NCBI GenBank assembly: GCA_051362555.1
Contig: CM120648.1
Location: 4,832,587 to 4,896,586, forward strand
DNA from: Lingula anatina
Taxonomy: Eukaryota > Animalia > Brachiopoda
Length of the DNA: 64,000 nucleotides
Reading direction: 5' to 3'
Shown here: one piece after another, positions 1 through 64,000 of the stretch
How positions within the stretch are numbered: the first letter of the stretch is position 1
How the letters are laid out: each line of letters starts with the position of its first letter
The notes under the pieces: generated by a model
Told to the model about the DNA's origin: nothing
Seen by the model: the letters and a program-made list of their open reading frames with translations, nothing else
Databases searched by the model: none
Made by a program: the position numbers and the translations under genes

Positions 1-2867
1 AAAGGGCTACAAAAGGTGTTTGAAAATAGTGATCAGTGCTTCACGAATTCGACCGGGTGGTAAATTAACATTGTGAAATTGCGAGGCAGAACAAAAAAAA
101 GTTTTGCGGTAATAAGTTTTAAGTGCAGAACGACCTGTATGAATAGAAAGTAAGATAGTACGCTAGCACAGTGTGAAATGCGCGTGGGATCTTCGTAGGA
201 AAACGCCTACTATACAAAGTACACAACTATTTTCCTTCCATTTTCATCTCACCCCACCAATATTCTACGGAACAAAGTTCGATCTCATCCCCTGTGAGTC
301 AAAATATCGCATTCTTTAATATAAAGATGCACATCCGCCCAGACAGATGAAATTATTCGTTGTGTTTGTGTAGCGATCTGTTTAGATACAGATGTCTTGT
401 TTTATGTGGTCGATAATATTTACGTCGGACGCGCTATCACGCCACTTGTGCTTCTATTATTCAAGCTTTTTGGACGGCACGAGTCCATTTTTGCCATCTT
501 ACCGATCTGCATCTTGCGCGGCACTTCAGAATCGGGAATTAGTTTTCTTTGTGGTTGCCCCGACTGTGTGACGAGATAGACATCTTCCTGTCCATCCTGA
601 CTTACCGGACCGCGAGTCCACTGAATAGAGGGTGGACAATGTTTCGGACGCTGGGGTTGTCTTCTCACCGGTCTCGTGCCGAAATGGTGGTTAATCGCTT
701 GACGGGTGGACGGGTGCCACAGTAAATTGCATATATACCGAGGCCTTCAACTCGGAATGAAAAAAAGCGGAATAGCAGAGGATATGTGTGGGAGAATTTC
801 ATTACATTACAGTTCTCAAAGTGCACAGGTTTCATGTTTATTGTGTTTGAAGAGAGGAAAAATACGTAAAAATAAAATGAATCTGTTGGCATGCCGCGTA
901 GAAAACGCTATGAGGCGTATGTATGAATTTTGTCACCAAATGAATCTTGTTATGCCCGTGATTAATGTAGTTCAGTGTCATTTTTACAATGCAAATCAAT
1001 ACTACATATCATCGCTGTAATTTATTTTCATTTCCATGGAGACAATCTGACAGGCATGACTTTGCATCTTGTACCTCTTGATGTCTCGTGGTCCGCGTCC
1101 TCGTAAACAAAGGGTGGGCGTACATCGGTACCATCTAACTACACAGCTACGCCGCCCATGGCTCGGCGCCTATGTAGATAGGCCCCGTCGTCCCCGCCCT
1201 AAACGTGCCTTCGCCTCTCGTTTCGTTAAGTAGTTCTTGTTAATGATTAACAGCGATACATGTGAAATGTTTTTATTTCTTGCGAGAATCCATGTCTTTG
1301 AGTTCAATTTATGTTATGTTTTATGTTTTCCTGTCCCACGCAAAAAATCACCTTGTTTCATTTTAAATTTAGTACCAATGAATGCACATCTTCTTTCTAA
1401 CATGGTGCTAAATTATACTGCTTGTATTTGTTTTCCTTTTTGCATATTCTCTTTAACCCTTCTCTGTGTATGTTCATTCCAACCAAAATAAATCTTATAA
1501 TTTGAATTATCCATGCGATATTGTTGATCAAATTATCATCTATGCAAATAATCAACGGGACATTCGTACTGCACTCTACTCTTTTTCCATTTAATTAAAA
1601 TTTCCCTATGACTACATGGGATTGTGGGTTGCTGAAATCCACATCTCAATTCAAACCATCCATGTCCGAACTGGGTAATAAGCACCCAGGCTTATAATAC
1701 CAGCAAAGATGGCGCGCTCAGCGGGACAAGACGAACCACTACCCCAATCTTAAAATTCAAATTTTCGAAAAATAAAGTTTCTAAAAAATTAGAATGCCAA
1801 TCACCCGCCAGGGTCATGCCATACCCATCGTGTTAATGGAGCGTGTTTGTATTATCGGTTTGACGAGAGACAAGGCTATCATCCGACCATCGAGTTATCA
1901 CGACGCGTGTCAACCTTGTGTTGACAGATATAGATGCCAGCGGATGAGGGACAGACTGCCAAATATTATCATTGTATAGGACCGATTGAAAGGTACAGGG
2001 TTCTCTGAGCAAGGGGGGGATGTTGATGTTTAAGTCTCTAAAGCAAGAGAAGCGTGTAAGCGTAATGAAACACAGGCGCGCCCAGAAATGCACACCCATT
2101 TGTATGTATGCACATATGAACGCTCCTGAAAACGCTCCAGAATTCGAACACACGCACACGCACAAACACAAACGGATACACGCACGTTTCTTGAAAGGGC
2201 CTAAATGGACTATTCTCCTTGCTTCATAAAGCATTTTTATATACAAGATTTGTACTTTATTGTCTATTGATTATTACTGGGCGCAAGGTGCAAAATGACA
2301 ATTACCATGGCTCAAATAAATTGAACATTTTGTAATCACAACAACGAAAAAAGTGCTTTAAAATTCCCATGATTTTCAAGAAAAAAAAAACGAGACGGTT
2401 GATTCAGTTCGTTTGTACAGCTATTCTTTTTTATTTGTGACTTTTTGTAATCATCGGGAAACATTCTTCTAGTGTCAAATACCCAATTGATCTCCATTAA
2501 AGCTAATAGCACATAAGCTTTTTTTGTTTATTCACGCTACATAATTTTTGACCGAAGTCTCGAGTTTCTTATTTCTAAAACATCGGTCGTCTCACTCAGC
2601 AGCTTTTAACGCGACTAGAGCATGACTGAAATTTCATTGCCTTTGTAGACGTCTTTTTAGCACAATTCGACGTTTTTAATGACAGAGGCTTGAACGTATG
2701 TCTATGATTGCTGCTATCCGCATGAACGGTAGCCAGTGATGTGCGAAAAAGGTTTTTTGGACTTAAGAAACAGACAATTTTATGAAAGCACTCGTATTGT
2801 AGGTCTGCTTGTAAAGGTTGTAAATGTCATATGATGCTGTGTCATGTTCTGCACATTCCGTTCTATT

Positions 2868-3042
2868 CGAGAGAGAGAGAGGGGGGAGACAGAGCCAGAA
2901 AAAAAAGGAGAGAGAGAGAAGGAAGGGAGGAAGGTGAAGAGAGGAATTAAGGGAGGGATGGAGAGAAAAGAGAGAAAAGTAGAGACGGACGCAGTAGGGA
3001 AAGAAATAGGAGAGAAGAGGGGAAAGAGAAAGACAGAAAGAG
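2868..3042. repeat. GA/purine-rich low-complexity tract
   Basis: Almost pure A/G run with (GA)n stretches; explains the spurious K/R/E-rich and L/S/F-rich ORFs at 2763-3176. Confidence 0.85.
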
Positions 3043-6000
3043 ACGCTCTTCTGATGACACCAAAGATATCTGGCGACAGTAAAATCATCCACTACGCAGG
3101 TTGCCTCTTTTATCAGTCATTTCATCAATTAAGAATGCGTGTTTTTGTGGCCAAACAAGCCACATTAACGATCTAAAGAGATGAAGAGAGCGCTGATAAA
3201 GTATATTTTAACATATCAATCCCGGTTGCTTTTCCGGCCCAGGCCGCATTTACGTAAGACTTATGTAGCTCGCCCTAAATCGACCTAAAGACTTTGGGTA
3301 TGTCCACAATTTCTAAAAGTTCTCGCGTTCTGTTAATTTAACCAGGCGGATCCACAGCCCGAAATTAAAATCAATTAAGATTTAGCTTTAAATAGACATA
3401 GGGATATTTGGCTAAATGCATGTAGATTGATAATCATCGATACTGTTCAGCCGGATCGGCTGTGATAAGTATCCACGAGGGGAGGGGAAATTCAGGTCAG
3501 CTGGGGGTTGGGAGGCATAAAATCCCTTCACTTCCACCCCTACCCCCACCCAAACCCACACCCCTCGCCCAATCCATGCACACACACCCTTCCTCTTCAT
3601 AGACAATGTGATATTACGGAGAGTTTATTTCTTTTCAAAGCGGACCTATAATAAGCACTGTAAACTTGCCTCGACTACACGTTCTAAGGCCCCGATGGCT
3701 ATACTACAGTTTCTCTAGTGTAAACGATCCCCTCCATTGAAATACGTTTTAAATTAGTTCTAATCATTCGATCTTTATCGGGAATGTATAGAACTTCATT
3801 CTTTCGTCAAAAACACATTTTATTGTAAATTGTGGGGTAATTTAGACATGTTCAACCGACGGACCAGTCCTTAGAAAAGGATGCGGTGACCTCGTGGAGA
3901 TACTATCTCTTTGATGTAGTAGGAAAGTGGATGGGATCTTTTCGGGTCACGGTCTTCCCCTAGCTTCCGTCAACAACTGCCCCCCTTTTTAAGGCATTCT
4001 ATAGTGAAAGTTTTTTTTTTTTTTATGTCAGGTGGCTCAAATCCGCCGCCAACTCCTAATAGCTTGAGTGTTGCCCACAATAGAGAGAGAGAGGGGGGAG
4101 TTCCGTTTTTGACAGCACATAATTTTTTTAAACATCGGTCATGTTTCATGATTTTGTGTCCGTTCCTTTTTTTATGTAAAGGAAATCGTGAAGCAATCTG
4201 TACGGACCTAAAGTATTTTTAAATCATCGCATAAAAAGCCTTGTCCTGAATTTTTTATGTTTTGTACTGTACTTGTATTACAGAAGTCTATGAGTGTATC
4301 GTTTATTTTCTCCTGCCGATTTTCTGCTACTAAAATAAAAAAAATTCTCTGGTAACAGGGATAATTTTAGTCTCTGAACAAACCTTCCTTTTTAAACTCC
4401 TTATTTCTTTACACAGTTTATTCAAAGGAGGAAGTCAACGGAGAGAATACCTTAAGTGCCAGTCTGAAAAATAGATGTAGATATACGTTGATAATAAATA
4501 AATAAAAAGCAGCCGATTAGCAGTGGCATAGGTAGAACGTTCTTACTATGAAAAGAGCAACTGGTGTCGGTATTAATGGCGGTTACGTCAGCCAGACAAT
4601 GAGTCAAAAATGTCTAACAAGAACATGGGTACTGCCAACCTATTGCGTGTTAAGTACAGTTAGAAAATTACTAAAAGTTACAACCAAAGAAAACACCCAC
4701 TCACATACACATGACCTCTAAGACAGACGCACACCTGATGAAATGCACGTAAAAGGACATTCGATATCACATAATTTGATCGATTTACATATAAATTTTA
4801 AGAAAAGAAGGGAACCGTCTGAACTATTTAGCACATTATTTAAACGCGCAATGCGGGTTCATCCAGCGGCCGTCAACCTTACCAACCTGGCCCTGGAGGT
4901 AGCTGACCCCGTTTGTTTCTGAAAATAATTCTTACCCATTATGAAACAAAGTATAAAAGTATGCTGTACTTGTTTGAAAACTTCCTGAAGTCATATTTTA
5001 ATATCTAAGTATCCAGCAAAGCTGCTCATCTTTTCTAACCATGGTCTTAAAAACGATAAAGTCTCTTAAAGAAAATCACCTGGCGTCGACATTTTTTTCT
5101 GAATTGCATGAGGTTTATGGCGGTCTAGGTAAGTCATGATTCTTTTATAACTAAGTTTGTTTTATTAATCAAATGGCACAAATCATCGAATTCAAGTGCA
5201 GGAACGAGTTGAGCAATGATTCGTGGGTAAAAAATATATATATTTTTTTATTATTATTTCTATATTATTTTCTATATTTTTTTACTCAAGGAAAATTAGT
5301 TGAATGATAACTCAAGCTTAAGAGAATGTGGCCCTAATCTACCTCAATCCAATACACAATATTAAAAATAGAAAGCAAAGAGATGTAATTTTTCATCATG
5401 TTGCTACTTATCTGTGTTGACAATGTGGTTAGCAATAGGTTAACCTGGACATGACACGCGGGGTTTTTCCCACCAATATCAGTTCTCTCGCGACAGCTAC
5501 AGTCACAGGGAAACTATTTCCTCCCAAACCGCGAGACACCGGCCGTGTTCACACTGGATCATTCAGAGCGGGATAGGTGCGAACCAGGCTCGTTCGATCA
5601 CACAGTGCGTGTACATCTCTACGACGAGAATAACAGGCAGTTTCTATCAAAAAGCTGCGTATCATAACAAAAAATGTAGGCACGCCTAAATGGGTTGACA
5701 AATTCGTTTTCATTTCGAGTTGCCCCGAGAAACACTCATCTCCGCACTTGTGAAGTCCTTGACCTTATCTATGGAAATGAGAAACCGTGATGCATAAACG
5801 TAAAATTACATATTTGCTTCTTCCCCCTGCCATTAAATATTTGCTATTAGTGTTAACAGTCATTACTTAATGATTGTATGATGACCAGTTTTATGTCAAT
5901 ACTGTACGCGTTGATACAAAGTAAATGCATTAATTCATGCACATATCAAATGAAGCAGTCCTTGCTATATATTCCGCACACGTATCTTTACGACATTTAC

Positions 6001-6529
6001 ACTTTACGATGGAAAAAAACACGATCGACTGCACGACATCAGACAGAGACGTTTACGGCTTGGGTACAAGTACATAAATTTTCCCAGGTAGGGTTCGAGA
6101 AGGAGTTTAAGACGCGCGTGAGCGCACGATTTCAGAGCGACCGCAGACAAAAGCTACCGTTTGCGGATAAGCCTTCTTGATACGAGGAGCACTGACATTT
6201 GAAAAGAAATCATTCTTATTGAACTCGTAAAAAGACGAGATCTCAGACAGATTTTAAAATGGGGTATTGTTTGTATTGTGAGACTATGAAAAAATAGCTT
6301 GACGTTCTTCGGACTAAACTCTTGCCTGAAGGAAAGATTTTCCTTTTATTCAATCCGTCTTTGAAGCATCGAAAAGCATGGAAATAAAAACCTGAAATTG
6401 ATTTTGATTGTGATTAACTATTACTTCTTGTCGTTAAAACATAAAGGCTATCAGCAAGTACAACTTTCAAAAATCACCAATTACTTTTATATCAAAAACT
6501 CCAATTACCTTCATTGGATCTAAATAAAA

Positions 6530-8160
6530 ACTAGAGGATCAGAGAGGCGATACCGCCTCCGGATATTGTACCACCAGCTGGAGTAAGTGCATTCGGATGG
6601 AAAACCAAAAAAAAAAAAAAAAGGGACACCACTATCAGTCTTGTGCTTGACAAGCTCTATAAAATGCAATAAAACAAGAGTCCTCAAAATGCACAAAGAA
6701 CATAACTGTAAAAATGGTCCAATCAAGTGGTTTTTCCAATTGACCTGTATTTTCCTAATATTGATCACTCCTGTGATTTTCTACACAATAGGCCTGTTAG
6801 TTTTCCTTGAAATGTGTCATCAGTGTTGCATATATGCTGACAAAAGAAAAAAACCTAGAGGCATCACTGGGCATATCTCTCTTAGTTTTGAAGATAAGAG
6901 GGGCAAGAAAATATGCAAAGTTCAGTTCATGATAAAAAAAGTAGATCAAAGGTCAATTTCAAGGTCAGTTTATGACTTCCTATTCAGGTTCAATACTAAC
7001 TATGGATATTTATTTTGCCAATTTTGGAGATATAAAGGCCAGAAAACATGCACAGTACAGTTCATCATAAAAAGTAGGTCCAAGGTCTTCCTATTTAAGT
7101 TCAATAGTAACTATGGGCGTATCTCTGCCAGTTTTCGAGATATAAGGGAAAGAAAATTTCCAAAGTTCAGTTCATGGTAAAAATAAGGTCAAAGGTCAAT
7201 TTCAGGATCACAGTAAGATTGCCAGAATATGACTCCTATTCAAATTCAATAGTAATTATGGCGTATCTTTGCCAGTTTTGGAGATATAAAGATCAGGAAA
7301 CTTGCAAAGGGCAGTTCATCATGAAAAGTAGGTCAAAGGTCAATTTCAAGGTCACAGATAGATTATCAGTATATGACTTCCTATTCAAGTTCAATAGTAA
7401 CTATGGGCATGTCTCTGCTGATTTTGGAGTATTTCACATTTTATTTTCACCACTGAATATTGGATGTTGAACTTTTTGATATAGTACAACGCCTACGCCG
7501 TATCGAAAACAAAAAAACGGAAACAACCTTCAGTGTTGCACTTGACAAGCTCTACAAAATGCAAAAAACAAGAGGTCTCTTGCTTTAACGGTTCCAGAAT
7601 TAGAGAGAGTTTTCAGTTTCAGCATCTACCGGCTGCTATTCCCGTGAAAATGCACGTGCAAACTCACGAAGATGAAAGATAACCCTAGGGCTAACACCTG
7701 CCCATAATAATATTGGTTAAATCTGTGTAGTTTCTGAAAATTGGCAAAAATAAAATATTTTTCACAAAAAATTCTCAATTTTAGAAAATTTTGGCCCGTT
7801 TGACCTTTAAATAAAGGTCAAAGGTCAAATCCAGGGGCATATTTGAAATCTCCACATATGACTTAAGGTCAGCCATCTGTAGAAATTTTTCCCATAATTC
7901 CTTCGGTTTGGGAGATATTTAGCATTGAATTTTCAAAAATTTTGACAAGGGTGCGTTTCAACAAGCGTCACGCCCAGGCCAATGCACCGACTGAGACAAA
8001 AAACCAGGGGGTTCAAGCTGAGATTATATGTGACCTAAATCCAAGAGATGGGGACACAGGTCCTTGCGGTCTAGGAGGAGAAGCGGTAACGGTGACTTGT
8101 ATCCCACGCCATTCTGCGGAGCCGCAGGAGCCGCAGGAGACTAAAACTAATAACTGTATT
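6530..8160. mobile_element. Non-autonomous DNA element with internal tandem core repeats (Helentron/HINE-like architecture; family not certain, ends approximate)
   Basis: About 4 diverged 110-145-bp units at ~6880-7430 (shared ...AGGTCAAAGGTCAATTTCAAGGTC...TTCCTATTCAAGTTCAATAGTAACTATGG...TTTTGGAGATATAA). They are bracketed by a ~50-bp direct repeat (CTTGACAAGCTCTAyAAAATGCAA..AAACAAGAG at ~6645 and ~7541). The element starts ACTAGAG after an A-rich run. No transposase or Rep ORF. Confidence 0.55.
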
Positions 8161-11100
8161 GGAATTTCTTGGAATTTAGAGAAATTTCATGAGATGAGGG
8201 AAATTATTTTAAATACCCCGGTATATGCACAGACTACCTCTACTTGAAGACTTTTTCGTTCAGCTTCTCATGAGACGTGACAGAGCCAGCAAAGAAAATA
8301 GTGGAAACGGCCACAAAATCGAGGTGCCCTTCCATGGCTGTATTCAAAATGTACTTTTTTTCAGTTTATTTATATATTTCTATATCATCACTAGGAGAAA
8401 AAAAATTGATATGCATTATCCGATGAAATTTAGCATGGTCCGCCTAAGATAAGCGGAGAAATTTAAATATCAATGAACAACAGAGGAGAAAAATCATATA
8501 TGACTCAAAATTCATGTGACCAGCACCAGGTGTCCATTGTTATGAAAATAGCTACCAGGAGATTTTTTAAAACACCAAATACCCACAGAGTGAGTCAGCG
8601 GTATTCTGTTTTGAAAATAAAATACTTCGGTTATTATATGACTGTGACTAGTCAGGTTTTCAGTCCCTTTACTCCATTTGACTACTTAAAGAGACAGATC
8701 ATTAGGATGAAGGACAAAATATTATTCAAGATGTATTCCTGAGGGCCCCTGAGGGAGTCAACAACTTCCCATCACACTGCAATTTATAATGTACCGCAAA
8801 TATATCATTTTGTGAGATCATTTTTTCACGTGCGATAACGTCATTTCAACCGTTGAGAGCATTACTTTTTTTGCCACCAGGCATATTTTCTTAGCAAGTG
8901 TATTTTATCTTCATTGTTTACAAAGTGGCTCAGATACCATAAGAATATTAAGCCAAATCACTTTAAAAGAAAATAAATCTAATGTAATACACCATAAACG
9001 TGCTTATGAGCGTCGCTTCATCTTTAAAACAAACCCTTAATGCAGTAAAATTCTTCCAAAATTCAGATTTTAAATATCTACGCAATAAAGGATCTCTTTA
9101 TCGACGAGGTAACATCCAACCTAAGGAACTGTCAACTTCGAGTTAATGCATTGTCATAAAAATGAGCATTAGACAAGGTGTCGTTTATATCATAAATTCA
9201 TATCATATATCGACGAGCTTTACACTACAACTTGTGACATCGCTGTCTAAGTCTGGCAGGCAAATTGGCAATTAATTCTCTACTTGAGCGCAGACTTACC
9301 GCTCATCGTTTGAGCTAATACAAAATCCTAGAGAAATCAAACAGAAATGAAAACAGGCATCTCTAAGGACTGCCCGCACGACTCTGGTTACACTTAATGT
9401 ATTCATTTGGAAATAAAGATACAAGGGAAATGTATAGCCTCGTCTTACGAATGTAGATTCAAGATATTAGGACGGAATAATCTTTCTTTAGAAATCAGAA
9501 TAATGAATTTATCTAAATTCGCCTCGTGGAGGAAACGACTCTTTGTGCGTTAACGGTGGTGTGTGTGGAGCTCCTTAACTTTCATTGCCTTACGGTTTAA
9601 CTTTCGGACTTTCGTTTGGTGTTTTTATACACTCCTTGATTATTCCTTACGTTAATGTTGTGTGTGAAAAGTCTTAACTTCCATAAGCCTTATGTGAGAG
9701 GTAATGGACTCACAACGGAAGTTTCGGTTATTTTTCATCAAAGCTTTTCCCAGCCTCCTCGGAGAGTTAAATACACACTGATATTTCGCATTGAAGCTCT
9801 CCGATCGCGTTGGTTAAATCTCGAGGTATATGGTAGGATACCCCGCCATATCATAGATTTAACACAACCACCTGTTCAGACATTAATTTTAGTGATTTTT
9901 TTCTGGTGGGTGGGGATTAAAGACCAAACTCCAATCCGTGAAAAAAATCAGCCAATAAAGTGGTCCTAATTTCTCTCACGGGACTAACATGTTTATTGGA
10001 ATGTGGAAGTATATATAAAAAAAACAACTCTCTGAACTCTGAATACTCTGAAGTTTCCACACTTTGTCAGCATCACTTTGGGTATATGGGAGGTGGGTGG
10101 GGAGATGGGGTGGCCCCACCCATGCTGATTTATCTCCTACCCCCACCCCACCCCCCACCCCCCATCCCCCGTGATAAGTAACTAGTAAGCTGGTGTGGAG
10201 GCAAGTGCCGAGGCTCAAATCAGAATTCCAATCTTCTTTCTTCTTTTTTTTTTCAAACAAAACTGCTTTTCCTTCGGTTCAACTTGCCCTTGTTAAAGCA
10301 CGCGCTGCCCTTTTCATGCATATATCTTTACGGAACTTGACTGTTTGCCTAGACAGACTGGTCTGAAAATCTTTGTTCTCTCCGTGTCTTTAATGCGTTT
10401 TCTTTTCTGTCGCTGCGGCTTTTGTCTCGCCCAGTCCAGCCTTTTGAGTTGATAATACACGCTTTTTCCGACAGAAGAAATATTGTGTGTTTTATCGTCA
10501 GCTTGCACAACAATCTCTCCTGGCTATTTGAGAAACTGGTATTTTTTCTGTCGCCGAGTCACGTCCTTTAACGGTGTCTCATAGTGTTGACCTGAATCGC
10601 ACCTCTAGAGGCGAGAACATAAAACAAAGGGTCAATGAGAGTTTCGATGACACTGGTTAAAGTATGCAGGAACACCAAAATACTTCATATATGTACCCAG
10701 TAAAAATATCAAATTCATCAAATAATATGATAACGATATAAGGAACCCAAATGTGTGATATTCGCATAAAAACCAGTCAATCTTGATGATTTTGATGAGA
10801 TGATCAACTCACACTGGAGTTTTTAATAGTAAAGCTGTTACACAGGACTTAGGACCGTATGGGGAACGAATTTGGATCCCAATTTCACAAATATGCAAAA
10901 AAAGCGATGCAATATTTTAAGTTATAGTTCATTTAATATTGATGTAGTGATTTGATGTTGACTATCAAATATTGCCAAAGCCCTTACTTTGAACGGGTAA
11001 GAGTGGGTAAGAATCTGTTCTCGCAAACCCGGTGACATGGGCATAAACATCTACATAAATAAATTCCATTTGAGACAGTTTAATGCGTTCATCAGACTGT

Positions 11101-12997
11101 GATTGTTGACTCTTAGTTACCAAGCAAAGCTTTATAGTTTCGTTATCACCCATTTCCTCTTTCTTTTTCTATATGAAATCTATGTTTAGCAGCGGGTCTG
11201 CGATTCAAACTTCTGTAACAAAGTACAAACGCAGGCCCTGTCATCTCGTTCACATCCTTTTTTTGGTTTGATTTCCAGATTTTAAAATTTTAATTTTGTA
11301 CTGTACTGAGAGTGACTGTAAGATACACCTAGCGAAACCATTCACGTGTATCAAAGAGACGATCATCGGCTGCCTTTGATGAACACCAACTCATCATCAA
11401 CGGGTCACTCCCCGGGGAGCAGAACGTGCCTGCCGATGCGGGCGTTCATGGCTGTCTCTCCCAAGTCGTCCGTGGGAGCTAAAAAAGCCGTTTTTGTGTG
11501 TAAATACGCCAAGCGAAGCGGAGCAAAGCAATGGCCTACTGGCAACCTGCCCGCCTTCTCTCTCTCCCCTCTACCAACCAAGTACAATGCCCGCCGTGGC
11601 AGAGTAAATTCGCCTTTATGACATGTCTATAGCAAATACTGTGGAAGCTTCCACTTCTTCTTTAACTTATTGTAACTAGGCGGTAGCATTACCTTAAAGC
11701 ATTTGATAGTAAATGTTAGATGTAAACATTGAACAACTGACGGTTTCAAATTGTGGATATTCTCCTCTCTGTTCCTTAGGTGTCTTCTTGATGATTAATA
11801 CGGGTACAGCGCCGGTGGTCGTTGTACTATAAACAAAATGAAATCAAACCAAAAATGGAACTTTTTTATTATTAAATAGTAGTGTCATTTTCCCGTGCGA
11901 CTTATGCCGGTGGCCGCAATATTATCAGCAAAATAAGACCAAACAAAAATGGGATTTTTTTTAGAATTAAATAGTGGCGGAATTATCCCTTGAAATCCTA
12001 AACCTGATAAATAAGGGTAATTTTTTTACGCATAGAAGCTGTGGAAAGTTTGAACTTAAGTTGTCATTCCTTCCTTCATCGACACGTTCTTTCTGTCTGT
12101 GGATTAAAGCGACACCCAATAATGAAATTAATTGTTTTATCGCTGATGTAACAAATTTGGGTTTTCTATTTCTGGTTTGTATTTTTCTGGTTTATTGTGC
12201 CAATGTTATGTTGGTATCCCCTTAAACAACTGGGGGGGGGGGTCATGTCGTAGATTTCAGATATGTACAAACATTGCAAAAGTCTCTACTGACGTCTCTA
12301 TTATATTTACCATGCCACTAAGTATGGAGGAATACTCAAAACCAAATCAAAAATTTGAAGAATACGCATGCCTTTGGTGTCAATAACATTGTTTTCTAAA
12401 TATTTAGTTTGAAAAGGATCAACCGGTGTTTAAAAACAAAGAAATACTCCCGTCCGTAACTCGTCTATTTTTACCAGAACCATCCAGCGAAGAACGCCGA
12501 GTCGCTGAAAGCTTCCAGCGCAACCCCACCTGGATTTGCACGTGCAGAAACTCATTTGGCAGATTATTGACAACTTTGTTGACAAACACGCGTAAACAAA
12601 AGGTGCAAACACGAGGGGTAATACCGCCACGCGGAGGTGATTAGTACCCCTCTGTAATTATCTGCTTAAAACAGTTCGCACGTGCGCGTGAAAGCATTAA
12701 TGCCAAGAAGCAAAGCTCGCCGCGGCAGTTGGGTTTCTTAATGACGGAGAACCCTGCCTTTGTTGTTTACCTGTTACTAATCCGTCGTCACTTTTGGTCG
12801 ATTTGAGTCGTGAATATTTAGAAGTAATCAGGTAAAAAGGTGAGGATAGAAATCAGGCCAGGGCGACCCACAGGTGGAAGAGCCGTGTGTCCAAATATTT
12901 CAGATATTTAGAAAACAAGTGAACGAGAGAATTGTTCTACTTTTTATTAAGTTTCTTTCTTTGCCATGACATCACCAGGAAATCGTTATGTGAAGAG

Positions 12998-13278
12998 TGT
13001 AGTGATCCGGCATCGGTGTGTGGCTTGTCTTGGCCTCGATCCGAGTCGAGGCTGAGTGTCAGTTTGGGAGAAACTCGATAGCTGTAAGGAGTGGGTTACA
13101 GCGAGGAGCACTGAGAACAAAGGGCGACGCCATTACTGTGAAGCAAGATAGAGATAGAGGTTGGAATCCTGATTTCTAGTGGTTATCTATAGGAAAGGGA
13201 TTTCGTTACTGCTAAGGTAAGCAGATTATTAGTAGAAATATCCGGAGCTAGAGTTGATTAGCGTAAGGGATTTCTATA
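12998..13278 (+). repeat. 5' LTR (281 bp, TGTAG...CTATA)
   Basis: Matches 23345-23625 with no mismatch found by eye; immediately followed by the PBS. Confidence 0.96.
13214..13222 (+). promoter_or_regulatory. Candidate splice donor in LTR (AAG|GTAAGC, GT at 13217-13218)
   Basis: Near-consensus 5' splice site; would pair with the strong acceptor at 20668-20669 before ORF3. Confidence 0.6.
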
Positions 13279-13279
13279 T

Positions 13280-13290
13280 TGGTGGCAGCG
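13280..13290 (+). promoter_or_regulatory. Primer binding site, tRNA-Leu type
   Basis: TGGTGGCAGCG one base after the 5' LTR; complementary to the ...CGCUGCCACCA 3' end of eukaryotic tRNA-Leu. Confidence 0.85.
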
Positions 13291-13541
13291 AAAACAACGA
13301 GCCCACGTTGCTGAATAAAAGTTTAAAAACGAGTAGTTGTTTGTTTTTTCATACAAATAGCTGTTTTTCTAGTTTATTCAGCGGTTTGCTTAGGCAGACG
13401 TTACTGTTTTGTAGAAATTTTGCAAGTAACAATTAAATTGTGGGTGCATTATTTCTAGAGGGGGCTATATTTATATATTTTCAATAAAGATATATTTATA
13501 GTCGTTTGTGTTCTTCATTTTTATATATATTGATATTAAAT

Positions 13542-16025
13542 ATGGAGAATGTACATGTCATTAAAGTCAACTCGGCTGACGTTCAGGAGCTGTCACTAAT
13601 ACCGGGTGTTAGTGATAAAATAGCTGAAACTTTGGTGTCAGCGAGACAAAATGGTGGACAAATCACCAGGGAGTTATTGCAACTAATAACTCGTAAGAAG
13701 TTGACGGATGATGTGGTGGAGTTATTAGACTTTACTCCTAATACTACCCTCTCTACAGTACAGCAAGCCTCTGGAGGTAACACCAGCGCGGATCAGAAAA
13801 TGGTGTCACGGGAGCCCAGTAGTTCTTCGGGTTTCGGGATTGGGTGTTTATGGACTTCTACACCCATTCGGTCACCCTTGAGTGAGGTACCAAGGGCTGA
13901 CGAGAGGCGCATGGTCTCCACGCCTGTACAGACAGGAGAGGGGATGAGGGAAATGGTCTCCACTTCAGTGCAGACGGTGGTATCTACACAGACTGGAGAC
14001 AAGTCGGAGTTACATAGGAGGTATGTAAACCTGGAACAGGCAGGTGTTAACCAGGCACCTGGGGGGATTCCTGTGGGTTCCAGACAGGAATCTCGAGGGC
14101 CAGCTAGAAGGCCGTTGAGTAAAATTCCGTGGGGAATAACTCCTATTCCCGAGAATCCAGGGCATGGTGATGACACTGAAGTGAAAATTCCATTCACTCA
14201 GGATATGCGTATACCTGGAAGGAAGACAGAAACCAGCCAAGTGCGACAGGCTACTGTACACTGGAAAACAGAGCCAGTCCCAGCTTACACCCGAGGGAGT
14301 CATGAGAATTATGGTGCAATGTATCAGCCAGGTCCATTCACACAAGGCCAAAATGGACCGACTACTGGGGTCAGACATGTAACTTTGCAGCCAGGTGTGG
14401 TCACACGGGACCAGTGTGGACCGAGTCTTGCTTTTATGCAAGATGGGCAGCAGTCAGGTGGGTTCACACAACACCAGTGTGGATCGAATCTTGCTTTTAT
14501 GCAAGATGTGCATCAGCCAGGTGGGGTCACACGAGACCAGTATGGACCGAGCCTTGCTTGTGTGCAAGGCGGGCAGCAGCAAAGGGAGGTCACACGAGAC
14601 CAGTATGGACTGTACCGAGATGTCAGACCAACAGGGTGGCAGCCAGATCAGGTCACACTAGATCACTATGGACCGAGCCATGCTTATATGCATGGTGAAC
14701 AGCTGCCAGGTGAATTTACACTGAACCATGGTGGACCGAATCGTGAAAACTGTGGTCGGGGTCTAGAGCCATTCAGACAAGACTGGTTGAGACCGGACTA
14801 TGGTGAACCAGTACCAGTTACCGGTATCAGCACTCAAGGATATGACTGTGGGGGGCCATACCAGGCGCCAGTCATTTCTCAGAGGAGAGCTGATGTACCC
14901 TGGGAACCAGTTCCTACTAATGAGGCTTCTTACCCTATGGAAGTCGGAGGTAGAGGTGTCCAGGGAGGACATCGTGGTGTACAGGGAAGATATAGTGGTG
15001 TCAATGGAGGACACGATGGTGATCATAGGAGTCATGGTGGATGGGGATCTACAGTTAGCGCCCCAACACGGAAGTTTAACCCTCCAAAGAACTTAGTCTT
15101 TGATGGGCGTGGTAACTGGACTGCATTTAAGAGCTTATTTGTCAGACATGCAGTTCGTGAACAGTGGGATGATGCCTTGTCCCTCGATGGGTTATGTTGG
15201 TGCCTGCGGGGAAAAGCTCAGGATTACTATGCTATACTGAGTCAACGGGTAGGTGGCCTAACATACCAAGTGTTGCTGCATGAACTGGAGAAACGGTTCG
15301 GAGAGCGAGATACGCCAGCTACAGCACAGTCGCGTTTCCAGAGTTCAGTTCAGGAGTCTAATGAGTCGTTAGATGACTGGGCTGATCGTGTGTTAACTTT
15401 GGCAGGTCGTGCTTACGAGGGCTTGCCGGAATCATTCACTGATATGCAGGCGGTGAATCGATTTTGTGCTGGTTTATTGGACAAGGAAGCGGGGCATGCT
15501 ATTTATATGCGGAGTCCTCCAACTGTTCGTGAGGCAGTGCGTTTGGTGAGGATGCATCAGCAAATGTACCAGGTGATGGAACACACGGTGCCGAGGAGGG
15601 GTCGTCAGGGAAACCCGAGAGTAAATCAGGTAGCGACGGCCGAAATACCTCCAACACCTGAGATGTCCAGGTTGGTCCAGTGTATGGAGAACATGGAGAA
15701 ATCCATTAAATCTTTACAGCTGGATGCGAAAAAGAAAACACCTCCTAATCCGGATATGTCCAAGTGGGTCCAGCGAATGGAGAATATGGAGAAATCTATT
15801 AAGTCTCTACAACTGGATGCGAAAAAGAAGGCGATCGAGAAAAGTGGGTCGCCGAAGGCAGAAAATGGGTCCAAGTCTGAGAGTAGACCTATGGATGGGA
15901 CTTGTTTTAAATGCCGGGAAAAGGGACATTTTATCCGTGAGTGCCCGAGATGGGGAGATGCCTTGGAAAAGAGACAAGATAAGGTCTCAGGGGCGAAGCA
16001 GGGAAACGCCAAGGGGTCGAGGTAG
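13542..16025 (+). CDS. gag: Gag polyprotein with N-terminal helix-hairpin-helix (ComEA/HHH_3-like) domain, repeats, capsid-like region and CCHC knuckle
   Basis: First ATG at 13542 (the ORF track starts at an upstream TTG). KVNSADVQELSLIPGVSDKIAETLVSARQNGG is HhH-like. FDGRGNWTAFKSLF...WDD...LRGKA...LEKRFG...QESNESLDDWADRV...RFCAGL is typical retrotransposon capsid. CFKCREKGHFIREC at 15903-15944. Confidence 0.93.
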   Translation: MENVHVIKVNSADVQELSLIPGVSDKIAETLVSARQNGGQITRELLQLITRKKLTDDVVELLDFTPNTTLSTVQQASGGNTSADQKMVSREPSSSSGFGIGCLWTSTPIRSPLSEVPRADERRMVSTPVQTGEGMREMVSTSVQTVVSTQTGDKSELHRRYVNLEQAGVNQAPGGIPVGSRQESRGPARRPLSKIPWGITPIPENPGHGDDTEVKIPFTQDMRIPGRKTETSQVRQATVHWKTEPVPAYTRGSHENYGAMYQPGPFTQGQNGPTTGVRHVTLQPGVVTRDQCGPSLAFMQDGQQSGGFTQHQCGSNLAFMQDVHQPGGVTRDQYGPSLACVQGGQQQREVTRDQYGLYRDVRPTGWQPDQVTLDHYGPSHAYMHGEQLPGEFTLNHGGPNRENCGRGLEPFRQDWLRPDYGEPVPVTGISTQGYDCGGPYQAPVISQRRADVPWEPVPTNEASYPMEVGGRGVQGGHRGVQGRYSGVNGGHDGDHRSHGGWGSTVSAPTRKFNPPKNLVFDGRGNWTAFKSLFVRHAVREQWDDALSLDGLCWCLRGKAQDYYAILSQRVGGLTYQVLLHELEKRFGERDTPATAQSRFQSSVQESNESLDDWADRVLTLAGRAYEGLPESFTDMQAVNRFCAGLLDKEAGHAIYMRSPPTVREAVRLVRMHQQMYQVMEHTVPRRGRQGNPRVNQVATAEIPPTPEMSRLVQCMENMEKSIKSLQLDAKKKTPPNPDMSKWVQRMENMEKSIKSLQLDAKKKAIEKSGSPKAENGSKSESRPMDGTCFKCREKGHFIRECPRWGDALEKRQDKVSGAKQGNAKGSR

Positions 16026-19000
16026 GGGGCCTATCCTCGATCCGAGATGACGCTAGGTCAGACGTCAAAGAAACTGATGATAAGGCCCGAGAAAAAGGAT
16101 CTGAAGCAGAAAAGAACAAACCTGAACCAGAGGTGGTATATGTGAATCAGATTGGATCCGTATCCGACTACTCTTTAAAAATCAGAGTAGGTGATAAAAC
16201 AGTGAGGGCATTAGTGGATACCGGTGCTCGTGTCACCATTTTATCTGACAGTATCTACAATAGCTTGAAAAATCCGCCGAGAAAATTAAAGGATGTGCAG
16301 TTGTGGGCTGCAGGGCGGAAGATGGCTATGCCGGGTTTTATCGCAGGTCCGATAAAATTAAAAATTGGACACAAGTGGTATACGGAAACAGTATACGTGG
16401 CTCCTTTGGAGGAAGAGATGTTGCTGGGAGTCGACATATTGAGAGATCGGGGTCAAGCCATGATTGATGTTGGAAGAGGGATTCTGCACTTCGATGACAT
16501 GAGTTTAACGTTGGACTGTTGCCTGGAGAAGGGTGTTCCCCAGGTAGCACGCGTTATGGTGTCAGAGCGCCGGGTAATTCCTCCTAACTCTGTAGTCAGA
16601 GTGGCATGTAAAATGGATATGGACCTCGATGATTATGTCATAGAGCCAGTGGAGAGGGGCGCGTGTAATTTCTTGGTTCCAAGGGTTATACGTAATAGGG
16701 GGAGTGACCCTATTATGGTGCTGATTAACCCAAGTGACAGGTATAAGCTGCTACAGAAGGGGTCAGAAATTGGGAGGGCTTTTTCTTATGAAAAAGTCGT
16801 GACGTCTGGACAAGCGTTTGACGAACATGTGCAATGTGGTTCAGTTTCGACTGAGTCGAGGGTGTCTAGTACGACATCGAGTCAAACTGAAGAGGATGTG
16901 GTGAGAGTAAATTACTCTATTCCTGCACCGCGGAGGCCTAAGGTGAGACCAGCCGAAGGCGAGGGTGAAGAAAGGCCAGGGGTTCCTCCACATTTACAGA
17001 AGGTGTTCGAGGAATCGAGTACAGAGTTGAGCGAGGACCAGCAAGCTCAACTGGGTCAAGTACTGACCGAGTTTCAAGATGTGTTTGCCCAAAGTGAGTT
17101 TGACTTAGGTAATTTTACTGCCTTAGAACATACTATTGACACGGGGCAAGCGAGGCCGATCAAGCAGAGGATGCGGCGTACACCAGTGTGTTTTGCTAAT
17201 GAGGAGGAGGCTCATCTGCAGAAAATGATCCAAGCAGGGGTAATACAAGAATCCACATCGGATTGGGCGTCAGCGCCGGTGTTAATTCGTAAAAAAGATG
17301 GTAGCGTTCGTTACTGCATTGACTACCGTGCCTTGAATGAAGTTACCACTAAGGATGTATTCCCACTGCCACTGGTGGACAATTGTTTGGATACCTTGTC
17401 GGGTAGCGTTTTCTTTAGTAAGTTGGATGCAAACTCAGCTTATTGGCAGGTACCCATTCGAGAGGAGGATAGAAAGAAGACCGCGTTCATAACAAAGTAT
17501 GGATTGTATGAACACATTCGCATGGCGTTTGGTCTTTGTGGGGCACCAGCTACCTATGCCAGAATTATGAATTTGGTCTTTCGAGGTTTATCATGGAAGA
17601 CGGTGCTGGCGTTTCTGGACGATATAGTGGTGCTGGGTGCGAGTTTCGAGATTCATCTGCAGAATCTGCGTGAGGCTCTAATGAGGTTTAGAGCGTATGG
17701 GCTAAAGTTAAAGCCGAAGAAGTGTTCTTTCTTCCAAAGAAAGATCGAGTTTCTAGGTCGAGTAGTGACTGGGGACACCTTAGCCATGTCGGAGCATGAT
17801 ATCCAGGTGGTCAGAGATTGGCCGATGCCAACATGTGGAAAGGATGTCGAGAAATTTATGGGCCTAGCAAACTACCACAGGACGTTTATCAAGGACTTTT
17901 CCAAACTCGCTGCTCCACTATATGCCATGACTGGTAAGAACAATTTTCAGTGGGGTGAGGAGCAATCTGTGTCATTTAGATCACTGAAGGAAGCATTAAC
18001 TTCACCACCAGTGTTGGCTATTCCGAGGCAGGATGGCGAGTATATTTTGGACACAGATGCGAGCGAGTATGCCATTGGAGCAGAGCTGCTTCAGGTACAA
18101 GATGGCGAGGAAAAAGTTGTAGCTTACGGAAGCTACGGCCTCACGAAAGAGCAGAGGCGGTATTGTACAACACGTAAAGAGCTGCTTGCTGTTGTACGTT
18201 TCACCAGGCAGTATAGACACTATCTCCTGGGGAGGCCATTCATGGTGAGAACCGACCATTCAAGCTTGCGTTGGTTAATGAGGTTCAAGGAGCCGCAGGG
18301 TCAGTTGGCGCGATGGTTAGAGGAGCTGTCGCAGTTCAACATGGTTCTATCACATCGGGCAGGGCGACTTCATGCAAACGCGGATGCACTGTCAAGAGCT
18401 GGACACACGGGGCAGTGTTTAACGTTTGGGACAGGAGTACACCTTGGAGATCTACCCTGTGGAGGATGTGAATATTGTAAGCGTGCTCACTCAAACTGGG
18501 CCAGGTTTGAGGAGGAGGTTGATGATGTGGTGCCATTGGTGATCCGAGGGGAAAACCAGGGGGGTACCAGGAGCGTCGAAAGCGAAGAAACCTCAAGTGA
18601 CCGACAGAGTAACAGTGGCAAGACGGTAAACACTGTTATGGTTGACTCAGTGAGGCAGTTTTCAGAACCGGAGGTATTGGGGCCAGTGGTAGATACCTCG
18701 CCTGATGAAAAGGTGGAAGACATGCCTGAGTACCATATGTTGAGAGAGGTGATCGAGAATATCCCATGGGACCCAGGAAAATCGGTCCGAGTTAATGTGA
18801 TCACCACTCGTCAGCAGGCTAAAAAGATGAAAAGAACGCCTGAAGTGGGCTCTACTGGTGTAGAGTCGAGTTCAAAAGAAGTGGGCTCTACTGGCGTAGA
18901 GTCGAGATCAACTAAAGTGGACTCTAAGGATATAGAGTCGAGACCAGCTGCAGTGGGCTCTAATAGTACAGAGTCGAGGTCAACTGTGAAGGCTGAGAGT

Positions 19001-20557
19001 AAGAGTACCTCAGGGCTGCGCAGTTGGGGGTATTCAGTGGAAGAAGTGAAAGCGGCACAGAAAGCAGATCACGATGTGAATCTGATTAGGGAGTATGTGG
19101 ACAACGCCATTATTCCAAATCAGTCTACTCTATTCAGAGGGAGCAAGGAATTAAAGTCTTATTGGCTGGATAGAGAGATGTTTGTAATGATTGATGGTGT
19201 ACTGTATTGGTCAGATCCGAAGACTGACGATAAGAAGTTAGTGCTTCCACATGGATTGCGAGTTAAGGCAATCGAGTTACACCACTGTTTACCATCAGCA
19301 GGACATCAGGGAGTCTCTAGGACTAAAGAGAGACTTCGAGAACGTTTTTATTGGCACAAGTTAGGCCGAGATGTGGATAACTTTGTGCGAGGCTGCGCAA
19401 GTTGCAATCAAAATAAAAAGTCGGCAAGACATGGCCGGGGTGCTTTAACCGAGTTCCAGGCTGGAGAACCTATGGAACGTGTACACTTGGATTTTCTGGG
19501 TCCTCTACCGAAGAGCACCAGGGGAAATGAGTACATACTCATGATGGTTGACCAGTTTACCAAGTGGGTGGAGTGCATCCCGCTTCCATCGCAGTCTGCT
19601 GAGGAGACAGCGCAGGCGGCAGTCGAACAGTTTTTCTCACGGTTCGGGGTACCGTTTGAAATATACACGGATCAAGGAAGAAATTTTGATTCGAAGCTGT
19701 TCACTGAGGTGTGTAGGATATTGGAGATCCATAAAGCACGGACGACACCCTATCGCCCATCTTCCAATGGTCAGATTGAGAGGTACAATCGGACATTGAT
19801 GGACGCAGTGCGTTGCTTTACAGAGAGATCTCAAAACCAGTGGGATCTTCATCTACAGCAAATTGCCGGGGCTCTCAGGTCATCGGTCAACAGGATGACA
19901 GGTTTTACGGCTAACAAGCTGATGTTGGGCAGGGAAGTCAACACTCCTGCTGGAATAATGTTCCCACAGAAGGGAAGAGAGCCGAGTAGTACCGAGGGGT
20001 ATGTGGCTGAGTTAGAAGCCGACCTACAGAAGGCGCACGAGACTGCCCGAGGTAAGCTCAAAGTATCTTCTAAGCGTATGAAGCGGGATTACGACCTGAG
20101 GATTTTGGAGCGAACCTATGCGGTCGGGGATTCAGTTTACATACTGGATGCGGCCGGAGGCCGGGGGAAGTGTAAGAAACTATGTCCCCCGTGGAAGGGT
20201 CCGGGAGTCATCGTGGAGAGGCTGAGCTCGTATTTATACCGGGTGAAGGTAAGAAATGCGGTGTTCGTGGCCAATCATGACAGGTTAAAACCTTGTCGAG
20301 ACAGTGAGATACCTCTGTGGATCCAGCAATGGAGAAAAAATCCCGTGGTTGACTCTACAGTCAAAGGGGATGACAGAGTGTATTGTCGCTGTAGGCAGAA
20401 ATGGCAGGGCCGATTCATGATACAGTGCGATTATTGTAGTGAATGGTATCATGGGTCTTGTGTAAACATTACTGCGTCTGACGCCCTCTCGATAAAGAAG
20501 TACAAGTGTGAGGATTGCACACGTCGATTGGTGCGTCCGGGCCATAATCGTGTATAG
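15983..20557 (+). CDS. pol: Pol: aspartic protease - reverse transcriptase - RNase H - integrase - PHD finger (translated as Gag-Pol)
   Basis: ALVDTGA (D at 16217); RT WASAPVLIRKKDGSVRYCIDYRALN, KLDANSAYWQ, MAFGL, FLDD (17612-17623); RNase H LDTDAS...ELLAV...TDH...NADALSR; integrase H..GH..CASC zinc finger and LDFLGP/TDQG/GQIER core; C-terminal C4HC3 PHD at 20378-20518. Confidence 0.97.
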   Translation, partial: GLRGEAGKRQGVEVGGLSSIRDDARSDVKETDDKAREKGSEAEKNKPEPEVVYVNQIGSVSDYSLKIRVGDKTVRALVDTGARVTILSDSIYNSLKNPPRKLKDVQLWAAGRKMAMPGFIAGPIKLKIGHKWYTETVYVAPLEEEMLLGVDILRDRGQAMIDVGRGILHFDDMSLTLDCCLEKGVPQVARVMVSERRVIPPNSVVRVACKMDMDLDDYVIEPVERGACNFLVPRVIRNRGSDPIMVLINPSDRYKLLQKGSEIGRAFSYEKVVTSGQAFDEHVQCGSVSTESRVSSTTSSQTEEDVVRVNYSIPAPRRPKVRPAEGEGEERPGVPPHLQKVFEESSTELSEDQQAQLGQVLTEFQDVFAQSEFDLGNFTALEHTIDTGQARPIKQRMRRTPVCFANEEEAHLQKMIQAGVIQESTSDWASAPVLIRKKDGSVRYCIDYRALNEVTTKDVFPLPLVDNCLDTLSGSVFFSKLDANSAYWQVPIREEDRKKTAFITKYGLYEHIRMAFGLCGAPATYARIMNLVFRGLSWKTVLAFLDDIVVLGASFEIHLQNLREALMRFRAYGLKLKPKKCSFFQRKIEFLGRVVTGDTLAMSEHDIQVVRDWPMPTCGKDVEKFMGLANYHRTFIKDFSKLAAPLYAMTGKNNFQWGEEQSVSFRSLKEALTSPPVLAIPRQDGEYILDTDASEYAIGAELLQVQDGEEKVVAYGSYGLTKEQRRYCTTRKELLAVVRFTRQYRHYLLGRPFMVRTDHSSLRWLMRFKEPQGQLARWLEELSQFNMVLSHRAGRLHANADALSRAGHTGQCLTFGTGVHLGDLPCGGCEYCKRAHSNWARFEEEVDDVVPLVIRGENQGGTRSVESEETSSDRQSNSGKTVNTVMVDSVRQFSEPEVLGPVVDTSPDEKVEDMPEYHMLREVIENIPWDPGKSVRVNVITTRQQAKKMKRTPEVGSTGVESSSKEVGSTGVESRSTKVDSKDIESRPAAVGSNSTESRSTVKAESKSTSGLRSWGYSVEEVKAAQKADHDVNLIREYVDNAIIPNQSTLFRGSKELKSYWLDREMFVMIDGVLYWSDPKTDDKKLVLPHGLRVKAIELHHCLPSAGHQGVSRTKERLRERFYWHKLGRDVDNFVRGCASCNQNKKSARHGRGALTEFQAGEPMERVHLDFLGPLPKSTRGNEYILMMVDQFTKWVECIPLPSQSAEETAQAAVEQFFSRFGVPFEIYTDQGRNFDSKLFTEVCRILEIHKARTTPYRPSSNGQIERYNRTLMDAVRCFTERSQNQWDLHLQQIAGALRSSVNRMTGFTANKLMLGREVNTPAGIMFPQKGREPSSTEGYVAELEADLQKAHETARGKLKVSSKRMKRDYDLRILERTYAVGDSVYILDAAGGRGKCKKLCPPWKGPGVIVERLSSYLYRVKVRNAVFVANHDRLKPCRDSEIPLWIQQWRKNPVVDSTVKGDDRVYCRCRQKWQGRFMIQCDYCSEWYHGSCVNITASDALSIKKYKCEDCTRRLVRPGHNRV
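16001..16043 (+). promoter_or_regulatory. -1 programmed ribosomal frameshift signal (gag-pol)
   Basis: G_GGA_AAC heptamer in gag phase at 16001-16007, then a 6-nt spacer and a hairpin GGGTCGAGGTAGG/ggg/CCTATCCTCGATCC (16014-16043). The pol frame is -1 and open from 15983 (TAA at 15980-15982). Confidence 0.88.
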
Positions 20558-20635
20558 ATTAAGGTCGAGTAGAGGGTTAAGGTTGAGTGGAGATAAGAGT
20601 TTAATTAGCTAAGAGTTTAGCTTAAGTCAAATAAC

Positions 20636-20669
20636 TCTTACTCAAAATTCTTCTCTTTTTTCTTTTTAG
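20636..20669 (+). promoter_or_regulatory. Candidate 3' splice acceptor for ORF3
   Basis: CTTAC branch-point-like motif, then a pyrimidine tract TTCTTCTCTTTTTTCTTTTT and AG immediately before ATG 20670. The tract stands out in an otherwise purine-rich strand. Confidence 0.75.
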
Positions 20670-23072
20670 ATGGAAGAGCAGAAGTGGCTTAACCTTATTA
20701 AGCCGATCCAAGAGGCCTGCAAGGAGAAGAGGCTCCACCCAAGCCGGGAGTTGGTAAATGTGATTGCCAGCCGACCCATGGCCTTGCAGGGGGATGCTGA
20801 GGCACTGTTGCTGAAGCAGGTGGCACTCTCTAGGGAGAGAGATGCGGAGGCTTGGCGCAAAGATTGTGCCAAGGGCCTGTTGGCTGTAGGTTTTCAATCC
20901 TGCAGTTGGGTATGTGAGCATGTTGCCAGGGTTGCCACTCCCAGAAAAGGGAAGGGTACTCGAGAGGCGTGGCATGCCACATATCGAGATTTCCGATTGC
21001 AAGAGGATCCTACTATGGAGCATAGGAAGGATACAGTGACTCAGAGCACTGTGGTAAGAGGAAGTCCTGAAGCAGCAGTGCGAGGGGAGAGTGAGGAGTC
21101 GGGGTCAGTATCAGACAGCATACTGAGGACTCCCACTGAGTCAATGGAGGTGGACACACCTTCGAGTCCGGTGAGGAAGTCACCGAGGGCTACCCTTACC
21201 AGCTGGGGTAGTGAAATGGACTTGTGTGAAAAGATAACCTATGCTGAGGCGGTCAAGAAACCAAGTCCGAGTGGTGTGGTAGTGACACAGAGTCGAGACA
21301 AGTCAAGTAAGACTGGGGGCTCTTACCAACCACGGCCTAAGAGTCGAGTATGGTTAGTAAAGAAGACCAAGGACTCAACAACAAGGCAGGATGCACCTCC
21401 TAAGGGACCTTCAAAATTCACCAAGAAGGATGAGGAAAAAAGGTGTTTCCGATGTAAGAAAGTAGGGCATGTGGCTCGGAAGTGTCCAACTCTGTCCGAG
21501 GAAGAAAGGTGCTTCAGATGTTCAGAGCTGGGGCACATAGTCAAAGATTGCCCACTTTCAAGGAAAGCGGCCAAGGACAGGAAAGAAGTGTCTAAGGCGA
21601 GACGAGATGACTCCAGGGGGAGTTCATCGGGCAGGCGTGATGACTCCAGGGGGAGTTCATCCTATAAACCTGCGACAAGTGGTCTCGAGGAGCTGGGTAC
21701 ATGGGCCCATGCTAAGAGATCGAGGCAGAGTAGTAGCTCCAGTCATGGAGGAGTTACTAGTGCCGTGGCCACAGGAATTAGTGCGCCGAGTCCTGACTTG
21801 TGTCCTATTTTTGGATGCAATAGTCAGTTAACGGAGAAACACGCATGGAACAAACATATCCCTCCAGTGTTTCATCCCGTGTTCGACGGTAAGGGGATGG
21901 AAAAGAGAAGATTTTTGGCCCTTAATCTTCTAGCCACCCAGCTATTTGGAATGAACGCAAATATGGACAGGTTATGTCAAGCCTGCGATGTCATGGACCA
22001 GGGAGATCGGGAGATAGCTCCGAGTAGGAAAGAGGGTGTGGACAGCTTCATCCACGGCCTGGGGTTGTCAGGCGAGTATGCCCTCAGAGTGGGATCTCTC
22101 CTGTTGTGGAAGCCTTTGCTAAGCCTAATAGCGAAATTATGGCCGTCAGACCTGGAGGCGTATAGGAACACATGTTCCATAGAAGAGGAGGAAGAGCTGT
22201 CTATTCCTAAGCCTCCAGTAGGATACGACAGTCACTGTCACGTAGATCGTGTACGCCAGCACTTGGAGTTACCAACAACAGCTGGGTTACGGGAGGTCAT
22301 CGAGGCCAAGCAGGTGGATGACAAGGAGATAACAGTGTCAGGGGCCACTGTTATATTCTGCGACCCAGCAACCTACCCAAGTGCTGAGGAGGTGGCTACT
22401 CTGAAGGCAGAGGGAGCCGTGGTGTCTGTGGGTTGGCACCCCAGACACGAGTTTGACCCAGAGGGCTGGGCGAAGTTTGAACAGACAGTAAGCAACCCAG
22501 AGGTGTCTGTTCTGGGTGAGATTGGTGTAGATTACACTACCTCATCGTGGCAGTGGGAAGCTCAGTTTGAAGTCCTGGAAAGAGCTCTTACATTATTAAG
22601 AGAAGACCAGGTACTGGTGCTCCACTGTCGAGGGCCCAAGGATGACTCAGCTGGTGATTTGGTTTGGAGACATGTTTTGAACATTCTTCGATTAGCTGAG
22701 AATGTGAAAAGTGATCAGTTAATACACTGTCACTGTTTCACGGGGTCAAGGAGGATGGTAGAGAAGTGGGTACAGTATTTTCCCAATACTTACTTTGGAG
22801 CTACTGCCATCTTCAGGACGTATACGGATACGTCGAGGAGTAGGAGAGCGATAGAGATGTTACAGTGGATGCCTGCTGGCAGGTTATTGCTGGAAACTGA
22901 TGCCCCCTACTTCGGATTTCCGACAAGGAGTAAGTCCACTCCAGCTTTCCTGGGGAAAGTAGCGGAAGTCGTTGCAAAAATTCGTGGGTGTGACTGGGAA
23001 GATATTCTCAAGATCACCGAGGAGAATGGGCGTCGGTTATATCTAGACCGACTGGGGCCCAGTGTGGAGTAA
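20670..23072 (+). CDS. ORF3: 800-aa protein with 2x CCHC zinc knuckles, a C2H2-like motif and a C-terminal TatD-family deoxyribonuclease
   Basis: CFRCKKVGHVARKC and CFRCSELGHIVKDC (21444-21551); CPIFGC...HAWNKH. TatD motifs in order: DSHCH (from 22221), VGWHP, GEIGVDY, VLHCR, HCFTG, LLETDAPY, EN..RLY. No signal peptide or TM segment seen. Confidence 0.92.
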   Translation: MEEQKWLNLIKPIQEACKEKRLHPSRELVNVIASRPMALQGDAEALLLKQVALSRERDAEAWRKDCAKGLLAVGFQSCSWVCEHVARVATPRKGKGTREAWHATYRDFRLQEDPTMEHRKDTVTQSTVVRGSPEAAVRGESEESGSVSDSILRTPTESMEVDTPSSPVRKSPRATLTSWGSEMDLCEKITYAEAVKKPSPSGVVVTQSRDKSSKTGGSYQPRPKSRVWLVKKTKDSTTRQDAPPKGPSKFTKKDEEKRCFRCKKVGHVARKCPTLSEEERCFRCSELGHIVKDCPLSRKAAKDRKEVSKARRDDSRGSSSGRRDDSRGSSSYKPATSGLEELGTWAHAKRSRQSSSSSHGGVTSAVATGISAPSPDLCPIFGCNSQLTEKHAWNKHIPPVFHPVFDGKGMEKRRFLALNLLATQLFGMNANMDRLCQACDVMDQGDREIAPSRKEGVDSFIHGLGLSGEYALRVGSLLLWKPLLSLIAKLWPSDLEAYRNTCSIEEEEELSIPKPPVGYDSHCHVDRVRQHLELPTTAGLREVIEAKQVDDKEITVSGATVIFCDPATYPSAEEVATLKAEGAVVSVGWHPRHEFDPEGWAKFEQTVSNPEVSVLGEIGVDYTTSSWQWEAQFEVLERALTLLREDQVLVLHCRGPKDDSAGDLVWRHVLNILRLAENVKSDQLIHCHCFTGSRRMVEKWVQYFPNTYFGATAIFRTYTDTSRSRRAIEMLQWMPAGRLLLETDAPYFGFPTRSKSTPAFLGKVAEVVAKIRGCDWEDILKITEENGRRLYLDRLGPSVE

Positions 23073-23330
23073 GAATACCACGACGCTGGCCAGGAGGGGT
23101 ACGACCTGGTCAGGAGAAGAGGCTGGGAAGGAGTTTTCCTAGTGATGAGTACCGTGTATTGATTCCTTGGCTGGTCAGCTTGGGCTGATCGAGAAGCGAC
23201 AAGGGATCTGGTAGAGAGAATGGAGTGGGCGGTCCTTGGCTGGGTCAGCATGGGCTGATCGAGTAGTGATACAAGGATCGTAAGAATGTGTTGTTGGTGT
23301 TGGATTGTAATGACTACCTCCAATCCAGAT

Positions 23331-23344
23331 AAAGTGGGGAGGAG
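23331..23344 (+). promoter_or_regulatory. Polypurine tract
   Basis: AAAGTGGGGAGGAG directly abutting the 3' LTR. Confidence 0.85.
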
Positions 23345-23625
23345 TGTAGTGATCCGGCATCGGTGTGTGGCTTGTCTTGGCCTCGATCCGAGTCGAGGCT
23401 GAGTGTCAGTTTGGGAGAAACTCGATAGCTGTAAGGAGTGGGTTACAGCGAGGAGCACTGAGAACAAAGGGCGACGCCATTACTGTGAAGCAAGATAGAG
23501 ATAGAGGTTGGAATCCTGATTTCTAGTGGTTATCTATAGGAAAGGGATTTCGTTACTGCTAAGGTAAGCAGATTATTAGTAGAAATATCCGGAGCTAGAG
23601 TTGATTAGCGTAAGGGATTTCTATA
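23345..23625 (+). repeat. 3' LTR (281 bp)
   Basis: Copy of 12998-13278; followed by TSD AGAG. Confidence 0.96.
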
Positions 23626-25001
23626 AGAGGAAATGCGTTTATCATATTATTGCTCCTGAAGACGGCAATACGTTTTATAATGTTTTTGTTATCCTTTTTC
23701 GGAGTCAGTACCCGGGCCTGTGCTATCTATGATGTCTCTAGACTAATTCCAGGATTAAACTGAAATGAAATTTATTGTCCTAGAGGAAATATGGAGCAGC
23801 AATATTGAAGTCAGAACTAAGTAGAGATAAGTGATAAGGTGTCGGTTTTCTGGATAAATGATAGAAAAATTATTAAAGAATTTATTGTTGATAGCAACAA
23901 GGAGTTGTATCATAAACCTCCTTGATAAAAACATAAGAAAAGGTTAACAAGTGCACGGAAGGCAGCAACAATTCTTTATTTAATATAATATGTTGCCGCC
24001 TTTTGAAAATTGGAAAAAAATCTATAACCATGGATTTGTGAGAAGAAAAAGCACAGAATTTAATCTCCACACCACTCCCAAACCTAAATAACCTACATCG
24101 AAGACATTTATGCTAACAGGGTCTGCTTCAAATTAGATCCCAACCGAAATGTTTTGTCTTCTTAGACTTTTCGCAATTCAATTCAGTATAATGTCTTTAT
24201 TAAATTTGATTCATTGGCACCTCCTGTTCCCTAAGCCGGGCTGCATGCACGGTATAATAGATGGCACGCGGTCCACGCGAGGCAAATCTCCTCGTGCCGG
24301 GAAACGGGTAGACGCCGGGCCCATATTGCGAGGAAATTTGTTCAAAAATTGAGATAACGTTAAGCCCATTGGACGCTGGCATTCTTTGGGTTCTAAATCA
24401 ATCTTTATGGAGCCATCGTGATATCTTCGAAGGGTAATCCCTTCATTCTTTCTCGAGACTTTTTGTGTAGATTTATAACGGGTATCAAGGCAATTAGCGC
24501 CCCGCCTGCCCTCATGGATGATGCATTTATCTATCCATGTGTCTGGCCCCTCTATCTGGCAAAGGCCTTCAATGAGGCACATGCATAATGATACGCCATA
24601 ATGTCAATTTAAATAATATCAGTATAAGCAAAATCGCAAGAGGTAAGCTTTAAAACAAATTTCTCATGATTGTTATATATTTATCATTCCCCGAAATGTG
24701 CCATCCACCGCATCGCATTCTCTGAGCCAGATGTATGTGTATTCATACAACAGACCAGTTTTAGGCACAGAGTGGGCGGTATTGACAACAGCCATGCCCT
24801 GTATGTGTATATTTCAAAGCAATAGATAATACGCACAAACGTTCCCTCGTCTCCCTGTATCTCGGAATGCGTTATCGTGGTTCACGCCATGTTTGACAAA
24901 AACCTGGAGTAAAACATCTAATAACCACGCGAAGAGAGCAAATTCAGATTGTAAAGCGGTTCTACTTAACCGCTGACCAACTGCCCTGGAATGTTCGAAT
25001 G

Positions 25002-25095
25002 CAGTGGTGGATCCAGGGGAGGGCACAGCTGGCACTCCCCCCCCCCCCATCCCCCCCCCCCCCCCCCACCACCACCACCACCACTAGACTCCTGT
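25002..25095. mobile_element. Degenerate short MITE-like fragment (CAGTGGyGGATCCAGG...poly-C family)
   Basis: CAGTGGTGGATCCAGGGG followed by poly-C and CTAGACTCC; resembles the ends of 46758-46997. Confidence 0.4.
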
Positions 25096-26078
25096 GGTTC
25101 ACGCTTCTCACCTCCGCCCTTCATAAAACAAAGTATACGAGCGAAACGAGACAAATTAAGCATTTTTCCTACCCTGTGCCCTACACGTTGTAGTAAAATC
25201 CCCTCATCTACTGTATAAGATATCTTGTGCAAAAAAATTAAGATTGAATATCAAAACCAAAACGCCAGTGGAACGATCGACTGTTTTTGATTCTTCCTTT
25301 CTGCACAAAACGGGCCTTTCAGAATTGTTTCGAGTTTTCGTTTCATTTTCGTCTGCGCGAGAGATGCCGCATTTCGACATTTCTTCTTAAATAACCCAAC
25401 ATGCTTTAAACATGACAGTCGCATATATACATTTATTTTTTGGAAAAAAGGCTTTCTTATTTTCAGTCAAAACATAACCGAACAATCTGTATCTTAGGGC
25501 GTTAGTTATAATTACCCCAATCTACCAATCTGACACGTGTCAAAACGCCTGCACGGGGCATCAACATGGACATCATCAACTCGATCTTGACACTTATGAT
25601 ATGCTGAGCGCACCTTGTCATTTTTCTTACGTTTGACCATGCCCACCGGGAAGTTATTCTTGAAGTTCGGTTCGAAACTTTATTCCACTTATGTATGTAC
25701 ATGTGCCTTTTTTGTGGGGGTTGTGTAGGACAATTCATTAAGTTGTTCACCGTGAGCTTCATATTCCCACAGATCCAGTTTTCTACTATTTCTTTTTAGT
25801 TGGCATTTCATCTCAAGTAGCAGTGCTATTGGGTAATATAGGGGACGACAAGAAAATAAAAACTAGACAGGCCATCATCATAGAACTTAAATCCAGGAGT
25901 TAACAAAGAAAATCTGATAAGTTTTAAAATTTTTCTGTTAGAAAGTACGAAAAGGTTTACAGATTAAAAAAAACGTAAACCGGACTTGATGTATACCGTA
26001 ATTTTTCTGCCGAAATCCCTTCTAGTTAAACAAACAACAACATACACATGGATTTATATTTGAGAAAACCGTTCATCT

Positions 26079-26084
26079 TTTATT
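26079..26084 (-). terminator. Candidate polyadenylation signal of Hes-A
   Basis: AATAAA on the minus strand ~165 nt after the stop codon. Confidence 0.5.
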
Positions 26085-26248
26085 GAAAACAATATAAAGT
26101 TAAGCTTCTTTCTTTAATGAAATAAAAATATATATGTATAAATGAAAAATTCTCTTGCAACCAGTTGCAAAGTGTCATGGCAATGTCGAAGTTGGACGAA
26201 AATGTCCGAAATGAGACGAAAAGTCCGTGAATGTGAAAAAAAAGTATT

Positions 26249-27051
26249 TCACCATGGTCTCCACATTCTGTCATTTCTGTTGAGCTCAGCGTTTACAAAA
26301 CTATGTCCATTGTTGTTTCCATCAACTTTACAAAAGTTTGTCAGTGGCGCCAAACCAGATTCAACTGTTGTCTGCTTCTGCTGCTGAGCGGGACTGAGCT
26401 GGTGCATTGTGGGAATGTTCAAGACGGTGGGAGAAGTCGTCTGCAACTGTTGTTGTCCCTGCTGCTGCTGCACGTTCGGTGATGTTTGCAAAACGATGGG
26501 CATGGCAGTGACATTATTTACTGGGCTTATAACATTGGATTGCTGTTGTAGCAACTGTCCATTTTGAATTTGGCTGGGGCTTTGCAGAATATATGCCACC
26601 TGTCCATTTGGAAGCGTGCCTGGAATGAGTTGGAATGATCCAGTGATGTTCGACTGAACTAGTCCATTTTGAGGGCATGAGACGGTAGGCTGTTGCTGAG
26701 TTTGCTGTGGTTGACATGGCAACATACTCGGCGTCGTCACGGTGGTAAACTGGGAAGCGCTTGGAATCTGAACGTGGATTGGCTGGAGAGTTTGCGGTTG
26801 TGGTTGCTGCGGCGCTGCTATTGTCTGTGGAGCTGTGATCGTCTGCTGCACGGTTGACGCAGACGATGACGTCTCTGATGGCGTGACTTGGTTGACTTTG
26901 TATGCGCAGGAGGCGAGGTGGTTCAGGAGGTGCAGGCGGACGTCCTCGTTAATTCCGTCAATAGAACGCATGTAACGCGTCACCTCGTTGGCACATTCAT
27001 TGAAGCCCGCTCTATACTTTCCTAGCACGCTTGGGTCACTGGTGACAGCAG
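26249..27051 (-). CDS. Hes: Hes-A exon 4 (Orange domain, Q/P/S/T-rich tail, WRPW)
   Basis: cag| acceptor at 27054-27052, phase 1; AAVTSDPSVLGKYRAGFNECANEVTRYM...LLNHLASC; ends MWRPW-TGA. Confidence 0.96.
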
Positions 27052-27249
27052 CTGAAGAAGATAAACAAAACAACATAAGAAAAAAATCCTCAAGCCAAAA
27101 TTCAAAAAGACAACACTGTCACATAAACTAGTAGACATATTCAAATGTAGTACCAAATTGCATAAATCACCGAACAAGTTTGCTAATTGAAATATAAGCA
27201 TAATGTAAATTTGGTTGATTAACGACACATTTTGACTATATTCTCTTAC

Positions 27250-27337
27250 CTGCCATTTGTTGTCTTTGAATGCTTCTCAGATGTTTCACCGTCATTTCTA
27301 AAATGTCTGCTTTCTCCAACTTGGAATACCGAGACGT
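27250..27337 (-). CDS. Hes: Hes-A exon 3 (bHLH helix 2)
   Basis: [29 protein letters not shown]; 88 nt with cag/GTAAGA boundaries. Confidence 0.96.
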
Positions 27338-27542
27338 CTGTAAAAACAAAGAAATAAAACATAAACACAAACCCAAAACATAAAAATATGAAAAAATGTA
27401 CTCGACAGTAGTTGGAAAATTCAGTAACGATCAACGAATACATTGAACAGTAGTCAACGAATGCCCTTTTAACAAAAAACATCCCGAAAGAAATTAATCT
27501 CAACCGACTGCGTGTTGTCGTGTTGTGTTGTCACTCGTTAAG

Positions 27543-27638
27543 TTGACCCCAGCGCCCCCTCGCGTCTGCTGGCGCGTGTCCTGCTAGTGACCCGTTGCGA
27601 AAGTTAAAGCATCGTCTGCTTCGAGAGCGTGGGAACGA
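27543..27638. promoter_or_regulatory. Conserved intron-2 module of Hes-A
   Basis: TGACCC, CGTCTGCTnGCGCGTG, GTGACCCGT and GAGCGTGGGAACG occur in the same order as at 52624-52718. Confidence 0.7.
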
Positions 27639-27972
27639 ACCGCATTAAAGCAACCTAAGGAATTTTCAGTCACGTGCTGGCCACACTTTGTCAAATTTCA
27701 TTAATTCTAACTTTAAGAAGTGGTTAGTTGAATAAAGATACATTGTTCTCCAAACTTAATCAGAGTTGTCGTCTGCAATCAAAGCTTGTCGTCTCCCGAA
27801 TTGCGTTTTTTTTTCTAACCCCGAGGTTTTACTTTTTAAGACGTCTCATTTTACAGCAAATTTTCGCTGTCTCAATAACTTTCTAAGTTTGTTTAGTTTT
27901 CAAGTCGGAAAATGTTTATTCTAAACTATCGGGTGGCTTCAATTTGTGTCGTATATAAAGAGGGATACTTAC

Positions 27973-28068
27973 ATCTCTTTGCATTGCCTGCAGCACAAGG
28001 GCTTTCAACTCTGTTAAACATTCATTAATTCTTTGACGTCTGCGTTTTTCCATCAAAGGTTTGTTAGT
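27973..28068 (-). CDS. Hes: Hes-A exon 2 (basic region/helix 1)
   Basis: TNKPLMEKRRRQRINECLTELKALVLQAMQRD; 96 nt; hairy-type proline in the basic region; cag/GTAAGT. Confidence 0.96.
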
Positions 28069-28223
28069 CTGCAAAAGATAAAATGTAACATTTAAAATAC
28101 AACAAAATTTCAATATGTACATAAGAAGTTTCTTTCAGTCACAACAAATCATCATTGCTGCAAGTGTTTAAAAGTAAACAAAATATCATAATATGAAAAC
28201 AAGTATTAAAATATCAAACTTAC

Positions 28224-28277
28224 CCTGCGAGCATGAGAAGCCGAGGATGAAAGTAAAGTTGAGCCTTTTTCAGCCAT
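28224..28277 (-). CDS. Hes: Hes-A exon 1 coding part (spliced protein 346 aa)
   Basis: ATG..MAEKGSTLLSSSASHARR|GTAAGT; 54 nt, same length as the Hes-B exon. The four exons sum to 1041 nt, in frame. Confidence 0.9.
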
Positions 28278-28379
28278 TTTGCAATGAATCTGTAGCTATC
28301 CAATATGATATAATGCTATATCCTTCTTGAAGAGTCGATCTTAAAATTCCAGCAGTGTTTTAAGTACAAGAATCTCAGA

Positions 28380-28790
28380 GTGTGGGAAAATGTGAACTTA
28401 ACCAAGATCTTATACTCACCGTCTGTCGGTATGTGCTGCGATTTCGATACAACCAACCAATCAGAGGCCTTGAAACCACTTCATGCGGCGACGTCGCGTG
28501 GCAAAGGCAATCTGATTGGTTCACACCACCGAACCAGCTGTCAATCACCGTCTCGAGAGGCGCACTAATAATTGCGTACACGCGACCTGTCTTTGTGTGA
28601 GTGTGTGGGAAAACCCCGCCCCCTCGAGTCCCAAGCCTGCTCTGTCAACATGGGCAAGGGTGATAAAGCATAATAAAGCATACCGACACACAAAAGAAGG
28701 TAGAGAGGCCCGCGACTGAACACGACACACGCACACCCATGCTTTTGTGTGCTGAGATCGTAATCTCCCGTTCAAACCGTGGGAAAGTGG
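28380..28790 (-). promoter_or_regulatory. Hes-A promoter
   Basis: TATAAG (28414-28409); CSL/Su(H) sites YGTGGGAA (28381, ~28604, ~28778); two CCAAT boxes; TGATTGACAG (28538-28547); CACGCG (28579-28584); GC box. Collinear with the Hes-B promoter. Confidence 0.8.
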
Positions 28791-30081
28791 CTTCAGAGGT
28801 AAATAAACCACCTGAAGATTTTGAGACAGTTTTTAAGGGGAGGACAAAAGAGAAGAGTTATATAATAGGAGGGAGATTGCTGAACATTGCAAAACTGAAA
28901 TGTTCAATGTTGTACCTGCATTTTGTATGCAAATAATGTATGTCTTTGAAACAGTGTTATAAAAAACACCTGCGAGTTTTCAACGCAAATTATAAATGGA
29001 TGTTTTGTATTAACATTCAAATTAGTTCCGAAAACAAAAAGGCATTTTGAAACTTTTATAGCACTTTTTAAACGTATACAAATTATGATTATTTACTCAC
29101 ACTACATGTACATCTTTCTACTCCTTCACCCATATTTTATCAATCTATATGTTTCAATATCTAAAGAAGGAATACATATATTTTGTTCCAAATACATATG
29201 GAATTCAAATTTGAATGTCCTATATCTATTCCAAGCAACATTATTGTCATATGCCCCTAGGTGTTTTCATAAGAATTTAGAATTTTTGTTTTCCCCTCCG
29301 CCTCTCCCCCAATCAATGTGTGTCACTGTTGCCAGCACACCTGTACATCTTAAAGCGCGAGGCAAAATGATTAATGTTTAACTGCCACAACACCTTGGCA
29401 GCACCGCTGATGGATTGACGGGACAGCACGCTGCACATGCAAAAAATAAAGAAAAAAGAAATCAAAACATAAAGAAAAATGATGCTGAGATTCGGTATTA
29501 TTAGCCCATATGCCAGGTTTTGATAGTGCCAGTTTCAGATTCTTGTACATAAAGGAAAGATCCCATTTACAGTTGATCGCCAAAGTGTCGAGGTTACCGT
29601 TTTTAATTATTTCTACATAAAACGTTCTAAGCACGAGACCAGAGGGGAAGAAAGGGGACGTGCAGTTTTACACCCTTCTCCGGCCACTTGAAATACGAAG
29701 AAGTGGAAATTCCCACATATAAATTCTAATTCCGTTGAAACAGGATGTTCAGCTTTCCGCTTACAAAAGAAAAAAAACATAGAAACGAAGAAAATTGACT
29801 AGTTTATTCCTGACTTTAATTCCCTGATTTCAGTCAATAGCAAACAAAGTGAAAAAAAAACAATGCGACTTCTTATTTTGAGTTTCGTTATGTTTGTTAC
29901 TGTCAATTCGCATTGCGTGATCAACCAAAACTTTTTTGTTAAGTTGGCAGCCATAATAATTTATAGTTAAGAGACAGGAAGTAGTGAGAAGTGCTTAACC
30001 GGTAATCTTATATTATCTACAGTGCTTGTATTACCTGTCAACAAACAGCAAGGATCGGCAAATGACACGTTGACATTTTCC

Positions 30082-30117
<36 letters not shown>

Positions 30118-33100
30118 ACCCACCCATTTGATTTCTTTGTATCTAAAATGCCGGGTTTTCTTATATTTTACTATTGTCACCGTTTTATTTGTTCGTCGCA
30201 ACCTTAATCTAAATTACCTAAATACTTCCTCTTTAAGCTAGAGTTACCCGCAACAAAATGAGAATTTTCATTTTGTTGATAAACAACTACTGTCGACACT
30301 CACATTTTCCGTTTTTCGTAAAAACTCGATGCCTCACCGCTGTGCTTTTTTTTAATTACGTTGCTGTCTCTCCTCTCAAAGTATGCGTCACCGGTAAGAT
30401 ACGAGGCATTAAAATCCGGGATAAAAAAATGACGCGATAGTTCCGGGACTTTCTTTTTTAAGACAACTTTGTAAAGAAAATAGATTAAGCGTGTTTCTCC
30501 GGTATGTGATCTATTCAAAAATAGTTCAAAATAATGAGAATTTTTCTGTTGTTGTTGTTGTGGGCGATTCCCGTTATGCCAAAATTTTATTTCGTCATCG
30601 ATGTCATTAAAACATTTTGATTTAAAACATTACATTCAGTTGATTCTGCAAATGTCTGAAGTGAAACAGAAATGTAAGAATCCAGTTTGAGAAACGTTTT
30701 TCACACAGAAAACGAAATGCGCTATATTTTGTTGAAGCTCTACTTATTCCTCATTTCAATAAATTTTCATTCATAAACAACACTGCAAATGCAGTATACC
30801 GTGGGAAAAAGATTTAAACAAAACATTTTACAGGGTCCCTATCTTCTTAAACTTAAGTAATGCTTAATAGGATAGCTGTTAAGACAAGATAAGATCGCAT
30901 CACAACATTGTCTGTGGGATAAACCGTTTGTATTTGCGTAATACTGAGATAAGACACCAGAAAATAATGCGTGTCCCCTTTTCCCCATAACCGTTATCAT
31001 TGCTATAGTCCTGTGAAATGACATATCAGATCCTTCTCACTCCGTTTTTGCATTTTACCCATGTCGTTCCCAGCACTCGACTTTCTGGAATCTACAGAGA
31101 AAATGTTATTAACGATTTGAAATTCACATACTTAATGAAATGATATGTTAGATTGCTGTTCACTCGATCTTTGCCTTGTTAACTGGTTACTTTCCCAGCA
31201 CCATAAGGCCAGCATTGAAATTTAGAAATTGAGAAATATATCCAGAGTTGCGTCTTACTCATGCTTAGAAATTCAAACGGTACCTTGAGAAAAGCTTTAT
31301 CTGATTTATGTCGCTCGCTCTCAAAATCTGCATTTGAACCGGTTGTGCTTCCTTTATAAGGAATGAGATATTCTTCGCGGGCCATTTTTTGGGGGAAACC
31401 TTGCAGTTCGACAATGGATTTTTGGGCAATGTGAATGCACGTACATTGTACAACCCCGCTACTTATTACAGAAACATACATTGACAAAAAAAAAACAACG
31501 TATCCATACATTAATTCTTCTGCAGTTCAGAAAGCTCAGGAATGGAAAAGTACACAGCTGAAATATCAAAATAATTGTTTTTTAACAGCTAAATCACACT
31601 TTCACCTGGGTCAGAAAATCATAAGCATACCATTAAAAATGATATCACTTTCTTCGTATTCATGTGTCATGCGCGTTTTCGTCAACACTATAGCTAGAAA
31701 AAACCCTCCGGGCATGGAAATACATGATTTTTATCTCATTATGAAAACATTCATTGTGAAGTGCCCTCTAGCGATTCCAGTATCAAACATTGGGAACCCG
31801 GCGTGAAAAGGACAACAATAGTGAATCAAAAGTTACACGCTTGCAGCGCAATATGGAAAAGCTTTGATGCATTCCCCTTCGGAACAGTGCGTTCAATCAT
31901 TCAGTGGCTTACAGTCCAATTTCATATCGATGATAAAAGCTGAAATATTAATAAATTTTGTGAGGGAAAATATTAAAAATCAGCAAGCGTCATGACCCCC
32001 TTCCTTCCCCATCATTGAGAGTTCAACGTACACGTAATAAGATATATGATGGCGTATTGTTTTCTGGTTTCTGTAGTGATACCGTTTCAAATCCATTTCT
32101 TGACCCCTGCATGACCGATCGCTATTCACGAAAAAAGTTATCCAACGAATAAAGTCTTATTGGGCATCAAAAGGTACTTCGATCGGGTTTCATTGAAATG
32201 ACTTGAAGGTTGATTGGGTCTTGGACTGTTTTGATGTTGGTTGTGATGCTTTTAGGACAACCACGGTATTCATAGACGAGTCTGACTGGGCTTTGCTCAG
32301 ACAAATCGAGTAGTAAAACGATTTGTGTTGCAAACAAGTCACCATATAAAACATGTATTAACTGCCAATGTGTTATCCAGTGGGGAAGAGGCGGGGGTAG
32401 GGCATTGCCGGTAGAACGGAATTCAGATGGCATCTCATCACATAAAACAGTTTCTATTGACAAGTCATGGAAGACGACATATGAAGACCTCTGTGAACAG
32501 TACGTAAGTTGGTCTCCAAGTAAGCCGGTTTGGGCTGCGTCATCAACTGTGACATGGCCCATAAGAATCCGCGGCTCTGTTTGTCTTTCTCACGACCTTC
32601 CATGACACATCTCTCCACCACGGATCAATACACCATGTAATTTGGCAAACTTTATCAGTCCCCACTGCTTACTTCAAGTGGGTACTACGATAACGGGACA
32701 CTCTGGAGTATTTGGTGAGGGGCAGGGACTGGAGAAGTGACGCTTGACAAGTTATCACCCTGCTCGCTTGTAAACCACGCCCCCTTGTTTGCGCGCGACT
32801 TTTAGGCACGGGTGATTGACGTTGTATTGATCAACCGATCACTTTGATTTGTTAGTATTTCACGGATATATGGAAGTGCTATGACATTCAAAAATAACAT
32901 GTTTGTTGTTGTTGTTGTTTTTTTTTTTGTTTGTTTGTTTCGTTCCCCACTGCTTCTGGACTGTCTTCTGTCTGCCCCCATCTTTCCATCTTTTCTTATA
33001 TCACATTTTCTGCAATAATTATTTTTTCTAGTTACATATCATACGGAGTTTCTCAGCACTTTCATTAAGACAGTACGATAGTCCATCAGGGATGTGATAA

Positions 33101-36100
33101 TTTCACAAGCATTTCCCATTTAATCAAACCTAGGGCTGATGACGTGATAAGGTGGACCAATTTTCACTCACGTCTTATCTTCCCCGCCTCAGCACGTTCT
33201 GAGCGTGTCAACTTTCGTCTCCCGGCGCGTGTCACGGTCAACGACGCCAAACCTATGCGCCATGGCAAGACGACTGACGCGTTAATTAGAGTGTCAAAAT
33301 GGACTCCTCTGACACGTATCTTCTTTCTAATATCTTTATCTTTAATTGCCAAAAAATGGTTATAGGAACAGCTCTGGTGGTGGTTCTTTCGCGGTATAAT
33401 TTAGTCTTACCGCGTTTCGCTTTACCGCTTTCCATCAAATTTAGGCTCAGCATAATTTTGTGAATAAACTAAATTTGATTATGCCTTGACGATATCTTTT
33501 AAACAAAAATATTAAACAAAAACAAAGGATGGCGTTGCTTTTTCGTTGAACAGCATACCCTCTGGCATGCCACATTGTACAAATGAAATCTAATAATATA
33601 GAGATACCAAGGTTCAATTGGCTTCGTCACCTCTATCCTAAGCATTTTCGACATCCCAGCGTGAAGGCAGACTATCGAAACTATGGCTCTGTTCTCACAA
33701 CTTTTAGATCGATCTATCACCGCGGGGAGTCTCACTAGATTACTGTCAGATAATCCCCCTTAAGTGTCCGTCCCCGCCTACTACAAGCTTTAAGGGGTAA
33801 TTAACTTTCGTGTCCGCCCGGCTGACAGCTATTTAGCGTGAACCCCCAGGGAGTTAGGTCGATCCAATGTAGGTCGATCTAATCTATGAGAATGGGGTGT
33901 ATGTGTGTCTTAAATTTCGTCCGTGACAAGCGTCGAGGAAAGTGTCAAGGAAGAAAAAAATATCCGAAATTATGTCACGAGAGTTAACTGAAGATGAGCG
34001 TTTTTTACTGGATTTTTTTTTTTACTTCTTTCATTCTTTCTTTTTTTCCTTCTTTTTAAAAATTTTCTCCCTTATTTTCTATTGGGTTATAACAGCAAAA
34101 ATGAATATGTTTCCCATAAAAAGTTTCGGAAAGTAAAGATGAACAAAAGTAGAGTTCAGTTGCCTGGTACATAAATTCGATAGCACAGTTATTAAGAAAA
34201 TTGTTTAATATCCCCAAGCTACAAAGTGAAGGGCACTTTGTGGACGGCACTAGCAAGTGATCGTGAAAATAAACGCATCAATAATTTATTTTATAACTTT
34301 GCGTCTGAGGTTTTGTATTTCAGTTAGGAAAAAATTAGTTTTTGTTTACAGTAAAACAATGAAGTGAATTATTTGCATACTTAAAGATGGGTTGACTGAT
34401 TTTTCACACGGTGTTCTTTGCATTTAAGAAGTACATTTCTCTTTCATTTCATATCAACTTGTCTTCACTTTCAAATAACATCCGCCCTTAAGCTGTGTTT
34501 TAAGTAAGTTTAATTTTTACAATAAAAAATATGATCTAGTGTCAAAACAAGTTCATTTGATGTTTCTTGCTTTTCAAATATAATGCATTTCCATAAACCA
34601 AGAATGCACTTTTTCTCTCACTTTTTGAAGTAGTTTTTTCGCCATAATTTATGTTCTGACTTTTACACTCAGTATTTTTTTCTGCACTGCCAGACTTCTG
34701 ATTTTTTCCTCATTTTTCCCCTTTTTTTATTAATCTCTCCTGGTTAGCAAAAATTCCTCCATCTCTACACCCAATTATATATCAGTGTCTCTCGGTTTCA
34801 CACAGTAGATTATGCCTCAAGTGCGTTTGAAGTGTTCCTCAGTACGGAAGCGGGGTCGGAAATGACAAAGAAATGGAAAAACACGAGCCACAATGTGACT
34901 ACTGTTTCCTCTCGCTGACACGGAGTGCCGGTAACGATAAAAGCCTTTTCAGACAAATCCGAGTAGCTCCTAAATCTCCGATTTTTCTTATCTATCACGG
35001 TGTGTTTTCAATGGAAGTAGGCAAACAACCCCGAGTGGCGGATTGTTATTCTGTTGTTGTAACTGTTATTGTTTGGTCTTAGAATAGAACGCAAAGGGCC
35101 CGCAGTCAAGAGAGAGTCGCAAGTGATTAATCCAACTTTTTACCGAACGAGGAAGATTTATTTACAACGCTTAACATGTGTCGAAGATTAATCGTTTCGG
35201 TTTTTCACTCAAAACTGACAGAAAAAAATTAACCCAGGAAGGTTTTTAAAGATTTGTAATTGTTAAAATATTTCTCTGCCACCGCTTAATTTCTTTCGTT
35301 TTGTAGTGCATGCACTTGGAGATCAAGAAATATGGAAACGTTGTTTTCTTATTTCAGAATGAAACGTTAAATGACCACACCATTTATTTAATCTCCAAAT
35401 GCAATATTGATTCTTTTTAAAAATTATTTTTGCAATGTTTAATAATTACTCGTTCAGTTTCTTCAGAGAGTGGGGAATCATTTCCGTCTATACCAGACGC
35501 GGGATGTCAACTCTTTCGTCCCATTGCCTGAGAATTGATAGCTAATAGCGCGAGTGACCGTTAAAGTATTTGGGCTCTGTCCTCCGTGTGAATCCACAGA
35601 CACCAAAGTTTCAAGTTTCACTCGCATCTCTCTGCCATCTTTCATTAGCCCTAATCAGGCCAACATTTTAATTAAAACTCACAATATTTACACTGCCTCT
35701 ATTCCTGGCCGTCATCAGATAAGTTTGGCCGCCACTGCAGGGTGACCGCAAATATCGCTTACTTGCTCCCCAGTTACGTCTCCGATGATGCAAGCGTGGT
35801 TTCGGGCGATCAGGCTTGTTTTACACTCTGTCTGGACAATTACACAATTTCCGTGTTAATTAAATGCTCTTCAACTCTTTAAAGTATTAGACCGAGTTTT
35901 ATCACTGTCTCCCACACACGGAACGCCGCCACCCCCCAGAACGAAGCATTTAACAAAGTGTCCAAAGTGAAATGACCGGTGGTCCTACTTCTTAGACTAC
36001 CCTCTGTTAACTCTGTGAATCTAGATTCCTTTTATTCTCGTTGTCTCGAAATATCTTTAAATCAGTTTATGTGAGATGGAATATTGGAGTTTTTACCTAT

Positions 36101-38028
36101 AAGCATTCCTCCAAAATATGCTTTTTTTTAAATTATACAATTATTTTCCTTCATGCGTTTTAAAACAAACATGGAAGATTTCGTTATCATTAACATGCAT
36201 TTATAGAAAGAAAAAGAAAGGGGTGAAGCCTAGCAATTATTTTTACAGCTGATGAAATTCTTTGATGAATTTGAGAAATCTTCCTAAAATGACGTCATGA
36301 TCTAACTCGGTATTTGGGGCACCTGTTAGCCGCTACTAGAGGTGCGTTCACACACAAAGGTAAACCAAAGCCGGTGTAACGAAACTGAGGGTCGTTGTAA
36401 CAGAAAGTCCGGCCTCTGTTCAGTTAAAATGGTTAAGGTTCTCTATCATGGGAGGCTTTCTGTGACGTTATTACTAAAATGCGTCATGTGTCTACCAAAT
36501 ATATTTGCCAGTGTTTTTCAATATTGTTGGCATATGTGTGTGTGTGTGTGACAGATAAGCTTAAAGATTTACCCATTTCTCCAGCAGTATTGATAAAGAA
36601 AAATGAAAAGCTAAAGAGACTTAACATATTATTTGCTTATGATAAATACCCTGGTAGACACTCAATGGTCTTTTTAGAACTGTTTTACCTCTATATTACC
36701 CTTACACAAGAGACAATAATATAACTATTTAAAATTATTGATAAATATATATGGGGTAAATTTTTGTTGCGAAAATTCCACTGAAGAGATCATTTTAAAT
36801 CGACAGTTTTCTTCTTCGTTCTTTGTAAAACTAGCCTTTATAGCACTCCAAAGTTTATAGCACGTGAAAGTTTGAAACCTGTACTACCCGGAAATTTTTC
36901 GTCATATTTCTTTTAGACCTACCGTGTGTGTGTTATCGGGCATGTCTTTTTAAACATGTTACGTGTTAAGAATACGGCAAATGAAAAAACAAGATACCAT
37001 AATATTTTGTCAATATTTTGTCGCAATATTTTGTCAAAAATAACTCTCGAGCTGCCACAACCAAAATTATTTCAATGCATATAAATCGAACATTAATTTG
37101 TTTGTCTGGATCTGGACCGGTCTGGGTTTATATTTTCCCGTCTAAACACACCTCCCTACTTGTAATAACACAGATGATTCAGCTCTCAGAGATTTAACGA
37201 AAGATTGGTAGGAGCGGGTTCAACACGTGGCACAAGCCAAATGCTTTCCGTCCACAGGGAACGGCGCGTGCTGAGAGCGTGAGAATCTCTCCAGGATTGT
37301 CGACCTGTTAAATTCTTCAGACTTTTTTCTGTATCCATTCGTTCAGATCTCTTTATTTACAGGTCGGTACGCTAACCCGGGAGTCTCTGCTACTGTGGTA
37401 CTATGGCGACGGGGATGTACGCTGCTCCGCCTTGTTCTACGTAGCTATTGTTTACACTGGTTTAATGAAGTTTGCACTATCGTAAATATTTTAATAGAAA
37501 AAAATAATCATTTGATCATTTAAAAAAGGGAAAAGAAAGGAAAAACAAAATTGACCTTGAATACTGTTTTGAGAAAAGGTGAAAAAAATATTTTAAAAAG
37601 AAGAAAGAAGTAAGAATTTGAATACTGGCAATGGAAACGGCCGGGTAAAATCAAGGCATTCTTTTCTTATTCCACACATATATATCCACAACTATATTCA
37701 AAATGCTATATAATACTACAGCCTACAATCATAGCCCTACCACAGAGTACGCATTCAATCTAACCATTACCTTATCAACTGTAAGGCAACAGGTGTATTA
37801 GAAATGCATTTCACACCCAGCCAAGCCCTTCCCCCGGGGCAGAGGGAATGCTTCGCCCCCCTCCCCCACTCACCCCCTCCACAGTACTACACCATACGCA
37901 ACAAATCAGTGGCATACGGTCTCCGTTTTCCCCGCGCGCTCCGACAGTTCCCGCGTCAAATCAGCCTCCTCTTATCAAGAATGTTATGACTGCCCACTTA
38001 AAGCTTAGTAATTAGAGGCACGAAAAAG

Positions 38029-38240
38029 TGTGGGAACGCGAAACCCTATACCGATAGTTATTGTTTCTGCCATCTGCTCTTAACTCGTGTGAAGGAATGA
38101 AGCAGACGATTCCCACGCTACATTCCAGCAGTTTCGACCAATGAGATCATCGTTTATCTTTTCCCGCGGCGCAAGGTGAAACTGATCCAATCAGAGGTAG
38201 CGTTACAAACGTCCCCCGCGGCGTCGAAGCGTGCCAGGTG
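38029..38240. promoter_or_regulatory. Orphan Hes-promoter-like module (enhancer or remnant of a lost paralogue)
   Basis: TGTGGGAA at 38029 and TTCCCACG at 38110; CCAATCAGAGG (38187-38197) identical to Hes-A 28457-28467; 38214-38237 matches Hes-B 54074-54097 at 21/24. Confidence 0.55.
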
Positions 38241-38687
38241 GACTCCCGTGTTTATCAGTTTGCGGAGCTCTGTAATGTTAAACAGCGAATGAATTATGGT
38301 GTGTGATTGTGTTTAATTTCCTACACGTGCACGAGGTCCAGCCTCCTACTACCAGAAGACTTCCAGACTCGCGGAAGAAATAAAATCCTCCGTCGGTTGC
38401 TTCTTCAGTCGCCTCGACCCCCTACCGAACCGCTTCACCACGCTGACAACCGCAAATCTTCTTTTTAATGTATTTATCGGATCGAGTTGTCTGGAATGGT
38501 TACAGGTAGATAGCCAGCCATTTACTCCAGTGAATTCCGTACCAATGATAGACTGGTCATTTCATCCGCAGCCTCTCTTGATCAGTTGATCGCCGTCTCC
38601 GTTATTAGTCATTAGTCGCATTTTGCAGTTGGGCCAATACATGATAAAGGAGGGTGGTGTGGGGGGGGGGGGGGGGGGGGGAGAAAC

Positions 38688-38820
38688 AGTCCGAAGGTTC
38701 ATTGGTCCGAATATTCACTACAGAACCTTCCGACCAAAAATGAACCCTTGATTAAAAATCTGAAGAAAATGTTACCATTTTTTGGATCAATGAACCTTCG
38801 TACCAAGGAACCTTCGGACT
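38688..38820. mobile_element. Small MITE-like element with ~24-bp inverted repeats
   Basis: AGTCCGAAGGTTCATTGGTCCGAA (38688-38711) versus the reverse complement of 38797-38820 is 22/24; internal repeats of GAACCTTCG. Confidence 0.65.
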
Positions 38821-41800
38821 ATCGAGGCGCCCCCTGTAAGGGGGGGGGGTAGAAGACTACCCATTGTGGGGTGGGGTTCAGGACTTGTTACTTTTTTGAA
38901 AGTGAAAGAACCCGGTGGCTTTTCATGTAATCAACAGTACCGCCAATCACCCACCCACCCTTACCCCCCAAAAAAGGAAATCGTTCGTTAAAAATGGGAT
39001 CAATGCACGCTTGATTTTGAGTAGATAGAATCAACTATATTCCTGTTACAAATATGCAGGCAAACGTTTGGTGCCTAGGCAACGCCTTTGACTGTTCAAA
39101 TTAACACCCAACAGTAAGAGGGGGAGCGTTTAATGAGCTTCGTTAATTGAAATTAAGTCTGTGAATAGAAATGCATGGTGATTTAATTCTACCAATGTCG
39201 ATTTAATCAATTTGCTCATGTTCACAGTGGTTTATGCCTGACAATCCGCTAAAAGAACCGCGGGAAAATCCAGAATATTGACGTTATTATAAGTTTTATC
39301 TATGATGGTTTCAGTAGGTTTTGCAGGTTGGTTAGTGTGTGATGCATCTTCCTGGGATTGTGCTAAAATTAAAATGCTCTAAGAAACGGAGTAAAACTTT
39401 TGTTTCATTTGAAAATTACAGAGGCAGTGGGGCGATGGGAGTAATCATTTGAAACCATCTGAAATCATCTGAAACACACATGCACAGAACGCCGAGACTA
39501 GTTTTATGAGTCCTAGCTTCAGGCAATATGCAAACTGTGCACATCCCTATACCACCTGTTTGTACATCAGGTTACTTGTGAAGTATTTGGCCATACTTGA
39601 AGAGGTCCTACACTCTCGACGTTCACACTTGGTGATAGTGGAGATGTCACATTTTAATATCAGAGGGGTCTCTTTATTAATATAATCTCCGAGTAAATAT
39701 TCATTGCCATGTCAATATTTTCTCGTTCATTTGTTTCCAGGTTACACTGAAGAGGTGATACAAAGAAATGTACACTTATTAACGTCATATATGTCACATT
39801 TAGAAATTAAAGGGCCTCTTTCTTAATGTTGTACCCAATATGCTGGTTCTATTGCTAACAGTGTAAACATGACAACTGTTAAACTGCAATCTAAAATAAT
39901 GATCTGCCATTTGTTCCAGCATAATCCATTTTAAAGCAAAACATAATACCGAAGTAGTAATACACACACTCTCAACATCACTAACATGACTTAGTATCAC
40001 GTATTTAATGCCTTCCAGGTAAAACATTCTTTGTGGTATAAATGACACATTTTGAAAACTGAATGACCAATGTATCTGCCATTGATAATGGTAATGCGCT
40101 CATTACAGTTTTAAACGTTACTTTTGATTGGAAACAAAGGCTGTGAACAGCGCCGCATTTCGAGGACACTTCTGCTTGGAATAACGATGCCCAGTAAGCT
40201 CAAACTAATCCAACCTTATACAATTTGAGAGCTAAACGTTACACTGAAGTGGCAATTCGCACACCTGCTACTCTAGTTACAAATGAAAGTGGAAAGTGGG
40301 AACATAAAGAATTGAAAATATGCAGAACTCTTACATGGCTATATAAAACAATACCTCTGGATCAAATGTTATCACCTTTATACCAGTATTATCTCAAGTG
40401 CTGAATGTTCTTTTGAGAGAAAAATCTACAAACTGTAGCCTTTTTGAACTACTTAGGATTGGAAATGCCATAAATGAAAATGTACAGCTTCCTCATACTG
40501 CTCGTACTAGAAAATAATTTAGGCGAATGATGACGACATTACTACCCCAACGATATTTTGCTCATCAGAAATCATCGCAATTCATTTCGAATGACACTCT
40601 CTTTTATAAGTTGTCCAACGAAGATCTTCCGGTATACTCTTACGAGTCTGAAGACAACATTTGGTTCCTTAAATCATTTTCCATGTACGCGAGGGCATAA
40701 CGATAACAATATACGTAACAATCTTTATGCCGCATTGAATATGTAACGTACTTAAATGGCGTACTTAATTACGTTTCTAATGATGTAATATTGTTTCCTT
40801 ATTGCGCGCTTTGGCCTATGAATTGTCACACTTAATTGTCATAAAAACGAGTATGTTTCACTGAAAGGAAGAACAACATTATAAAACTATATTTATGCAC
40901 ATTTTAGACACCAAGTTGAGATAATATACACTTAATTCTTCTAAAATATATTCTATCTTGACTGAATACTATACATATAAGATAAATACATTTATATACA
41001 AGTATATTGTGTCCTCGTAGCGAGGACTTCGGCAAATGATGGTTCCACACCGGTGACATGTCGTCACTCAAGTGAACCATGAGTGCTCAGACGTAGTCTT
41101 TGCCAACCCTAAGCGAACAATTAATATTTAAAATTGTGAAAGTCACCAATTCACAATTCACTTGTTGCTTTCTTTCTTTGGCACTTCCTCTTGTAATGGA
41201 TGAAGTATGCATGCATGGATGAGCAATATTTCTCTTCTTTACGAATATGACTTTTGTCTTGCATTTATAGGGGCAAATTTAGATCTTTACAATATTCTTC
41301 CCCTGCAAAACCAGACTTGGTGAAAGATGTTCCACATACGCCCTCCCCCCTCCTCCCCCTGTACACGAGGCATTACACGTCCACCCCACACACGTGCATT
41401 ACAGAACATGTTATATTTCATCAAAGATACACCGTTTGTTACATTGGTATAGACCCCTATACTGTTAGCTTAACACACACTTTGATACACCTTAAATCAT
41501 TTCTTCCAGATCATTCAGTGATAATTACGTAATTCCCCGCCCAGACCACATTGACCGTGATTCATTTGTAAACATGTTCACCCCGCATAGTATCGTTCTA
41601 TGAGAAGTGTGTATTTGTCTTATTACGGGTTGCGGTGAGTTAAAGGGCAGGAAACGTGACAGAAAGAAAGTTGGCGGACTTACGGCTTCGTGTATCGAAG
41701 TTAGAGATTAAGCCTTTGATCTGGGTATCGACAACGGTTGCTCCCCACGAAGACCGTAGACGCTTTGAAGGAATTTATTAATTTATGTTCTATTGGTGGA

Positions 41801-44090
41801 TTATGAACCGCAAAGCTGTCTTAACACCTTTGCCTACAGTAGGATTCGTTAGGCCATAGAAAAGATTACGAAAACAGGGCGATTGGCGTACTGTTAAACA
41901 AAAGTGAGACAGTGTGGTATGCACACGTGTTACCTAGAGTAGAATATTCTTTCTTTGTACGATGAAAACGTTAACTCGACCTTCTTTCGTTATACCGACC
42001 GCTCGTTTTCAAAAATATCTAGAAAGTGGTTTTTATGTTTATCTGTTATCTTTTTTTCTTTAAATAATTGGATGCATAATTAATGGTGTTATATACAAAG
42101 ATGATGGCTAGATGCTAGCAATCTCTACTGTCATTTGGTGAGCTGCTGGTCTATTGTGATAAATATCAATATAATGCTATAAAATGTTCACATATATCTA
42201 AGCTTGATTGTTTTTAAAATTTCATTTTCCTTTCTTCTTTGTATTGCTTTCTTTGTTTATTTACTTATTTACCAGGGTCGCACCAACATTCCGAATCAAT
42301 TACCTTTTCATGAAGACAGCTGGCGACGCAATTGCCCCATCGTGTCATCATTAACTTGCCCCGCGCGGCGCGACGCCTCAATCTCACACTGGCAGCTTTC
42401 TTTGTTTTTTTAATACAGCCGTTTGACAGAAACACAAGCTTCTGTTTTACTACCCCTGTAATTCCCCCTCACAAATAAGTCGACCTCCCCCGTTGACACC
42501 GACTACCCGTCTGTATTGGAACGTCGGGAAAGCACGGAAAACTCTCGTTTTTAGATTGTATCTGTCTTTTTAATGGATATTTTGGCCTTAAAAGAAATAA
42601 AAACAATGGTGGTTGGGCCGGTGTAATTGGTCCTAATGGTGAAATATTTCCAAAGCAATGGTATTTGTCAATGAAGTAAAACAACCGCTCTTCAATTTAG
42701 GCGTATGATTCTACATACGGTGTGTTTTTATTTACAATTTATGTGATACGGACCATGGATGATCGTCAGCGGGACACACTTTTTGCATTATGTGCCTAAA
42801 ATTGAAGTTGAAATGGAAATTACATGGGTTAAATGAGTTCCGAGCTTTATGGGGATTTTCCTCTTTCAATGTCTTAAATTGCACTTTCGGTAAATTAGAA
42901 TTTCTTGTCGTAAATTTACATTATGTGTCTCTTTTACTGTGATACCGATCTCCAACACACAATAATCCGGAGATCTCAATTAACGACGGAAGCCATCTCT
43001 CATCCCTCTGTCTTTTCAGGCTGTTTGACATAATAAAATTGTTTGTATACAGTGCATTTGAATATTTTAAAGTCACAATCTCACTTTTGTCACACATTTG
43101 ATCACACATTTGATTTACCAATTTCATTCGTGTTGCGACAATTTGGTAAGCAATGAAAGCATTATTCGTCAAACCAAATAAAAAACGTTACAGCTTCATT
43201 TAAAGTGAGATTTTTCAAGATTACAATGGATGTAGTCCATAAATACACAGTGATAAGTGAATATGATAACATATCACAATAAGACAGAGATTATTTGTCC
43301 TCACGCTGCTTAATTTAGAACTAGACGAAAAAAATAACGTCACGAATAATCTATGAAACAAACATCTCATTTATAGTGGACTTGCAAATAACTTTCCCCT
43401 CTGTTGGTTTAATTTGAAATTCACAATAAAGGGTCATTTTATCTTGGCGCAAACGCAGACACAATATGTGCTCATGGCCTCCCCTGTGGTGCGGACTTTC
43501 TTTTCCAGCGTACCCTTAATGCGGACTGTTATCTCTTCATTCAAAAAACTGACACGTTTAATTTAAATTTTTGATGTATTTTAAATTACTTCAAATGAAC
43601 AACTGCACGTGGCCCGATAACTCATCTACGAAAGCTAACATCAATCTCAAATGGTTCCCAATTGTAATACCTTAACAAAAAAAATAATGTGGTAAAAATA
43701 AATTGAGATTCATTTAGATACTGTGGAGCCCCTGTTTTCCCGGGGCCTTAACCCCAATCCGAGTTTACTTTAGATAAGAAAATTAAACAATGTGGTTTTC
43801 AAGTGAAAATGTATTCCAAGTCAGCCTCGTCCCTTTAGATATAGGTACAAGATGGAAAAAAAACATTGTTTTTCTAAAAACGTTTCTCTGAACATAGAAT
43901 AGAAAGGATTTGAGTAACTTGTACATATGATCGTATCCGGGTGAGGGGGGGGGGGATAGTATCTCAAGATTATTTTAAGTCATCAGGACCTTTTTATTGT
44001 TCACTTGAACATTATTGTTTCAAAGCGTTCAATATCAAACCCATGGGACTGTACTCTTTAGAAGACCTGTTTAATTTTAAATCTCCAAAG

Positions 44091-44092
44091 CG

Positions 44093-44133
<41 letters not shown>
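44091..44133. repeat. (CG)n(CA)n microsatellite
   Basis: Direct reading. Confidence 0.9.
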
Positions 44134-44138
<5 letters not shown>

Positions 44139-44965
44139 TTATTTGTAAAGGAAAAACACAACAATGACAAACAATAAAGGAAAAGATCTTTTAAGATATT
44201 AAATTTGTGTTTGCATATGACTTAGAAGATGCGAACCTGCCATTCTGTGATAAATGACGCACTAACATCACTACCAGGTACGTTGTCAAGTCGAGATGCG
44301 GGCCCGTCACTCAGATTATCCAACAGATTCTGTCTTTGCCACCATATTTCGGATCGAACTCCCTGACAATGCGGGCTCTCATCCTGTCATTACCACACCC
44401 ACAAACACACTAAAACACCATCCTGTGTCGACGTGTAATCGCGTTGATTTTCTTGACGGCCGTGATCCTAAAACGAAGACAATGCGGGTCAACATTTCCA
44501 AATATTTTGTCCGTCTTGTCACTCCTCATACCTACCCTCTACCAGGGTGGCAGATCATATAGGGAAAAATGGAAAAAGCCAGAGAGCCAAATGACTGTCT
44601 TTTTATCTAGAGACATATCTGTGAATATCTGCGAAAAATCAATCTGTCGCCGTGGTAGAGGGCACCCCATACCCAACAGTCTTTAACTGATATAGGGTAA
44701 TACAGAGAGAGCAGAAGAAGGACAAAAGATTGAGGAAAAAGACCATTTTTATCTTTTATTTTATTTTTCAACTATCGATTTTTTTTCATGGATCGCTTGT
44801 TTTCTTATAAACCAATATATTCGAAGGGGTTATGATTCACTTATGCATTTACATCTGGATTATTTTTTCACTGTTTCTCTTCGTATCTGTGCTAGATGTC
44901 TAAATAACCTGTTTATAACGTTTGTTCTGCTAGCTATCAACTTTTTCTATAAGTATTGCTGTACT

Positions 44966-44996
<31 letters not shown>

Positions 44997-45003
44997 CACA
45001 CAC
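44966..45003. repeat. (CA)n microsatellite
   Basis: Direct reading. Confidence 0.9.
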
Positions 45004-45819
45004 CATTTCCTATATTGGCATGTGTACTAATTGTTTTACGGGCATGTTTTGCTCCCCGACACTCTCAGAATGCGGGTCAGTGATTCATTATCATTATATC
45101 ATCACCCGACCCCTTCATTATCCTCTGTCCTCTCCTTCACCTGTTCTGCCTTCGAAATAATTTGAAATGTTTCCAGAACAATAAAATGATAATTACATTT
45201 CATTGCCAGTTTTGTTCTTTCTTCTACGTACATTGGAATACGGCCATACAAATGGAAATGTCTTCACTGAACGCGGCTAATACATTCCCGCCCATGACAT
45301 GCATGGAAGTTGTCACCTACTGGTTGGCATCCAGAGGTGCTTTGATACGGGCAAACAAATGACACCAGCTTTCTTTTCTTATTTTTAGCACATTCTCAAC
45401 AATGTTTTGCACCGTGTGCCCCCACCCCCACATTACTCTACTTTAACCTTCCTCCATTTTACCTGTCAGATATTCAGTACGGGACAAAATGACGATTTTA
45501 TCTTATATCATCGTGTCTGATTCAAATAAGTTTGTCTATACAGTATATACACTTGAACAGACATCTGCAAACTACGGGCATGTAAAAAACATATACATCT
45601 GAACATATTGTGATTGTCTAGTATTTGTAGTCCAACATCCTTTAAAATATACCATATTTCTTGCAAGGTACACAACTGGAAACATGAGTTAATAATTAAA
45701 AGTAGGCCTTCTGTAGCAATACCATTTTATAGTTGATCGCCCGTCTGTGATAAAAGGCAACCTACCGGGATTATCCCACCAAATCAAATTTTCATCAAAC
45801 ACAACAAAATTCTCTATCC

Positions 45820-45822
45820 ATT

Positions 45823-45865
<43 letters not shown>

Positions 45866-45869
45866 TTTT
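45820..45869. repeat. (ATTT)n microsatellite
   Basis: Direct reading. Confidence 0.9.
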
Positions 45870-46757
45870 TGTAGTAGCTTTAGGCAGAAATATGCTTTTT
45901 TATGTTTCTTTTTCAGGAATAATTGGATTTCTGGGGCTCACCCTAGTAGAGAGTGGAAACCAGTATTACTCCCCAATGCGGGTCAGCGACGGTAATTATT
46001 CCACCCCCTGGTGTCCAAACATTTACGAACACCGGGCCTTCTCCCACCCTACACTTGTACCTCATTTGAGTCCATCATCAGTGGTCATCAGGAGCCGACA
46101 AATGGCAAATGACCAACAAATGACGTACAGATGACCAAAGCGTAATAACAGTTATAGTGATAATGATAGGCCGCCCAATCTTCACTTTCACCCGCATCTC
46201 CGTCCTTCGTCACCTCCCCCAAACACGTTGAACCTGATTGCTAATTAGTGGGCCGGTCGCTAATTGCTATGGTCACTGATTAGGGCGGGTATGCGGTGAG
46301 CATAGTTACATGGTACGGTGCCACTTTTGCCGCTAGAAGGTTGGATCGTTTTTCGACGTTTTTGCTATAATTCTATGCTTAGGAACAAGCAGGTGATTGA
46401 TGTCATAGGAGTGTAGTACTTGGTGCATGTTGCAAGAAACAAAGTATTGTGATTATGACCCATCGTCCCTCTCATTACAGCCTTAATGACAAGGTCCTCC
46501 TCTTGAACACGCACACGTGCACGCATGCACCAGCTGCAAACATACCCCTCACGCCTTGTACCAGTACTTACCCTCAACCAGGCCACAGCAAATCTTCATC
46601 GCCAGATGTTTACATATATTTTCTCGATAATTACTGTGCACACCTCTGTACTGTGTGTACAGGGAGTCACCTTCCAGCTAGCCCCTGGGAGAGAGGGGGG
46701 AGAGAGCACCGTCTACTAGGTTCACAGATAGACTTTACACTAGCTATTCACATATGT

Positions 46758-46997
46758 CAGGGGCGAATCCAGGATTATTTGAAGGGTGGTTACGTGGATG
46801 CGAAGCCGACATCCGAACCCCCCCCCCTTGGCGGTTGGTATTTTTGAGGGCATTTGATACGGTTTAGAACCATTATCCAGCTAGTCAAAATTCTAATTTC
46901 ATGAGGGTACCATTGGCGTGATTTTTCAGAAATCGAAAGGGGGTGAGGGGTCAGGACACCCTGCCCCCCCCCCCCCCCCCCTTTAAATCCGCCATTG
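46758..46997. mobile_element. MITE-like element (CAGGGGCGAATCCAGG ... AAATCCGCCATTG, internal poly-C)
   Basis: Imperfect terminal inverted repeats; flanks CATATGT / TATATGT resemble a decayed TSD. Confidence 0.55.
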
Positions 46998-49900
46998 TAT
47001 ATGTATCTGGTTAAATTGCGCATCAGAAAAAATGTCCACACAAAAACTGCGGCCCTGGTAAAGGATAGGTAGAGAGTACTTTGTACTTATGACTGCATCA
47101 CATCAAGATAGAAGGGAGAGATCAGTTTTTCCTCCCCCTCCCCCTCCCAACCCCACCTCCTTCCCCTCCCACAACCAGTAGCTTCTCTAATTCTTTTACA
47201 TCTTGTACAACACCGTGTTATTAAATCATACCAGTGTTCTTGTAATTTAGACGATACCCTCATATGGCGTAACTCACAGTAATTCACTTCACGGCCACCT
47301 GCGCGTGCCTGCACTGTGTTTTGAAGCAACTGAAGAACACGTGTATCTTTAATTCGTATGCGGACCACCTTACAAGTAAAGGAGAACGGTAATTTAACAT
47401 GTAACTCATGATAACCGTCACACCTGCTGTTAACGAGGACAAGATTCCGGGGAAGTTGACCATATGAAGTCATTATACAATGGCTGTAGTTTCGAGGAGG
47501 CTATTCAGTACTTTTTTTGCACGCATTTCTTGACGAGAATTACATAAAATATCTTACAGGTAAATCCTAGTGCCGATCTGATGCTAAAGACCCGATAGCA
47601 TTCAAAATTGACTGCCTTCTGAACAGTTTTAGAAAAAGAAACGCACGCGGAACATATTCTTGAAAAGACATTTTTGACAATCTGTATACCTTTTACTGCA
47701 GGTGTACATGTAACAGCAATGTTTCATAACATACGAAAAAGAAATATCTGTATAATTTTAAAAACCTTAATCTAAGCAAGCTTGGTTATATGCATTTTTT
47801 ACCATCGGTCCCCTTTTTCTTTATTATTAAAAACATAGTAAACAGCACAGTCAGGATCCACGAATCTGAGAAACAGTGTTATTGCCAGTCCACATAGTTA
47901 TTTCTCTATTATCATAGTTTCACGAATGCTCGCGGGAAACCCGCACTCGTTTTGGAGACAGGTACCAGAGGACATTCCCCCTGTCCCGGGCGGTCTCGAC
48001 CCGCGCCCCTACTGAGGGGATAACTTTCTTACATCAACAAACCCATTAAGTAGTTTTAGCTTTAACCTAATCGGTGCCGACAGCCACGAGCCCCGTAGCC
48101 AAGGTCCCAGTCTCGCTGTCTAATACCCCGCTAGTCTTTTTTATCGCGAGAAAGGTAGACACGACGAGAGATTTATCAGTTTACCACTTAGGGAGGCTTA
48201 TGGTGTTATGATCACACGTCGAATATTAGATCTTGGTGGGAAGGGGAAGAGATGTGAAGAGGAGTAGAGAGAGAGTGATACGGTATGACTGTATGAGGGA
48301 AGGGCCTTTGAGAAGGTAGAGAAAATAGCTTTCTAAAATTAGTCAAAAAAAACGACATTCTTCTGTGCAAAGCTCGGCGATTACGTTACGACTTTGCACC
48401 TTTCTGTTATAAGAATTTAATAGTCAAAAACCGAACAATTCGCCAGGTAAGGAGTAAGTTCACTCTCCTGAAAAAGGTTCTGGCGTCCAATCCGGAGCGT
48501 CTGGGCACGCGTTCCTTATCTTGACAGCGACGGAGTGCCACCGACGGTGAGAGATAGTATCAGAGTATTGTCAAACCAAGCATACCGAAGTATCTAACAT
48601 TTCACACCTTTTTTTTTTTAATAGCACACCGCTCCCAAGATCTACAATAGTTAGCGTTTCGATCAATTCGGACTTCCAAGACTACTCCTTTTATTTGTTG
48701 CTTTGTTTCTGATATTCCCAAAGACAGAAAAATTACCCAATTTTGAGAATTGTATTTAATATGCTTTATGCCAAAGACGAGATCGACTTCATTAATCTGA
48801 CAAGCATGAAAGAATTATAACGTTGATCATTATTTGTGACGCAAGGTGAATCTGTTAATTTGTTAAACTGGTTTTATTCGGCGAGACTCCAAGCGGAGTT
48901 GGATCGATGTATGTAGACCGGTAGTTTTATTGGGAATGAGCCACAGTCTAAATTAAAAAAAATATCTGCGTTAAGTGAAATTAATCTCTGGGTTGTATAA
49001 CTTATCTTCTTTTGTGAGAGGTTCAACGAGTTCTTTAGTGCTACTAAGTGCTTTAAAACGTGTAAATAAATCTCTGGGTTTGTCAACAGTTCAGGTGGAC
49101 CTTTACTGAATTTCTTTTATGTGACTTCAATTTGCATGGCTTGTTTCGTAAAATAATCGTAAAAATGCCATGCTTGTCACGTTCGTTAAGAAGGCAGAAT
49201 ATTTTACAAAAAGATCGCAAATGGTTCTTGAGTATATTCCAGAATACTTTTAGAATTTTGGTCTAATTAATAGGCACGTTCCTCGTTGCGTGATTGCCTT
49301 TCCATTGACTAGTGCGCCGTCTTCATGTTTGTTTCTTGATGTTTGAAAACTTGAATTGAAAACACGTAAAATGGTCTTTAAATAAGGGACTACAAGTACA
49401 TCAATCAATTAAGGCATTAGTCAATTATGCCCACAATTCGACTGCGTCCAGGGGTCGTCTGGAAAGCGCTATTTCTCTTCCTCCCCTCAAGGCTTTTCTT
49501 TTCTTCCAATATTTCTAATGGTCAAGACTAATAGGGTATATAATAGTAGAATAACAGAAGATTTTAATACAATCGTACAAGAATACCCAGACTGTTCAAC
49601 TTGATAGCCGTTGCCAAAAACCTTAACACGCGACTCTTCATAAACTTTTATTGAAACAGACGCGACTGACTGAGACCAGCCGCTCCATAACGGTGACCAT
49701 TCCGGTCAGTTTAATATCACTGACCATACCGCATGACGCTGACCGTCAGTTGAAAAGTTAACAACTTAGTTGTTCACCCTCGTAGTAAACTCATTTTATT
49801 GAAGCCGCCTGTCATCACCTCCCCCCCCCCCCCCCCCCCCCCCCCGCCTTTCTTTCTCTAAGATCTGTGGTCGAACTTATTTGCATTATTCCCGTCTGAT

Positions 49901-50583
49901 ACGACCTTGCCCTCCCCCTTCCCCTTTCTCTTCCTCCCTCTCTCCATTTGCATAACTTTGGCAGACATCTCTACGCCTTTTTGCCACGGAAAAACAGTTT
50001 AATTGTTTTACTGAAATTTATACGGACTAGATAACAGACATGGAAATCACTGTCCAATAAAGCATATAGCCATAGTAGATACCAGCTTTGTCGTGACCAA
50101 TGTAAAGTACCCGACTCTACTCCATTTCTGCTAGTTAATAAAAGTTTATACAGTTCTCTGACATTCGGACAACATTAACGGCTTCCTTAGGGATGAAAGT
50201 AATATTCCAGAAGCCCTGGAATGTTCACAGGCAGTAATGAGACGGTAGCCAAACTATAAATTGGAATCTCCGCGTCACCAAAGAGAATTTTGATAAGTAA
50301 CTTTTAAAGACGCTCTCCTAACGATTAGCGGGCGTTATTAATATTTGAAGACGATTTACTTTAACCGACCAAATTGAAAATGTTAGTTATCTTAAGAACT
50401 GTTGGACAACAAACATTTACTTAATCAACTATGTAATACTCATAAATAGACAAAACAAAGAAAGATAAATCATTATGATATTTGAATATTTTTATTTGGC
50501 ATTCTGGAGTATAAAAATAATTTGTAGAAAAGCATCATTGGTCCCATATTTGTTCTGTCTTTGGGTTATGAAATTCTCAGTTT

Positions 50584-51365
50584 TTACCACGGCCGCCACA
50601 TATTTCTTTCCTTTTCTGTGACTCCCAGAGAAAATGGTTTTTGGTCTTTCATAACGTAAGGGCTTAGAGTTTGAGATACAGCGACTGGCGGCTCGCTGGC
50701 GGGTGCGGGACTGCGGTTGTGTGCTGCGGGACATGCGACATTTACACTGTAGATTCCCGCGTTGTTTTGACATGTCGTCTGGTAATTCTGAGAAGGCACC
50801 AGCACTGGAAGACTGGAAGACGAAACTGAAATAGCGTTTGTTAAGTGTCCATTTGCAACTGTAGGCGTAATTGGTGCCTTAGAAATAGTGTCATTATTGT
50901 TATTCGTTGCAGGGGTTGAGAAGTTTGGACTATGGAGAATGTAAGCCACTTGTCCATTTGGTAGCGTGCTTGGAATGACCTGGATGGTCCCAGCGAAGTT
51001 TGAAGTCGACTGTGGAGACGATAATGTCTTCTGTTGTTGTTGTTGTTGCTGCTGCTGAATGTTGTTGAAGTTCTGGAATGGTAGACTGTGAGGGGTGATC
51101 ACGGTGTTGACATTGGGGATCTGGACGGAGATGGGCTGCTGCGTTGGTGTACCCATGGGAGGAGAGCAGGCTTTGGGTGGGGGTGGCACGTTCTCGTTCT
51201 GCTGATTGACCCTCTGCGTGCACGTGGCCAGGTGGTTAAGGAGTCTTAGCCGGACGTCTTCCTCGAGACCGTCGATAGAGCGAAGATAGCGTGAGACTTC
51301 CCCAGCGCACTCGTTAAAGCCAGCGCGGTACTTGCTCAGCACACTAGGATCGTTGGCTACTGCAG
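50584..51365 (-). CDS. Hes: Hes-B exon 4 (Orange domain, poly-Q, WRPW)
   Basis: cag| at 51368-51366; AAVANDPSVLSKYRAGFNECAGEVSRYL...LLNHLATC; ends MWRPW-TAA. Confidence 0.96.
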
Positions 51366-52225
51366 CTGTAACGAAAAGGAATAACGGAATTTAAAATCGA
51401 TTTAAAAAGTGAATTTTTGCTCTTGTCTAACCTCCAATAGCGTTAAACTATAATTAAGAAATATTATATACATTCTCAAGCAAAAAATAGAATTGTGAAC
51501 AAAACGGTATAATGAAATTTAACCTATGGCAGTTGGCCGCCGAGTTGACAATACATCCACAAAGGGCGTTTTTTATTATCTCTCTCAAGTACCAGAGATA
51601 AAATATCTTGGCATCTAATCGGTCAAATATTTTTTCTCTTTTTTCATTTCACTCCAAAACATCTGTGTTAGCAAAACACATGTGTGATTCATCACCATCC
51701 TTTTCATGTGTTGTTTAAAACAATAGCTGGGCGCACAGCTGTGCCTACAACAGGCGGTTGCCGCGATGAAGATTGCTCATCGCTATCTCCCCATTGTCTC
51801 TCGAGTTCTTCTATTACAAAGGAAGCGAGGTAGGCGAGTAACTGTTAGATTCACCGGGAGAACCACCTTGTAATATGCCAACTGCCAGCCTCAAGTATTC
51901 AAACAAGCTGTCACGTTTAACTGCCCTGTGCCAAGATGGTTTAACTATTACATTGTTCACAGTTCCAGATTGGCTTGATTTAGAACCTTTAATCGAACTT
52001 AGATCTGAGGCTCTGCTACCCCACGCACTCTTTCCATTGTGTACCAGATGAGGAAAGGTGTCTTTATTTAGAAGCCAGTTTACATTATTTATCACCTCCA
52101 CCAGTTTACATTATTTATCATCTCTCCCTCCCACGCCAAAATCTTGGTTTGAATGCAATGCAAGTGCTAAGATCTTGAGTTTCAAAACAAGAACATTTTT
52201 CATGATAATCATTTAAACTATTTAC

Positions 52226-52313
52226 CTGTCATTTGCTGGCGCTGCACTGTTCTTAAGTGTTTCACTGTCATCTCCAAAATGTCCGCCTTTTCTAACTTTG
52301 AATACCGTGATGT
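52226..52313 (-). CDS. Hes: Hes-B exon 3
   Basis: [29 protein letters not shown]; 88 nt; cag/GTAAAT. Confidence 0.96.
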
Positions 52314-52623
52314 CTGAAAAGAAAGAAGCGAGATGTCCTTAATGATATAGTTTTCTTTAACCACAGGAGTTGACTCCAAAATTCAGCTATCAATTAACAA
52401 ACAGAACACGCCAAAACAAACTGAACCCTTCATTTTGGGGACTAATGGCACACAAGCGTATCAAAGTTCTCTTTTTTTCCTTTGATTGCTGGATATTTTT
52501 ACAGTTGGGACAAAACCTGAATTGTAAATAGAAATGTAACCGACCACCTTGTTCGGGAACAATAGAAGCCTTGTATAGCAACTTTTTAGGGGATGATCAT
52601 ATCCCATAATATACACATCACCC

Positions 52624-52718
52624 TGACCCACGTGACCCTAACGTCTGCTAGCGCGTGCCACAGCGGTGACCCGTGGAGGGAAAATGAACCGTTTATTTTC
52701 TGACGAGCGTGGGAACGT
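52624..52718. promoter_or_regulatory. Conserved intron-2 module of Hes-B
   Basis: Collinear motifs with 27543-27638, including the CSL site GAGCGTGGGAACG. Confidence 0.7.
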
Positions 52719-53449
52719 GGCTTAAAATGCGAAACCGTTGCTCCGTTCACACAAATAAAAAACTTTCAGATCGGTCTCGCGCCTGCCTGGAACCGGTTTA
52801 TTCTTCCCGGTCGCTACAAAGCAAGTACACACGGCGGAGTCAACACATCAGAACTGTAATGATATGCTACTAACACATCAAACCGGTTACATACAATTTG
52901 ATCCAAAATTGTTCAAATGCCGTCCATTGTGTACACACCCGGGGTTCGCCGGGGCGCGCTATGAATATTAAGTAATTCGTCCTCAGTGGTTGATAATGTC
53001 ACCAGCTGATGACTTTTAATAGGTGACAATTTGGTGACGGTCAGGGCAGGGTCTTCAAGGTGGTCTGGCTGCCGATCTCATGTAGAACAAGTTAATGCAT
53101 TATTAATGGTAAAGATGTCCCTTGTTGGTGCCATAAAAAGAATTGCAGGTTTTCCCTCCCAAGTTTAGTAAGACCAATAATCCAAAGGTTTTTATTTGTT
53201 TTTCACAAAATGGAGGGTGTAAGCGTCAAAACAGTCAATTTGGGGTGGTTTCTAGTGGCGTGTGTGAGAGCCTACGCTAACGCTGCATTTTGTAAAAACA
53301 AATAATTTTAGTTTCAAACTCGTAATTAAGACCGCTAATAACTGCTCCATATGATCCTCTAAGTAAATATCCCTGAGTGAATAAAACATCCAAGCAACGG
53401 TGAAGATAGTCATCTCATGATCCGATTATTACATGTCGTTTATACTTAC

Positions 53450-53545
53450 ATCTCTTTGCAGCGCTTGTAGTACCAGGGACTTCAGCTCTGAGAGACATTC
53501 ATTGATTCGTTGGCGTCGCCTCTTTTCCATTAGTGGTTTATTTGT
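53450..53545 (-). CDS. Hes: Hes-B exon 2
   Basis: TNKPLMEKRRRQRINECLSELKSLVLQALQRD; 96 nt; cag/GTAAGT. Confidence 0.96.
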
Positions 53546-53862
53546 CTGAAGCGAAAAAGATAATGTTGACATTTATGTTATAGAATTCATTATTCATTAC
53601 CAATTCTAGTTTTTACTGGATATTTCTGCACAGGTGAATTACCAAATGTGTTTTGTTCCTTTTTGACTCATTTTGGCGCCAAATCGTGATCAGTTGATCA
53701 ACCGGAACATGATAACGCCTCCTAATTTTGGCGCCAAATCATGCACGTCAACCTGATCATCCGTTACGGTATCGGTCACCGTAACGATTTTTTTTTCTTG
53801 CTAACGCAATATGAAGTAATTGGCTTTAACCGCCATTGAATTAACGCAAAATTTTAACTTAC

Positions 53863-53916
53863 CCTTCTAGCTTGAGCCGCAGATCCGAGGAGCGTATGAG
53901 AAGCTTTCTCGGCCAT
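53863..53916 (-). CDS. Hes: Hes-B exon 1 coding part (spliced protein 339 aa)
   Basis: MAEKASHTLLGSAAQARR|GTAAGT; the four exons sum to 1020 nt, in frame. Confidence 0.9.
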
Positions 53917-53962
53917 GATTAAGTGTATGGAATTCCGTTAGACCAGATGTATGGGCATGTAA

Positions 53963-54325
53963 GTGTGGGAAAATGTAGGCACAGGGAATTCTTATACAAC
54001 TCGTGTGGCGGCATGTGTCGCTCGTCCGCTGGAATTTCGACAGAAGCAACCAATCGGATGTCGAGATTCACCTCCCCGCGGTGTCGGCGCGTGCCAGCTC
54101 AATTCTGATTGGTCAACTGCCTGTCAATCACCCAGGACCTTTGGTCGTCCGCAATTACTTGCACGCGACCCCGCTTTGTGTGAATTTGTGGGAAAACCCC
54201 GCCCACCAGGCAAAGTTTAGCGATAAAGGCCCAGTGTACACAAAGCTGATGCTTTGACTTGCGACATGCACACCTTCGGTCTTTGTTATCGAGCTATTTA
54301 ATCGCCTCCAAGACCGTGGGAACGG
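53963..54325 (-). promoter_or_regulatory. Hes-B promoter
   Basis: TATAAG (53996-53991); CSL sites (53964, ~54187, ~54315); two CCAAT boxes; TGATTGACAG (54121-54130); CACGCG (54162-54167); GC box. Confidence 0.8.
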
Positions 54326-57300
54326 GTAGAGAGCCAGATGGAGGGAACCAAAGCGTGAGGGCAAGAATTTTCGGGGGATAAGACCCATCGAGGAATAGCG
54401 AAGGGGGGCTGTTTTGTATTTTAATTAAGTTAATGCCCAAATATTAAACTTGTGCTTTTTAAGTAATTGACACATCAGTATTAAAATGTGTCTCCATGCC
54501 TGCAGATAATGTGACTGTTGCTATAGCACGGTTATAAATAAATAAGTAGGTCTTGTGTAGGATTATTTTACCTTGCTTAAATACATTAACAGCCACGTTA
54601 GAGTCCCCCTAATACATATGGACCACAAATAAACATACCTGGTTAGGTTGCTTTTGGTGAAGGTAAAACAGTGTCCAATGAGTCAATTTGCATTATGCCA
54701 AGGTGGAACGGTATTCTTTGGCATCATTTTGCTATAACAAGATGATGAAAACGTGATAGTAGTTGGCTTGATTCAACTGTTGTCTCCAGTGCTATATATA
54801 TATTGTAGACTTGTACTTATGGTGATGACATGTTGGTGTTAGGTGTCATCTCCGCTTTAACGACAAGGCTAAGGGCACTTTTTACTATGTATGATAAAGG
54901 AAATGCAAGGACTTTCACACAGCGGGCTTAGTGTATAGTAGAGTAGAGTAGAGAAAATAACGGAGTAAATATAGTTTTTCTTTTCCTTTTTAATGGTAAA
55001 ATGTGAAAGACGCACTCTGAATCAATCTACAAGCGCAGATAGAGGGGTGGTGGATACCAATAACTTACGGTTTCTTTATGATTATGCCAATTTTAATATG
55101 CAACAAATTCTTGTTGATTTTCACAGTTGTATCCGAGAAGTTTCCCTCAAATAATGACTATATACTCGTTATTAACCGATGTGTCTAAACTCTGAAGCAT
55201 ATGTTGATTACAAAATAGATGTGTATTATTGTACTTATCTTTAATTATCAATTCTCTTTGTTTCTGGTCCTTCTCAAAAATCTGTTATTGATAAGCAAAA
55301 AGAATGGACAGAAGCAAAAAGAATGGACATAAGGTTCAGAAGGTATCGGGAAGATTAAGAAGAGGTCCGGAACGTGTTGAACCTAGATATGAATGGTGTT
55401 GACCCCAGATTCGGATGGTTAATGAATAACTACCCGTATTTTAGCACCTACGAGAAAACGCCATATGTAATATAACGTAACCGGGAGCAGAGACCAAAAC
55501 CAGAGAGATATCAACAATAATTTTTTGGCAAAACTGATCAAAGATATTTTGGCGTTACTCGACAAGATTTTGCGCCGCGTCACGAAGGCGGGTGATATCT
55601 TTTAGTATTTTGCAGACAGTAAGCCCCAGTTCAGAATGGCTTCTTTCAGAAGGTATGGCACGGAACTTCCATTGAGCGTGGTCATCATGGCGACTATGGT
55701 GGTATCTTCATCAGTTCAACAGCCCGTGGCGACCACGGACGTTTGAAGTTCATCAGCGTTCCGGTCCTGCCAGGATTAATTTTCGCTCTAACCTGTTGCA
55801 GACGATAAGTGGCAAGTCACGTGATCTGCTACAGGGGACGTTTGTTTTGTTATGAAATATATTTTAAAGGTCAATCGAAAATTTTTACTGAAGTTGAAAC
55901 GATATAGATTTGTATTTTCCTGTTTGTAAAATTTTGGCAGACGACTCAAAAGAGTCACTTGGACAAGTCAGTCCCTTTCTTACCATTTAGCAAAGATGTC
56001 GGTAGAAGTGTTCAACTAAAAAAATTAGAAGGCTGAGTTTCAGTAGTACTGTCTACATGCAACACAACATGGATAGATTATTAGTAGGAGTGTAGTGGCA
56101 GTTTGTAAAATGCCTTTATCCTATGATTAAAAGGAAAGGAGGATGAAATGCATGAGTGATTATAAAAGAGCGTAAGTATTTGTTATATCAGCTTTTAAAG
56201 ATTCACTGTGCAATCAAAAGGAAGTGGTGTATTATTAAAAATCAAAACTGTCTTTTACTTTTCTTCTCGGGTTTCGGATAATGATCCAGTGAAGCTTTAA
56301 CAGACGGCACTCATGCTACACGTGCCATAATTACGGGCAGTCAAACCCCCTTGTTAAATAATTAGCGACCGCTTCGTCGGCATCTTCTAAGACAACGCCG
56401 CTCGCTTAAGCTCCCCTAGGGGGGGACGAACGCGCAGATTGACGGGGATATAATTGCTGATCAGTGAATCAGTGCTGGACAACACTCCATGAAAGCAGCA
56501 CTTGAAATGCCCCAAGGGTTTTGGCGGCTTAGGTCGGTCTTAAATGAACGGCGGCCTTACATCACAGGCACGCGGCCGTGAACGCCGAGCTCACGTGTGA
56601 AAACAATACGCGAAAACATCGATTGTTTAATTAGAATAATAACCAGCGGTGGTTCGTTTGAGGAGGGTGAAAGAACTCACCTTACTCAACTCTCTGTCCC
56701 CATGCGGTCATGCGATTACGAGAACAAAACAGGAGTAAAGAGGCGGCTAAAAACCACAGGATGTTAGCTGGACTTAAAAGACGGGTCTCAGAACAATAGA
56801 GTCGTTAGCCAAGAAGTGTTCGCGCCTTAAGCCGCCGGTTCGTTTGATATATACAATGAATAAACACGCAGATCGAGCAACAGATTGCACGTCTTTGGGC
56901 GAAAGAAAAGGAAAATTAATAATGATGAAGTAAAGGAAAACAGAGAGCAATTAGATAAGACTTGTTGTGATTTGCTCTTGCCTCGCTTGAAGGCCATCTT
57001 AATATACTATTCCATTTAATCGCCACCCATCCGCACATGTCAAATGGACTTTATTTCTTTAATATATACAATATGTTTGCCATTTACAACCCTGCACAAT
57101 GTATATGTAGTTGAAAATTAGCACGTAACTTAACCTACTGGTTATAAACTCTCCTAAAACGAAATGGACTTAATAAAGAGCCATGATTTTTTTAATTAAA
57201 AATGAGGTAAACAATAATTTATGTTGATCCTATAGTCGGAGACCGAAAGATTTAATTGTAGCAATGGAGAGCGATCATATTTATATTTTCCTTTGAGAAT

Positions 57301-60300
57301 TAAAGTGGAAAAGATACGCAGACGAATGCCAGTAATTCAGTTACTGCTATTTAGAAAAAGGTGTGCCGAAGATGAAATGGGAAGACTATTTATTTCTTCC
57401 TTTCTCAGTTGTCCAAAAACATAACAAGCACCAATTTAAGCGAGATAATGGCGGTCTCGCTGGTTCTACCTGAAGTGGCGCTGTCTTGGCGCTTTCTTCT
57501 CCAGAAAGGTATTAATCAGAAGCTTTCATGAGTGATATTGTTTTCACTTGATTATTCAAGTGGCGGCGGTTAGTTTGTCGGACATCATTCAATCGCAAAG
57601 GTTGCTTTCTGGCACTTCTACCACAATTTAAACGCTGAGACCTCACGTCTATACAACTTTTGTCCTTTGACTTTTCCCCGATATTTGTATTATAATCATC
57701 ATTTCTTGTAAATCATTTGACATATCATTAAACGTGTATATATTTTTTAGCTTAATAAGTTATAGATTGTGACCGGCTATGGCCTGTAAAAAAGCCCAAC
57801 TGGTTGCATTGTAAAGACCAGACTCGTCTTCATCATCTGGCTTCAGGGGCTTCTCTAGCCAAATACCCCCCCCCCCCCCCCCCCCCCCCCCCCCGAGTAG
57901 ACGGCGGAAATTATTCACCACCAGTAAATTGTTGCTACTACCACCAGCCTGAGGAAGCACTTGGCATATGTCACAGCCCAAACTGTGGGCTTATTTTCTT
58001 CAGTTTACATGAGATGTCATATTCCGGATCTGTATGTATACGTTTATGTAAATATAGTATAGGTGAATAATCATTTGGCATGTGGGGCAGGCATCACACG
58101 TGATAAACAAACCCTTAACCAGGGCCGTCGTCGTTATGAACGTATACTTAAAATGTGAAGTTTAAGCGTTTATGGTGTCGTAAACAGTGATATGATACCT
58201 GAAAATCGGCAATAATGAAAATCTTTTAATTCGCGTTCAATGCTATTTTTCACATAGAAAGATTATGTACTTGATGTTTTCACACTTGTCGGTGGCAGTT
58301 GACGCAAACGCCTATGTCTCATGTCTCATTTGTCTGCTTTCAGATTTTCTAACGTATAATTTTTCAAGATGATGCACCATGTCAATATACAAGACATGTT
58401 TTCACGCTAATCTAACACCCAAGTCAAGACTTTTTTTCATACATTGCAGATTTGCGGCACACGAGTTCGGTCGCACATTGTGAAAATATATGTCATTAGA
58501 GAAGGGAAGGAAAACTGAAGTTAGTGCACAGTTCTACTATTATTTAATACATTGAGCACTAAAAATTTTAATATATTCACAGGTTCCGTACCAGGTTCTC
58601 TAACTGGTAGATAAGATCCAACAATTTTCAGCAGACTGATAGGAATATATTTCCATATCATTGCTGGCTTCCAACTTCTAGTTATTTACAAGTTCTGGTA
58701 TCTTTTTCTTCATTTAGCGAATGCGTTGGTAATTCATCAGCTACCCGCATGAAGAGGAGAACGGTGCAAGCTCAGTGCAGATGTAATAAATAAATGACAC
58801 TGATTCGAGTCAATTAAATCACATGCTTTTAACTTTTTAAAGACGCTATCCTGCGGATCCCGGGCATTTAAAAAATGATAAATCATATGTAGAATAACAT
58901 CAAGCTATTAAAGACGATTTTCTCTGTATCAGGTTTTACTCTTCTTCTGATAGTTTCGTACCAAGCAGATTAATCATAACTAAAACGGTACTTTAATTAT
59001 TATTATTGGAGATATTTCTCAGTTTACGGTTCCATTCAAAAGATAGGCAATTGAATTGTTACAGGATCCTTGGAATTTTTGAAGAGAGACATATACGAAG
59101 TGCAGCATATGTGTACACATTGATAAATACATTAAATGTAAAATAACCCGCATTCGGTCGCTCTGAGTTTCCAATAATGAGCATATCCACAGGTATATTG
59201 TGTCATAGTACACGTGCAATGAGGGACCACGATGACTGTATCAGATCGCAAGCAAAAGGTTTATATAATCGATTACATGTACGAACAGTTTGTTGTGATG
59301 GCTGGTCACGATGACATTTACCTAAAGCGCCATTTTCTTGTTGTACAAATCTGAGTAGCGTTTTCAGGATTTTCCAACTCTACCAATATATGCAAGTATA
59401 AACCATTCAAACCGCAATTTCTCTCCGTTTCTTTTTGTTATTCTGTAGTTTATAATTTAACATAGCGAGCAAAGACATTTCAATTTAAAGAGCACCATTG
59501 TTGGGATCCCTTCATTTCAGAGGAAAACATTGGCATCCAAAGATAACAAAATTCAGATTTTTAACGTGTTATGCAATAACGTCAATAAAGTCGCAAATTT
59601 TGAAGGTGCTTGTTATTATTTCTGGTGTTGTAAATATTTGGAAATGCTTGTGCAGGAGGTGATAAGTATGTCTACGTGTACACAGCCGATTCCAAGAGCG
59701 ATACGCGCGTGCCCTTGACGCTGTCCAGGTCTGGCGGTCTGTATTCGAGGACGCAATACTTAATTACTGGTAATTGCTTACCTATAATCAAATAAAATCT
59801 GACAAAAGGTCCCCAATTGTGCCTTTAATGGGTTGTAGAGTAGAGTTGGTCTTTGTTGAATTTGCCGGAATGTTGAAATAGAATTTTGACTTTATGACGT
59901 AATACGTGATCGGAAGTTTTAGCCGCTTTGTTGAATTTGGCGGAATGTTAAAAAGATTGGACTGACTTTAAGAGTTAATACGCGTACTAAAGAGCAGCCT
60001 TTGTCCAGTTGATAGAAATGTTGTAATGCATTAGTGGCCCCTTAAGGTAATTCGAATACAACAGAGTGGCCTTCATTTGATTTGTCGAACTTTTGAAACA
60101 ACGGATGGCTTAAAAGTAATACCTATTGAGAGTTGATCTTGGCGTTTGTATTTCTCTAGAAGGCTAAAACAAGACTCCCACAGAGCTAAGCGTTCGTAAG
60201 AAAGTAGCGTTGTTCGTGCATTAGTAGAAATCTTAGGCCTAACTGAGAAGTAAATACTGTCAAAAAGGTTTATAACCATTTACTTTCGTTTTACCAGTCG

Positions 60301-61824
60301 GTCAATATTGAAGAGAACTTCGTGTTAAAAGGGGAATGTTTGCAGCAGGGATGACCCCTTTTCTCATTAAAAGTAGTGAAAAAATAAGGCGGACACGGGT
60401 AATACGTGCACAGAATAAGAGACATTATGACTTTTGTCAGAATGTTGAAATTAATACCTATAAACTACGATGCTATATTGCATCCTAGCTGTAAATGAAT
60501 GAATAAATAAATAAACGAGTATATGTGCTCTTCTTTCTTTCAAGTCTTTACAGTCGACCATATTTCAGGTAACCAGAAGAAAGGTAGTTGAAGAATGGTA
60601 GTTGGGGAGGGCTGGTTACTTTGCCAGACTTCCAAAGTTGCAGTATGTTTGTGACAATAAACGGCCTACAATATCCCACTTCTCAATGCACATGTCACCT
60701 CTATCCTCTACCAGGGCCACAGATTGATTTTTCAGCAGATATTCACAGATATGTTTCTGGTTAATTCATGGCACATTTCTCCACTATGGAGAAAAGTACA
60801 CATAATTTTAATTAAGATCAGGGGCCCTGGTGGGTATGTCCCATCTTCTCAAAAAAAAATAATAATAATAATAGATAAATTAATTAATTAAAACAGTATG
60901 AGCATACACGTATTTAGAAATGACGAATTTATATCAAATGTCTCGTAAACAAAAATTATCCAAACTAACAGCTCTTTCTGTGAACAGTAGCCCGTATCAT
61001 GTGCCTTTGTGGTCTACCGATTGTTGTTTATTATATCAGCAAGCACTGAAGTCCGGGAGAGAGGTCACGATGTTTTGACCACGGGGTAGCGGAAGAGGAC
61101 GCACCGGTGACTAAAAATGACCACAGAAGACCGATTACAATTAGCGATTAAGGAAGTTAATTACAAAACGTGAGTGTGACCGTGTACGGAAGATGAAAGA
61201 CAGATGAATCACGGAACTCTGTAGGGGAGATTGGAGAAATAATTATATGGCTCTTTGATGAATATGTCGGAAGTATAAAGATAAACAAAGCCAATAGAAC
61301 AATAAGGTAAGGGAGGCATTGTTGTTGTTGTTGTCGTTGGGACACTGATTCACGAACGCGGGGACAGTTGTTAGCTGAGATAAGTACAAGGCCTTTTGAA
61401 GAAATTATGGAATTGAATAACATAAAATGAACAATACACCGCGTCATTGCGAATGCACCTGTAGAATTGTTTTCTAAAATTGATATTTATCTTACTTTGG
61501 TTCTCGATAAAATGCAATGAGACAGACGAAGGTCACCCTGAATATCCTTTTAACACACTGGGAAATAAACACAAATGATATAACAATACAACAAGGAATA
61601 TGAGTGATTATTAGTTTGGATATCGTTTTAACGAGGCCAGTGATAAATTGAACGTGTCGATGGAGCAGGTGTCGCTAACAGTGGACACTTCCGAAATGAT
61701 TTTGTGGTCAAAACTGCAGTATGTGTCATTAAAATCTGTGTGTTGAACGCCCACTTCACAGAGCATTCTGTTAGTAAATTAAGATCCAAACACCAAAATC
61801 AATATATTCAGGAAATTCCAAGAA

Positions 61825-62084
61825 CCGGGCTGGTTACACATGAAAACTTAAAACCGATGTTTGGGCCTTAGCATTAAAATGCCTAAGATTTAAATACTTG
61901 GTCTGCTACTGCAACTATCAGTTAAATCTGAAATAATAAACTAAAAACAAAATGTGCAGTAATTTAGAACATTAAGTCGACTTTAGTGGACTACTACGGA
62001 TATAGCTTGAAAAATAGAACAAGAATTGGTCTTAAAGTTAACATCAATCGTCGGTCTTAAAGGTTCTTTTGTGAACCAGGACCC
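61825..62084. mobile_element. Decayed MITE-like element with imperfect ~30-bp TIRs
   Basis: GGGCTGGTTACACATGAAAACTTAAAACCGA versus the reverse complement of the right end, GGGTCCTGGTTCACAAAAGAACCTTTAAGACCGA. Confidence 0.45.
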
Positions 62085-62309
62085 AATGATTCATAAAACA
62101 CAGCAGGAGACGGACAGGTGAGCCATTTGTGTCTGCCCATGACGTCATCGCGGTTTACCTGGTTTTAGGACACCGGAGCAATGTGTCTTTTTCAGGGGAA
62201 ATTTTTATACATTAAAGAGCTTCAAAATTTGAATAAAATTATTAATAAACATTTGGATCAAATTCTTAAGATTGCTTAAGTAGGTTACCAAAATTTGGCC
62301 ATAATAACG

Positions 62310-62353
<44 letters not shown>

Positions 62354-62597
62354 GTCCAAGACCAAAAAGAGTAACATTAGTTATAAAGGGTAGCAATGTC
62401 TTTATGCTTGGCAAAGGGCTTTTTATTTTTTATAGAGAATTATGGCGCTGACATAGGCTTTAAAGGCGTATTTGTGTCACGTTTTTTGTAAACGGCGTGA
62501 GTAAATTAACTCCATATAGACTACTTGAAAGAAAAATAATGTTCAAAGATAGCAGTTTAAGTCACGATTTCAGATAAGTTATGTTAATGGATTATTA

Positions 62598-62640
<43 letters not shown>

Positions 62641-62884
62641 GCCCAAGACCAAAAAGAGTAACATTAGTTATAAAGGGTAGCAATGTCTTTATGCTTGGCA
62701 AAGGGCTTTTTATTTTTTATAGAGAATTATGGCGCTGACATAGGCTTTAAAGGCGTATTTGTGTCACGTTTTTTGTAAACGGCGTGAGTAAATTAACTCC
62801 ATATAGACTACTTGAAAGAAAAATAATGTTCAAAGATAGCAGTTTAAGTCACGATTTCAGATAAGTTATGTTAATGGATTATTA

Positions 62885-62927
<43 letters not shown>

Positions 62928-63176
62928 GCCCAAGACCAAAAAGAGTAACATTAGTTATAAAGGGTAGCAATGTCTTTATGCTTGGCAAAGGGCTTTTTAT
63001 TTTTTATAGAGAATTATGGCGCTGACATAGGCTTTAAAGGCGTATTTGTGTCACGTTTTTTGTAAACGGCGTGAGTAAATTAACTCCATATAGACTACTT
63101 GAAAGAAAAATAATGTTCAAAGATAGCAGTTTAAGTCACGATTTCAGATAAGTTATGTTAATGGATTATTATCATT
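62310..63176. repeat. Tandem repeat, 3 x 287 bp, each unit led by (ATT)n
   Basis: Unit anchors GyCCAAGACCAAAAAGAG at 62354, 62641 and 62928; units near-identical. Confidence 0.93.
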
Positions 63177-64000
63177 CTTATATATTTATGTCCTACGTCG
63201 TTGAATGCTTTATGTTAGCATATTATAGGACATTTGAATCACGATTTTGAAAATCTTGTGAACTGTTATCAGCCGTCTACGTGGTCCGGATATATTGGTC
63301 AATTAATCCGTTTTATTTATCTTTAAAGCGTCCACGTGATATTAATGAAAATATTATGATGAGTCAATTAATGTTGAATCAAAACGTGGAGGTGTACTTC
63401 CATTTTTAAAGGTGGTGGTTAAATGAGTCATATATTGTTAAAAACACATAGTCACGATATTTCATTATAGGATAGATTAAAATCTCCTAGACACGCTTGA
63501 TTTATTTTACGTCCGGAATAGTATACTTCATTTTAAGAACCTCTTTGGATGGGTTGATTGATTAGGGGAAATAAACAGCAGGTGAGTCATCTGAAAACTT
63601 ATGAACGAGTCAGTTGAATAATTATGATATTTTTGCAGTCTTTTGAGCATGTTCACAATTTTCTTGTAGAAAAGATATCACTGATGTTTTGATACAAATC
63701 GTTGAATGTTTTCGCTGAGACGCCGGTTTCATATCTACTGTTCTCTTCGTTTTGCCCTCACGTTGCTTTCTAAGTTGTGCCGTCACGTGGGCCGCGTTCG
63801 GCCTCAACAACGGCAGGACTTTCCGCAGACCCCTTTAAGGTATTTCACAGGGTCGTGTGAGTCGTAAAAACGCAATAAATTCCACAATAAAGCTTTTATT
63901 TGTCATCGGATTTAGTTCAAATAAGTTAGGTAGAAGCATACGATAGCGGATTGTAATGACCCCGGAGTGTTATCGCCGCCCTAGTGATTTGCGATATGGC

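What the first reader, a model, noticed from the sequence alone, without database searches (positions are those of the whole stretch)
12998..23625. Three-module accessory system on one young element: HhH-Gag + PHD-integrase + CCHC-TatD
Seen: each of the three ORFs carries a non-standard nucleic-acid- or chromatin-acting module. All three are uninterrupted and the LTRs show no mismatch by eye, so the combination was present in a recently transposition-competent element. Inference: a coordinated system in which HhH binds DNA non-specifically, TatD processes DNA and PHD selects chromatin for integration. It may define a distinct Gypsy lineage.
Basis: partly seen in the sequence, partly recalled or inferred. 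Interest (0 to 1): 0.85.

Follow-up and report, generated by a model that had tools for sequence, protein, structure and literature searches.

The report
Gypsy retrotransposon clade carrying TatD nuclease
An intact, recently inserted jumping gene of a brachiopod belongs to an old family of marine-invertebrate elements that carry an extra gene for a likely active TatD nuclease and, in one branch, a finger predicted to read active-gene chromatin; the nuclease likely helps the element by clearing RNA-DNA hybrids, but the add-ons were likely gained stepwise and are not one inseparable system.

Summary
Observation confirmed: a 10,628-bp Ty3/Gypsy element of Lingula anatina with identical 281-bp LTRs, 4-bp target duplication, HhH-Gag, PHD-integrase and a CCHC-TatD ORF3. 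The empty site occurs in 3 of 4 DNA runs, so the insertion is polymorphic. It is not a one-off. In related loci, HhH-Gag and a TatD ORF3 mark a strongly supported clade, and PHD marks one subclade (TatD in 25 of 26 scorable PHD loci). TatD keeps its six metal ligands in 34 of 38 domains (4 truncated), tracks the integrase tree (rho 0.83), follows a conserved splice acceptor (32 of 40), and is nearest to animal TATDN2. The PHD keeps an H3K4me3-reader-type cage. Against a coordinated three-module system: PHD-less elements keep TatD, two complete relatives lack TatD, Lingula has copies that skip ORF3, and the CCHC is local (4 of 153); the conserved partner is a C2H2 finger plus a helical domain. 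No function was shown and the RNA data were too thin. Ten literature searches found no description; Repbase and GyDB were not searchable. The scan noted this clade before, in sea urchin DNA.

The parts
12994..12997 (.). 5' copy of 4-bp target-site duplication (AGAG)
   Evidence: empty-site joint skips 10,632 = 10,628 + 4
12998..13278 (+). 5' LTR, 281 bp, TG...TA; holds a candidate splice donor at 13214-13222 (inferred)
13280..13290 (+). primer-binding site; match to a tRNA-Leu 3' end is recalled, not tested
   Evidence: same motif upstream of gag in L004
13542..16025 (+). ORF1 Gag, 827 aa: N-terminal HhH (13548-13706), 63-bp tandem repeats (14325-14746), capsid-like core (15198-15479), CCHC knuckle (15897-15947)
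16001..16043 (+). predicted -1 frameshift signal: slippery G GGA AAC at 16001-16007 and hairpin at 16014-16043
   Evidence: hairpin -20.1 kcal/mol, z -2.06, 6 of 200 shuffles as good; pol is in the -1 frame in 25 of 30 loci
15983..20557 (+). ORF2 Pol (stop-to-stop 1524 aa): protease, RT, RNase H, integrase, C-terminal PHD finger (20384-20518)
20649..20669 (+). polypyrimidine tract and AG directly before the ORF3 ATG: predicted splice acceptor
   Evidence: comparable acceptor before the ORF3 start in 32 of 40 loci vs 92 of 1294 control ATGs
20670..23072 (+). ORF3, 800 aa: conserved N-terminal ~100 aa, variable linker with two CCHC knuckles (21435-21554), C2H2 finger (21801-21857), helical domain (to ~22170), TatD domain (22227-23042) with His522, His524, Glu617, His652, His688, Asp744
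23331..23344 (+). polypurine tract
23345..23625 (+). 3' LTR, identical to the 5' LTR
23626..23629 (.). 3' copy of target-site duplication (AGAG)

Best explanation
This is an intact, polymorphic Ty3/Gypsy LTR retrotransposon of a clade whose members carry an HhH-tipped Gag and a third gene for a TATDN2-related TatD domain with all metal ligands kept, likely made from its own spliced message and likely acting in trans as a nuclear nuclease that removes RNA from the element's RNA-DNA hybrids. Shown: anatomy, polymorphism, clade structure, ligand conservation, co-inheritance of TatD with integrase. Inferred (about 0.85): ORF3 is expressed like env from a subgenomic spliced RNA and is an active two-metal nuclease kept for the element's benefit. 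Inferred (about 0.6): the integrase PHD, gained later in one subclade, binds H3K4me3 and biases integration toward active chromatin, as a chromodomain does toward heterochromatin in chromoviruses. Inferred (about 0.35): the TatD substrate is RNA in R-loops or hairpins at the element's own G-skewed transcription unit, which would ease full-length transcription or blunt RNA-guided silencing; the C2H2-helical domain would give specificity. HhH would add non-specific DNA binding to Gag (cDNA or chromatin). The three parts serve one life cycle but are separable; copies without ORF3 would rely on ORF3 made by other copies or do without.
For: Clade: RT-RH-INT tree, HhH+TatD clade 33 rows at SH-aLRT 99, PHD subclade 18 rows at 100, sister group without either (INT-only tree). 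PHD in 104 of the best 120 Pol relatives, most of the 16 others ending or frameshifting before it. TatD in 25 of 26 PHD loci with >=2,800 nt of 3' flank or circular, HhH in 16 of 17 PHD loci with a gag core. Reverse test in one assembly: 15 of 21 contigs with a non-bacterial TatD have integrase or PHD directly upstream, 5 are short contigs holding little but ORF3, 1 has gag only. Six ligands intact in 34 of 38 domains, the 4 others truncated; dN/dS 0.105 and 0.141 in 2 of 7 pairs, dS saturated in 5. INT and TatD trees agree: rho 0.83, 0 of 2000 permutations, 12 of 14 strong splits shared. Acceptor before the ORF3 start in 32 of 40 vs 7% of controls. Model pLDDT 94, TatD fold. Profile scores: animal TATDN2 177-194 bits, YcfH 147, TATDN3 104, TATDN1 83; tree places element TatDs beside TATDN2, apart from bacterial ones. 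Human TATDN2 degrades the RNA of R-loops (PMC10711561, abstract). Sense-strand GC skew +0.15 to +0.31 inside the element vs near 0 around it. PHD nearest solved relatives CXXC1-type, PHF8, PHF2, KDM7A, DIDO1, BPTF; cage positions Y/F 102, M 103, W 105 of 105.
Against: No activity, substrate or localisation was tested. Group II TatDs differ in substrate: TATDN3 and bacterial paralogues act on ssDNA and AP sites (PMC10085689, passages), so kinship to TATDN2 (about 26% identity to the query row, monophyly of element TatDs only 89) does not fix the substrate. RNA: only 17-69 reads per run in 4 runs, mostly from other copies, and no LTR-to-ORF3 joint was seen; too thin to support or refute splicing. 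ORF3 is dispensable in cis: L045 and L094 are complete circles without it and a joint 20545->23077 occurs in 2 of 4 Lingula DNA runs and 20549->23084 in 1 of 4 RNA runs. One strong split conflicts between INT and TatD trees (L028). Purine skew is common in retroelements for other reasons (own knowledge). The 105 loci come from few host data sets, so loci are not independent hosts. No insertion-site data bear on PHD targeting beyond this one site.
Confidence: 0.5

Rival explanations
1. ORF3 is a DNA nuclease of the replication step: it is taken into or acts on the particle or pre-integration complex and trims single-stranded flaps, primer remnants or abasic sites in the cDNA, or helps repair integration gaps. 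This is closest to the first reader's coordinated model.
For: Group II TatDs are 3'-5' ssDNA exonucleases and AP endonucleases (PMC10085689, passages; PMC13434339, abstract). This copy has two nucleocapsid-like CCHC knuckles that could bind genomic RNA. HhH and TatD have the same clade boundary. Tatdn2 is needed for DNA repair in fish primordial germ cells (PMC12709183, title and start of abstract).
Against: ORF3 is not fused to Gag or Pol and has its own acceptor and ATG; CCHC is in only 4 of 153 homologues; relatives lacking ORF3 are complete and intact (L094, L105).
Confidence: 0.25
2. ORF3 is a counter-defence or competition factor that destroys by-products sensed by the host (stray cDNA, hybrids) or host small RNAs, or nucleic acids of competing elements.
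For: Env-slot accessory position; the precedent of DEDDy exonuclease ORF3s in rotifer LTR elements, where RNA 3'-end processing and silencing roles were discussed (PMC5408684, passages); fast-evolving linker around a conserved enzyme; TatD co-opted in a defence system in bacteria (PMC13434339, abstract).
Against: Nothing here ties ORF3 to small RNAs or immunity; strict vertical co-inheritance is unlike the frequent swapping often seen for counter-defence genes (own knowledge).
Confidence: 0.2
3. TatD is a passenger: a recently captured host gene piece, or an assembly or annotation artefact.
For: NCBI lists ORF3 as an ordinary uncharacterised host gene; some copies skip it.
Against: Same position in dozens of diverged elements, ligands conserved, purifying selection, tree congruence; host TATDN2 proteins lack the C2H2-helical domain; Logan contigs of 4 runs cover all 30 bins of the stretch.
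Confidence: 0.03

Closest known systems
Juno and Vesta LTR retrotransposons of bdelloid rotifers with a DEDDy exonuclease ORF3 (PMC5408684, passages)
   Same: Gypsy-type element with an enzymatic, non-env ORF3 that is a 3'-5' exonuclease with intact catalytic residues; function unknown; GDSL-type ORFs also occur in neighbours here.
   Different: Different nuclease fold (TIM-barrel TatD, not DEDD); here likely one old capture inherited with Pol across several phyla, whereas DEDDy was gained at least twice and shared with Penelope-like elements.
Chromoviruses, and CopiaMBD of arthropods (PMC6673714, passages)
   Same: A chromatin-reading domain carried by an LTR element, at the integrase C-terminus in chromoviruses.
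   Different: PHDs are known on other retrotransposons (CR1-like elements and REM1 are cited in that paper; originals not read).
Animal TATDN2, TatD group II (PMC10085689 passages; PMC10711561 abstract)
   Same: HxH motif, six metal ligands, TIM barrel, long low-complexity N-terminal extension; best-scoring cellular relative.
   Different: About 25-29% identity to the query row; element proteins have a C2H2 finger and helical domain that TATDN2 lacks, and evolve with integrase.
CERV of C. elegans Cer1 (PMC10309623, passages) and env of errantiviruses
   Same: Accessory protein from the env slot made from a spliced message; CERV is nuclear and needed for genomic RNA export.
   Different: No TatD in CERV or Env; ORF3 here has its own ATG after the acceptor.
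MolGy1 / MolGy2 clades of mollusc and annelid Gypsy elements (PMC6238403, PMC8556966; passages)
   Same: Large Gypsy clades of the same host groups that do not group with named clades; this clade may be one of them.
   Different: Defined on RT/RNase H only; the words PHD and TatD occur 0 times in both main texts. Identity with this clade was not testable; supplements not read.

Membership tests
Ty3/Gypsy LTR retrotransposons (Metaviridae) | LTRs, PBS, PPT, target-site duplication | tested here: met
   ends are TG...TA rather than the usual TG...CA
Ty3/Gypsy LTR retrotransposons (Metaviridae) | gag and pol with order PR-RT-RH-INT | tested here: met
TatD group II (HxH) | N-terminal HxH motif plus Glu, His, His, Asp metal ligands | tested here: met
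   group definition from PMC10085689
TatD group II (HxH) | TIM-barrel TatD fold | tested here: met
   model pLDDT 94; top Foldseek hits are TatD/YcfH/TATDN3, E 4e-13, target-normalised TM 0.74-0.78
TatD group II (HxH) | metal-dependent nuclease activity | not testable with these tools
   needs a bench assay
TATDN2 orthologues | falls inside the TATDN2 clade | tested here: not met
   element TatDs lie beside, not inside, the TATDN2 group (support 98 for TATDN2, 89 for element group); no eukaryotic TATDN1/TATDN3 rows were in the tree
Chromoviruses | chromodomain at the integrase C-terminus | tested here: not met
   PHD instead; works-like claim stands
Errantivirus-like env elements | ORF3 encodes an envelope glycoprotein | tested here: not met
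   ORF3 is TatD by Pfam and fold
Errantivirus-like env elements | ORF3 made from a spliced subgenomic RNA | tested here: inconclusive
   conserved acceptor 32 of 40; no spliced read among 169 laid reads
H3K4me3-reading PHD fingers (BPTF/PHF2/PHF8/DIDO1 type) | aromatic cage Tyr, Met, Trp and C4HC3 ligands | tested here: met
   which residues form the cage, and that these proteins read H3K4me3, is recalled (review not held)
H3K4me3-reading PHD fingers (BPTF/PHF2/PHF8/DIDO1 type) | binding to H3K4me3 | not testable with these tools
   needs peptide binding
Rotifer DEDDy-ORF3 elements | DEDD-fold exonuclease in ORF3 | tested here: not met
MolGy1 / MolGy2 clades | placement in the published RT/RNase H tree | not testable with these tools
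   no reference sequences were fetched; supplements not read

The most novel reading that the evidence does not exclude
An old Gypsy lineage of lophotrochozoans and echinoderms took up a TATDN2-like nuclease as its own R-loop-clearing, anti-silencing factor and then added an H3K4me3-reading PHD to its integrase: a retrotransposon that inserts into active chromatin and carries its own enzyme to stay transcribed there, the mirror image of chromoviruses.
Probability: 0.2. Interest if true: 0.85.

Novelty: new variant of a known kind. Interest (0 to 1): 0.66.

Why it matters
It adds an apparently undescribed enzyme class to the cargo of LTR retrotransposons, kept intact over what looks like several phyla, and gives two direct tests: whether a retroelement encodes its own TATDN2-like hybrid or DNA nuclease, and whether a PHD on integrase steers insertion to active chromatin (PHD-plus and PHD-less sister clades in one genome are a natural control). 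It also means that many 'TatD family hydrolase' and 'uncharacterised' entries in invertebrate annotations and in bacterial symbiont MAGs are retrotransposon genes. TATDN2 was hard to purify in one study (PMC10085689), so diverse natural relatives may help its structural study.

Tried and rejected
No whole host genome was held, so copy number and insertion-site bias were not measured. Two scans of viral contigs found no relative. The protein atlas did not answer in five tries; the viral fold library was not searched. No RNA holder was listed by index; four raw RNA runs gave 17-69 reads each and no LTR-to-ORF3 joint, which is no evidence against splicing; many ORF3 reads had the first mate on the + strand, but strandedness is not established, so no sense/antisense claim is made. 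Contig depth (element about 3-7 times the flanks; ORF3 lower than gag-pol in 3 of 4 runs) is only a hint, as the tool warns. The C2H2-helical domain alone folds well (pLDDT 89.8) but has no clear match among 48,161 chains (best Z 3.3); this does not show a new fold. No DNA similarity between the ORF3 and Gag CCHC knuckles, so a recent in-element duplication was not supported. A bacterial or phage origin of TatD was considered and not favoured. My PBS pattern found a like site in few relatives, so PBS conservation is not claimed. Literature: 10 searches; none listed a paper describing a TatD-bearing LTR element; subscription journals, Repbase, GyDB, Dfam and all supplements were not seen and could hold a description.
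Full report
1. Observation. The window holds a 10,628-bp LTR retrotransposon at 12998-23625 (+). The two 281-bp LTRs are identical, end TG...TA and are flanked by AGAG; a PBS follows the 5' LTR and a polypurine tract precedes the 3' LTR. Three open frames are uninterrupted. Pfam finds HhH, capsid-like core and CCHC in Gag; protease, RT, RNase H, integrase and PHD in Pol; two CCHC and TatD in ORF3. Pol lies in the -1 frame behind a slippery heptamer and a hairpin, as in 25 of 30 related loci. ORF3 equals XP_013389674.1 of the brachiopod Lingula anatina. Contigs of 3 of 4 DNA runs, from 3 studies, join 12992 to 23625, skipping the element plus 4 bases: the site is empty on other chromosomes, so the insertion is polymorphic. 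One of those runs may be the source of the assembly.

2. Is it a lineage? A Pol search gave 1,546 relatives; 104 of the best 120 carry a PHD, and most of the other 16 end or shift frame before it. Named hosts among them are Ostrea, Pinctada, Gigantopelta, Elysia and Lingula; others are contigs inside bacterial symbiont MAGs, which I read as host DNA. An integrase-PHD alignment fetched 80 of 139 metagenome loci and 25 MAG loci. I scored them with profiles; minus-strand controls gave no hit better than E 4.5. Of 60 PHD loci (window included), 26 have at least 2,800 nt after the PHD or are circular, and 25 of these have TatD; the exception, L048, is a decayed copy. Of the 34 shorter ones 9 still show TatD and 11 the front of ORF3. 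HhH is found in 16 of 17 PHD loci with a gag core. These loci come from a few data sets and are not independent hosts.

3. Nested, not a single unit. The RT-RH-INT tree (47 rows with both parts at least 80% complete) gives a 33-row clade (SH-aLRT 99) split into a PHD-plus subclade (100) and a PHD-less subclade (96); the sister group L104/L105/L140 has neither HhH nor TatD. The integrase-only tree of 92 rows agrees. PHD-less members keep TatD in 12 loci plus L130. Their Gags show HhH clearly in 3 of 7 placed loci, weakly in 2 and not in 2. Two complete circular PHD-less elements, L045 and L094, have HhH but no TatD. So HhH and TatD likely came first, PHD later, and TatD can be lost. In Lingula a joint from about 20545 to about 23077 skips ORF3 in 2 of 4 DNA runs and in 4 reads of 1 of 4 RNA runs; as the reads are 150 bases, the bridge is short, so these are likely ORF3-less copies. 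Whether they move on their own is unknown.

4. ORF3. A profile search of 1.84 billion representatives gave 481 proteins at E<=1e-30, the best 150 being of this type; they include further Lingula families and Pecten, and a later search added Ruditapes and the sea urchin Diadema. For these named proteins the link to pol was not seen, except one Lingula gene model that fuses an integrase core to ORF3 (P0287). CCHC knuckles occur in 4 of 153 homologues, a C2H2-like finger in 73 of 78 long ones; three of its four ligands are invariant in 61 rows and the fourth nearly so. The conserved layout is a short N-terminal domain, a variable linker, the C2H2 finger, a helical domain and TatD. The six group II metal ligands are intact in 34 of 38 domains, the other 4 being cut short. 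dN/dS is 0.105 and 0.141 in 2 of 7 pairs; dS is saturated in 5. TatD and integrase trees agree (rho 0.83, 0 of 2,000 permutations; 12 of 14 strong splits shared, 1 conflict). In a reverse test on one assembly (G001), 22 of 24 TatD matches were non-bacterial, on 21 contigs; 15 have integrase or PHD just upstream, 5 are 2.4-3.7 kb contigs with little but ORF3, and 1 has gag only, while Pol had 232 matches there. The model of aa 370-800 has pLDDT 94 and matches TatD structures. A polypyrimidine-YAG acceptor lies within 12 nt of the ORF3 ATG in 32 of 40 loci against 92 of 1,294 control ATGs. RNA could not confirm splicing: 169 reads in 4 runs, mostly from other copies.

5. Origin of TatD. The element profile scores animal TATDN2 at 177-194 bits, YcfH at 147, TATDN3 at 104 and TATDN1 at 83 (scores from two searches with the same alignment). 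In a 60-row tree the bacterial rows form one side (100), TATDN2 a group (98), and 35 element-type rows the rest (89, not starred). Host TATDN2 lacks the C2H2-helical domain. A single old capture from a TATDN2-like gene is the simplest reading but is not proven; eukaryotic TATDN1 and TATDN3 were not in the tree.

6. PHD and HhH. The PHD is nearest to CXXC1-type, PHF8, PHF2, KDM7A, DIDO1 and BPTF fingers. Tyr/Phe, Met and Trp at the cage positions are kept in 102, 103 and 105 of 105 rows. That these are H3K4me3 readers is recalled. The HhH resembles EEPD1 and ComEA weakly. The element lies about 2.6 kb beyond the end of a hairy/E(spl) gene; one site says nothing about targeting.

7. Mechanism. 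Shown: anatomy, polymorphism, clade structure, conservation. Inferred: ORF3 is an env-slot accessory enzyme from its own message, active in trans. I commit to RNA removal from the element's own RNA-DNA hybrids as the most likely job (about 0.35), because the nearest cellular relative does this (PMC10711561) and the sense strand is G-skewed; cDNA or integration-site processing (0.25) and counter-defence (0.2) are close rivals. PHD-guided insertion into active chromatin is a separate, later addition (about 0.6).

8. Comparison and novelty. It is a member of Ty3/Gypsy and its ORF3 domain is a group II TatD by motif and fold. It works like rotifer DEDDy-ORF3 elements and like chromoviruses but is a member of neither. 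Ten searches listed no description of TatD in an LTR element. Papers seen: passages of PMC6673714, PMC6238403, PMC5408684, PMC13524379, PMC10085689, PMC8556966, PMC10309623, PMC12440569, PMC6962438 and bioRxiv 10.64898/2026.05.21.726589; part 1 of 4 of PMC6338049; abstract and outline of PMC10711561 and PMC13434339; search listing and a blank term search of PMC12709183. No supplements were read; those of the mollusc and annelid surveys, and Repbase or GyDB entries, could hold these elements. The scan's own notes record the same clade in sea urchin DNA and ligand-less TatD ORF3s in flatworm elements; I formed my reading before seeing them, checked only that a Diadema protein groups with the PHD-plus TatDs, and do not count them as support.

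9. Verdict. Real and conserved; a new variant of a known kind. Interest 0.66.

Noticed in passing
window 26249-28100 (-) and 50584-53600 (-): Two paralogous hairy/Enhancer-of-split genes (bHLH, Orange, C-terminal WRPW), with shared upstream repeats (27965-28071/53442-53548; 28570-28621/54153-54204).
   Followed up: partly
window 20545-23084: Joints that skip ORF3 in Lingula DNA contigs (2 of 4 runs) and RNA reads (1 of 4 runs): a likely multi-copy ORF3-less derivative of the family.
   Followed up: partly
L054:148-5256; protein P0088: Other captured enzymes in the same lineage: a Macro domain at the start of Pol (E 4e-35) and a Tpt1/KptA domain listed on a Pol.
   Followed up: no
L094:1696-2472, L105:7304-8113, L140:399-1187, L159:1164-1886: A ~260-aa ORF directly upstream of gag; L140 has a weak GDSL lipase hit (E 1.5e-4, below cut-off). 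The elements checked (L094, L105, L140, L159) show no TatD.
   Followed up: partly
L150:5306-6055, L152:247-1386 (-), L153, L156:6672-7589: Neighbouring Gypsy clade has TatD-less ORF3s with C2H2 fingers, so the ORF3 slot with a zinc finger may predate TatD.
   Followed up: partly
L081-L094, L104, L105, G001: A bacterial symbiont MAG holds many animal retrotransposon contigs; their ORF3s are named 'TatD family hydrolase' of the bacterium in NCBI.
   Followed up: partly
window 14325-14746 and 15643-15828: In-frame 63-bp tandem repeats and a 93-bp duplication inside gag.
   Followed up: no
window 62310-63181 and 6611-7852: Three near-identical 287-bp tandem copies, and a separate degenerate ~144-bp repeat region.
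   Followed up: no
window 20841-22945: In RNA runs X14 and X15 the few reads fall mostly in ORF3 with the first mate on the + strand; may be antisense or a separate ORF3 RNA, too few to tell.
   Followed up: no

What the first reader, a model, noticed from the sequence alone, without database searches (positions are those of the whole stretch)
13214..20672. Retrovirus-style spliced subgenomic mRNA predicted for the TatD ORF
Seen: AAG|GTAAGC in the 5' LTR (GT at 13217). Directly before the ORF3 start there is CTTAC, a ~20-nt pyrimidine tract and AG|ATG (20668-20672), in a strand that is otherwise purine-rich. Established: env of retroviruses and Drosophila gypsy is made from such a spliced RNA. 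Inference: ORF3 has a dedicated expression route (a ~7.45-kb intron removing PBS, gag and pol), arguing it is a selected gene rather than a passenger. The spliced RNA would lack the PBS and so could not be reverse-transcribed.
Basis: partly seen in the sequence, partly recalled or inferred. Interest (0 to 1): 0.72.

Follow-up and report, generated by a model that had tools for sequence, protein, structure and literature searches.

The report
Spliced message for retrotransposon nuclease gene
A young jumping gene in a lamp-shell genome carries an extra nuclease gene behind a textbook splice acceptor, and a splice donor in its terminal repeat is used in RNA, so the nuclease is likely made from its own spliced message as retroviral envelope genes are, though that exact join was not seen.

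Summary
Observation confirmed; interpretation partly supported. The window holds an intact Ty3/gypsy element (identical 281-bp LTRs) from Lingula anatina with a TatD-nuclease ORF3. The acceptor before ORF3 is the best of 1,008 AGs in the element and beats 500 of 500 shuffles. The LTR donor is weak statistically (5.9% of shuffles) but used: in one RNA run 21 reads leave the element exactly at 13216 and 4 exactly at a pol donor (20248), all into one sequence absent from the window. The predicted 13216-to-20670 join was not listed in 8 runs (475 reads laid, threshold 3). Sense ORF3 RNA was nearly absent, so power was low, but the one informative run spliced past ORF3. Relatives support the acceptor indirectly, and ORF3 differences between copies are mostly silent (28 of 42). 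An in-frame stop right before the ATG rules out readthrough. Spliced ORF3 messages are the norm for LTR elements; the in-LTR donor is foamy-virus-like, and TatD cargo was not found in print. This scan reported the same layout before in a sea urchin. Likelihood of the env-like message about 0.7.

The parts
12994..12997 (+). Target-site duplication (AGAG), left copy; right copy 23626-23629
12998..13278 (+). 5' LTR, 281 bp, TG...TA ends, identical to the 3' LTR, holds no ATG and no AATAAA/ATTAAA
13059..13064 (+). Initiator-like hexamer TCAGTT, candidate transcription start (inferred; consensus recalled)
   Evidence: no start site was resolved by reads
13214..13222 (+). Splice donor AAG|GTAAGC in the LTR; used in RNA
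   Evidence: 21 reads of X5 end exactly at 13216, 5' or 3' LTR not separable
13280..13290 (+). Primer-binding-site-like TGG motif just behind the 5' LTR, downstream of the donor
   Evidence: sequence; tRNA partner not tested
13542..16025 (+). gag, 827 aa: HhH, retrotransposon gag, CCHC knuckle
15983..20557 (+). pol open frame, 1,524 codons: protease, RT, RNase H, integrase, C-terminal PHD finger
20246..20254 (+). Second donor AAG|GTAAGA inside pol, phase 0, upstream of the PHD finger; used in RNA
   Evidence: 4 reads of X5 end exactly at 20248; phase
20637..20641 (+). Branch-point-like CTTAC
   Evidence: use inferred
20648..20669 (+). 20-nt pyrimidine tract and acceptor AG; the AG is part of an in-frame TAG that closes the ORF3 frame upstream
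20670..23072 (+). ORF3, 800 aa: family-specific N-terminal domain, two CCHC knuckles, Cys/His region, group II (HxH) TatD nuclease domain
23331..23344 (+). Polypurine tract
   Evidence: sequence
23345..23625 (+). 3' LTR with the twin donor (GT at 23564)

Best explanation
This is an intact Ty3/gypsy LTR retrotransposon whose third gene, a TatD nuclease, is likely translated from a separate spliced message that joins a working donor in the LTR (13216) to the strong acceptor directly before the ORF3 start (20670). Shown: the element's anatomy, the acceptor's strength, use of the LTR donor in RNA, absence of any ATG in the LTR exon, an in-frame stop right before the ORF3 ATG, and purifying selection on ORF3. 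Inferred: transcription starts in the 5' LTR upstream of the donor; unspliced RNA serves gag-pol and packaging; splicing removes PBS, gag and pol, makes the ORF3 ATG the first one and puts an A at -3 in place of a T; the message cannot be primed for reverse transcription; splicing is inefficient or tissue-limited. A by-product is that the same donor splices out of the element into host exons. What the nuclease does is untested; my leading guess is processing of the element's own RNA:DNA or single-stranded DNA intermediates.
For: Acceptor best of 1,008 AGs, above 500 of 500 shuffles. LTR donor used by 21 reads and pol donor by 4, both ending exactly at AG|GTAAG sites and running into the same outside sequence, which marks splicing rather than a DNA break; only 3 such sites lie in the laid stretch. 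No ATG in 12998-13216 (0.4% of 20,000 shuffles) nor before the gag ATG (0 of 5,000). ORF3 is out of frame with pol and closed by TAG at 20667, so readthrough or a frameshift cannot reach it. Two database gene models from diverged Lingula families join integrase directly, or with two residues between, to the ORF3 Met, implying a predicted acceptor at the same spot (P0097, P0119). In 7 relatives with in-frame text before the conserved Met the last 9 residues are pyrimidine-codon-rich: 0.616 against 0.46-0.52, p 0.007 on the strictest of four nulls. 28 of 42 listed ORF3 differences are silent against 0.30 expected, and 2 of 2 listed indels are 3 nt. LTR-element ORF3s are said to be typically made from spliced messages (PMC5408684).
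Against: No joint to 20670 was listed in 8 of 8 runs laid (475 reads; listing needs 3 reads). In X5, the only run with clear splicing, both donors bypass the ORF3 acceptor, and sense depth is 0 in 6 of 6 inner ORF3 bins against a mean of 0.94 over 21 gag-pol bins; that copy may lack ORF3, which cannot be told. The donor motif is not rare and its use may be at a 3' or solo LTR. The start site is unmapped. Support from relatives is indirect: gene models are predictions, the 7 proteins are not fully independent, and compatibility with a YAG is uninformative (70% of random tails). A variant lacking ORF3 is transcribed in X7 (4 reads).
Confidence: 0.7

Rival explanations
1. The ORF3 acceptor is served mainly by the pol donor at 20249: a 421-nt intron removes the PHD finger and fuses integrase in frame to ORF3.
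For: The donor is used in RNA (4 reads) and is phase 0, as is the acceptor.
Confidence: 0.08
2. The acceptor is real but takes another upstream partner: a different donor in the leader or gag, a host exon, or a trans-spliced leader.
For: Only the acceptor stands out statistically; in errantiviruses the acceptor is conserved but no donor is (PMC13669377); other 8-of-9 donors exist.
Against: The LTR donor is the most used site seen (21 reads) and gives an ATG-free first exon; no loose ends were listed before 20670 among the rows shown (5 rows not shown).
Confidence: 0.1
3. ORF3 is driven by an internal promoter near the end of pol, and the pyrimidine tract is a start-site element or spacer rather than an acceptor.
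For: Foamy viruses drive accessory genes from an internal promoter (PMC3185757); no junction seen.
Against: Branch-like motif, AG-free zone, tract and AG stand in the order and spacing of a 3' splice site; no pile of read starts was listed (low depth).
Confidence: 0.08
4. The sites are leftovers or chance and ORF3 is an unexpressed passenger.
For: Sense ORF3 RNA is near zero in 5 stranded runs, and an ORF3-less variant is transcribed.
Against: Silent-biased differences, frame-keeping indels, invariant active-site residues in 28 relatives at 25-35% identity.
Confidence: 0.04

Closest known systems
env subgenomic mRNA of errantiviruses (Drosophila gypsy, Kuruka) and retroviruses
   Same: Third ORF behind pol with a dedicated acceptor at its start; made from a spliced subgenomic mRNA (PMC13669377, passages).
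   Different: ORF3 is a TatD nuclease, not an envelope; the donor lies inside the LTR, upstream of the PBS; the join is not yet seen here.
Foamy-virus major splice donor
   Same: Donor inside the LTR, so present at both ends of the element (PMC3185757 passages; PMC3694450 abstract).
   Different: A Ty3/gypsy element; no AATAAA/ATTAAA in the LTR, so the U1-based control of LTR polyadenylation is not shown; R region unmapped.
Juno and Vesta LTR retrotransposons of bdelloid rotifers
   Same: Non-env enzymatic ORF3, including a 3'-5' exonuclease with intact catalytic residues (PMC5408684, passages).
   Different: Their nuclease is DEDDy-type, not TatD (0 mentions of TatD); the paper reports no clear departure from neutrality, whereas here differences are silent-biased.
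Cer1 CERV of C. elegans
   Same: Non-env accessory protein in the env position made from a spliced mRNA (PMC10309623, passages).
   Different: CERV is a five-exon product sharing exons with gag and acts in RNA export; no nuclease.

Membership tests
Ty3/gypsy LTR retrotransposon | Two direct LTRs with target-site duplication, PBS and PPT | tested here: met
Ty3/gypsy LTR retrotransposon | gag then pol in the order protease, RT, RNase H, integrase | tested here: met
env-type spliced subgenomic mRNA | Separate ORF behind pol with a 3' splice site at its start | tested here: met
env-type spliced subgenomic mRNA | Functional donor near the 5' end of the element | tested here: met
   21 reads end at 13216; which LTR is unknown
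env-type spliced subgenomic mRNA | RNA joining that donor to the ORF3 acceptor | tested here: inconclusive
   none listed in 8 runs, 475 reads, threshold 3, almost no sense ORF3 RNA
Errantivirus (env-bearing gypsy) | ORF3 encodes an envelope glycoprotein | tested here: not met
   Pfam finds only TatD and CCHC
Foamy-virus-type LTR donor | Donor inside the LTR | tested here: met
   13217 lies in 12998-13278
Foamy-virus-type LTR donor | Canonical poly(A) signal in the LTR downstream of the donor | tested here: not met
   no AATAAA/ATTAAA in the LTR; nearest at 13314 and 13483 in the leader
Foamy-virus-type LTR donor | U1 binding suppresses 5' polyadenylation | not testable with these tools
   needs experiment
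TatD nuclease, group II | TatD domain with HxH motif and conserved Glu, His, His, Asp | tested here: met
   Pfam E 2.8e-38; H522, H524, E617, H652, H688, D744 invariant in 28 of 28 aligned; HxH group from PMC10085689; best PDB match YcfH
TatD nuclease, group II | Nuclease activity | not testable with these tools
   needs assay
Juno/Vesta ORF3 types | DEDDy exonuclease or GDSL esterase ORF3 | tested here: not met

The most novel reading that the evidence does not exclude
One acceptor, two donors: the LTR donor gives a free TatD nuclease from a message that cannot be reverse-transcribed, and the phase-0 pol donor swaps the integrase's PHD finger for the nuclease, so a widespread invertebrate gypsy clade switches its integrase tail by alternative splicing while its LTR donor also traps host genes.
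Probability: 0.1. Interest if true: 0.75.

Novelty: new variant of a known kind. Interest (0 to 1): 0.45.

Why it matters
A dedicated splice route plus purifying selection would make TatD a real accessory gene of an invertebrate gypsy lineage, a nuclease cargo not found in the papers searched. It would also mean that some database 'host' TatD genes, such as this RefSeq locus, are transposon genes. The LTR donor is shown to splice out of the element, so insertions of this family can rewire host transcripts. The splicing strategy itself is the expected one for an ORF3 and would not surprise a specialist.

Tried and rejected
No whole genome is held, so copies could not be compared as DNA. No indexed RNA holder was listed; raw-read runs of the same species label were laid instead, 8 of 9, 6-30% of each read. 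The sequence beyond the two donors is not in the window and no matching first exon was found by a rough motif scan. Whole-ORF3 and alignment protein searches returned only the query. Viral contigs: 0 relatives among 159 stretches. Metagenome scan: 80 loci kept of 562; only L002 scored as a family member, the other 79 far lower and 0 of 80 with a pol match. L002 is a decayed 3' fragment with a PPT and donor-like motifs in its putative LTR, but that LTR does not align to ours (42 of 300 shuffles score as high), so donor conservation remains untested. The YAG-compatibility test was dropped as uninformative. The representative-protein search and structure prediction never ran because the queue was full. 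Readthrough or frameshift into ORF3 rejected. DNA rearrangement as the source of the X5 loose ends rejected: two ends at two GT donors share one partner. Supplements of the papers were not read.

Full report
What is there. The window holds a complete Ty3/gypsy LTR retrotransposon at 12998-23625: two identical 281-bp LTRs with TG...TA ends, an AGAG target-site duplication, a PBS-like motif at 13280 and a polypurine tract at 23331-23344. gag (13542-16025) carries HhH, gag and CCHC matches; pol (open from 15983 to 20557) carries protease, RT, RNase H, integrase and a C-terminal PHD finger; ORF3 (20670-23072, 800 aa) carries CCHC knuckles and a TatD domain. ORF3 is identical to a RefSeq protein labelled Lingula anatina LOC106158303. 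Identical LTRs mean a recent insertion.

The observation. Every coordinate checks out. The acceptor has 20 pyrimidines in the 21 bases before AG, the best of 1,008 AGs in the element (next 16); 0 of 500 dinucleotide shuffles reach it. A branch-like CTTAC lies 28-32 nt upstream inside an AG-free zone. The donor matches 8 of 9 consensus positions (consensus recalled) but ties with five other sites and its 3' LTR twin, and appears in 5.9% of LTR shuffles, so sequence alone does not single it out.

RNA. Nine runs with the same species label were listed, none indexed; 8 were laid, 6-30% of each, giving 184 reads and 291 reads. No joint from 13216 to 20670 was listed; listing needs 3 reads from 2 starts. 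In run X5 (71 of 116 reads at 99% or better) 21 reads stop matching exactly at 13216 and 4 exactly at 20248, and both sets continue into the same sequence, which is not in the window. Both ends are AG|GTAAG sites, of which the laid stretch has three. This is splicing, and it shows that the LTR donor works. It also fixes the strand: first mate on minus is sense. It does not show which LTR donates. Against the reading: in X5 both donors bypass the ORF3 acceptor, and sense depth is zero in 6 of 6 inner ORF3 bins while 17 of 21 gag-pol bins have depth. Either the expressed copy lacks ORF3, as does a variant seen in X7 (joint 20549 to 23084, 4 reads), or the acceptor is skipped in that tissue. In the other stranded runs sense ORF3 depth is below 1 in every bin, so they had little power.

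Why a splice is needed. ORF3 starts 112 nt behind the pol stop, in another frame, with an in-frame TAG immediately before its ATG, so readthrough or frameshifting cannot reach it. The LTR holds no ATG, nor does the leader before gag (0.4% of 20,000 and 0 of 5,000 shuffles), so a message spliced at 13216 would open with the ORF3 ATG, with A instead of T at -3 (Kozak rule recalled). An initiator-like TCAGTT at 13059 would give a first exon of about 156 nt; this is inference, as no start site was resolved.

Relatives. A search with residues 375-800 gave 95 hits; 28 were aligned and share, at 25-35% identity, the TatD metal-site residues, a Cys/His region and mostly an N-terminal domain that begins at the window's Met. 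Two of 139 proteins held match pol: both are Lingula gene models from diverged families that join integrase to the ORF3 Met directly or with two residues between. They show linkage of TatD to gypsy pol in other families and imply a predicted acceptor at the same place; they are predictions, not transcripts. Seven proteins, one per cluster, have 8 or more in-frame residues before the conserved Met, which I placed by alignment; their last 9 residues favour pyrimidine-rich codons (0.616 against 0.46-0.52; p 0.007 against host DNA, 1e-4 or less against three other nulls). They are not fully independent. No relative could be read as DNA across the acceptor. One metagenome locus of 80 (L002) is a decayed family member with donor-like motifs in a putative LTR, but the LTRs do not align.

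Selection. From the 40 of 75 and 40 of 198 difference rows shown, after dropping 8 rows in the 3' UTR, 42 distinct differences fall in ORF3; 28 are silent against 0.30 expected (p about 1e-6), none makes a stop, and both listed indels are 3 nt. This supports a selected gene, on a partial list.

Mechanism. Most likely (0.7) the 5' LTR transcript is either left unspliced for gag-pol and packaging or spliced from 13216 to 20670, giving a PBS-less message for free TatD protein. Rivals: another upstream partner (0.1), an integrase-ORF3 fusion through the phase-0 pol donor (0.08), an internal promoter (0.08), an unexpressed passenger (0.04). The nuclease has the HxH motif of group II TatD enzymes, which have exonuclease and AP-endonuclease activity (PMC10085689, passages); TATDN2 is reported to resolve R-loops (PMC10711561, search listing only). 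A role on the element's own nucleic-acid intermediates is a guess.

Comparison. Spliced ORF3 messages are known for errantivirus env (PMC13669377, passages) and Cer1 CERV (PMC10309623, passages), and are called typical of LTR-element ORF3s (PMC5408684, passages), where DEDDy exonuclease cargo is described. A donor inside the LTR is the foamy-virus arrangement (PMC3185757, passages; PMC3694450, abstract), but no canonical poly(A) signal lies in this LTR. Searches for TatD with retrotransposon, transposable element, gypsy, or LTR/Lingula (listings only) and term look-ups in PMC5408684 and PMC6338049 found no description of TatD as LTR cargo; Repbase and subscription journals are outside the library, and supplements were not read. 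Unchecked notes of this scan describe the same layout and a similar acceptor in a sea urchin; nothing was noted for this genome or by sequence.

Verdict. Real sites, a proven donor, a likely but unproven env-like message for an unusual cargo gene: a new variant of a known kind, interest 0.45.

Noticed in passing
window 13216 and 20248 (reads of run X5): Both donors splice into one non-element sequence absent from the window; its open frame recalls the second exon of the Golgi pH regulator GPR89 (recalled, untested), which would mean a family copy acts as a gene trap or alternative first exon.
   Followed up: partly
window 20556-23335: In runs X1-X5 most reads over ORF3 lie in the antisense direction and largely come from diverged copies, while gag-pol reads are sense; the source (host read-through, piRNA precursor or a 3' LTR antisense promoter) is unknown.
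   Followed up: no
window 20549-23084 (reads of run X7): A transcribed variant lacks all of ORF3 and its acceptor, with other letters at the joint; probably an ORF3-less DNA subfamily.
   Followed up: no
window 13542-13710: gag begins with a helix-hairpin-helix motif (Pfam HHH_3, above its cut-off), unusual for a gypsy gag.
   Followed up: no
window 13314 and 13483: Two AATAAA hexamers lie in the leader just behind the 5' LTR donor while the LTR has none; U1 at the donor could guard against early cleavage there (speculation).
   Followed up: no
window 14325-14746 and 15643-15828: gag holds an in-frame 63-nt tandem array and a 93-nt duplication.
   Followed up: no
P0138: A family ORF3 is labelled as a bacterial MAG TatD hydrolase, probably animal host DNA in a symbiont bin.
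   Followed up: no

Follow-up and report, generated by a model that had tools for sequence, protein, structure and literature searches.

Known LTR elements with a preference for active chromatin rely on host tethers: MLV on BET proteins, Tf1 on Sap1 and HIV on LEDGF. The built-in reader known so far is the chromodomain, which directs elements to heterochromatin. PHD fingers in transposons are a known theme; Kapitonov and Jurka, in 2003, reportedly placed one in ORF1 of CR1, a non-LTR element, a position that differs from the integrase terminus described here. Chromoviruses carry their chromodomain at the C-terminus of integrase (Gao et al. 2008 as cited in PMC6673714). The element that we describe has in common with them the Ty3/gypsy domain order and a methyl-lysine reader placed after the integrase C-terminal domain, whereas its reader is a PHD finger and its predicted mark is the active H3K4me3, theirs being heterochromatin. 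CopiaMBD of arthropods is likewise an animal LTR element with a captured host-type chromatin reader that is proposed to steer insertion, but it belongs to Copia, its domain reads methyl-CpG and points to methylated repeats, and binding was tested there, in an article that also states that many retrotransposons encode PHD fingers (PMC6673714).

Among algal transposons, Chlamydomonas Gypsy-7a_cRei and other PHD-bearing elements likewise combine a Gypsy polyprotein with a PHD finger, which is proposed to limit harmful insertions (PMC9940879, PMC8557442). Gypsy-7a differs from the present element in its algal lineage, in a finger that a figure legend lists between RH and INT, and in that the accessible text mentions no TatD ORF (PMC9940879); in five Chlamys families the finger is described within RT or endonuclease (PMC8557442). 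Ginger1-9_HM likewise has its PHD finger on the C-terminal side of a DDE integrase that includes a GPY/F module, but it is a DNA transposase in which Ulp1 and PHD follow a Gypsy-like integrase, and it is one family among those tabulated (PMC2836005). With regard to steering, chromoviruses and CopiaMBD are the reader-domain precedents in LTR elements (PMC6673714). Speaking against steering to promoters, Gypsy-7a, the one PHD-bearing Gypsy for which we know of mapped new insertions, favours intergenic DNA, with a 2.6-fold intergenic enrichment of new insertions and no promoter bias reported in the accessible text (PMC9940879).

The window, the whole 64-kb stretch of Lingula anatina DNA that was analysed, contains an intact Ty3/gypsy element of 10.6 kb at 12998-23625 with identical LTRs, a primer-binding site, a polypurine tract, a target-site duplication, gag and the PR-RT-RH-IN order of this group, all on the forward strand. 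The 5' LTR (12998..13278, 281 bp, TG...TA) equals the 3' LTR (23345..23625, 281 bp) and includes a splice-donor-like AAG/GTAAGC with a putative intron start at 13217. The primer-binding site at 13280..13290, which we take to be tRNA-Leu-like, has longer matches in three related loci (L001, L020 and L032), and no tRNA gene was found in the 64-kb window as a check on the primer; a polypurine-tract-like stretch (23325..23344) precedes the 3' LTR. The gag ORF (13542..16025) encodes an N-terminal, ComEA-like helix-hairpin-helix (HHH_3, 28.6 bits, cut-off 27) that was also matched in five related loci; the ORF further contains 63-bp and 93-bp tandem repeats, a Retrotrans_gag domain and one CCHC knuckle. 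A slippery heptamer (16001..16007) lies in the overlap with pol, which is in the -1 frame and would be reached by frameshifting; the pol ORF (15983..20557) runs for 1524 stop-free codons through PR, RT, RH, IN and PHD.

The letters AGAG form the 4-bp duplication on either side of the element (12994..12997 and 23626..23629). In 4/4 DNA runs, drawn from up to four studies, a contig joined the left flank directly to the right flank, and because the site is empty in all four the insertion is recent and polymorphic. In three of these four runs LTR contigs reached 8-14x the flank depth; as a rough figure, depth being no copy number, this would correspond to only a few copies in each genome.

The integrase encoded by pol has an H2C2 motif, the DDE triad D1170-D1230-E1266 and a C-terminal beta domain, and its model resembles the PFV and Ty3 integrases in structure comparison. 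The beta domain, of GPY/F type and SH3-like, occupies 20108..20323 (forward strand) together with a short helix; it is recognized from profile matches that are weak and below cut-off (MLVIN_C, Integrase_p58_C) and from strands in the model. In the DNA the PHD finger follows this domain in the same uninterrupted reading frame, after a variable linker some 20 residues long with low pLDDT at model residues 308-316.

The original prediction had placed a complete C4HC3 finger at 20378..20518 on the forward strand, and this is borne out: Pol residues 1466-1512 hold all eight zinc ligands (C1468, C1470, C1482, C1485, H1490, C1493, C1509 and C1512), Pfam PHD (PF00628, cut-off 24) matches the complete Pol at 31.2 bits and its last 175 residues at 36.1 bits, and the finger ends 12 codons before the stop at 20555-20557. 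The tyrosine, methionine and tryptophan that were predicted to form an H3K4me3 cage are also present, as Y1467 (20381), M1479 (20417) and W1488 (20444), and they align with the cage positions of solved H3K4me3 readers; D1483 (20429) and E1487, acidic residues that may line a groove for H3 R2 and the H3 N-terminus, are present and conserved, but the finger of this copy carries a net charge of +2. The best sequence matches in the PDB were Cfp1 (2e-14), PHF8 (3e-13) and PHF2 (3e-12), then KDM7A, DIDO, BPTF and PPS, with 40-48% identity between the finger and the best solved PHD fingers. A model of the 65-residue tail reached a pLDDT of 85-94 over residues 11-50 and matched KDM7A and the H3K4me3-bound structures of BPTF, PHF2, DIDO, PPS and AL1 by Foldseek with a TM score of about 0.7 and an rmsd of 0.9-2.6 Å, a weak extra check because the alignment behind the model contained host-type PHD rows.

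The host readers Cfp1/Spp1, PHF2/PHF8/KDM7A, DIDO/PPS and BPTF have the same fold and cage positions as the modelled finger of the element. Judged by these features, the finger is of the H3K4me3-reader class (Cfp1/PHF2/DIDO/BPTF); the earlier assignment to the PHF2/PHF8/DIDO1/CFP1/BPTF class agrees with the top PDB matches, the fold and the family-wide conservation of the cage. The 47 residues of the finger are too few to single out a donor gene. A second aromatic position is occupied by W1474 here and by D in 56/116 family rows and is not conserved; TAF3 is described with Asp at what appears to be the same position, and its binding becomes more than 100-fold weaker once the Met is lost (PMC8246079). 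Readers of unmodified H3 are described as having no cage (PMC10124903). With its cage whole, the finger is very likely to bind methyl-H3K4, as predicted from its residues.

We then considered how widely the finger is retained. A query of integrase plus finger returned 541 proteins, and a strict PHD pattern was found in 109/121 when the best 120 of the 541 and the query itself were examined. The named PHD-bearing relatives among the matches listed come from Nucella, Ostrea, Pinctada, Haliotis, Gigantopelta and Lytechinus, and we infer that bacterial labels on some matches (Thiodiazotropha, Sedimenticola) stand for host DNA in symbiont assemblies. Some families have 100-150 members located on megabase contigs. 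A second search used RT-RNase H alone, so the finger was not selected for. It yielded 120 matches, 8 distant (below 60% identity) and 112 close (at least 60%); 36 of the close ones stop before a complete integrase C-terminal domain and were set aside, and 76 extend beyond it. The finger is present in 71 of these 76. The other five comprise three that break off in its first residues, one that is labelled partial and one that ends shortly past the domain, and no clean natural loss was seen among the 76. In every intact relative the finger is C-terminal to integrase, and the integrase-PHD arrangement is, by these counts, a family trait.

The cage residues are retained along with the finger. The methionine is kept in 112/114 rows of the alignment, the tryptophan in 111/114 and Y or F at the first position in 112/115, compared with 109-112 of 113-115 rows for the zinc ligands, so that across about 110 aligned relatives the cage is held about as strictly as the zinc ligands themselves. 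The residue after the third cysteine is D or E in 107/115 rows. The linker, with a mean top-residue share of 0.38, drifts while the cage stays. Among 110 rows spanning both the integrase core and the finger, 107 have all eight ligands, and the Y/F-M-W set is whole in 104 of those 107. Identity in the finger correlates with identity in the integrase core (Spearman 0.30; 0/500 permutations), as expected if the family descends from one old capture.

The finger had been predicted to stand at the end of integrase instead of a chromodomain. As a statement of position this is accurate: Chromo families gave no match in the last 175 Pol residues at E<=10, and PF00385 is listed for none of the integrase-selected matches examined (best 120 of 541). 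Replacement would presuppose descent from a chromovirus, for which the RT gives no clear support: it is 39% identical to that of the sole chromodomain-bearing match, and a quick tree (38 rows, long branches, one chromodomain row) separates the two. The element's predicted mode is chromovirus-like with the opposite mark, and with the chromodomain absent it is no chromovirus if these are defined by that domain.

On balance, we favour a mechanism in which the integrase finger binds methyl-H3K4 and would tether the integration complex to nucleosomes of active promoters and enhancers; given binding, it is probable that the finger would bias insertion sites. Gag-Pol would arise by a -1 frameshift, and protease would free integrase with the finger still attached by its flexible linker. 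With several fingers in one intasome, binding to H3K4me3 (or me2) tails could then be avid, and the 4-bp duplication would result from strand transfer close by. With less assurance, ORF3 would be made from spliced RNA and its TatD nuclease would aid the replication cycle.

The setting of this copy bears on where such insertions would fall. A host HES (hairy/Enhancer of split) gene with four exons and bHLH, Orange and WRPW features lies on the reverse strand at 26249..28277 (ATG 28277, stop 26249, TATA-like box near 28414), and the element is 3' of it, tail to tail. The original prediction gave a distance of 2.6 kb from a developmental gene; the number is right, but it is counted to the HES stop codon at 26249, and from the end of the 3' LTR at 23625 to the HES promoter and its TATA-like box it is about 4.8 kb. 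In CpG density the surroundings of the empty site rank at the window's 52nd percentile; the window as a whole is CpG-undepleted, and CpG content was dropped as an uninformative proxy for promoters. Because it lies 3' of HES, 4.8 kb from the promoter and at median CpG, this copy does not speak for targeting of promoters, and the neighbouring gene, a single site approached from its 3' side, fails as the argument for active-chromatin targeting that had been made from it. We also noted, as a post hoc hint in favour of steering, a cluster of bHLH-type sites 300-550 bp left of the insertion, the densest in the window with 6 in 250 bp compared with 3 for the runner-up; it may be an enhancer, as a reading of one site with motifs chosen after looking. 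The 52 related loci that were fetched are for the most part short or collapsed, and little flanking DNA comes with them. Flank letters of other copies, a few 30-base stretches that are partly mixed, were set aside.

The position of this copy away from the promoter fits a reading in which the finger binds methyl-H3K4 with no part in the choice of site, serving instead to retain the preintegration complex on chromatin, to carry it through division or to hold Gag-Pol or integrase at the element's own active LTR, with near-random insertions as the outcome. Conservation of the cage would be equally at home here, as it says that binding matters and not where, and a role outside integration has been raised for the analogous MBD (PMC6673714). 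We nevertheless consider this unlikely, since all intact relatives have the finger at the C-terminal end of integrase, which is the tethering position of chromoviruses.

Alternatively, the finger might steer insertions to the edges of active domains, to distal enhancers or to germline H3K4me domains, leaving copies in intergenic DNA and sparing coding sequence. The site described above is intergenic and adjoins the dense bHLH-site cluster, and the PHD-bearing Chlamydomonas Gypsy-7a prefers intergenic DNA (PMC9940879), but this is a single site with a motif set picked after looking, and fingers of this kind are described as binding lower methylation states much more weakly (PMC10124903). We rate this alternative somewhat lower still.

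A third possibility concerns the ligand, which could be a histone mark other than methyl-H3K4 or else a methylated tail on a non-histone protein, either a host cofactor or a protein of the element. Atypical PHD ligands reuse the same groove: PHF2 PHD has been solved with a VRK1 peptide, according to a title among the structure matches, and MLL4 PHD6, with its invariant Trp, is described as binding H4K16ac (PMC10124903). The finger of this copy also has a net charge of +2, compared with a family median of -2, and canonical H3K4me3 readers are described as acidic (PMC10124903). Against such a ligand, the closest solved H3K4me3 complexes are marked by Y-M-W and an acidic residue behind the third cysteine, a signature that the finger has in full, and a different ligand seems to us quite improbable. 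That the finger is a functionless chance capture or a gene-model fusion is scarcely credible, as it lies in a single open frame in the DNA, occurs in 71/76 relatives and keeps its cage while the linker drifts, a family-wide conservation that refutes this reading.

Downstream of pol, in the env position, the element carries ORF3 (20670..23072, forward strand, 800 aa), with two CCHC knuckles (21441-21554) and a TatD domain (22227-23042; PF01026, 132 bits, cut-off 27). All seven TatD residues located by alignment to YcfH are kept (H522, H524, E617, H652, H688, E742 and D744); we take their metal and catalytic roles to be those of the HxH, E, H, H, E-x-D set. The seven are also whole in 70/72 aligned rows, host-type proteins included. 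Among 19 related loci whose sequence extends 2.5 kb or more beyond the finger, 16 have a TatD match 3' of it. ORF3 is identical to the Lingula anatina record LOC106158303. A host TATDN2 orthologue was rejected as its identity: the TatD domains of the element ORF3s group together on a separate branch (support 98; FastTree, 48/72 rows), and 27/28 named animal proteins lie apart from it (support 97). Because element TatDs branch apart from the host proteins, the capture is old.

Directly 5' of the ORF3 ATG lies a splice-acceptor-like pyrimidine tract with TAG (20640..20669, forward strand). Such a pyrimidine-rich YAG precedes the ORF3 ATG in 6/9 elements, compared with 94/1813 other ATGs (5%), counting elements whose ORF3 starts close to pol and leaving out two loci with a broken ORF3. 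RNA reads over the 11 kb numbered 53, 9, 56 and 12 (4 runs, 6-26% of each), and they included no donor-acceptor joint, at a depth too low to count for or against splicing. From the signals in the DNA, ORF3 is probably made from spliced RNA. Our guess, from the activities of TatD enzymes, is that the domain may be an active nuclease serving the replication cycle, at cDNA ends, at abasic sites or in the clearance of RNA:DNA hybrids. The bdelloid elements Juno and Vesta likewise have an enzymatic ORF3 in the env position, of 3'-5' exonuclease type and from spliced RNA, but theirs encode a DEDDy exonuclease and a GDSL esterase, whereas the present element, of a separate lineage, combines a TatD TIM barrel with an integrase PHD finger (PMC5408684).

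Full-text searches of openly accessible papers brought up no animal Gypsy lineage with an integrase-terminal PHD finger or a TatD ORF; these families may already be annotated in Repbase, GyDB or Dfam. The main text of a survey of mollusc LTR elements (MolGy1-16, C-clade, CsRN1) contains neither 'PHD' nor 'TatD' (PMC6238403), the same holds for the text of a review (PMC6431247), and in PMC4255032 'PHD' occurs solely inside a reference; the main text of the Gypsy-DNMT3 paper likewise lacks 'PHD'. An animal lineage with both an integrase-terminal PHD finger and a TatD ORF thus appears undescribed in the texts searched.

Tentatively, and as a picture that we hold with less confidence than the tethering mechanism, the element may represent a large and still active Ty3/gypsy lineage, found in brachiopods, molluscs and echinoderms, that mirrors the chromoviruses. 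Its integrase would itself read H3K4me3, with no host tether, and aim at active promoters and enhancers, and the element would add a catalytically complete TatD in the env position and, at the start of Gag, a helix-hairpin-helix that binds DNA, a kit of three parts undescribed for any LTR element. If true, an H3K4me3 reader within the integrase would add a third targeting strategy to host tethers and the chromodomain, and it would bear on regulatory mutation in both shellfish and sea urchins. The TatD ORF would be a new nuclease class among the few enzymatic third ORFs and hints at an unrecognised step in the replication cycle.

The third open reading frame of the element (20670–23072, + strand) encodes a pair of CCHC knuckles together with a TatD domain whose seven metal/catalytic residues are all kept. 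Nineteen related loci extend 2.5 kb or more downstream; in 16 of them a TatD match lies downstream of the PHD finger, and a pattern search of the longest downstream ORF of each of the 19 found CCHC knuckles in none. As a separate observation, spiders carry several tandem TATDN2-like genes on a single contig (cluster P0151).

In RNA run X18, four reads with three different starts connect the end of pol (20549) with the 3′ UTR (23084), such that ORF3 is absent. The ends of this joint are non-canonical, and it probably derives from a related copy in which ORF3 has been lost and the finger retained.

At the other end of the element, Gag begins with a ComEA-like helix-hairpin-helix (13542–13710, + strand) that was also matched in the related loci L001, L004, L009, L013 and L021. 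The Pol of another relative, protein P0094, lists an RNA 2′-phosphotransferase domain (PF01885) alongside reverse transcriptase, integrase and PHD domains.

All of the few displayed 5′ junctions from other copies have AG immediately 5′ of the LTR (window 23343–23345), as does the element copy in the window itself; this may reflect a target-site preference or, alternatively, a display bias of the junction listing. Elsewhere in the window, a 287-bp unit is repeated in tandem as three near-identical copies (62310–63181), and diverged 110–144-bp repeats with AAAGGTCAA motifs lie at 6936–7852; the latter could represent either satellite DNA or an old mobile element.

Beyond the 3′ LTR, two HES paralogues form a tandem pair (26249–28277 and 50584–53916, both on the − strand) with identical exon layout, TATA-like boxes and a common 52-bp upstream block containing a Su(H)-type site (28570–28621 and 54153–54204). 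Within the window, E-box, class C and N-box sites are most densely clustered at 12450–12700, with six sites in 250 bp compared to a mean of 0.39. This bHLH-type cluster, 300–550 bp to the left of the element insertion, is possibly a distal enhancer of the HES pair.

What the first reader, a model, noticed from the sequence alone, without database searches (positions are those of the whole stretch)
20670..23072. Gypsy retrotransposon carrying a CCHC-knuckle/TatD nuclease gene in the env position
Seen: an intact 800-aa third ORF between pol and the 3' LTR. It has two Gag-type CCHC knuckles and a C-terminal domain retaining all TatD signature motifs (DxHxH, GxHP, GEIGxDY, LHxR, HCFTG, ETDAPY). 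Established: TatD proteins are metal-dependent TIM-barrel nucleases (3'-5' exonuclease; AP-endonuclease activity reported for TATDN proteins), normally cellular genes. Third ORFs of Gypsy/errantiviruses are usually membrane env proteins. Inference: the element has captured a nuclease and tethered it to nucleocapsid-like RNA-binding knuckles, perhaps to load it into particles. It could trim or proofread cDNA, clear reverse-transcription by-products before cytosolic DNA sensors detect them, or attack competing elements. I cannot verify whether this architecture is already catalogued.
Basis: partly seen in the sequence, partly recalled or inferred. Interest (0 to 1): 0.92.

Follow-up and report, generated by a model that had tools for sequence, protein, structure and literature searches.

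The report
Gypsy clade carrying TATDN2-type nuclease gene
A young, intact jumping gene in a brachiopod genome carries a third gene for a TatD-type nuclease with all its metal-binding residues, related elements in other marine animals carry the same gene, and it likely helps the element by trimming RNA, probably out of RNA-DNA hybrids, rather than by serving as a viral coat protein.

Summary
Confirmed. Window 12998-23625 is a complete Ty3/Gypsy element (identical 281-bp LTRs, 4-bp target duplication). Its 800-aa third ORF has two CCHC knuckles and a TatD domain (Pfam E 3e-38) with all seven active-site residues. The protein is identical to one annotated as an uncharacterised Lingula anatina gene. 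It is no one-off transduction: 135 divergent relatives form one clade beside animal TATDN2-like proteins, 106 of 118 keep the active site, some are multicopy, and seven other records tie the gene to a pol of the same PHD-bearing clade. The knuckles are not the conserved part (5 of 61). Conserved instead are an N-terminal helical domain and a C-C-H-H finger domain with no Pfam family. ORF3 is probably made from a spliced message (signals seen, junction not observed). An ORF3-less variant is transcribed. Particle loading by knuckles is weakened; a trans-acting RNA/hybrid nuclease like human TATDN2 is my best guess, untested. Nuclease ORF3s are known (rotifer DEDDy); TatD was not found in the papers searched, and Repbase/Dfam were not checkable. 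This scan noted the same layout before in sea-urchin and flatworm DNA.

The parts
12994..12997 (.). target-site duplication AGAG (left)
   Evidence: flanks read; the same 4 bases follow the 3' LTR at 23626-23629
12998..13278 (+). 5' LTR, 281 bp, TG...TA termini
   Evidence: 100% identical to the 3' LTR
13214..13222 (+). splice-donor-like site AAG|GTAAGC in the LTR (cut 13216|13217), candidate donor for an ORF3 message
   Evidence: first of 3 MAG|GTRAG sites between the start of the element and ORF3; no ATG upstream in the LTR; use not observed
13280..13290 (+). primer-binding site TGGTGGCAGCG
   Evidence: directly after the LTR; match to a tRNA-Leu 3' end is recalled, not tested
13542..16025 (+). 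gag, 827 aa: N-terminal helix-hairpin-helix, Retrotrans_gag, one CCHC knuckle
   Evidence: HHH_3 E 1.5e-06, Retrotrans_gag E 9.7e-07, zf-CCHC E 2.7e-05
16001..16007 (+). in-frame slippery heptamer G GGA AAC followed by a hairpin; likely -1 gag-pol frameshift
   Evidence: 83-nt downstream fold -30 kcal/mol; frameshifting itself inferred
15983..20557 (+). pol, open for 1524 codons: protease, RT, RNase H, integrase, C-terminal PHD finger (about 20384-20518)
   Evidence: RT-RNase H closest to Ty3 among solved structures, E 5e-81
20645..20669 (+). polypyrimidine tract and TAG directly before the ORF3 ATG: candidate splice acceptor
   Evidence: 19 of 22 pyrimidines, the highest of 386 YAG sites in the element (next best 16)
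20670..23072 (+). ORF3, 800 aa, TatD-type nuclease protein
20670..20939 (+). ORF3 N-terminal helical domain (aa 1-90), conserved in the family, no Pfam family
   Evidence: only generic helical-repeat matches, best Z 8.3
21444..21551 (+). two CCHC knuckles (aa 259-294) inside a disordered linker (aa 94-373); present in few relatives
21789..22199 (+). C-C-H-H-x-P finger-like motif (C378, C383, H391, H396, P398) plus helical domain (aa 374-510), the family hallmark
   Evidence: invariant in 28 aligned proteins; motif in 106 of 140; zinc binding inferred
22212..23048 (+). TatD domain, group II (HxH), with H522, H524, E617, H652, H688, E742, D744
23330..23344 (+). polypurine tract
23345..23625 (+). 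3' LTR
23626..23629 (.). target-site duplication AGAG (right)

Best explanation
This is a recently inserted Ty3/Gypsy element whose third gene encodes a TATDN2-type TatD domain with a complete active site, shared by a wide clade of related elements; the protein is likely made from its own spliced message and likely acts in trans as a 3' RNA nuclease that strips the element's RNA from RNA-DNA hybrids or structured RNA, which would ease its replication and lessen host recognition. Shown: anatomy, intact active site, family, link to pol, TATDN2 affinity, loss of ORF3 in some transcribed copies. Inferred: splicing, catalytic activity, RNA preference, nuclear site of action, benefit to the element. 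The descriptive part (a conserved element-borne accessory nuclease gene) I hold at about 0.9; the confidence given is for the mechanism.
For: Clade: 135 element-type TatD domains form one branch (support 96) beside 29 host TATDN2-like rows, together 100 against prokaryotic TatD (195 rows); IQ-TREE on 36 rows gives element 14 rows 100 and element+host 99. C564-x-P566 and H686 are shared with host TATDN2-like proteins (116, 128, 117 of 135; 29, 28, 29 of 29) and are not among the common letters in prokaryotic rows. 106 of 118 rows keep all seven active-site residues; mean identity to this protein is 38.5% in TatD against 17.4% in the linker. Link to pol: P0090 and P0416 join integrase and ORF3 domains in one record, P0142 (Nucella) has the ORF3 N-domain right after the PHD (iE 6e-09); 3 of 9 ORF3 contigs of 6-20 kb have exactly the length of a pol contig (expected 0.06-0.12), including best pol hit with best non-Lingula ORF3 hit; one 1,356,528-bp contig is shared. 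Multicopy: clusters of 39 and 40 members. Human TATDN2 is an RNA 3' exo/endonuclease that degrades the RNA strand of R-loops and needs the residues matching E617 and E742 (PMC10711561 abstract and section 22; mapping via E. coli TatD). The element's sense strand is G-rich (GC skew 0.225 against about 0 in the flanks). The linker before the finger is basic in 42 of 53 relatives, with an NLS-like motif in 24 of 53 against 11.8 expected. No membrane segment (best Kyte-Doolittle 19-mer 1.3).
Against: No activity, localisation or substrate was measured. TatD enzymes also cut ssDNA and abasic sites (PMC10085689), and the element domains are only about 30-35% identical to host TATDN2-like proteins, so specificity may have shifted. 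This copy has no NLS-like motif by the pattern used. A purine-rich sense strand is common in retroelements (recalled), so the skew is weak support. RNA depth over ORF3 was under 1 and no splice joint was listed (39, 0 and 38 reads in three runs). An ORF3-less variant is transcribed in run X18 (4 reads, 3 starts), and 12 of 118 relatives have lost active-site residues, so the gene can be dispensable. Link to pol is shown for 8 loci only (this window and 7 others); the other clade members are assumed mobile. Two pol contigs share the length 9450, so length coincidences do occur. No eukaryotic TATDN1 or TATDN3 was in the trees.
Confidence: 0.42

Rival explanations
1. Counter-silencing factor: the nuclease degrades host small RNAs, their precursors or double-stranded RNA, so that the element escapes piRNA/siRNA control.
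For: Human TATDN2 cuts double-stranded hairpin RNA (PMC10711561). Separate accessory gene with likely own message. An unrelated 3' exonuclease (DEDDy) was taken into the same slot at least twice in rotifers, where a role in silencing was discussed (PMC5408684). Two conserved unknown domains could bind a host factor.
Against: No data on small RNAs here. The N-domain matched only generic helical repeats. Small-RNA 3' ends are often 2'-O-methylated and resist exonucleases (recalled).
Confidence: 0.22
2. One reading: the protein is packaged into particles through its knuckles and edits cDNA or clears reverse-transcription by-products.
For: Two knuckles spaced like nucleocapsid and LIN28 knuckles; basic disordered linker; TatD proteins are 3'-5' exonucleases on ssDNA (PMC10085689).
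Against: Knuckles in 5 of 61 full-architecture relatives, absent from the closest one P0003. Gag has its own knuckle and pol its own RNase H. A 3' exonuclease inside the particle would threaten primer and cDNA ends (inference).
Confidence: 0.18
3. DNA-repair helper at integration: AP-endonuclease or 3'-trimming activity tidies the gapped integration intermediate or protects the germ line from element-caused damage.
For: TATDN1, TATDN3 and the three E. coli paralogues are AP endonucleases (PMC10085689 abstract). A paper title reports Tatdn2 needed for DNA repair in primordial germ cells (PMC12709183, listing only). The clade carries other chromatin/DNA modules (PHD on integrase, HhH on Gag).
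Against: Human TATDN2 was much less active on DNA than on RNA. Host repair normally finishes integration (recalled).
Confidence: 0.12
4. Neutral passenger: a host TATDN2 copy picked up recently and not needed.
For: ORF3-less variant transcribed; some relatives are decayed; many cluster members are short (8 of 15 listed under 500 aa in one cluster).
Against: Only 30-35% identity to any host TATDN2-like protein; own clade with deep branches; active site kept in 106 of 118 while the linker is scrambled; element-specific domains.
Confidence: 0.04

Closest known systems
Juno and Vesta LTR retrotransposons of bdelloid rotifers with DEDDy exonuclease ORF3 (PMC5408684; passages and one section part read)
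   Same: Gypsy-like element, non-env third ORF, 3'-5' exonuclease with catalytic residues kept, function unknown; the paper notes ORF3s are typically expressed from spliced messages
   Different: Different fold (TIM-barrel TatD against DEDDy); 'TatD' occurs 0 times in that paper; here an old clade across brachiopods, molluscs and echinoderms with two extra conserved domains
Human TATDN2 (PMC10711561; abstract and section 22 read)
   Same: Group II HxH TatD domain at the C-terminus behind a long disordered region; same three catalytic acids; shared CxP and HxH-C letters in the host TATDN2-like set
   Different: Element-borne, single open frame, multicopy; about 30-35% identity to animal TATDN2-like proteins; has the C-C-H-H finger domain, found in none of the 9 named host rows of the small tree
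Errantivirus and retrovirus env (Drosophila gypsy; recalled)
   Same: Third ORF between pol and the 3' LTR, acceptor-like site before it and donor-like site near the 5' end
   Different: No membrane segment, no env family hit; enzyme fold
TatD family, group II: YcfH, YjjV, TATDN3 (PMC10085689; abstract, sections 12 and 15 read)
   Same: HxH motif, metal ligands, fold (Foldseek E 4.5e-11)
   Different: Cellular, stand-alone enzymes; 22-24% identity in the structural alignment

Membership tests
Ty3/Gypsy LTR retrotransposon (Metaviridae) | Direct LTRs with target-site duplication, PBS and PPT | tested here: met
   identical 281-bp LTRs, AGAG duplication, PBS at 13280, PPT before 23345; termini are TG...TA, not the usual TG...CA
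Ty3/Gypsy LTR retrotransposon (Metaviridae) | gag, then pol in the order protease-RT-RNase H-integrase | tested here: met
Ty3/Gypsy LTR retrotransposon (Metaviridae) | RT closest to Ty3/Gypsy RTs | tested here: met
   Ty3 E 5e-81, caulimovirus-type polyprotein 9e-45, retroviral RTs 1e-23 or weaker; no tree with BEL references
A named Gypsy clade (GyDB, Repbase, MolGy) | RT tree placement with reference elements | not testable with these tools
   no reference set held
Errantivirus-type env-bearing element | ORF3 is a membrane glycoprotein | tested here: not met
   best hydrophobic 19-mer 1.3; no env family among Pfam hits
Errantivirus-type env-bearing element | ORF3 expressed from a spliced subgenomic RNA | tested here: inconclusive
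   donor-like and strongest acceptor-like sites present; no joint at low depth
TatD nuclease (PF01026), group II | Profile score above the curated cut-off over the whole domain | tested here: met
   132 bits against 27; below the equivalog cut-offs of bacterial NCBIfam models, as expected for a distant member
TatD nuclease (PF01026), group II | TIM-barrel fold, HxH motif and metal ligands | tested here: met
TatD nuclease (PF01026), group II | Metal-dependent nuclease activity | not testable with these tools
   needs biochemistry
TATDN2 clade | Groups with TATDN2-like proteins apart from prokaryotic TatD | tested here: met
   support 100 and 99; eukaryotic TATDN1 and TATDN3 not in the trees; sequence search ranks TATDN3 weakly (E 7e-04) and lists no TATDN1
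Host TATDN2 orthologue or recent transduction | Nested among animal TATDN2 genes with high identity | tested here: not met
   9 named animal rows form a branch (97) that excludes the element proteins; identity 28-35%; no Lingula host TATDN2 was retrieved
Juno/Vesta DEDDy ORF3 | DEDDy exonuclease domain | tested here: not met
   Pfam and fold give TatD only; it may still work alike

The most novel reading that the evidence does not exclude
An ancient Gypsy lineage captured a TATDN2-type gene once, rebuilt it with two new domains, and has used it ever since as an active RNA nuclease against host defence: the first transposon-encoded enzyme that erases the R-loops or nascent RNA on which nuclear small-RNA silencing depends. 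Many 'TATDN2-like' or uncharacterised genes in marine invertebrate annotations would then be element genes.
Probability: 0.25. Interest if true: 0.86.

Novelty: new variant of a known kind. Interest (0 to 1): 0.63.

Why it matters
Accessory genes of LTR retrotransposons other than env are poorly understood, and the rotifer DEDDy ORF3s showed no clear selection within genomes. Here a different nuclease fold sits in the same slot across a deep clade with its active site kept in about nine of ten members, which points to a recurring need for a 3' nuclease in these elements and gives a soluble enzyme that can be assayed directly. It also warns that TatD/TATDN2 counts in brachiopod, mollusc and sea-urchin annotations are inflated by element genes, and it adds two conserved domains with no Pfam family.

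Tried and rejected
No whole genome is held for the window, so copy number and host TATDN genes in this genome were not counted. Scans for related DNA returned only TatD-domain matches of 24-35% identity, which I read as prokaryotic (80 metagenome loci, 11 viral loci); they served as outgroup. The 'longer' search gave 16 long animal proteins with TatD only and no pol fusion. No RNA holder was listed by the run index; run X15 laid 0 reads and is no test. The splice junction and dN/dS of ORF3 remain open: only 1 of the 37 coding differences shown lies in ORF3 (pol 18 silent to 7 replacing, gag 5 to 6; 43 rows not shown). Fold searches for the two unknown domains: Foldseek no match at E 0.001; VIA-align only generic helical repeats for aa 1-88, best Z 8.3, rmsd 2.7, 83 aligned, and the finger domain was barely tested; no viral structure beyond one giant-virus TatD-like protein. 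The protein atlas did not answer. A mixture-model tree did not return; one search used LG+G4. Pol clusters against ORF3 clusters on megabase contigs: 1 shared length among 150 listed pol members, so this test gave little. No J-domain in 54 relatives scanned. Literature: TatD + LTR retrotransposon + Gypsy 0 papers; TatD + retrotransposon 21, none on this by title and abstract start; TATDN2 + transposable element 9; TatD + transposon + Repbase 3; TatD + transposable element + captured + nuclease 0; searches gave no description of this clade in their listings. 'TatD' occurs 0 times in the main texts of PMC5408684, PMC6238403, PMC8556966 and PMC12440569; their supplements were not seen. Repbase, Dfam, GyDB and subscription journals could not be searched, so the family may be catalogued there.

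Full report
Observation. The frame 20670-23072 is open for 800 codons from an ATG. It lies after a 1524-codon pol and before a 281-bp LTR that is identical to the LTR at 12998-13278; both are flanked by AGAG, and a primer-binding site and polypurine tract sit where expected. Gag and pol are open, with a -1 slippery heptamer and hairpin at their overlap. The domain order and the RT's closeness to Ty3 make it a Gypsy element; identical LTRs show a recent insertion. ORF3 scores 132 bits on TatD_DNase over the whole profile and has two CCHC knuckles. The protein is 100% identical to a record named LOC106158303 of Lingula anatina, so the host is most likely that brachiopod and the public annotation treats ORF3 as a host gene.

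Anatomy of ORF3. The model has three confident parts: a helical N-domain (aa 1-90), a finger-plus-helical domain (aa 374-510) and the TatD barrel (aa 515-793), joined by a disordered linker that holds the knuckles. The barrel matches TatD structures. It has the group II HxH motif described in PMC10085689 (section 12 read), and E617, E742 and D744 align with E. coli TatD E91, E201 and D203, which PMC10711561 equates with the catalytic residues of human TATDN2 (section 22 read). There is no membrane segment. The N- and finger domains have no Pfam family and no telling structural match.

Family. The word-index search found 71 proteins and the full search 154 at E 1e-30 or better, 150 listed. For the tree I kept TatD domains of at least 235 aa (224 from proteins, 60 prokaryotic) and thinned them to 195 rows. 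135 rows form an element-type branch (96), sister to 29 host TATDN2-like rows (94), together 100 against prokaryotes. A 36-row IQ-TREE run gives the element rows 100 and element plus host 99; nine named animal proteins form their own branch (97) without the element rows, while three unnamed host-like rows fall outside it, one next to the element branch at 84. So the gene came from a TATDN2-type donor, long ago or from outside the sampled animals; long branches and the absence of TATDN1/3 limit this. Of 118 element rows that cover all seven active-site positions, 106 keep them all. Identity to this protein averages 38.5% in TatD, about 24% in the N- and finger domains and 17% in the linker. The C-C-H-H-x-P motif is invariant in 28 aligned proteins and present in 106 of 140. 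Knuckles occur in 5 of 61 full-architecture proteins, so they are an optional linker ornament. Named carriers are Lingula (three families), Pecten, Haliotis and Lytechinus.

Are the relatives on elements? Genomic context could not be fetched, so I used indirect links. P0090 (second Lingula family) and P0416 hold integrase and ORF3 domains in one record, and a Nucella gene model has the N-domain directly after the integrase PHD. Of 9 ORF3 relatives on contigs of 6-20 kb, 3 have exactly the contig length of one of 83 pol relatives on contigs under 20 kb, against 0.06-0.12 expected; one pair is the best pol hit (71%) with the best non-Lingula ORF3 hit on a 9771-bp contig. One megabase contig length is shared as well. 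Two ORF3 clusters have 39 and 40 members, the first spread over many different large contigs. That makes seven links beyond this window; for the rest of the clade mobility is inferred, and some members may be domesticated or dead.

Expression. The strongest pyrimidine tract of 386 YAG sites in the element ends at the base before the ORF3 ATG, and a consensus donor lies in the LTR with no ATG before it. This predicts an env-like subgenomic message. Three RNA runs laid 39, 0 and 38 reads, with depth under 1 over ORF3 and no such joint, so this is not shown. Four reads of run X18 come from a variant that lacks ORF3. Nine DNA runs of three studies hold at least half of the ORF3 words; one may be the window's source.

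Mechanism. A separate, dispensable, catalytically intact TATDN2-type enzyme most simply acts in trans. Human TATDN2 trims RNA 3' ends, cuts hairpins and removes the RNA strand of R-loops while sparing DNA. The element's sense strand is G-rich, and the family's linker is basic with an excess of NLS-like motifs, though this copy has none by my pattern. I therefore favour removal of element RNA from hybrids or structured RNA (0.42), then attack on host small-RNA pathways (0.22), particle-borne cDNA editing (0.18), repair at integration (0.12) and neutrality (0.04). All of these are inferences; no activity was measured.

Comparison and novelty. Enzymatic ORF3s are known: rotifer Juno and Vesta elements carry DEDDy 3' exonucleases in the same slot (PMC5408684, passages and one section part read), and a review passage lists these among accessory domains (PMC6338049). 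A TatD ORF3 was not found in the searches or in the main texts checked; supplements, Repbase, Dfam and GyDB were not seen. Earlier notes of this scan describe the same layout in a sea urchin and disarmed J-domain fusions in a flatworm; they are leads, not support, and one gave me PMC10085689. Verdict: a real, new variant of a known kind, interest 0.63.

Noticed in passing
window 13548-13706: Gag begins with a ComEA-like helix-hairpin-helix motif (HHH_3); two related Gag-Pol records (P0208, P0398) have it too, so it seems a clade trait.
   Followed up: partly
window 20384-20518: Integrase ends in a PHD finger; most of the 120 listed pol relatives carry PF00628, suggesting chromatin-guided integration.
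   Followed up: partly
P0191: A pol of this clade has a Tpt1/KptA RNA 2'-phosphotransferase domain (E 4e-43) inserted between integrase and PHD.
   Followed up: no
window 20549-23084, run X18: Four RNA reads join the end of pol to the 3' untranslated region with other letters between: a diverged variant without ORF3, not a GT-AG splice.
   Followed up: partly
window 26249-28062 and 50584-53539 (-): Two tandem Hairy/E(spl) (Hes) genes with bHLH, Orange domain and WRPW end; the element lies 2.6 kb downstream of the first.
   Followed up: partly
P0127, P0138, P0148, P0177, P0218: Pol relatives are deposited under bacterial MAG names (Candidatus Thiodiazotropha, Sedimenticola, Desulfobacterales), probably host DNA in the bins.
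   Followed up: no
P0279, P0339: Two unnamed TATDN2-like proteins outside the element clade carry 8 and 4 CCHC knuckles before the TatD domain: a separate knuckle-TatD fusion.
   Followed up: no
P0240/P0378, P0003: Lingula holds at least three divergent ORF3 families, all annotated as uncharacterised host genes; one has isoforms differing by a 25-aa internal stretch.
   Followed up: partly
window 14325-14746, 15643-15828, 18842-18985: In-frame tandem repeats of 63, 93 and 36 nt inside gag and pol.
   Followed up: no
PMC6962438: The giant squid Hox cluster figure lists an inserted 'TATDN2' next to a pogo element; it could be an element-type gene.
   Followed up: no
window 62310-63181 and 6901-7429: Three 287-nt tandem copies at 99% identity, and a decayed repeat family of about 110-144 nt spacing.
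   Followed up: no
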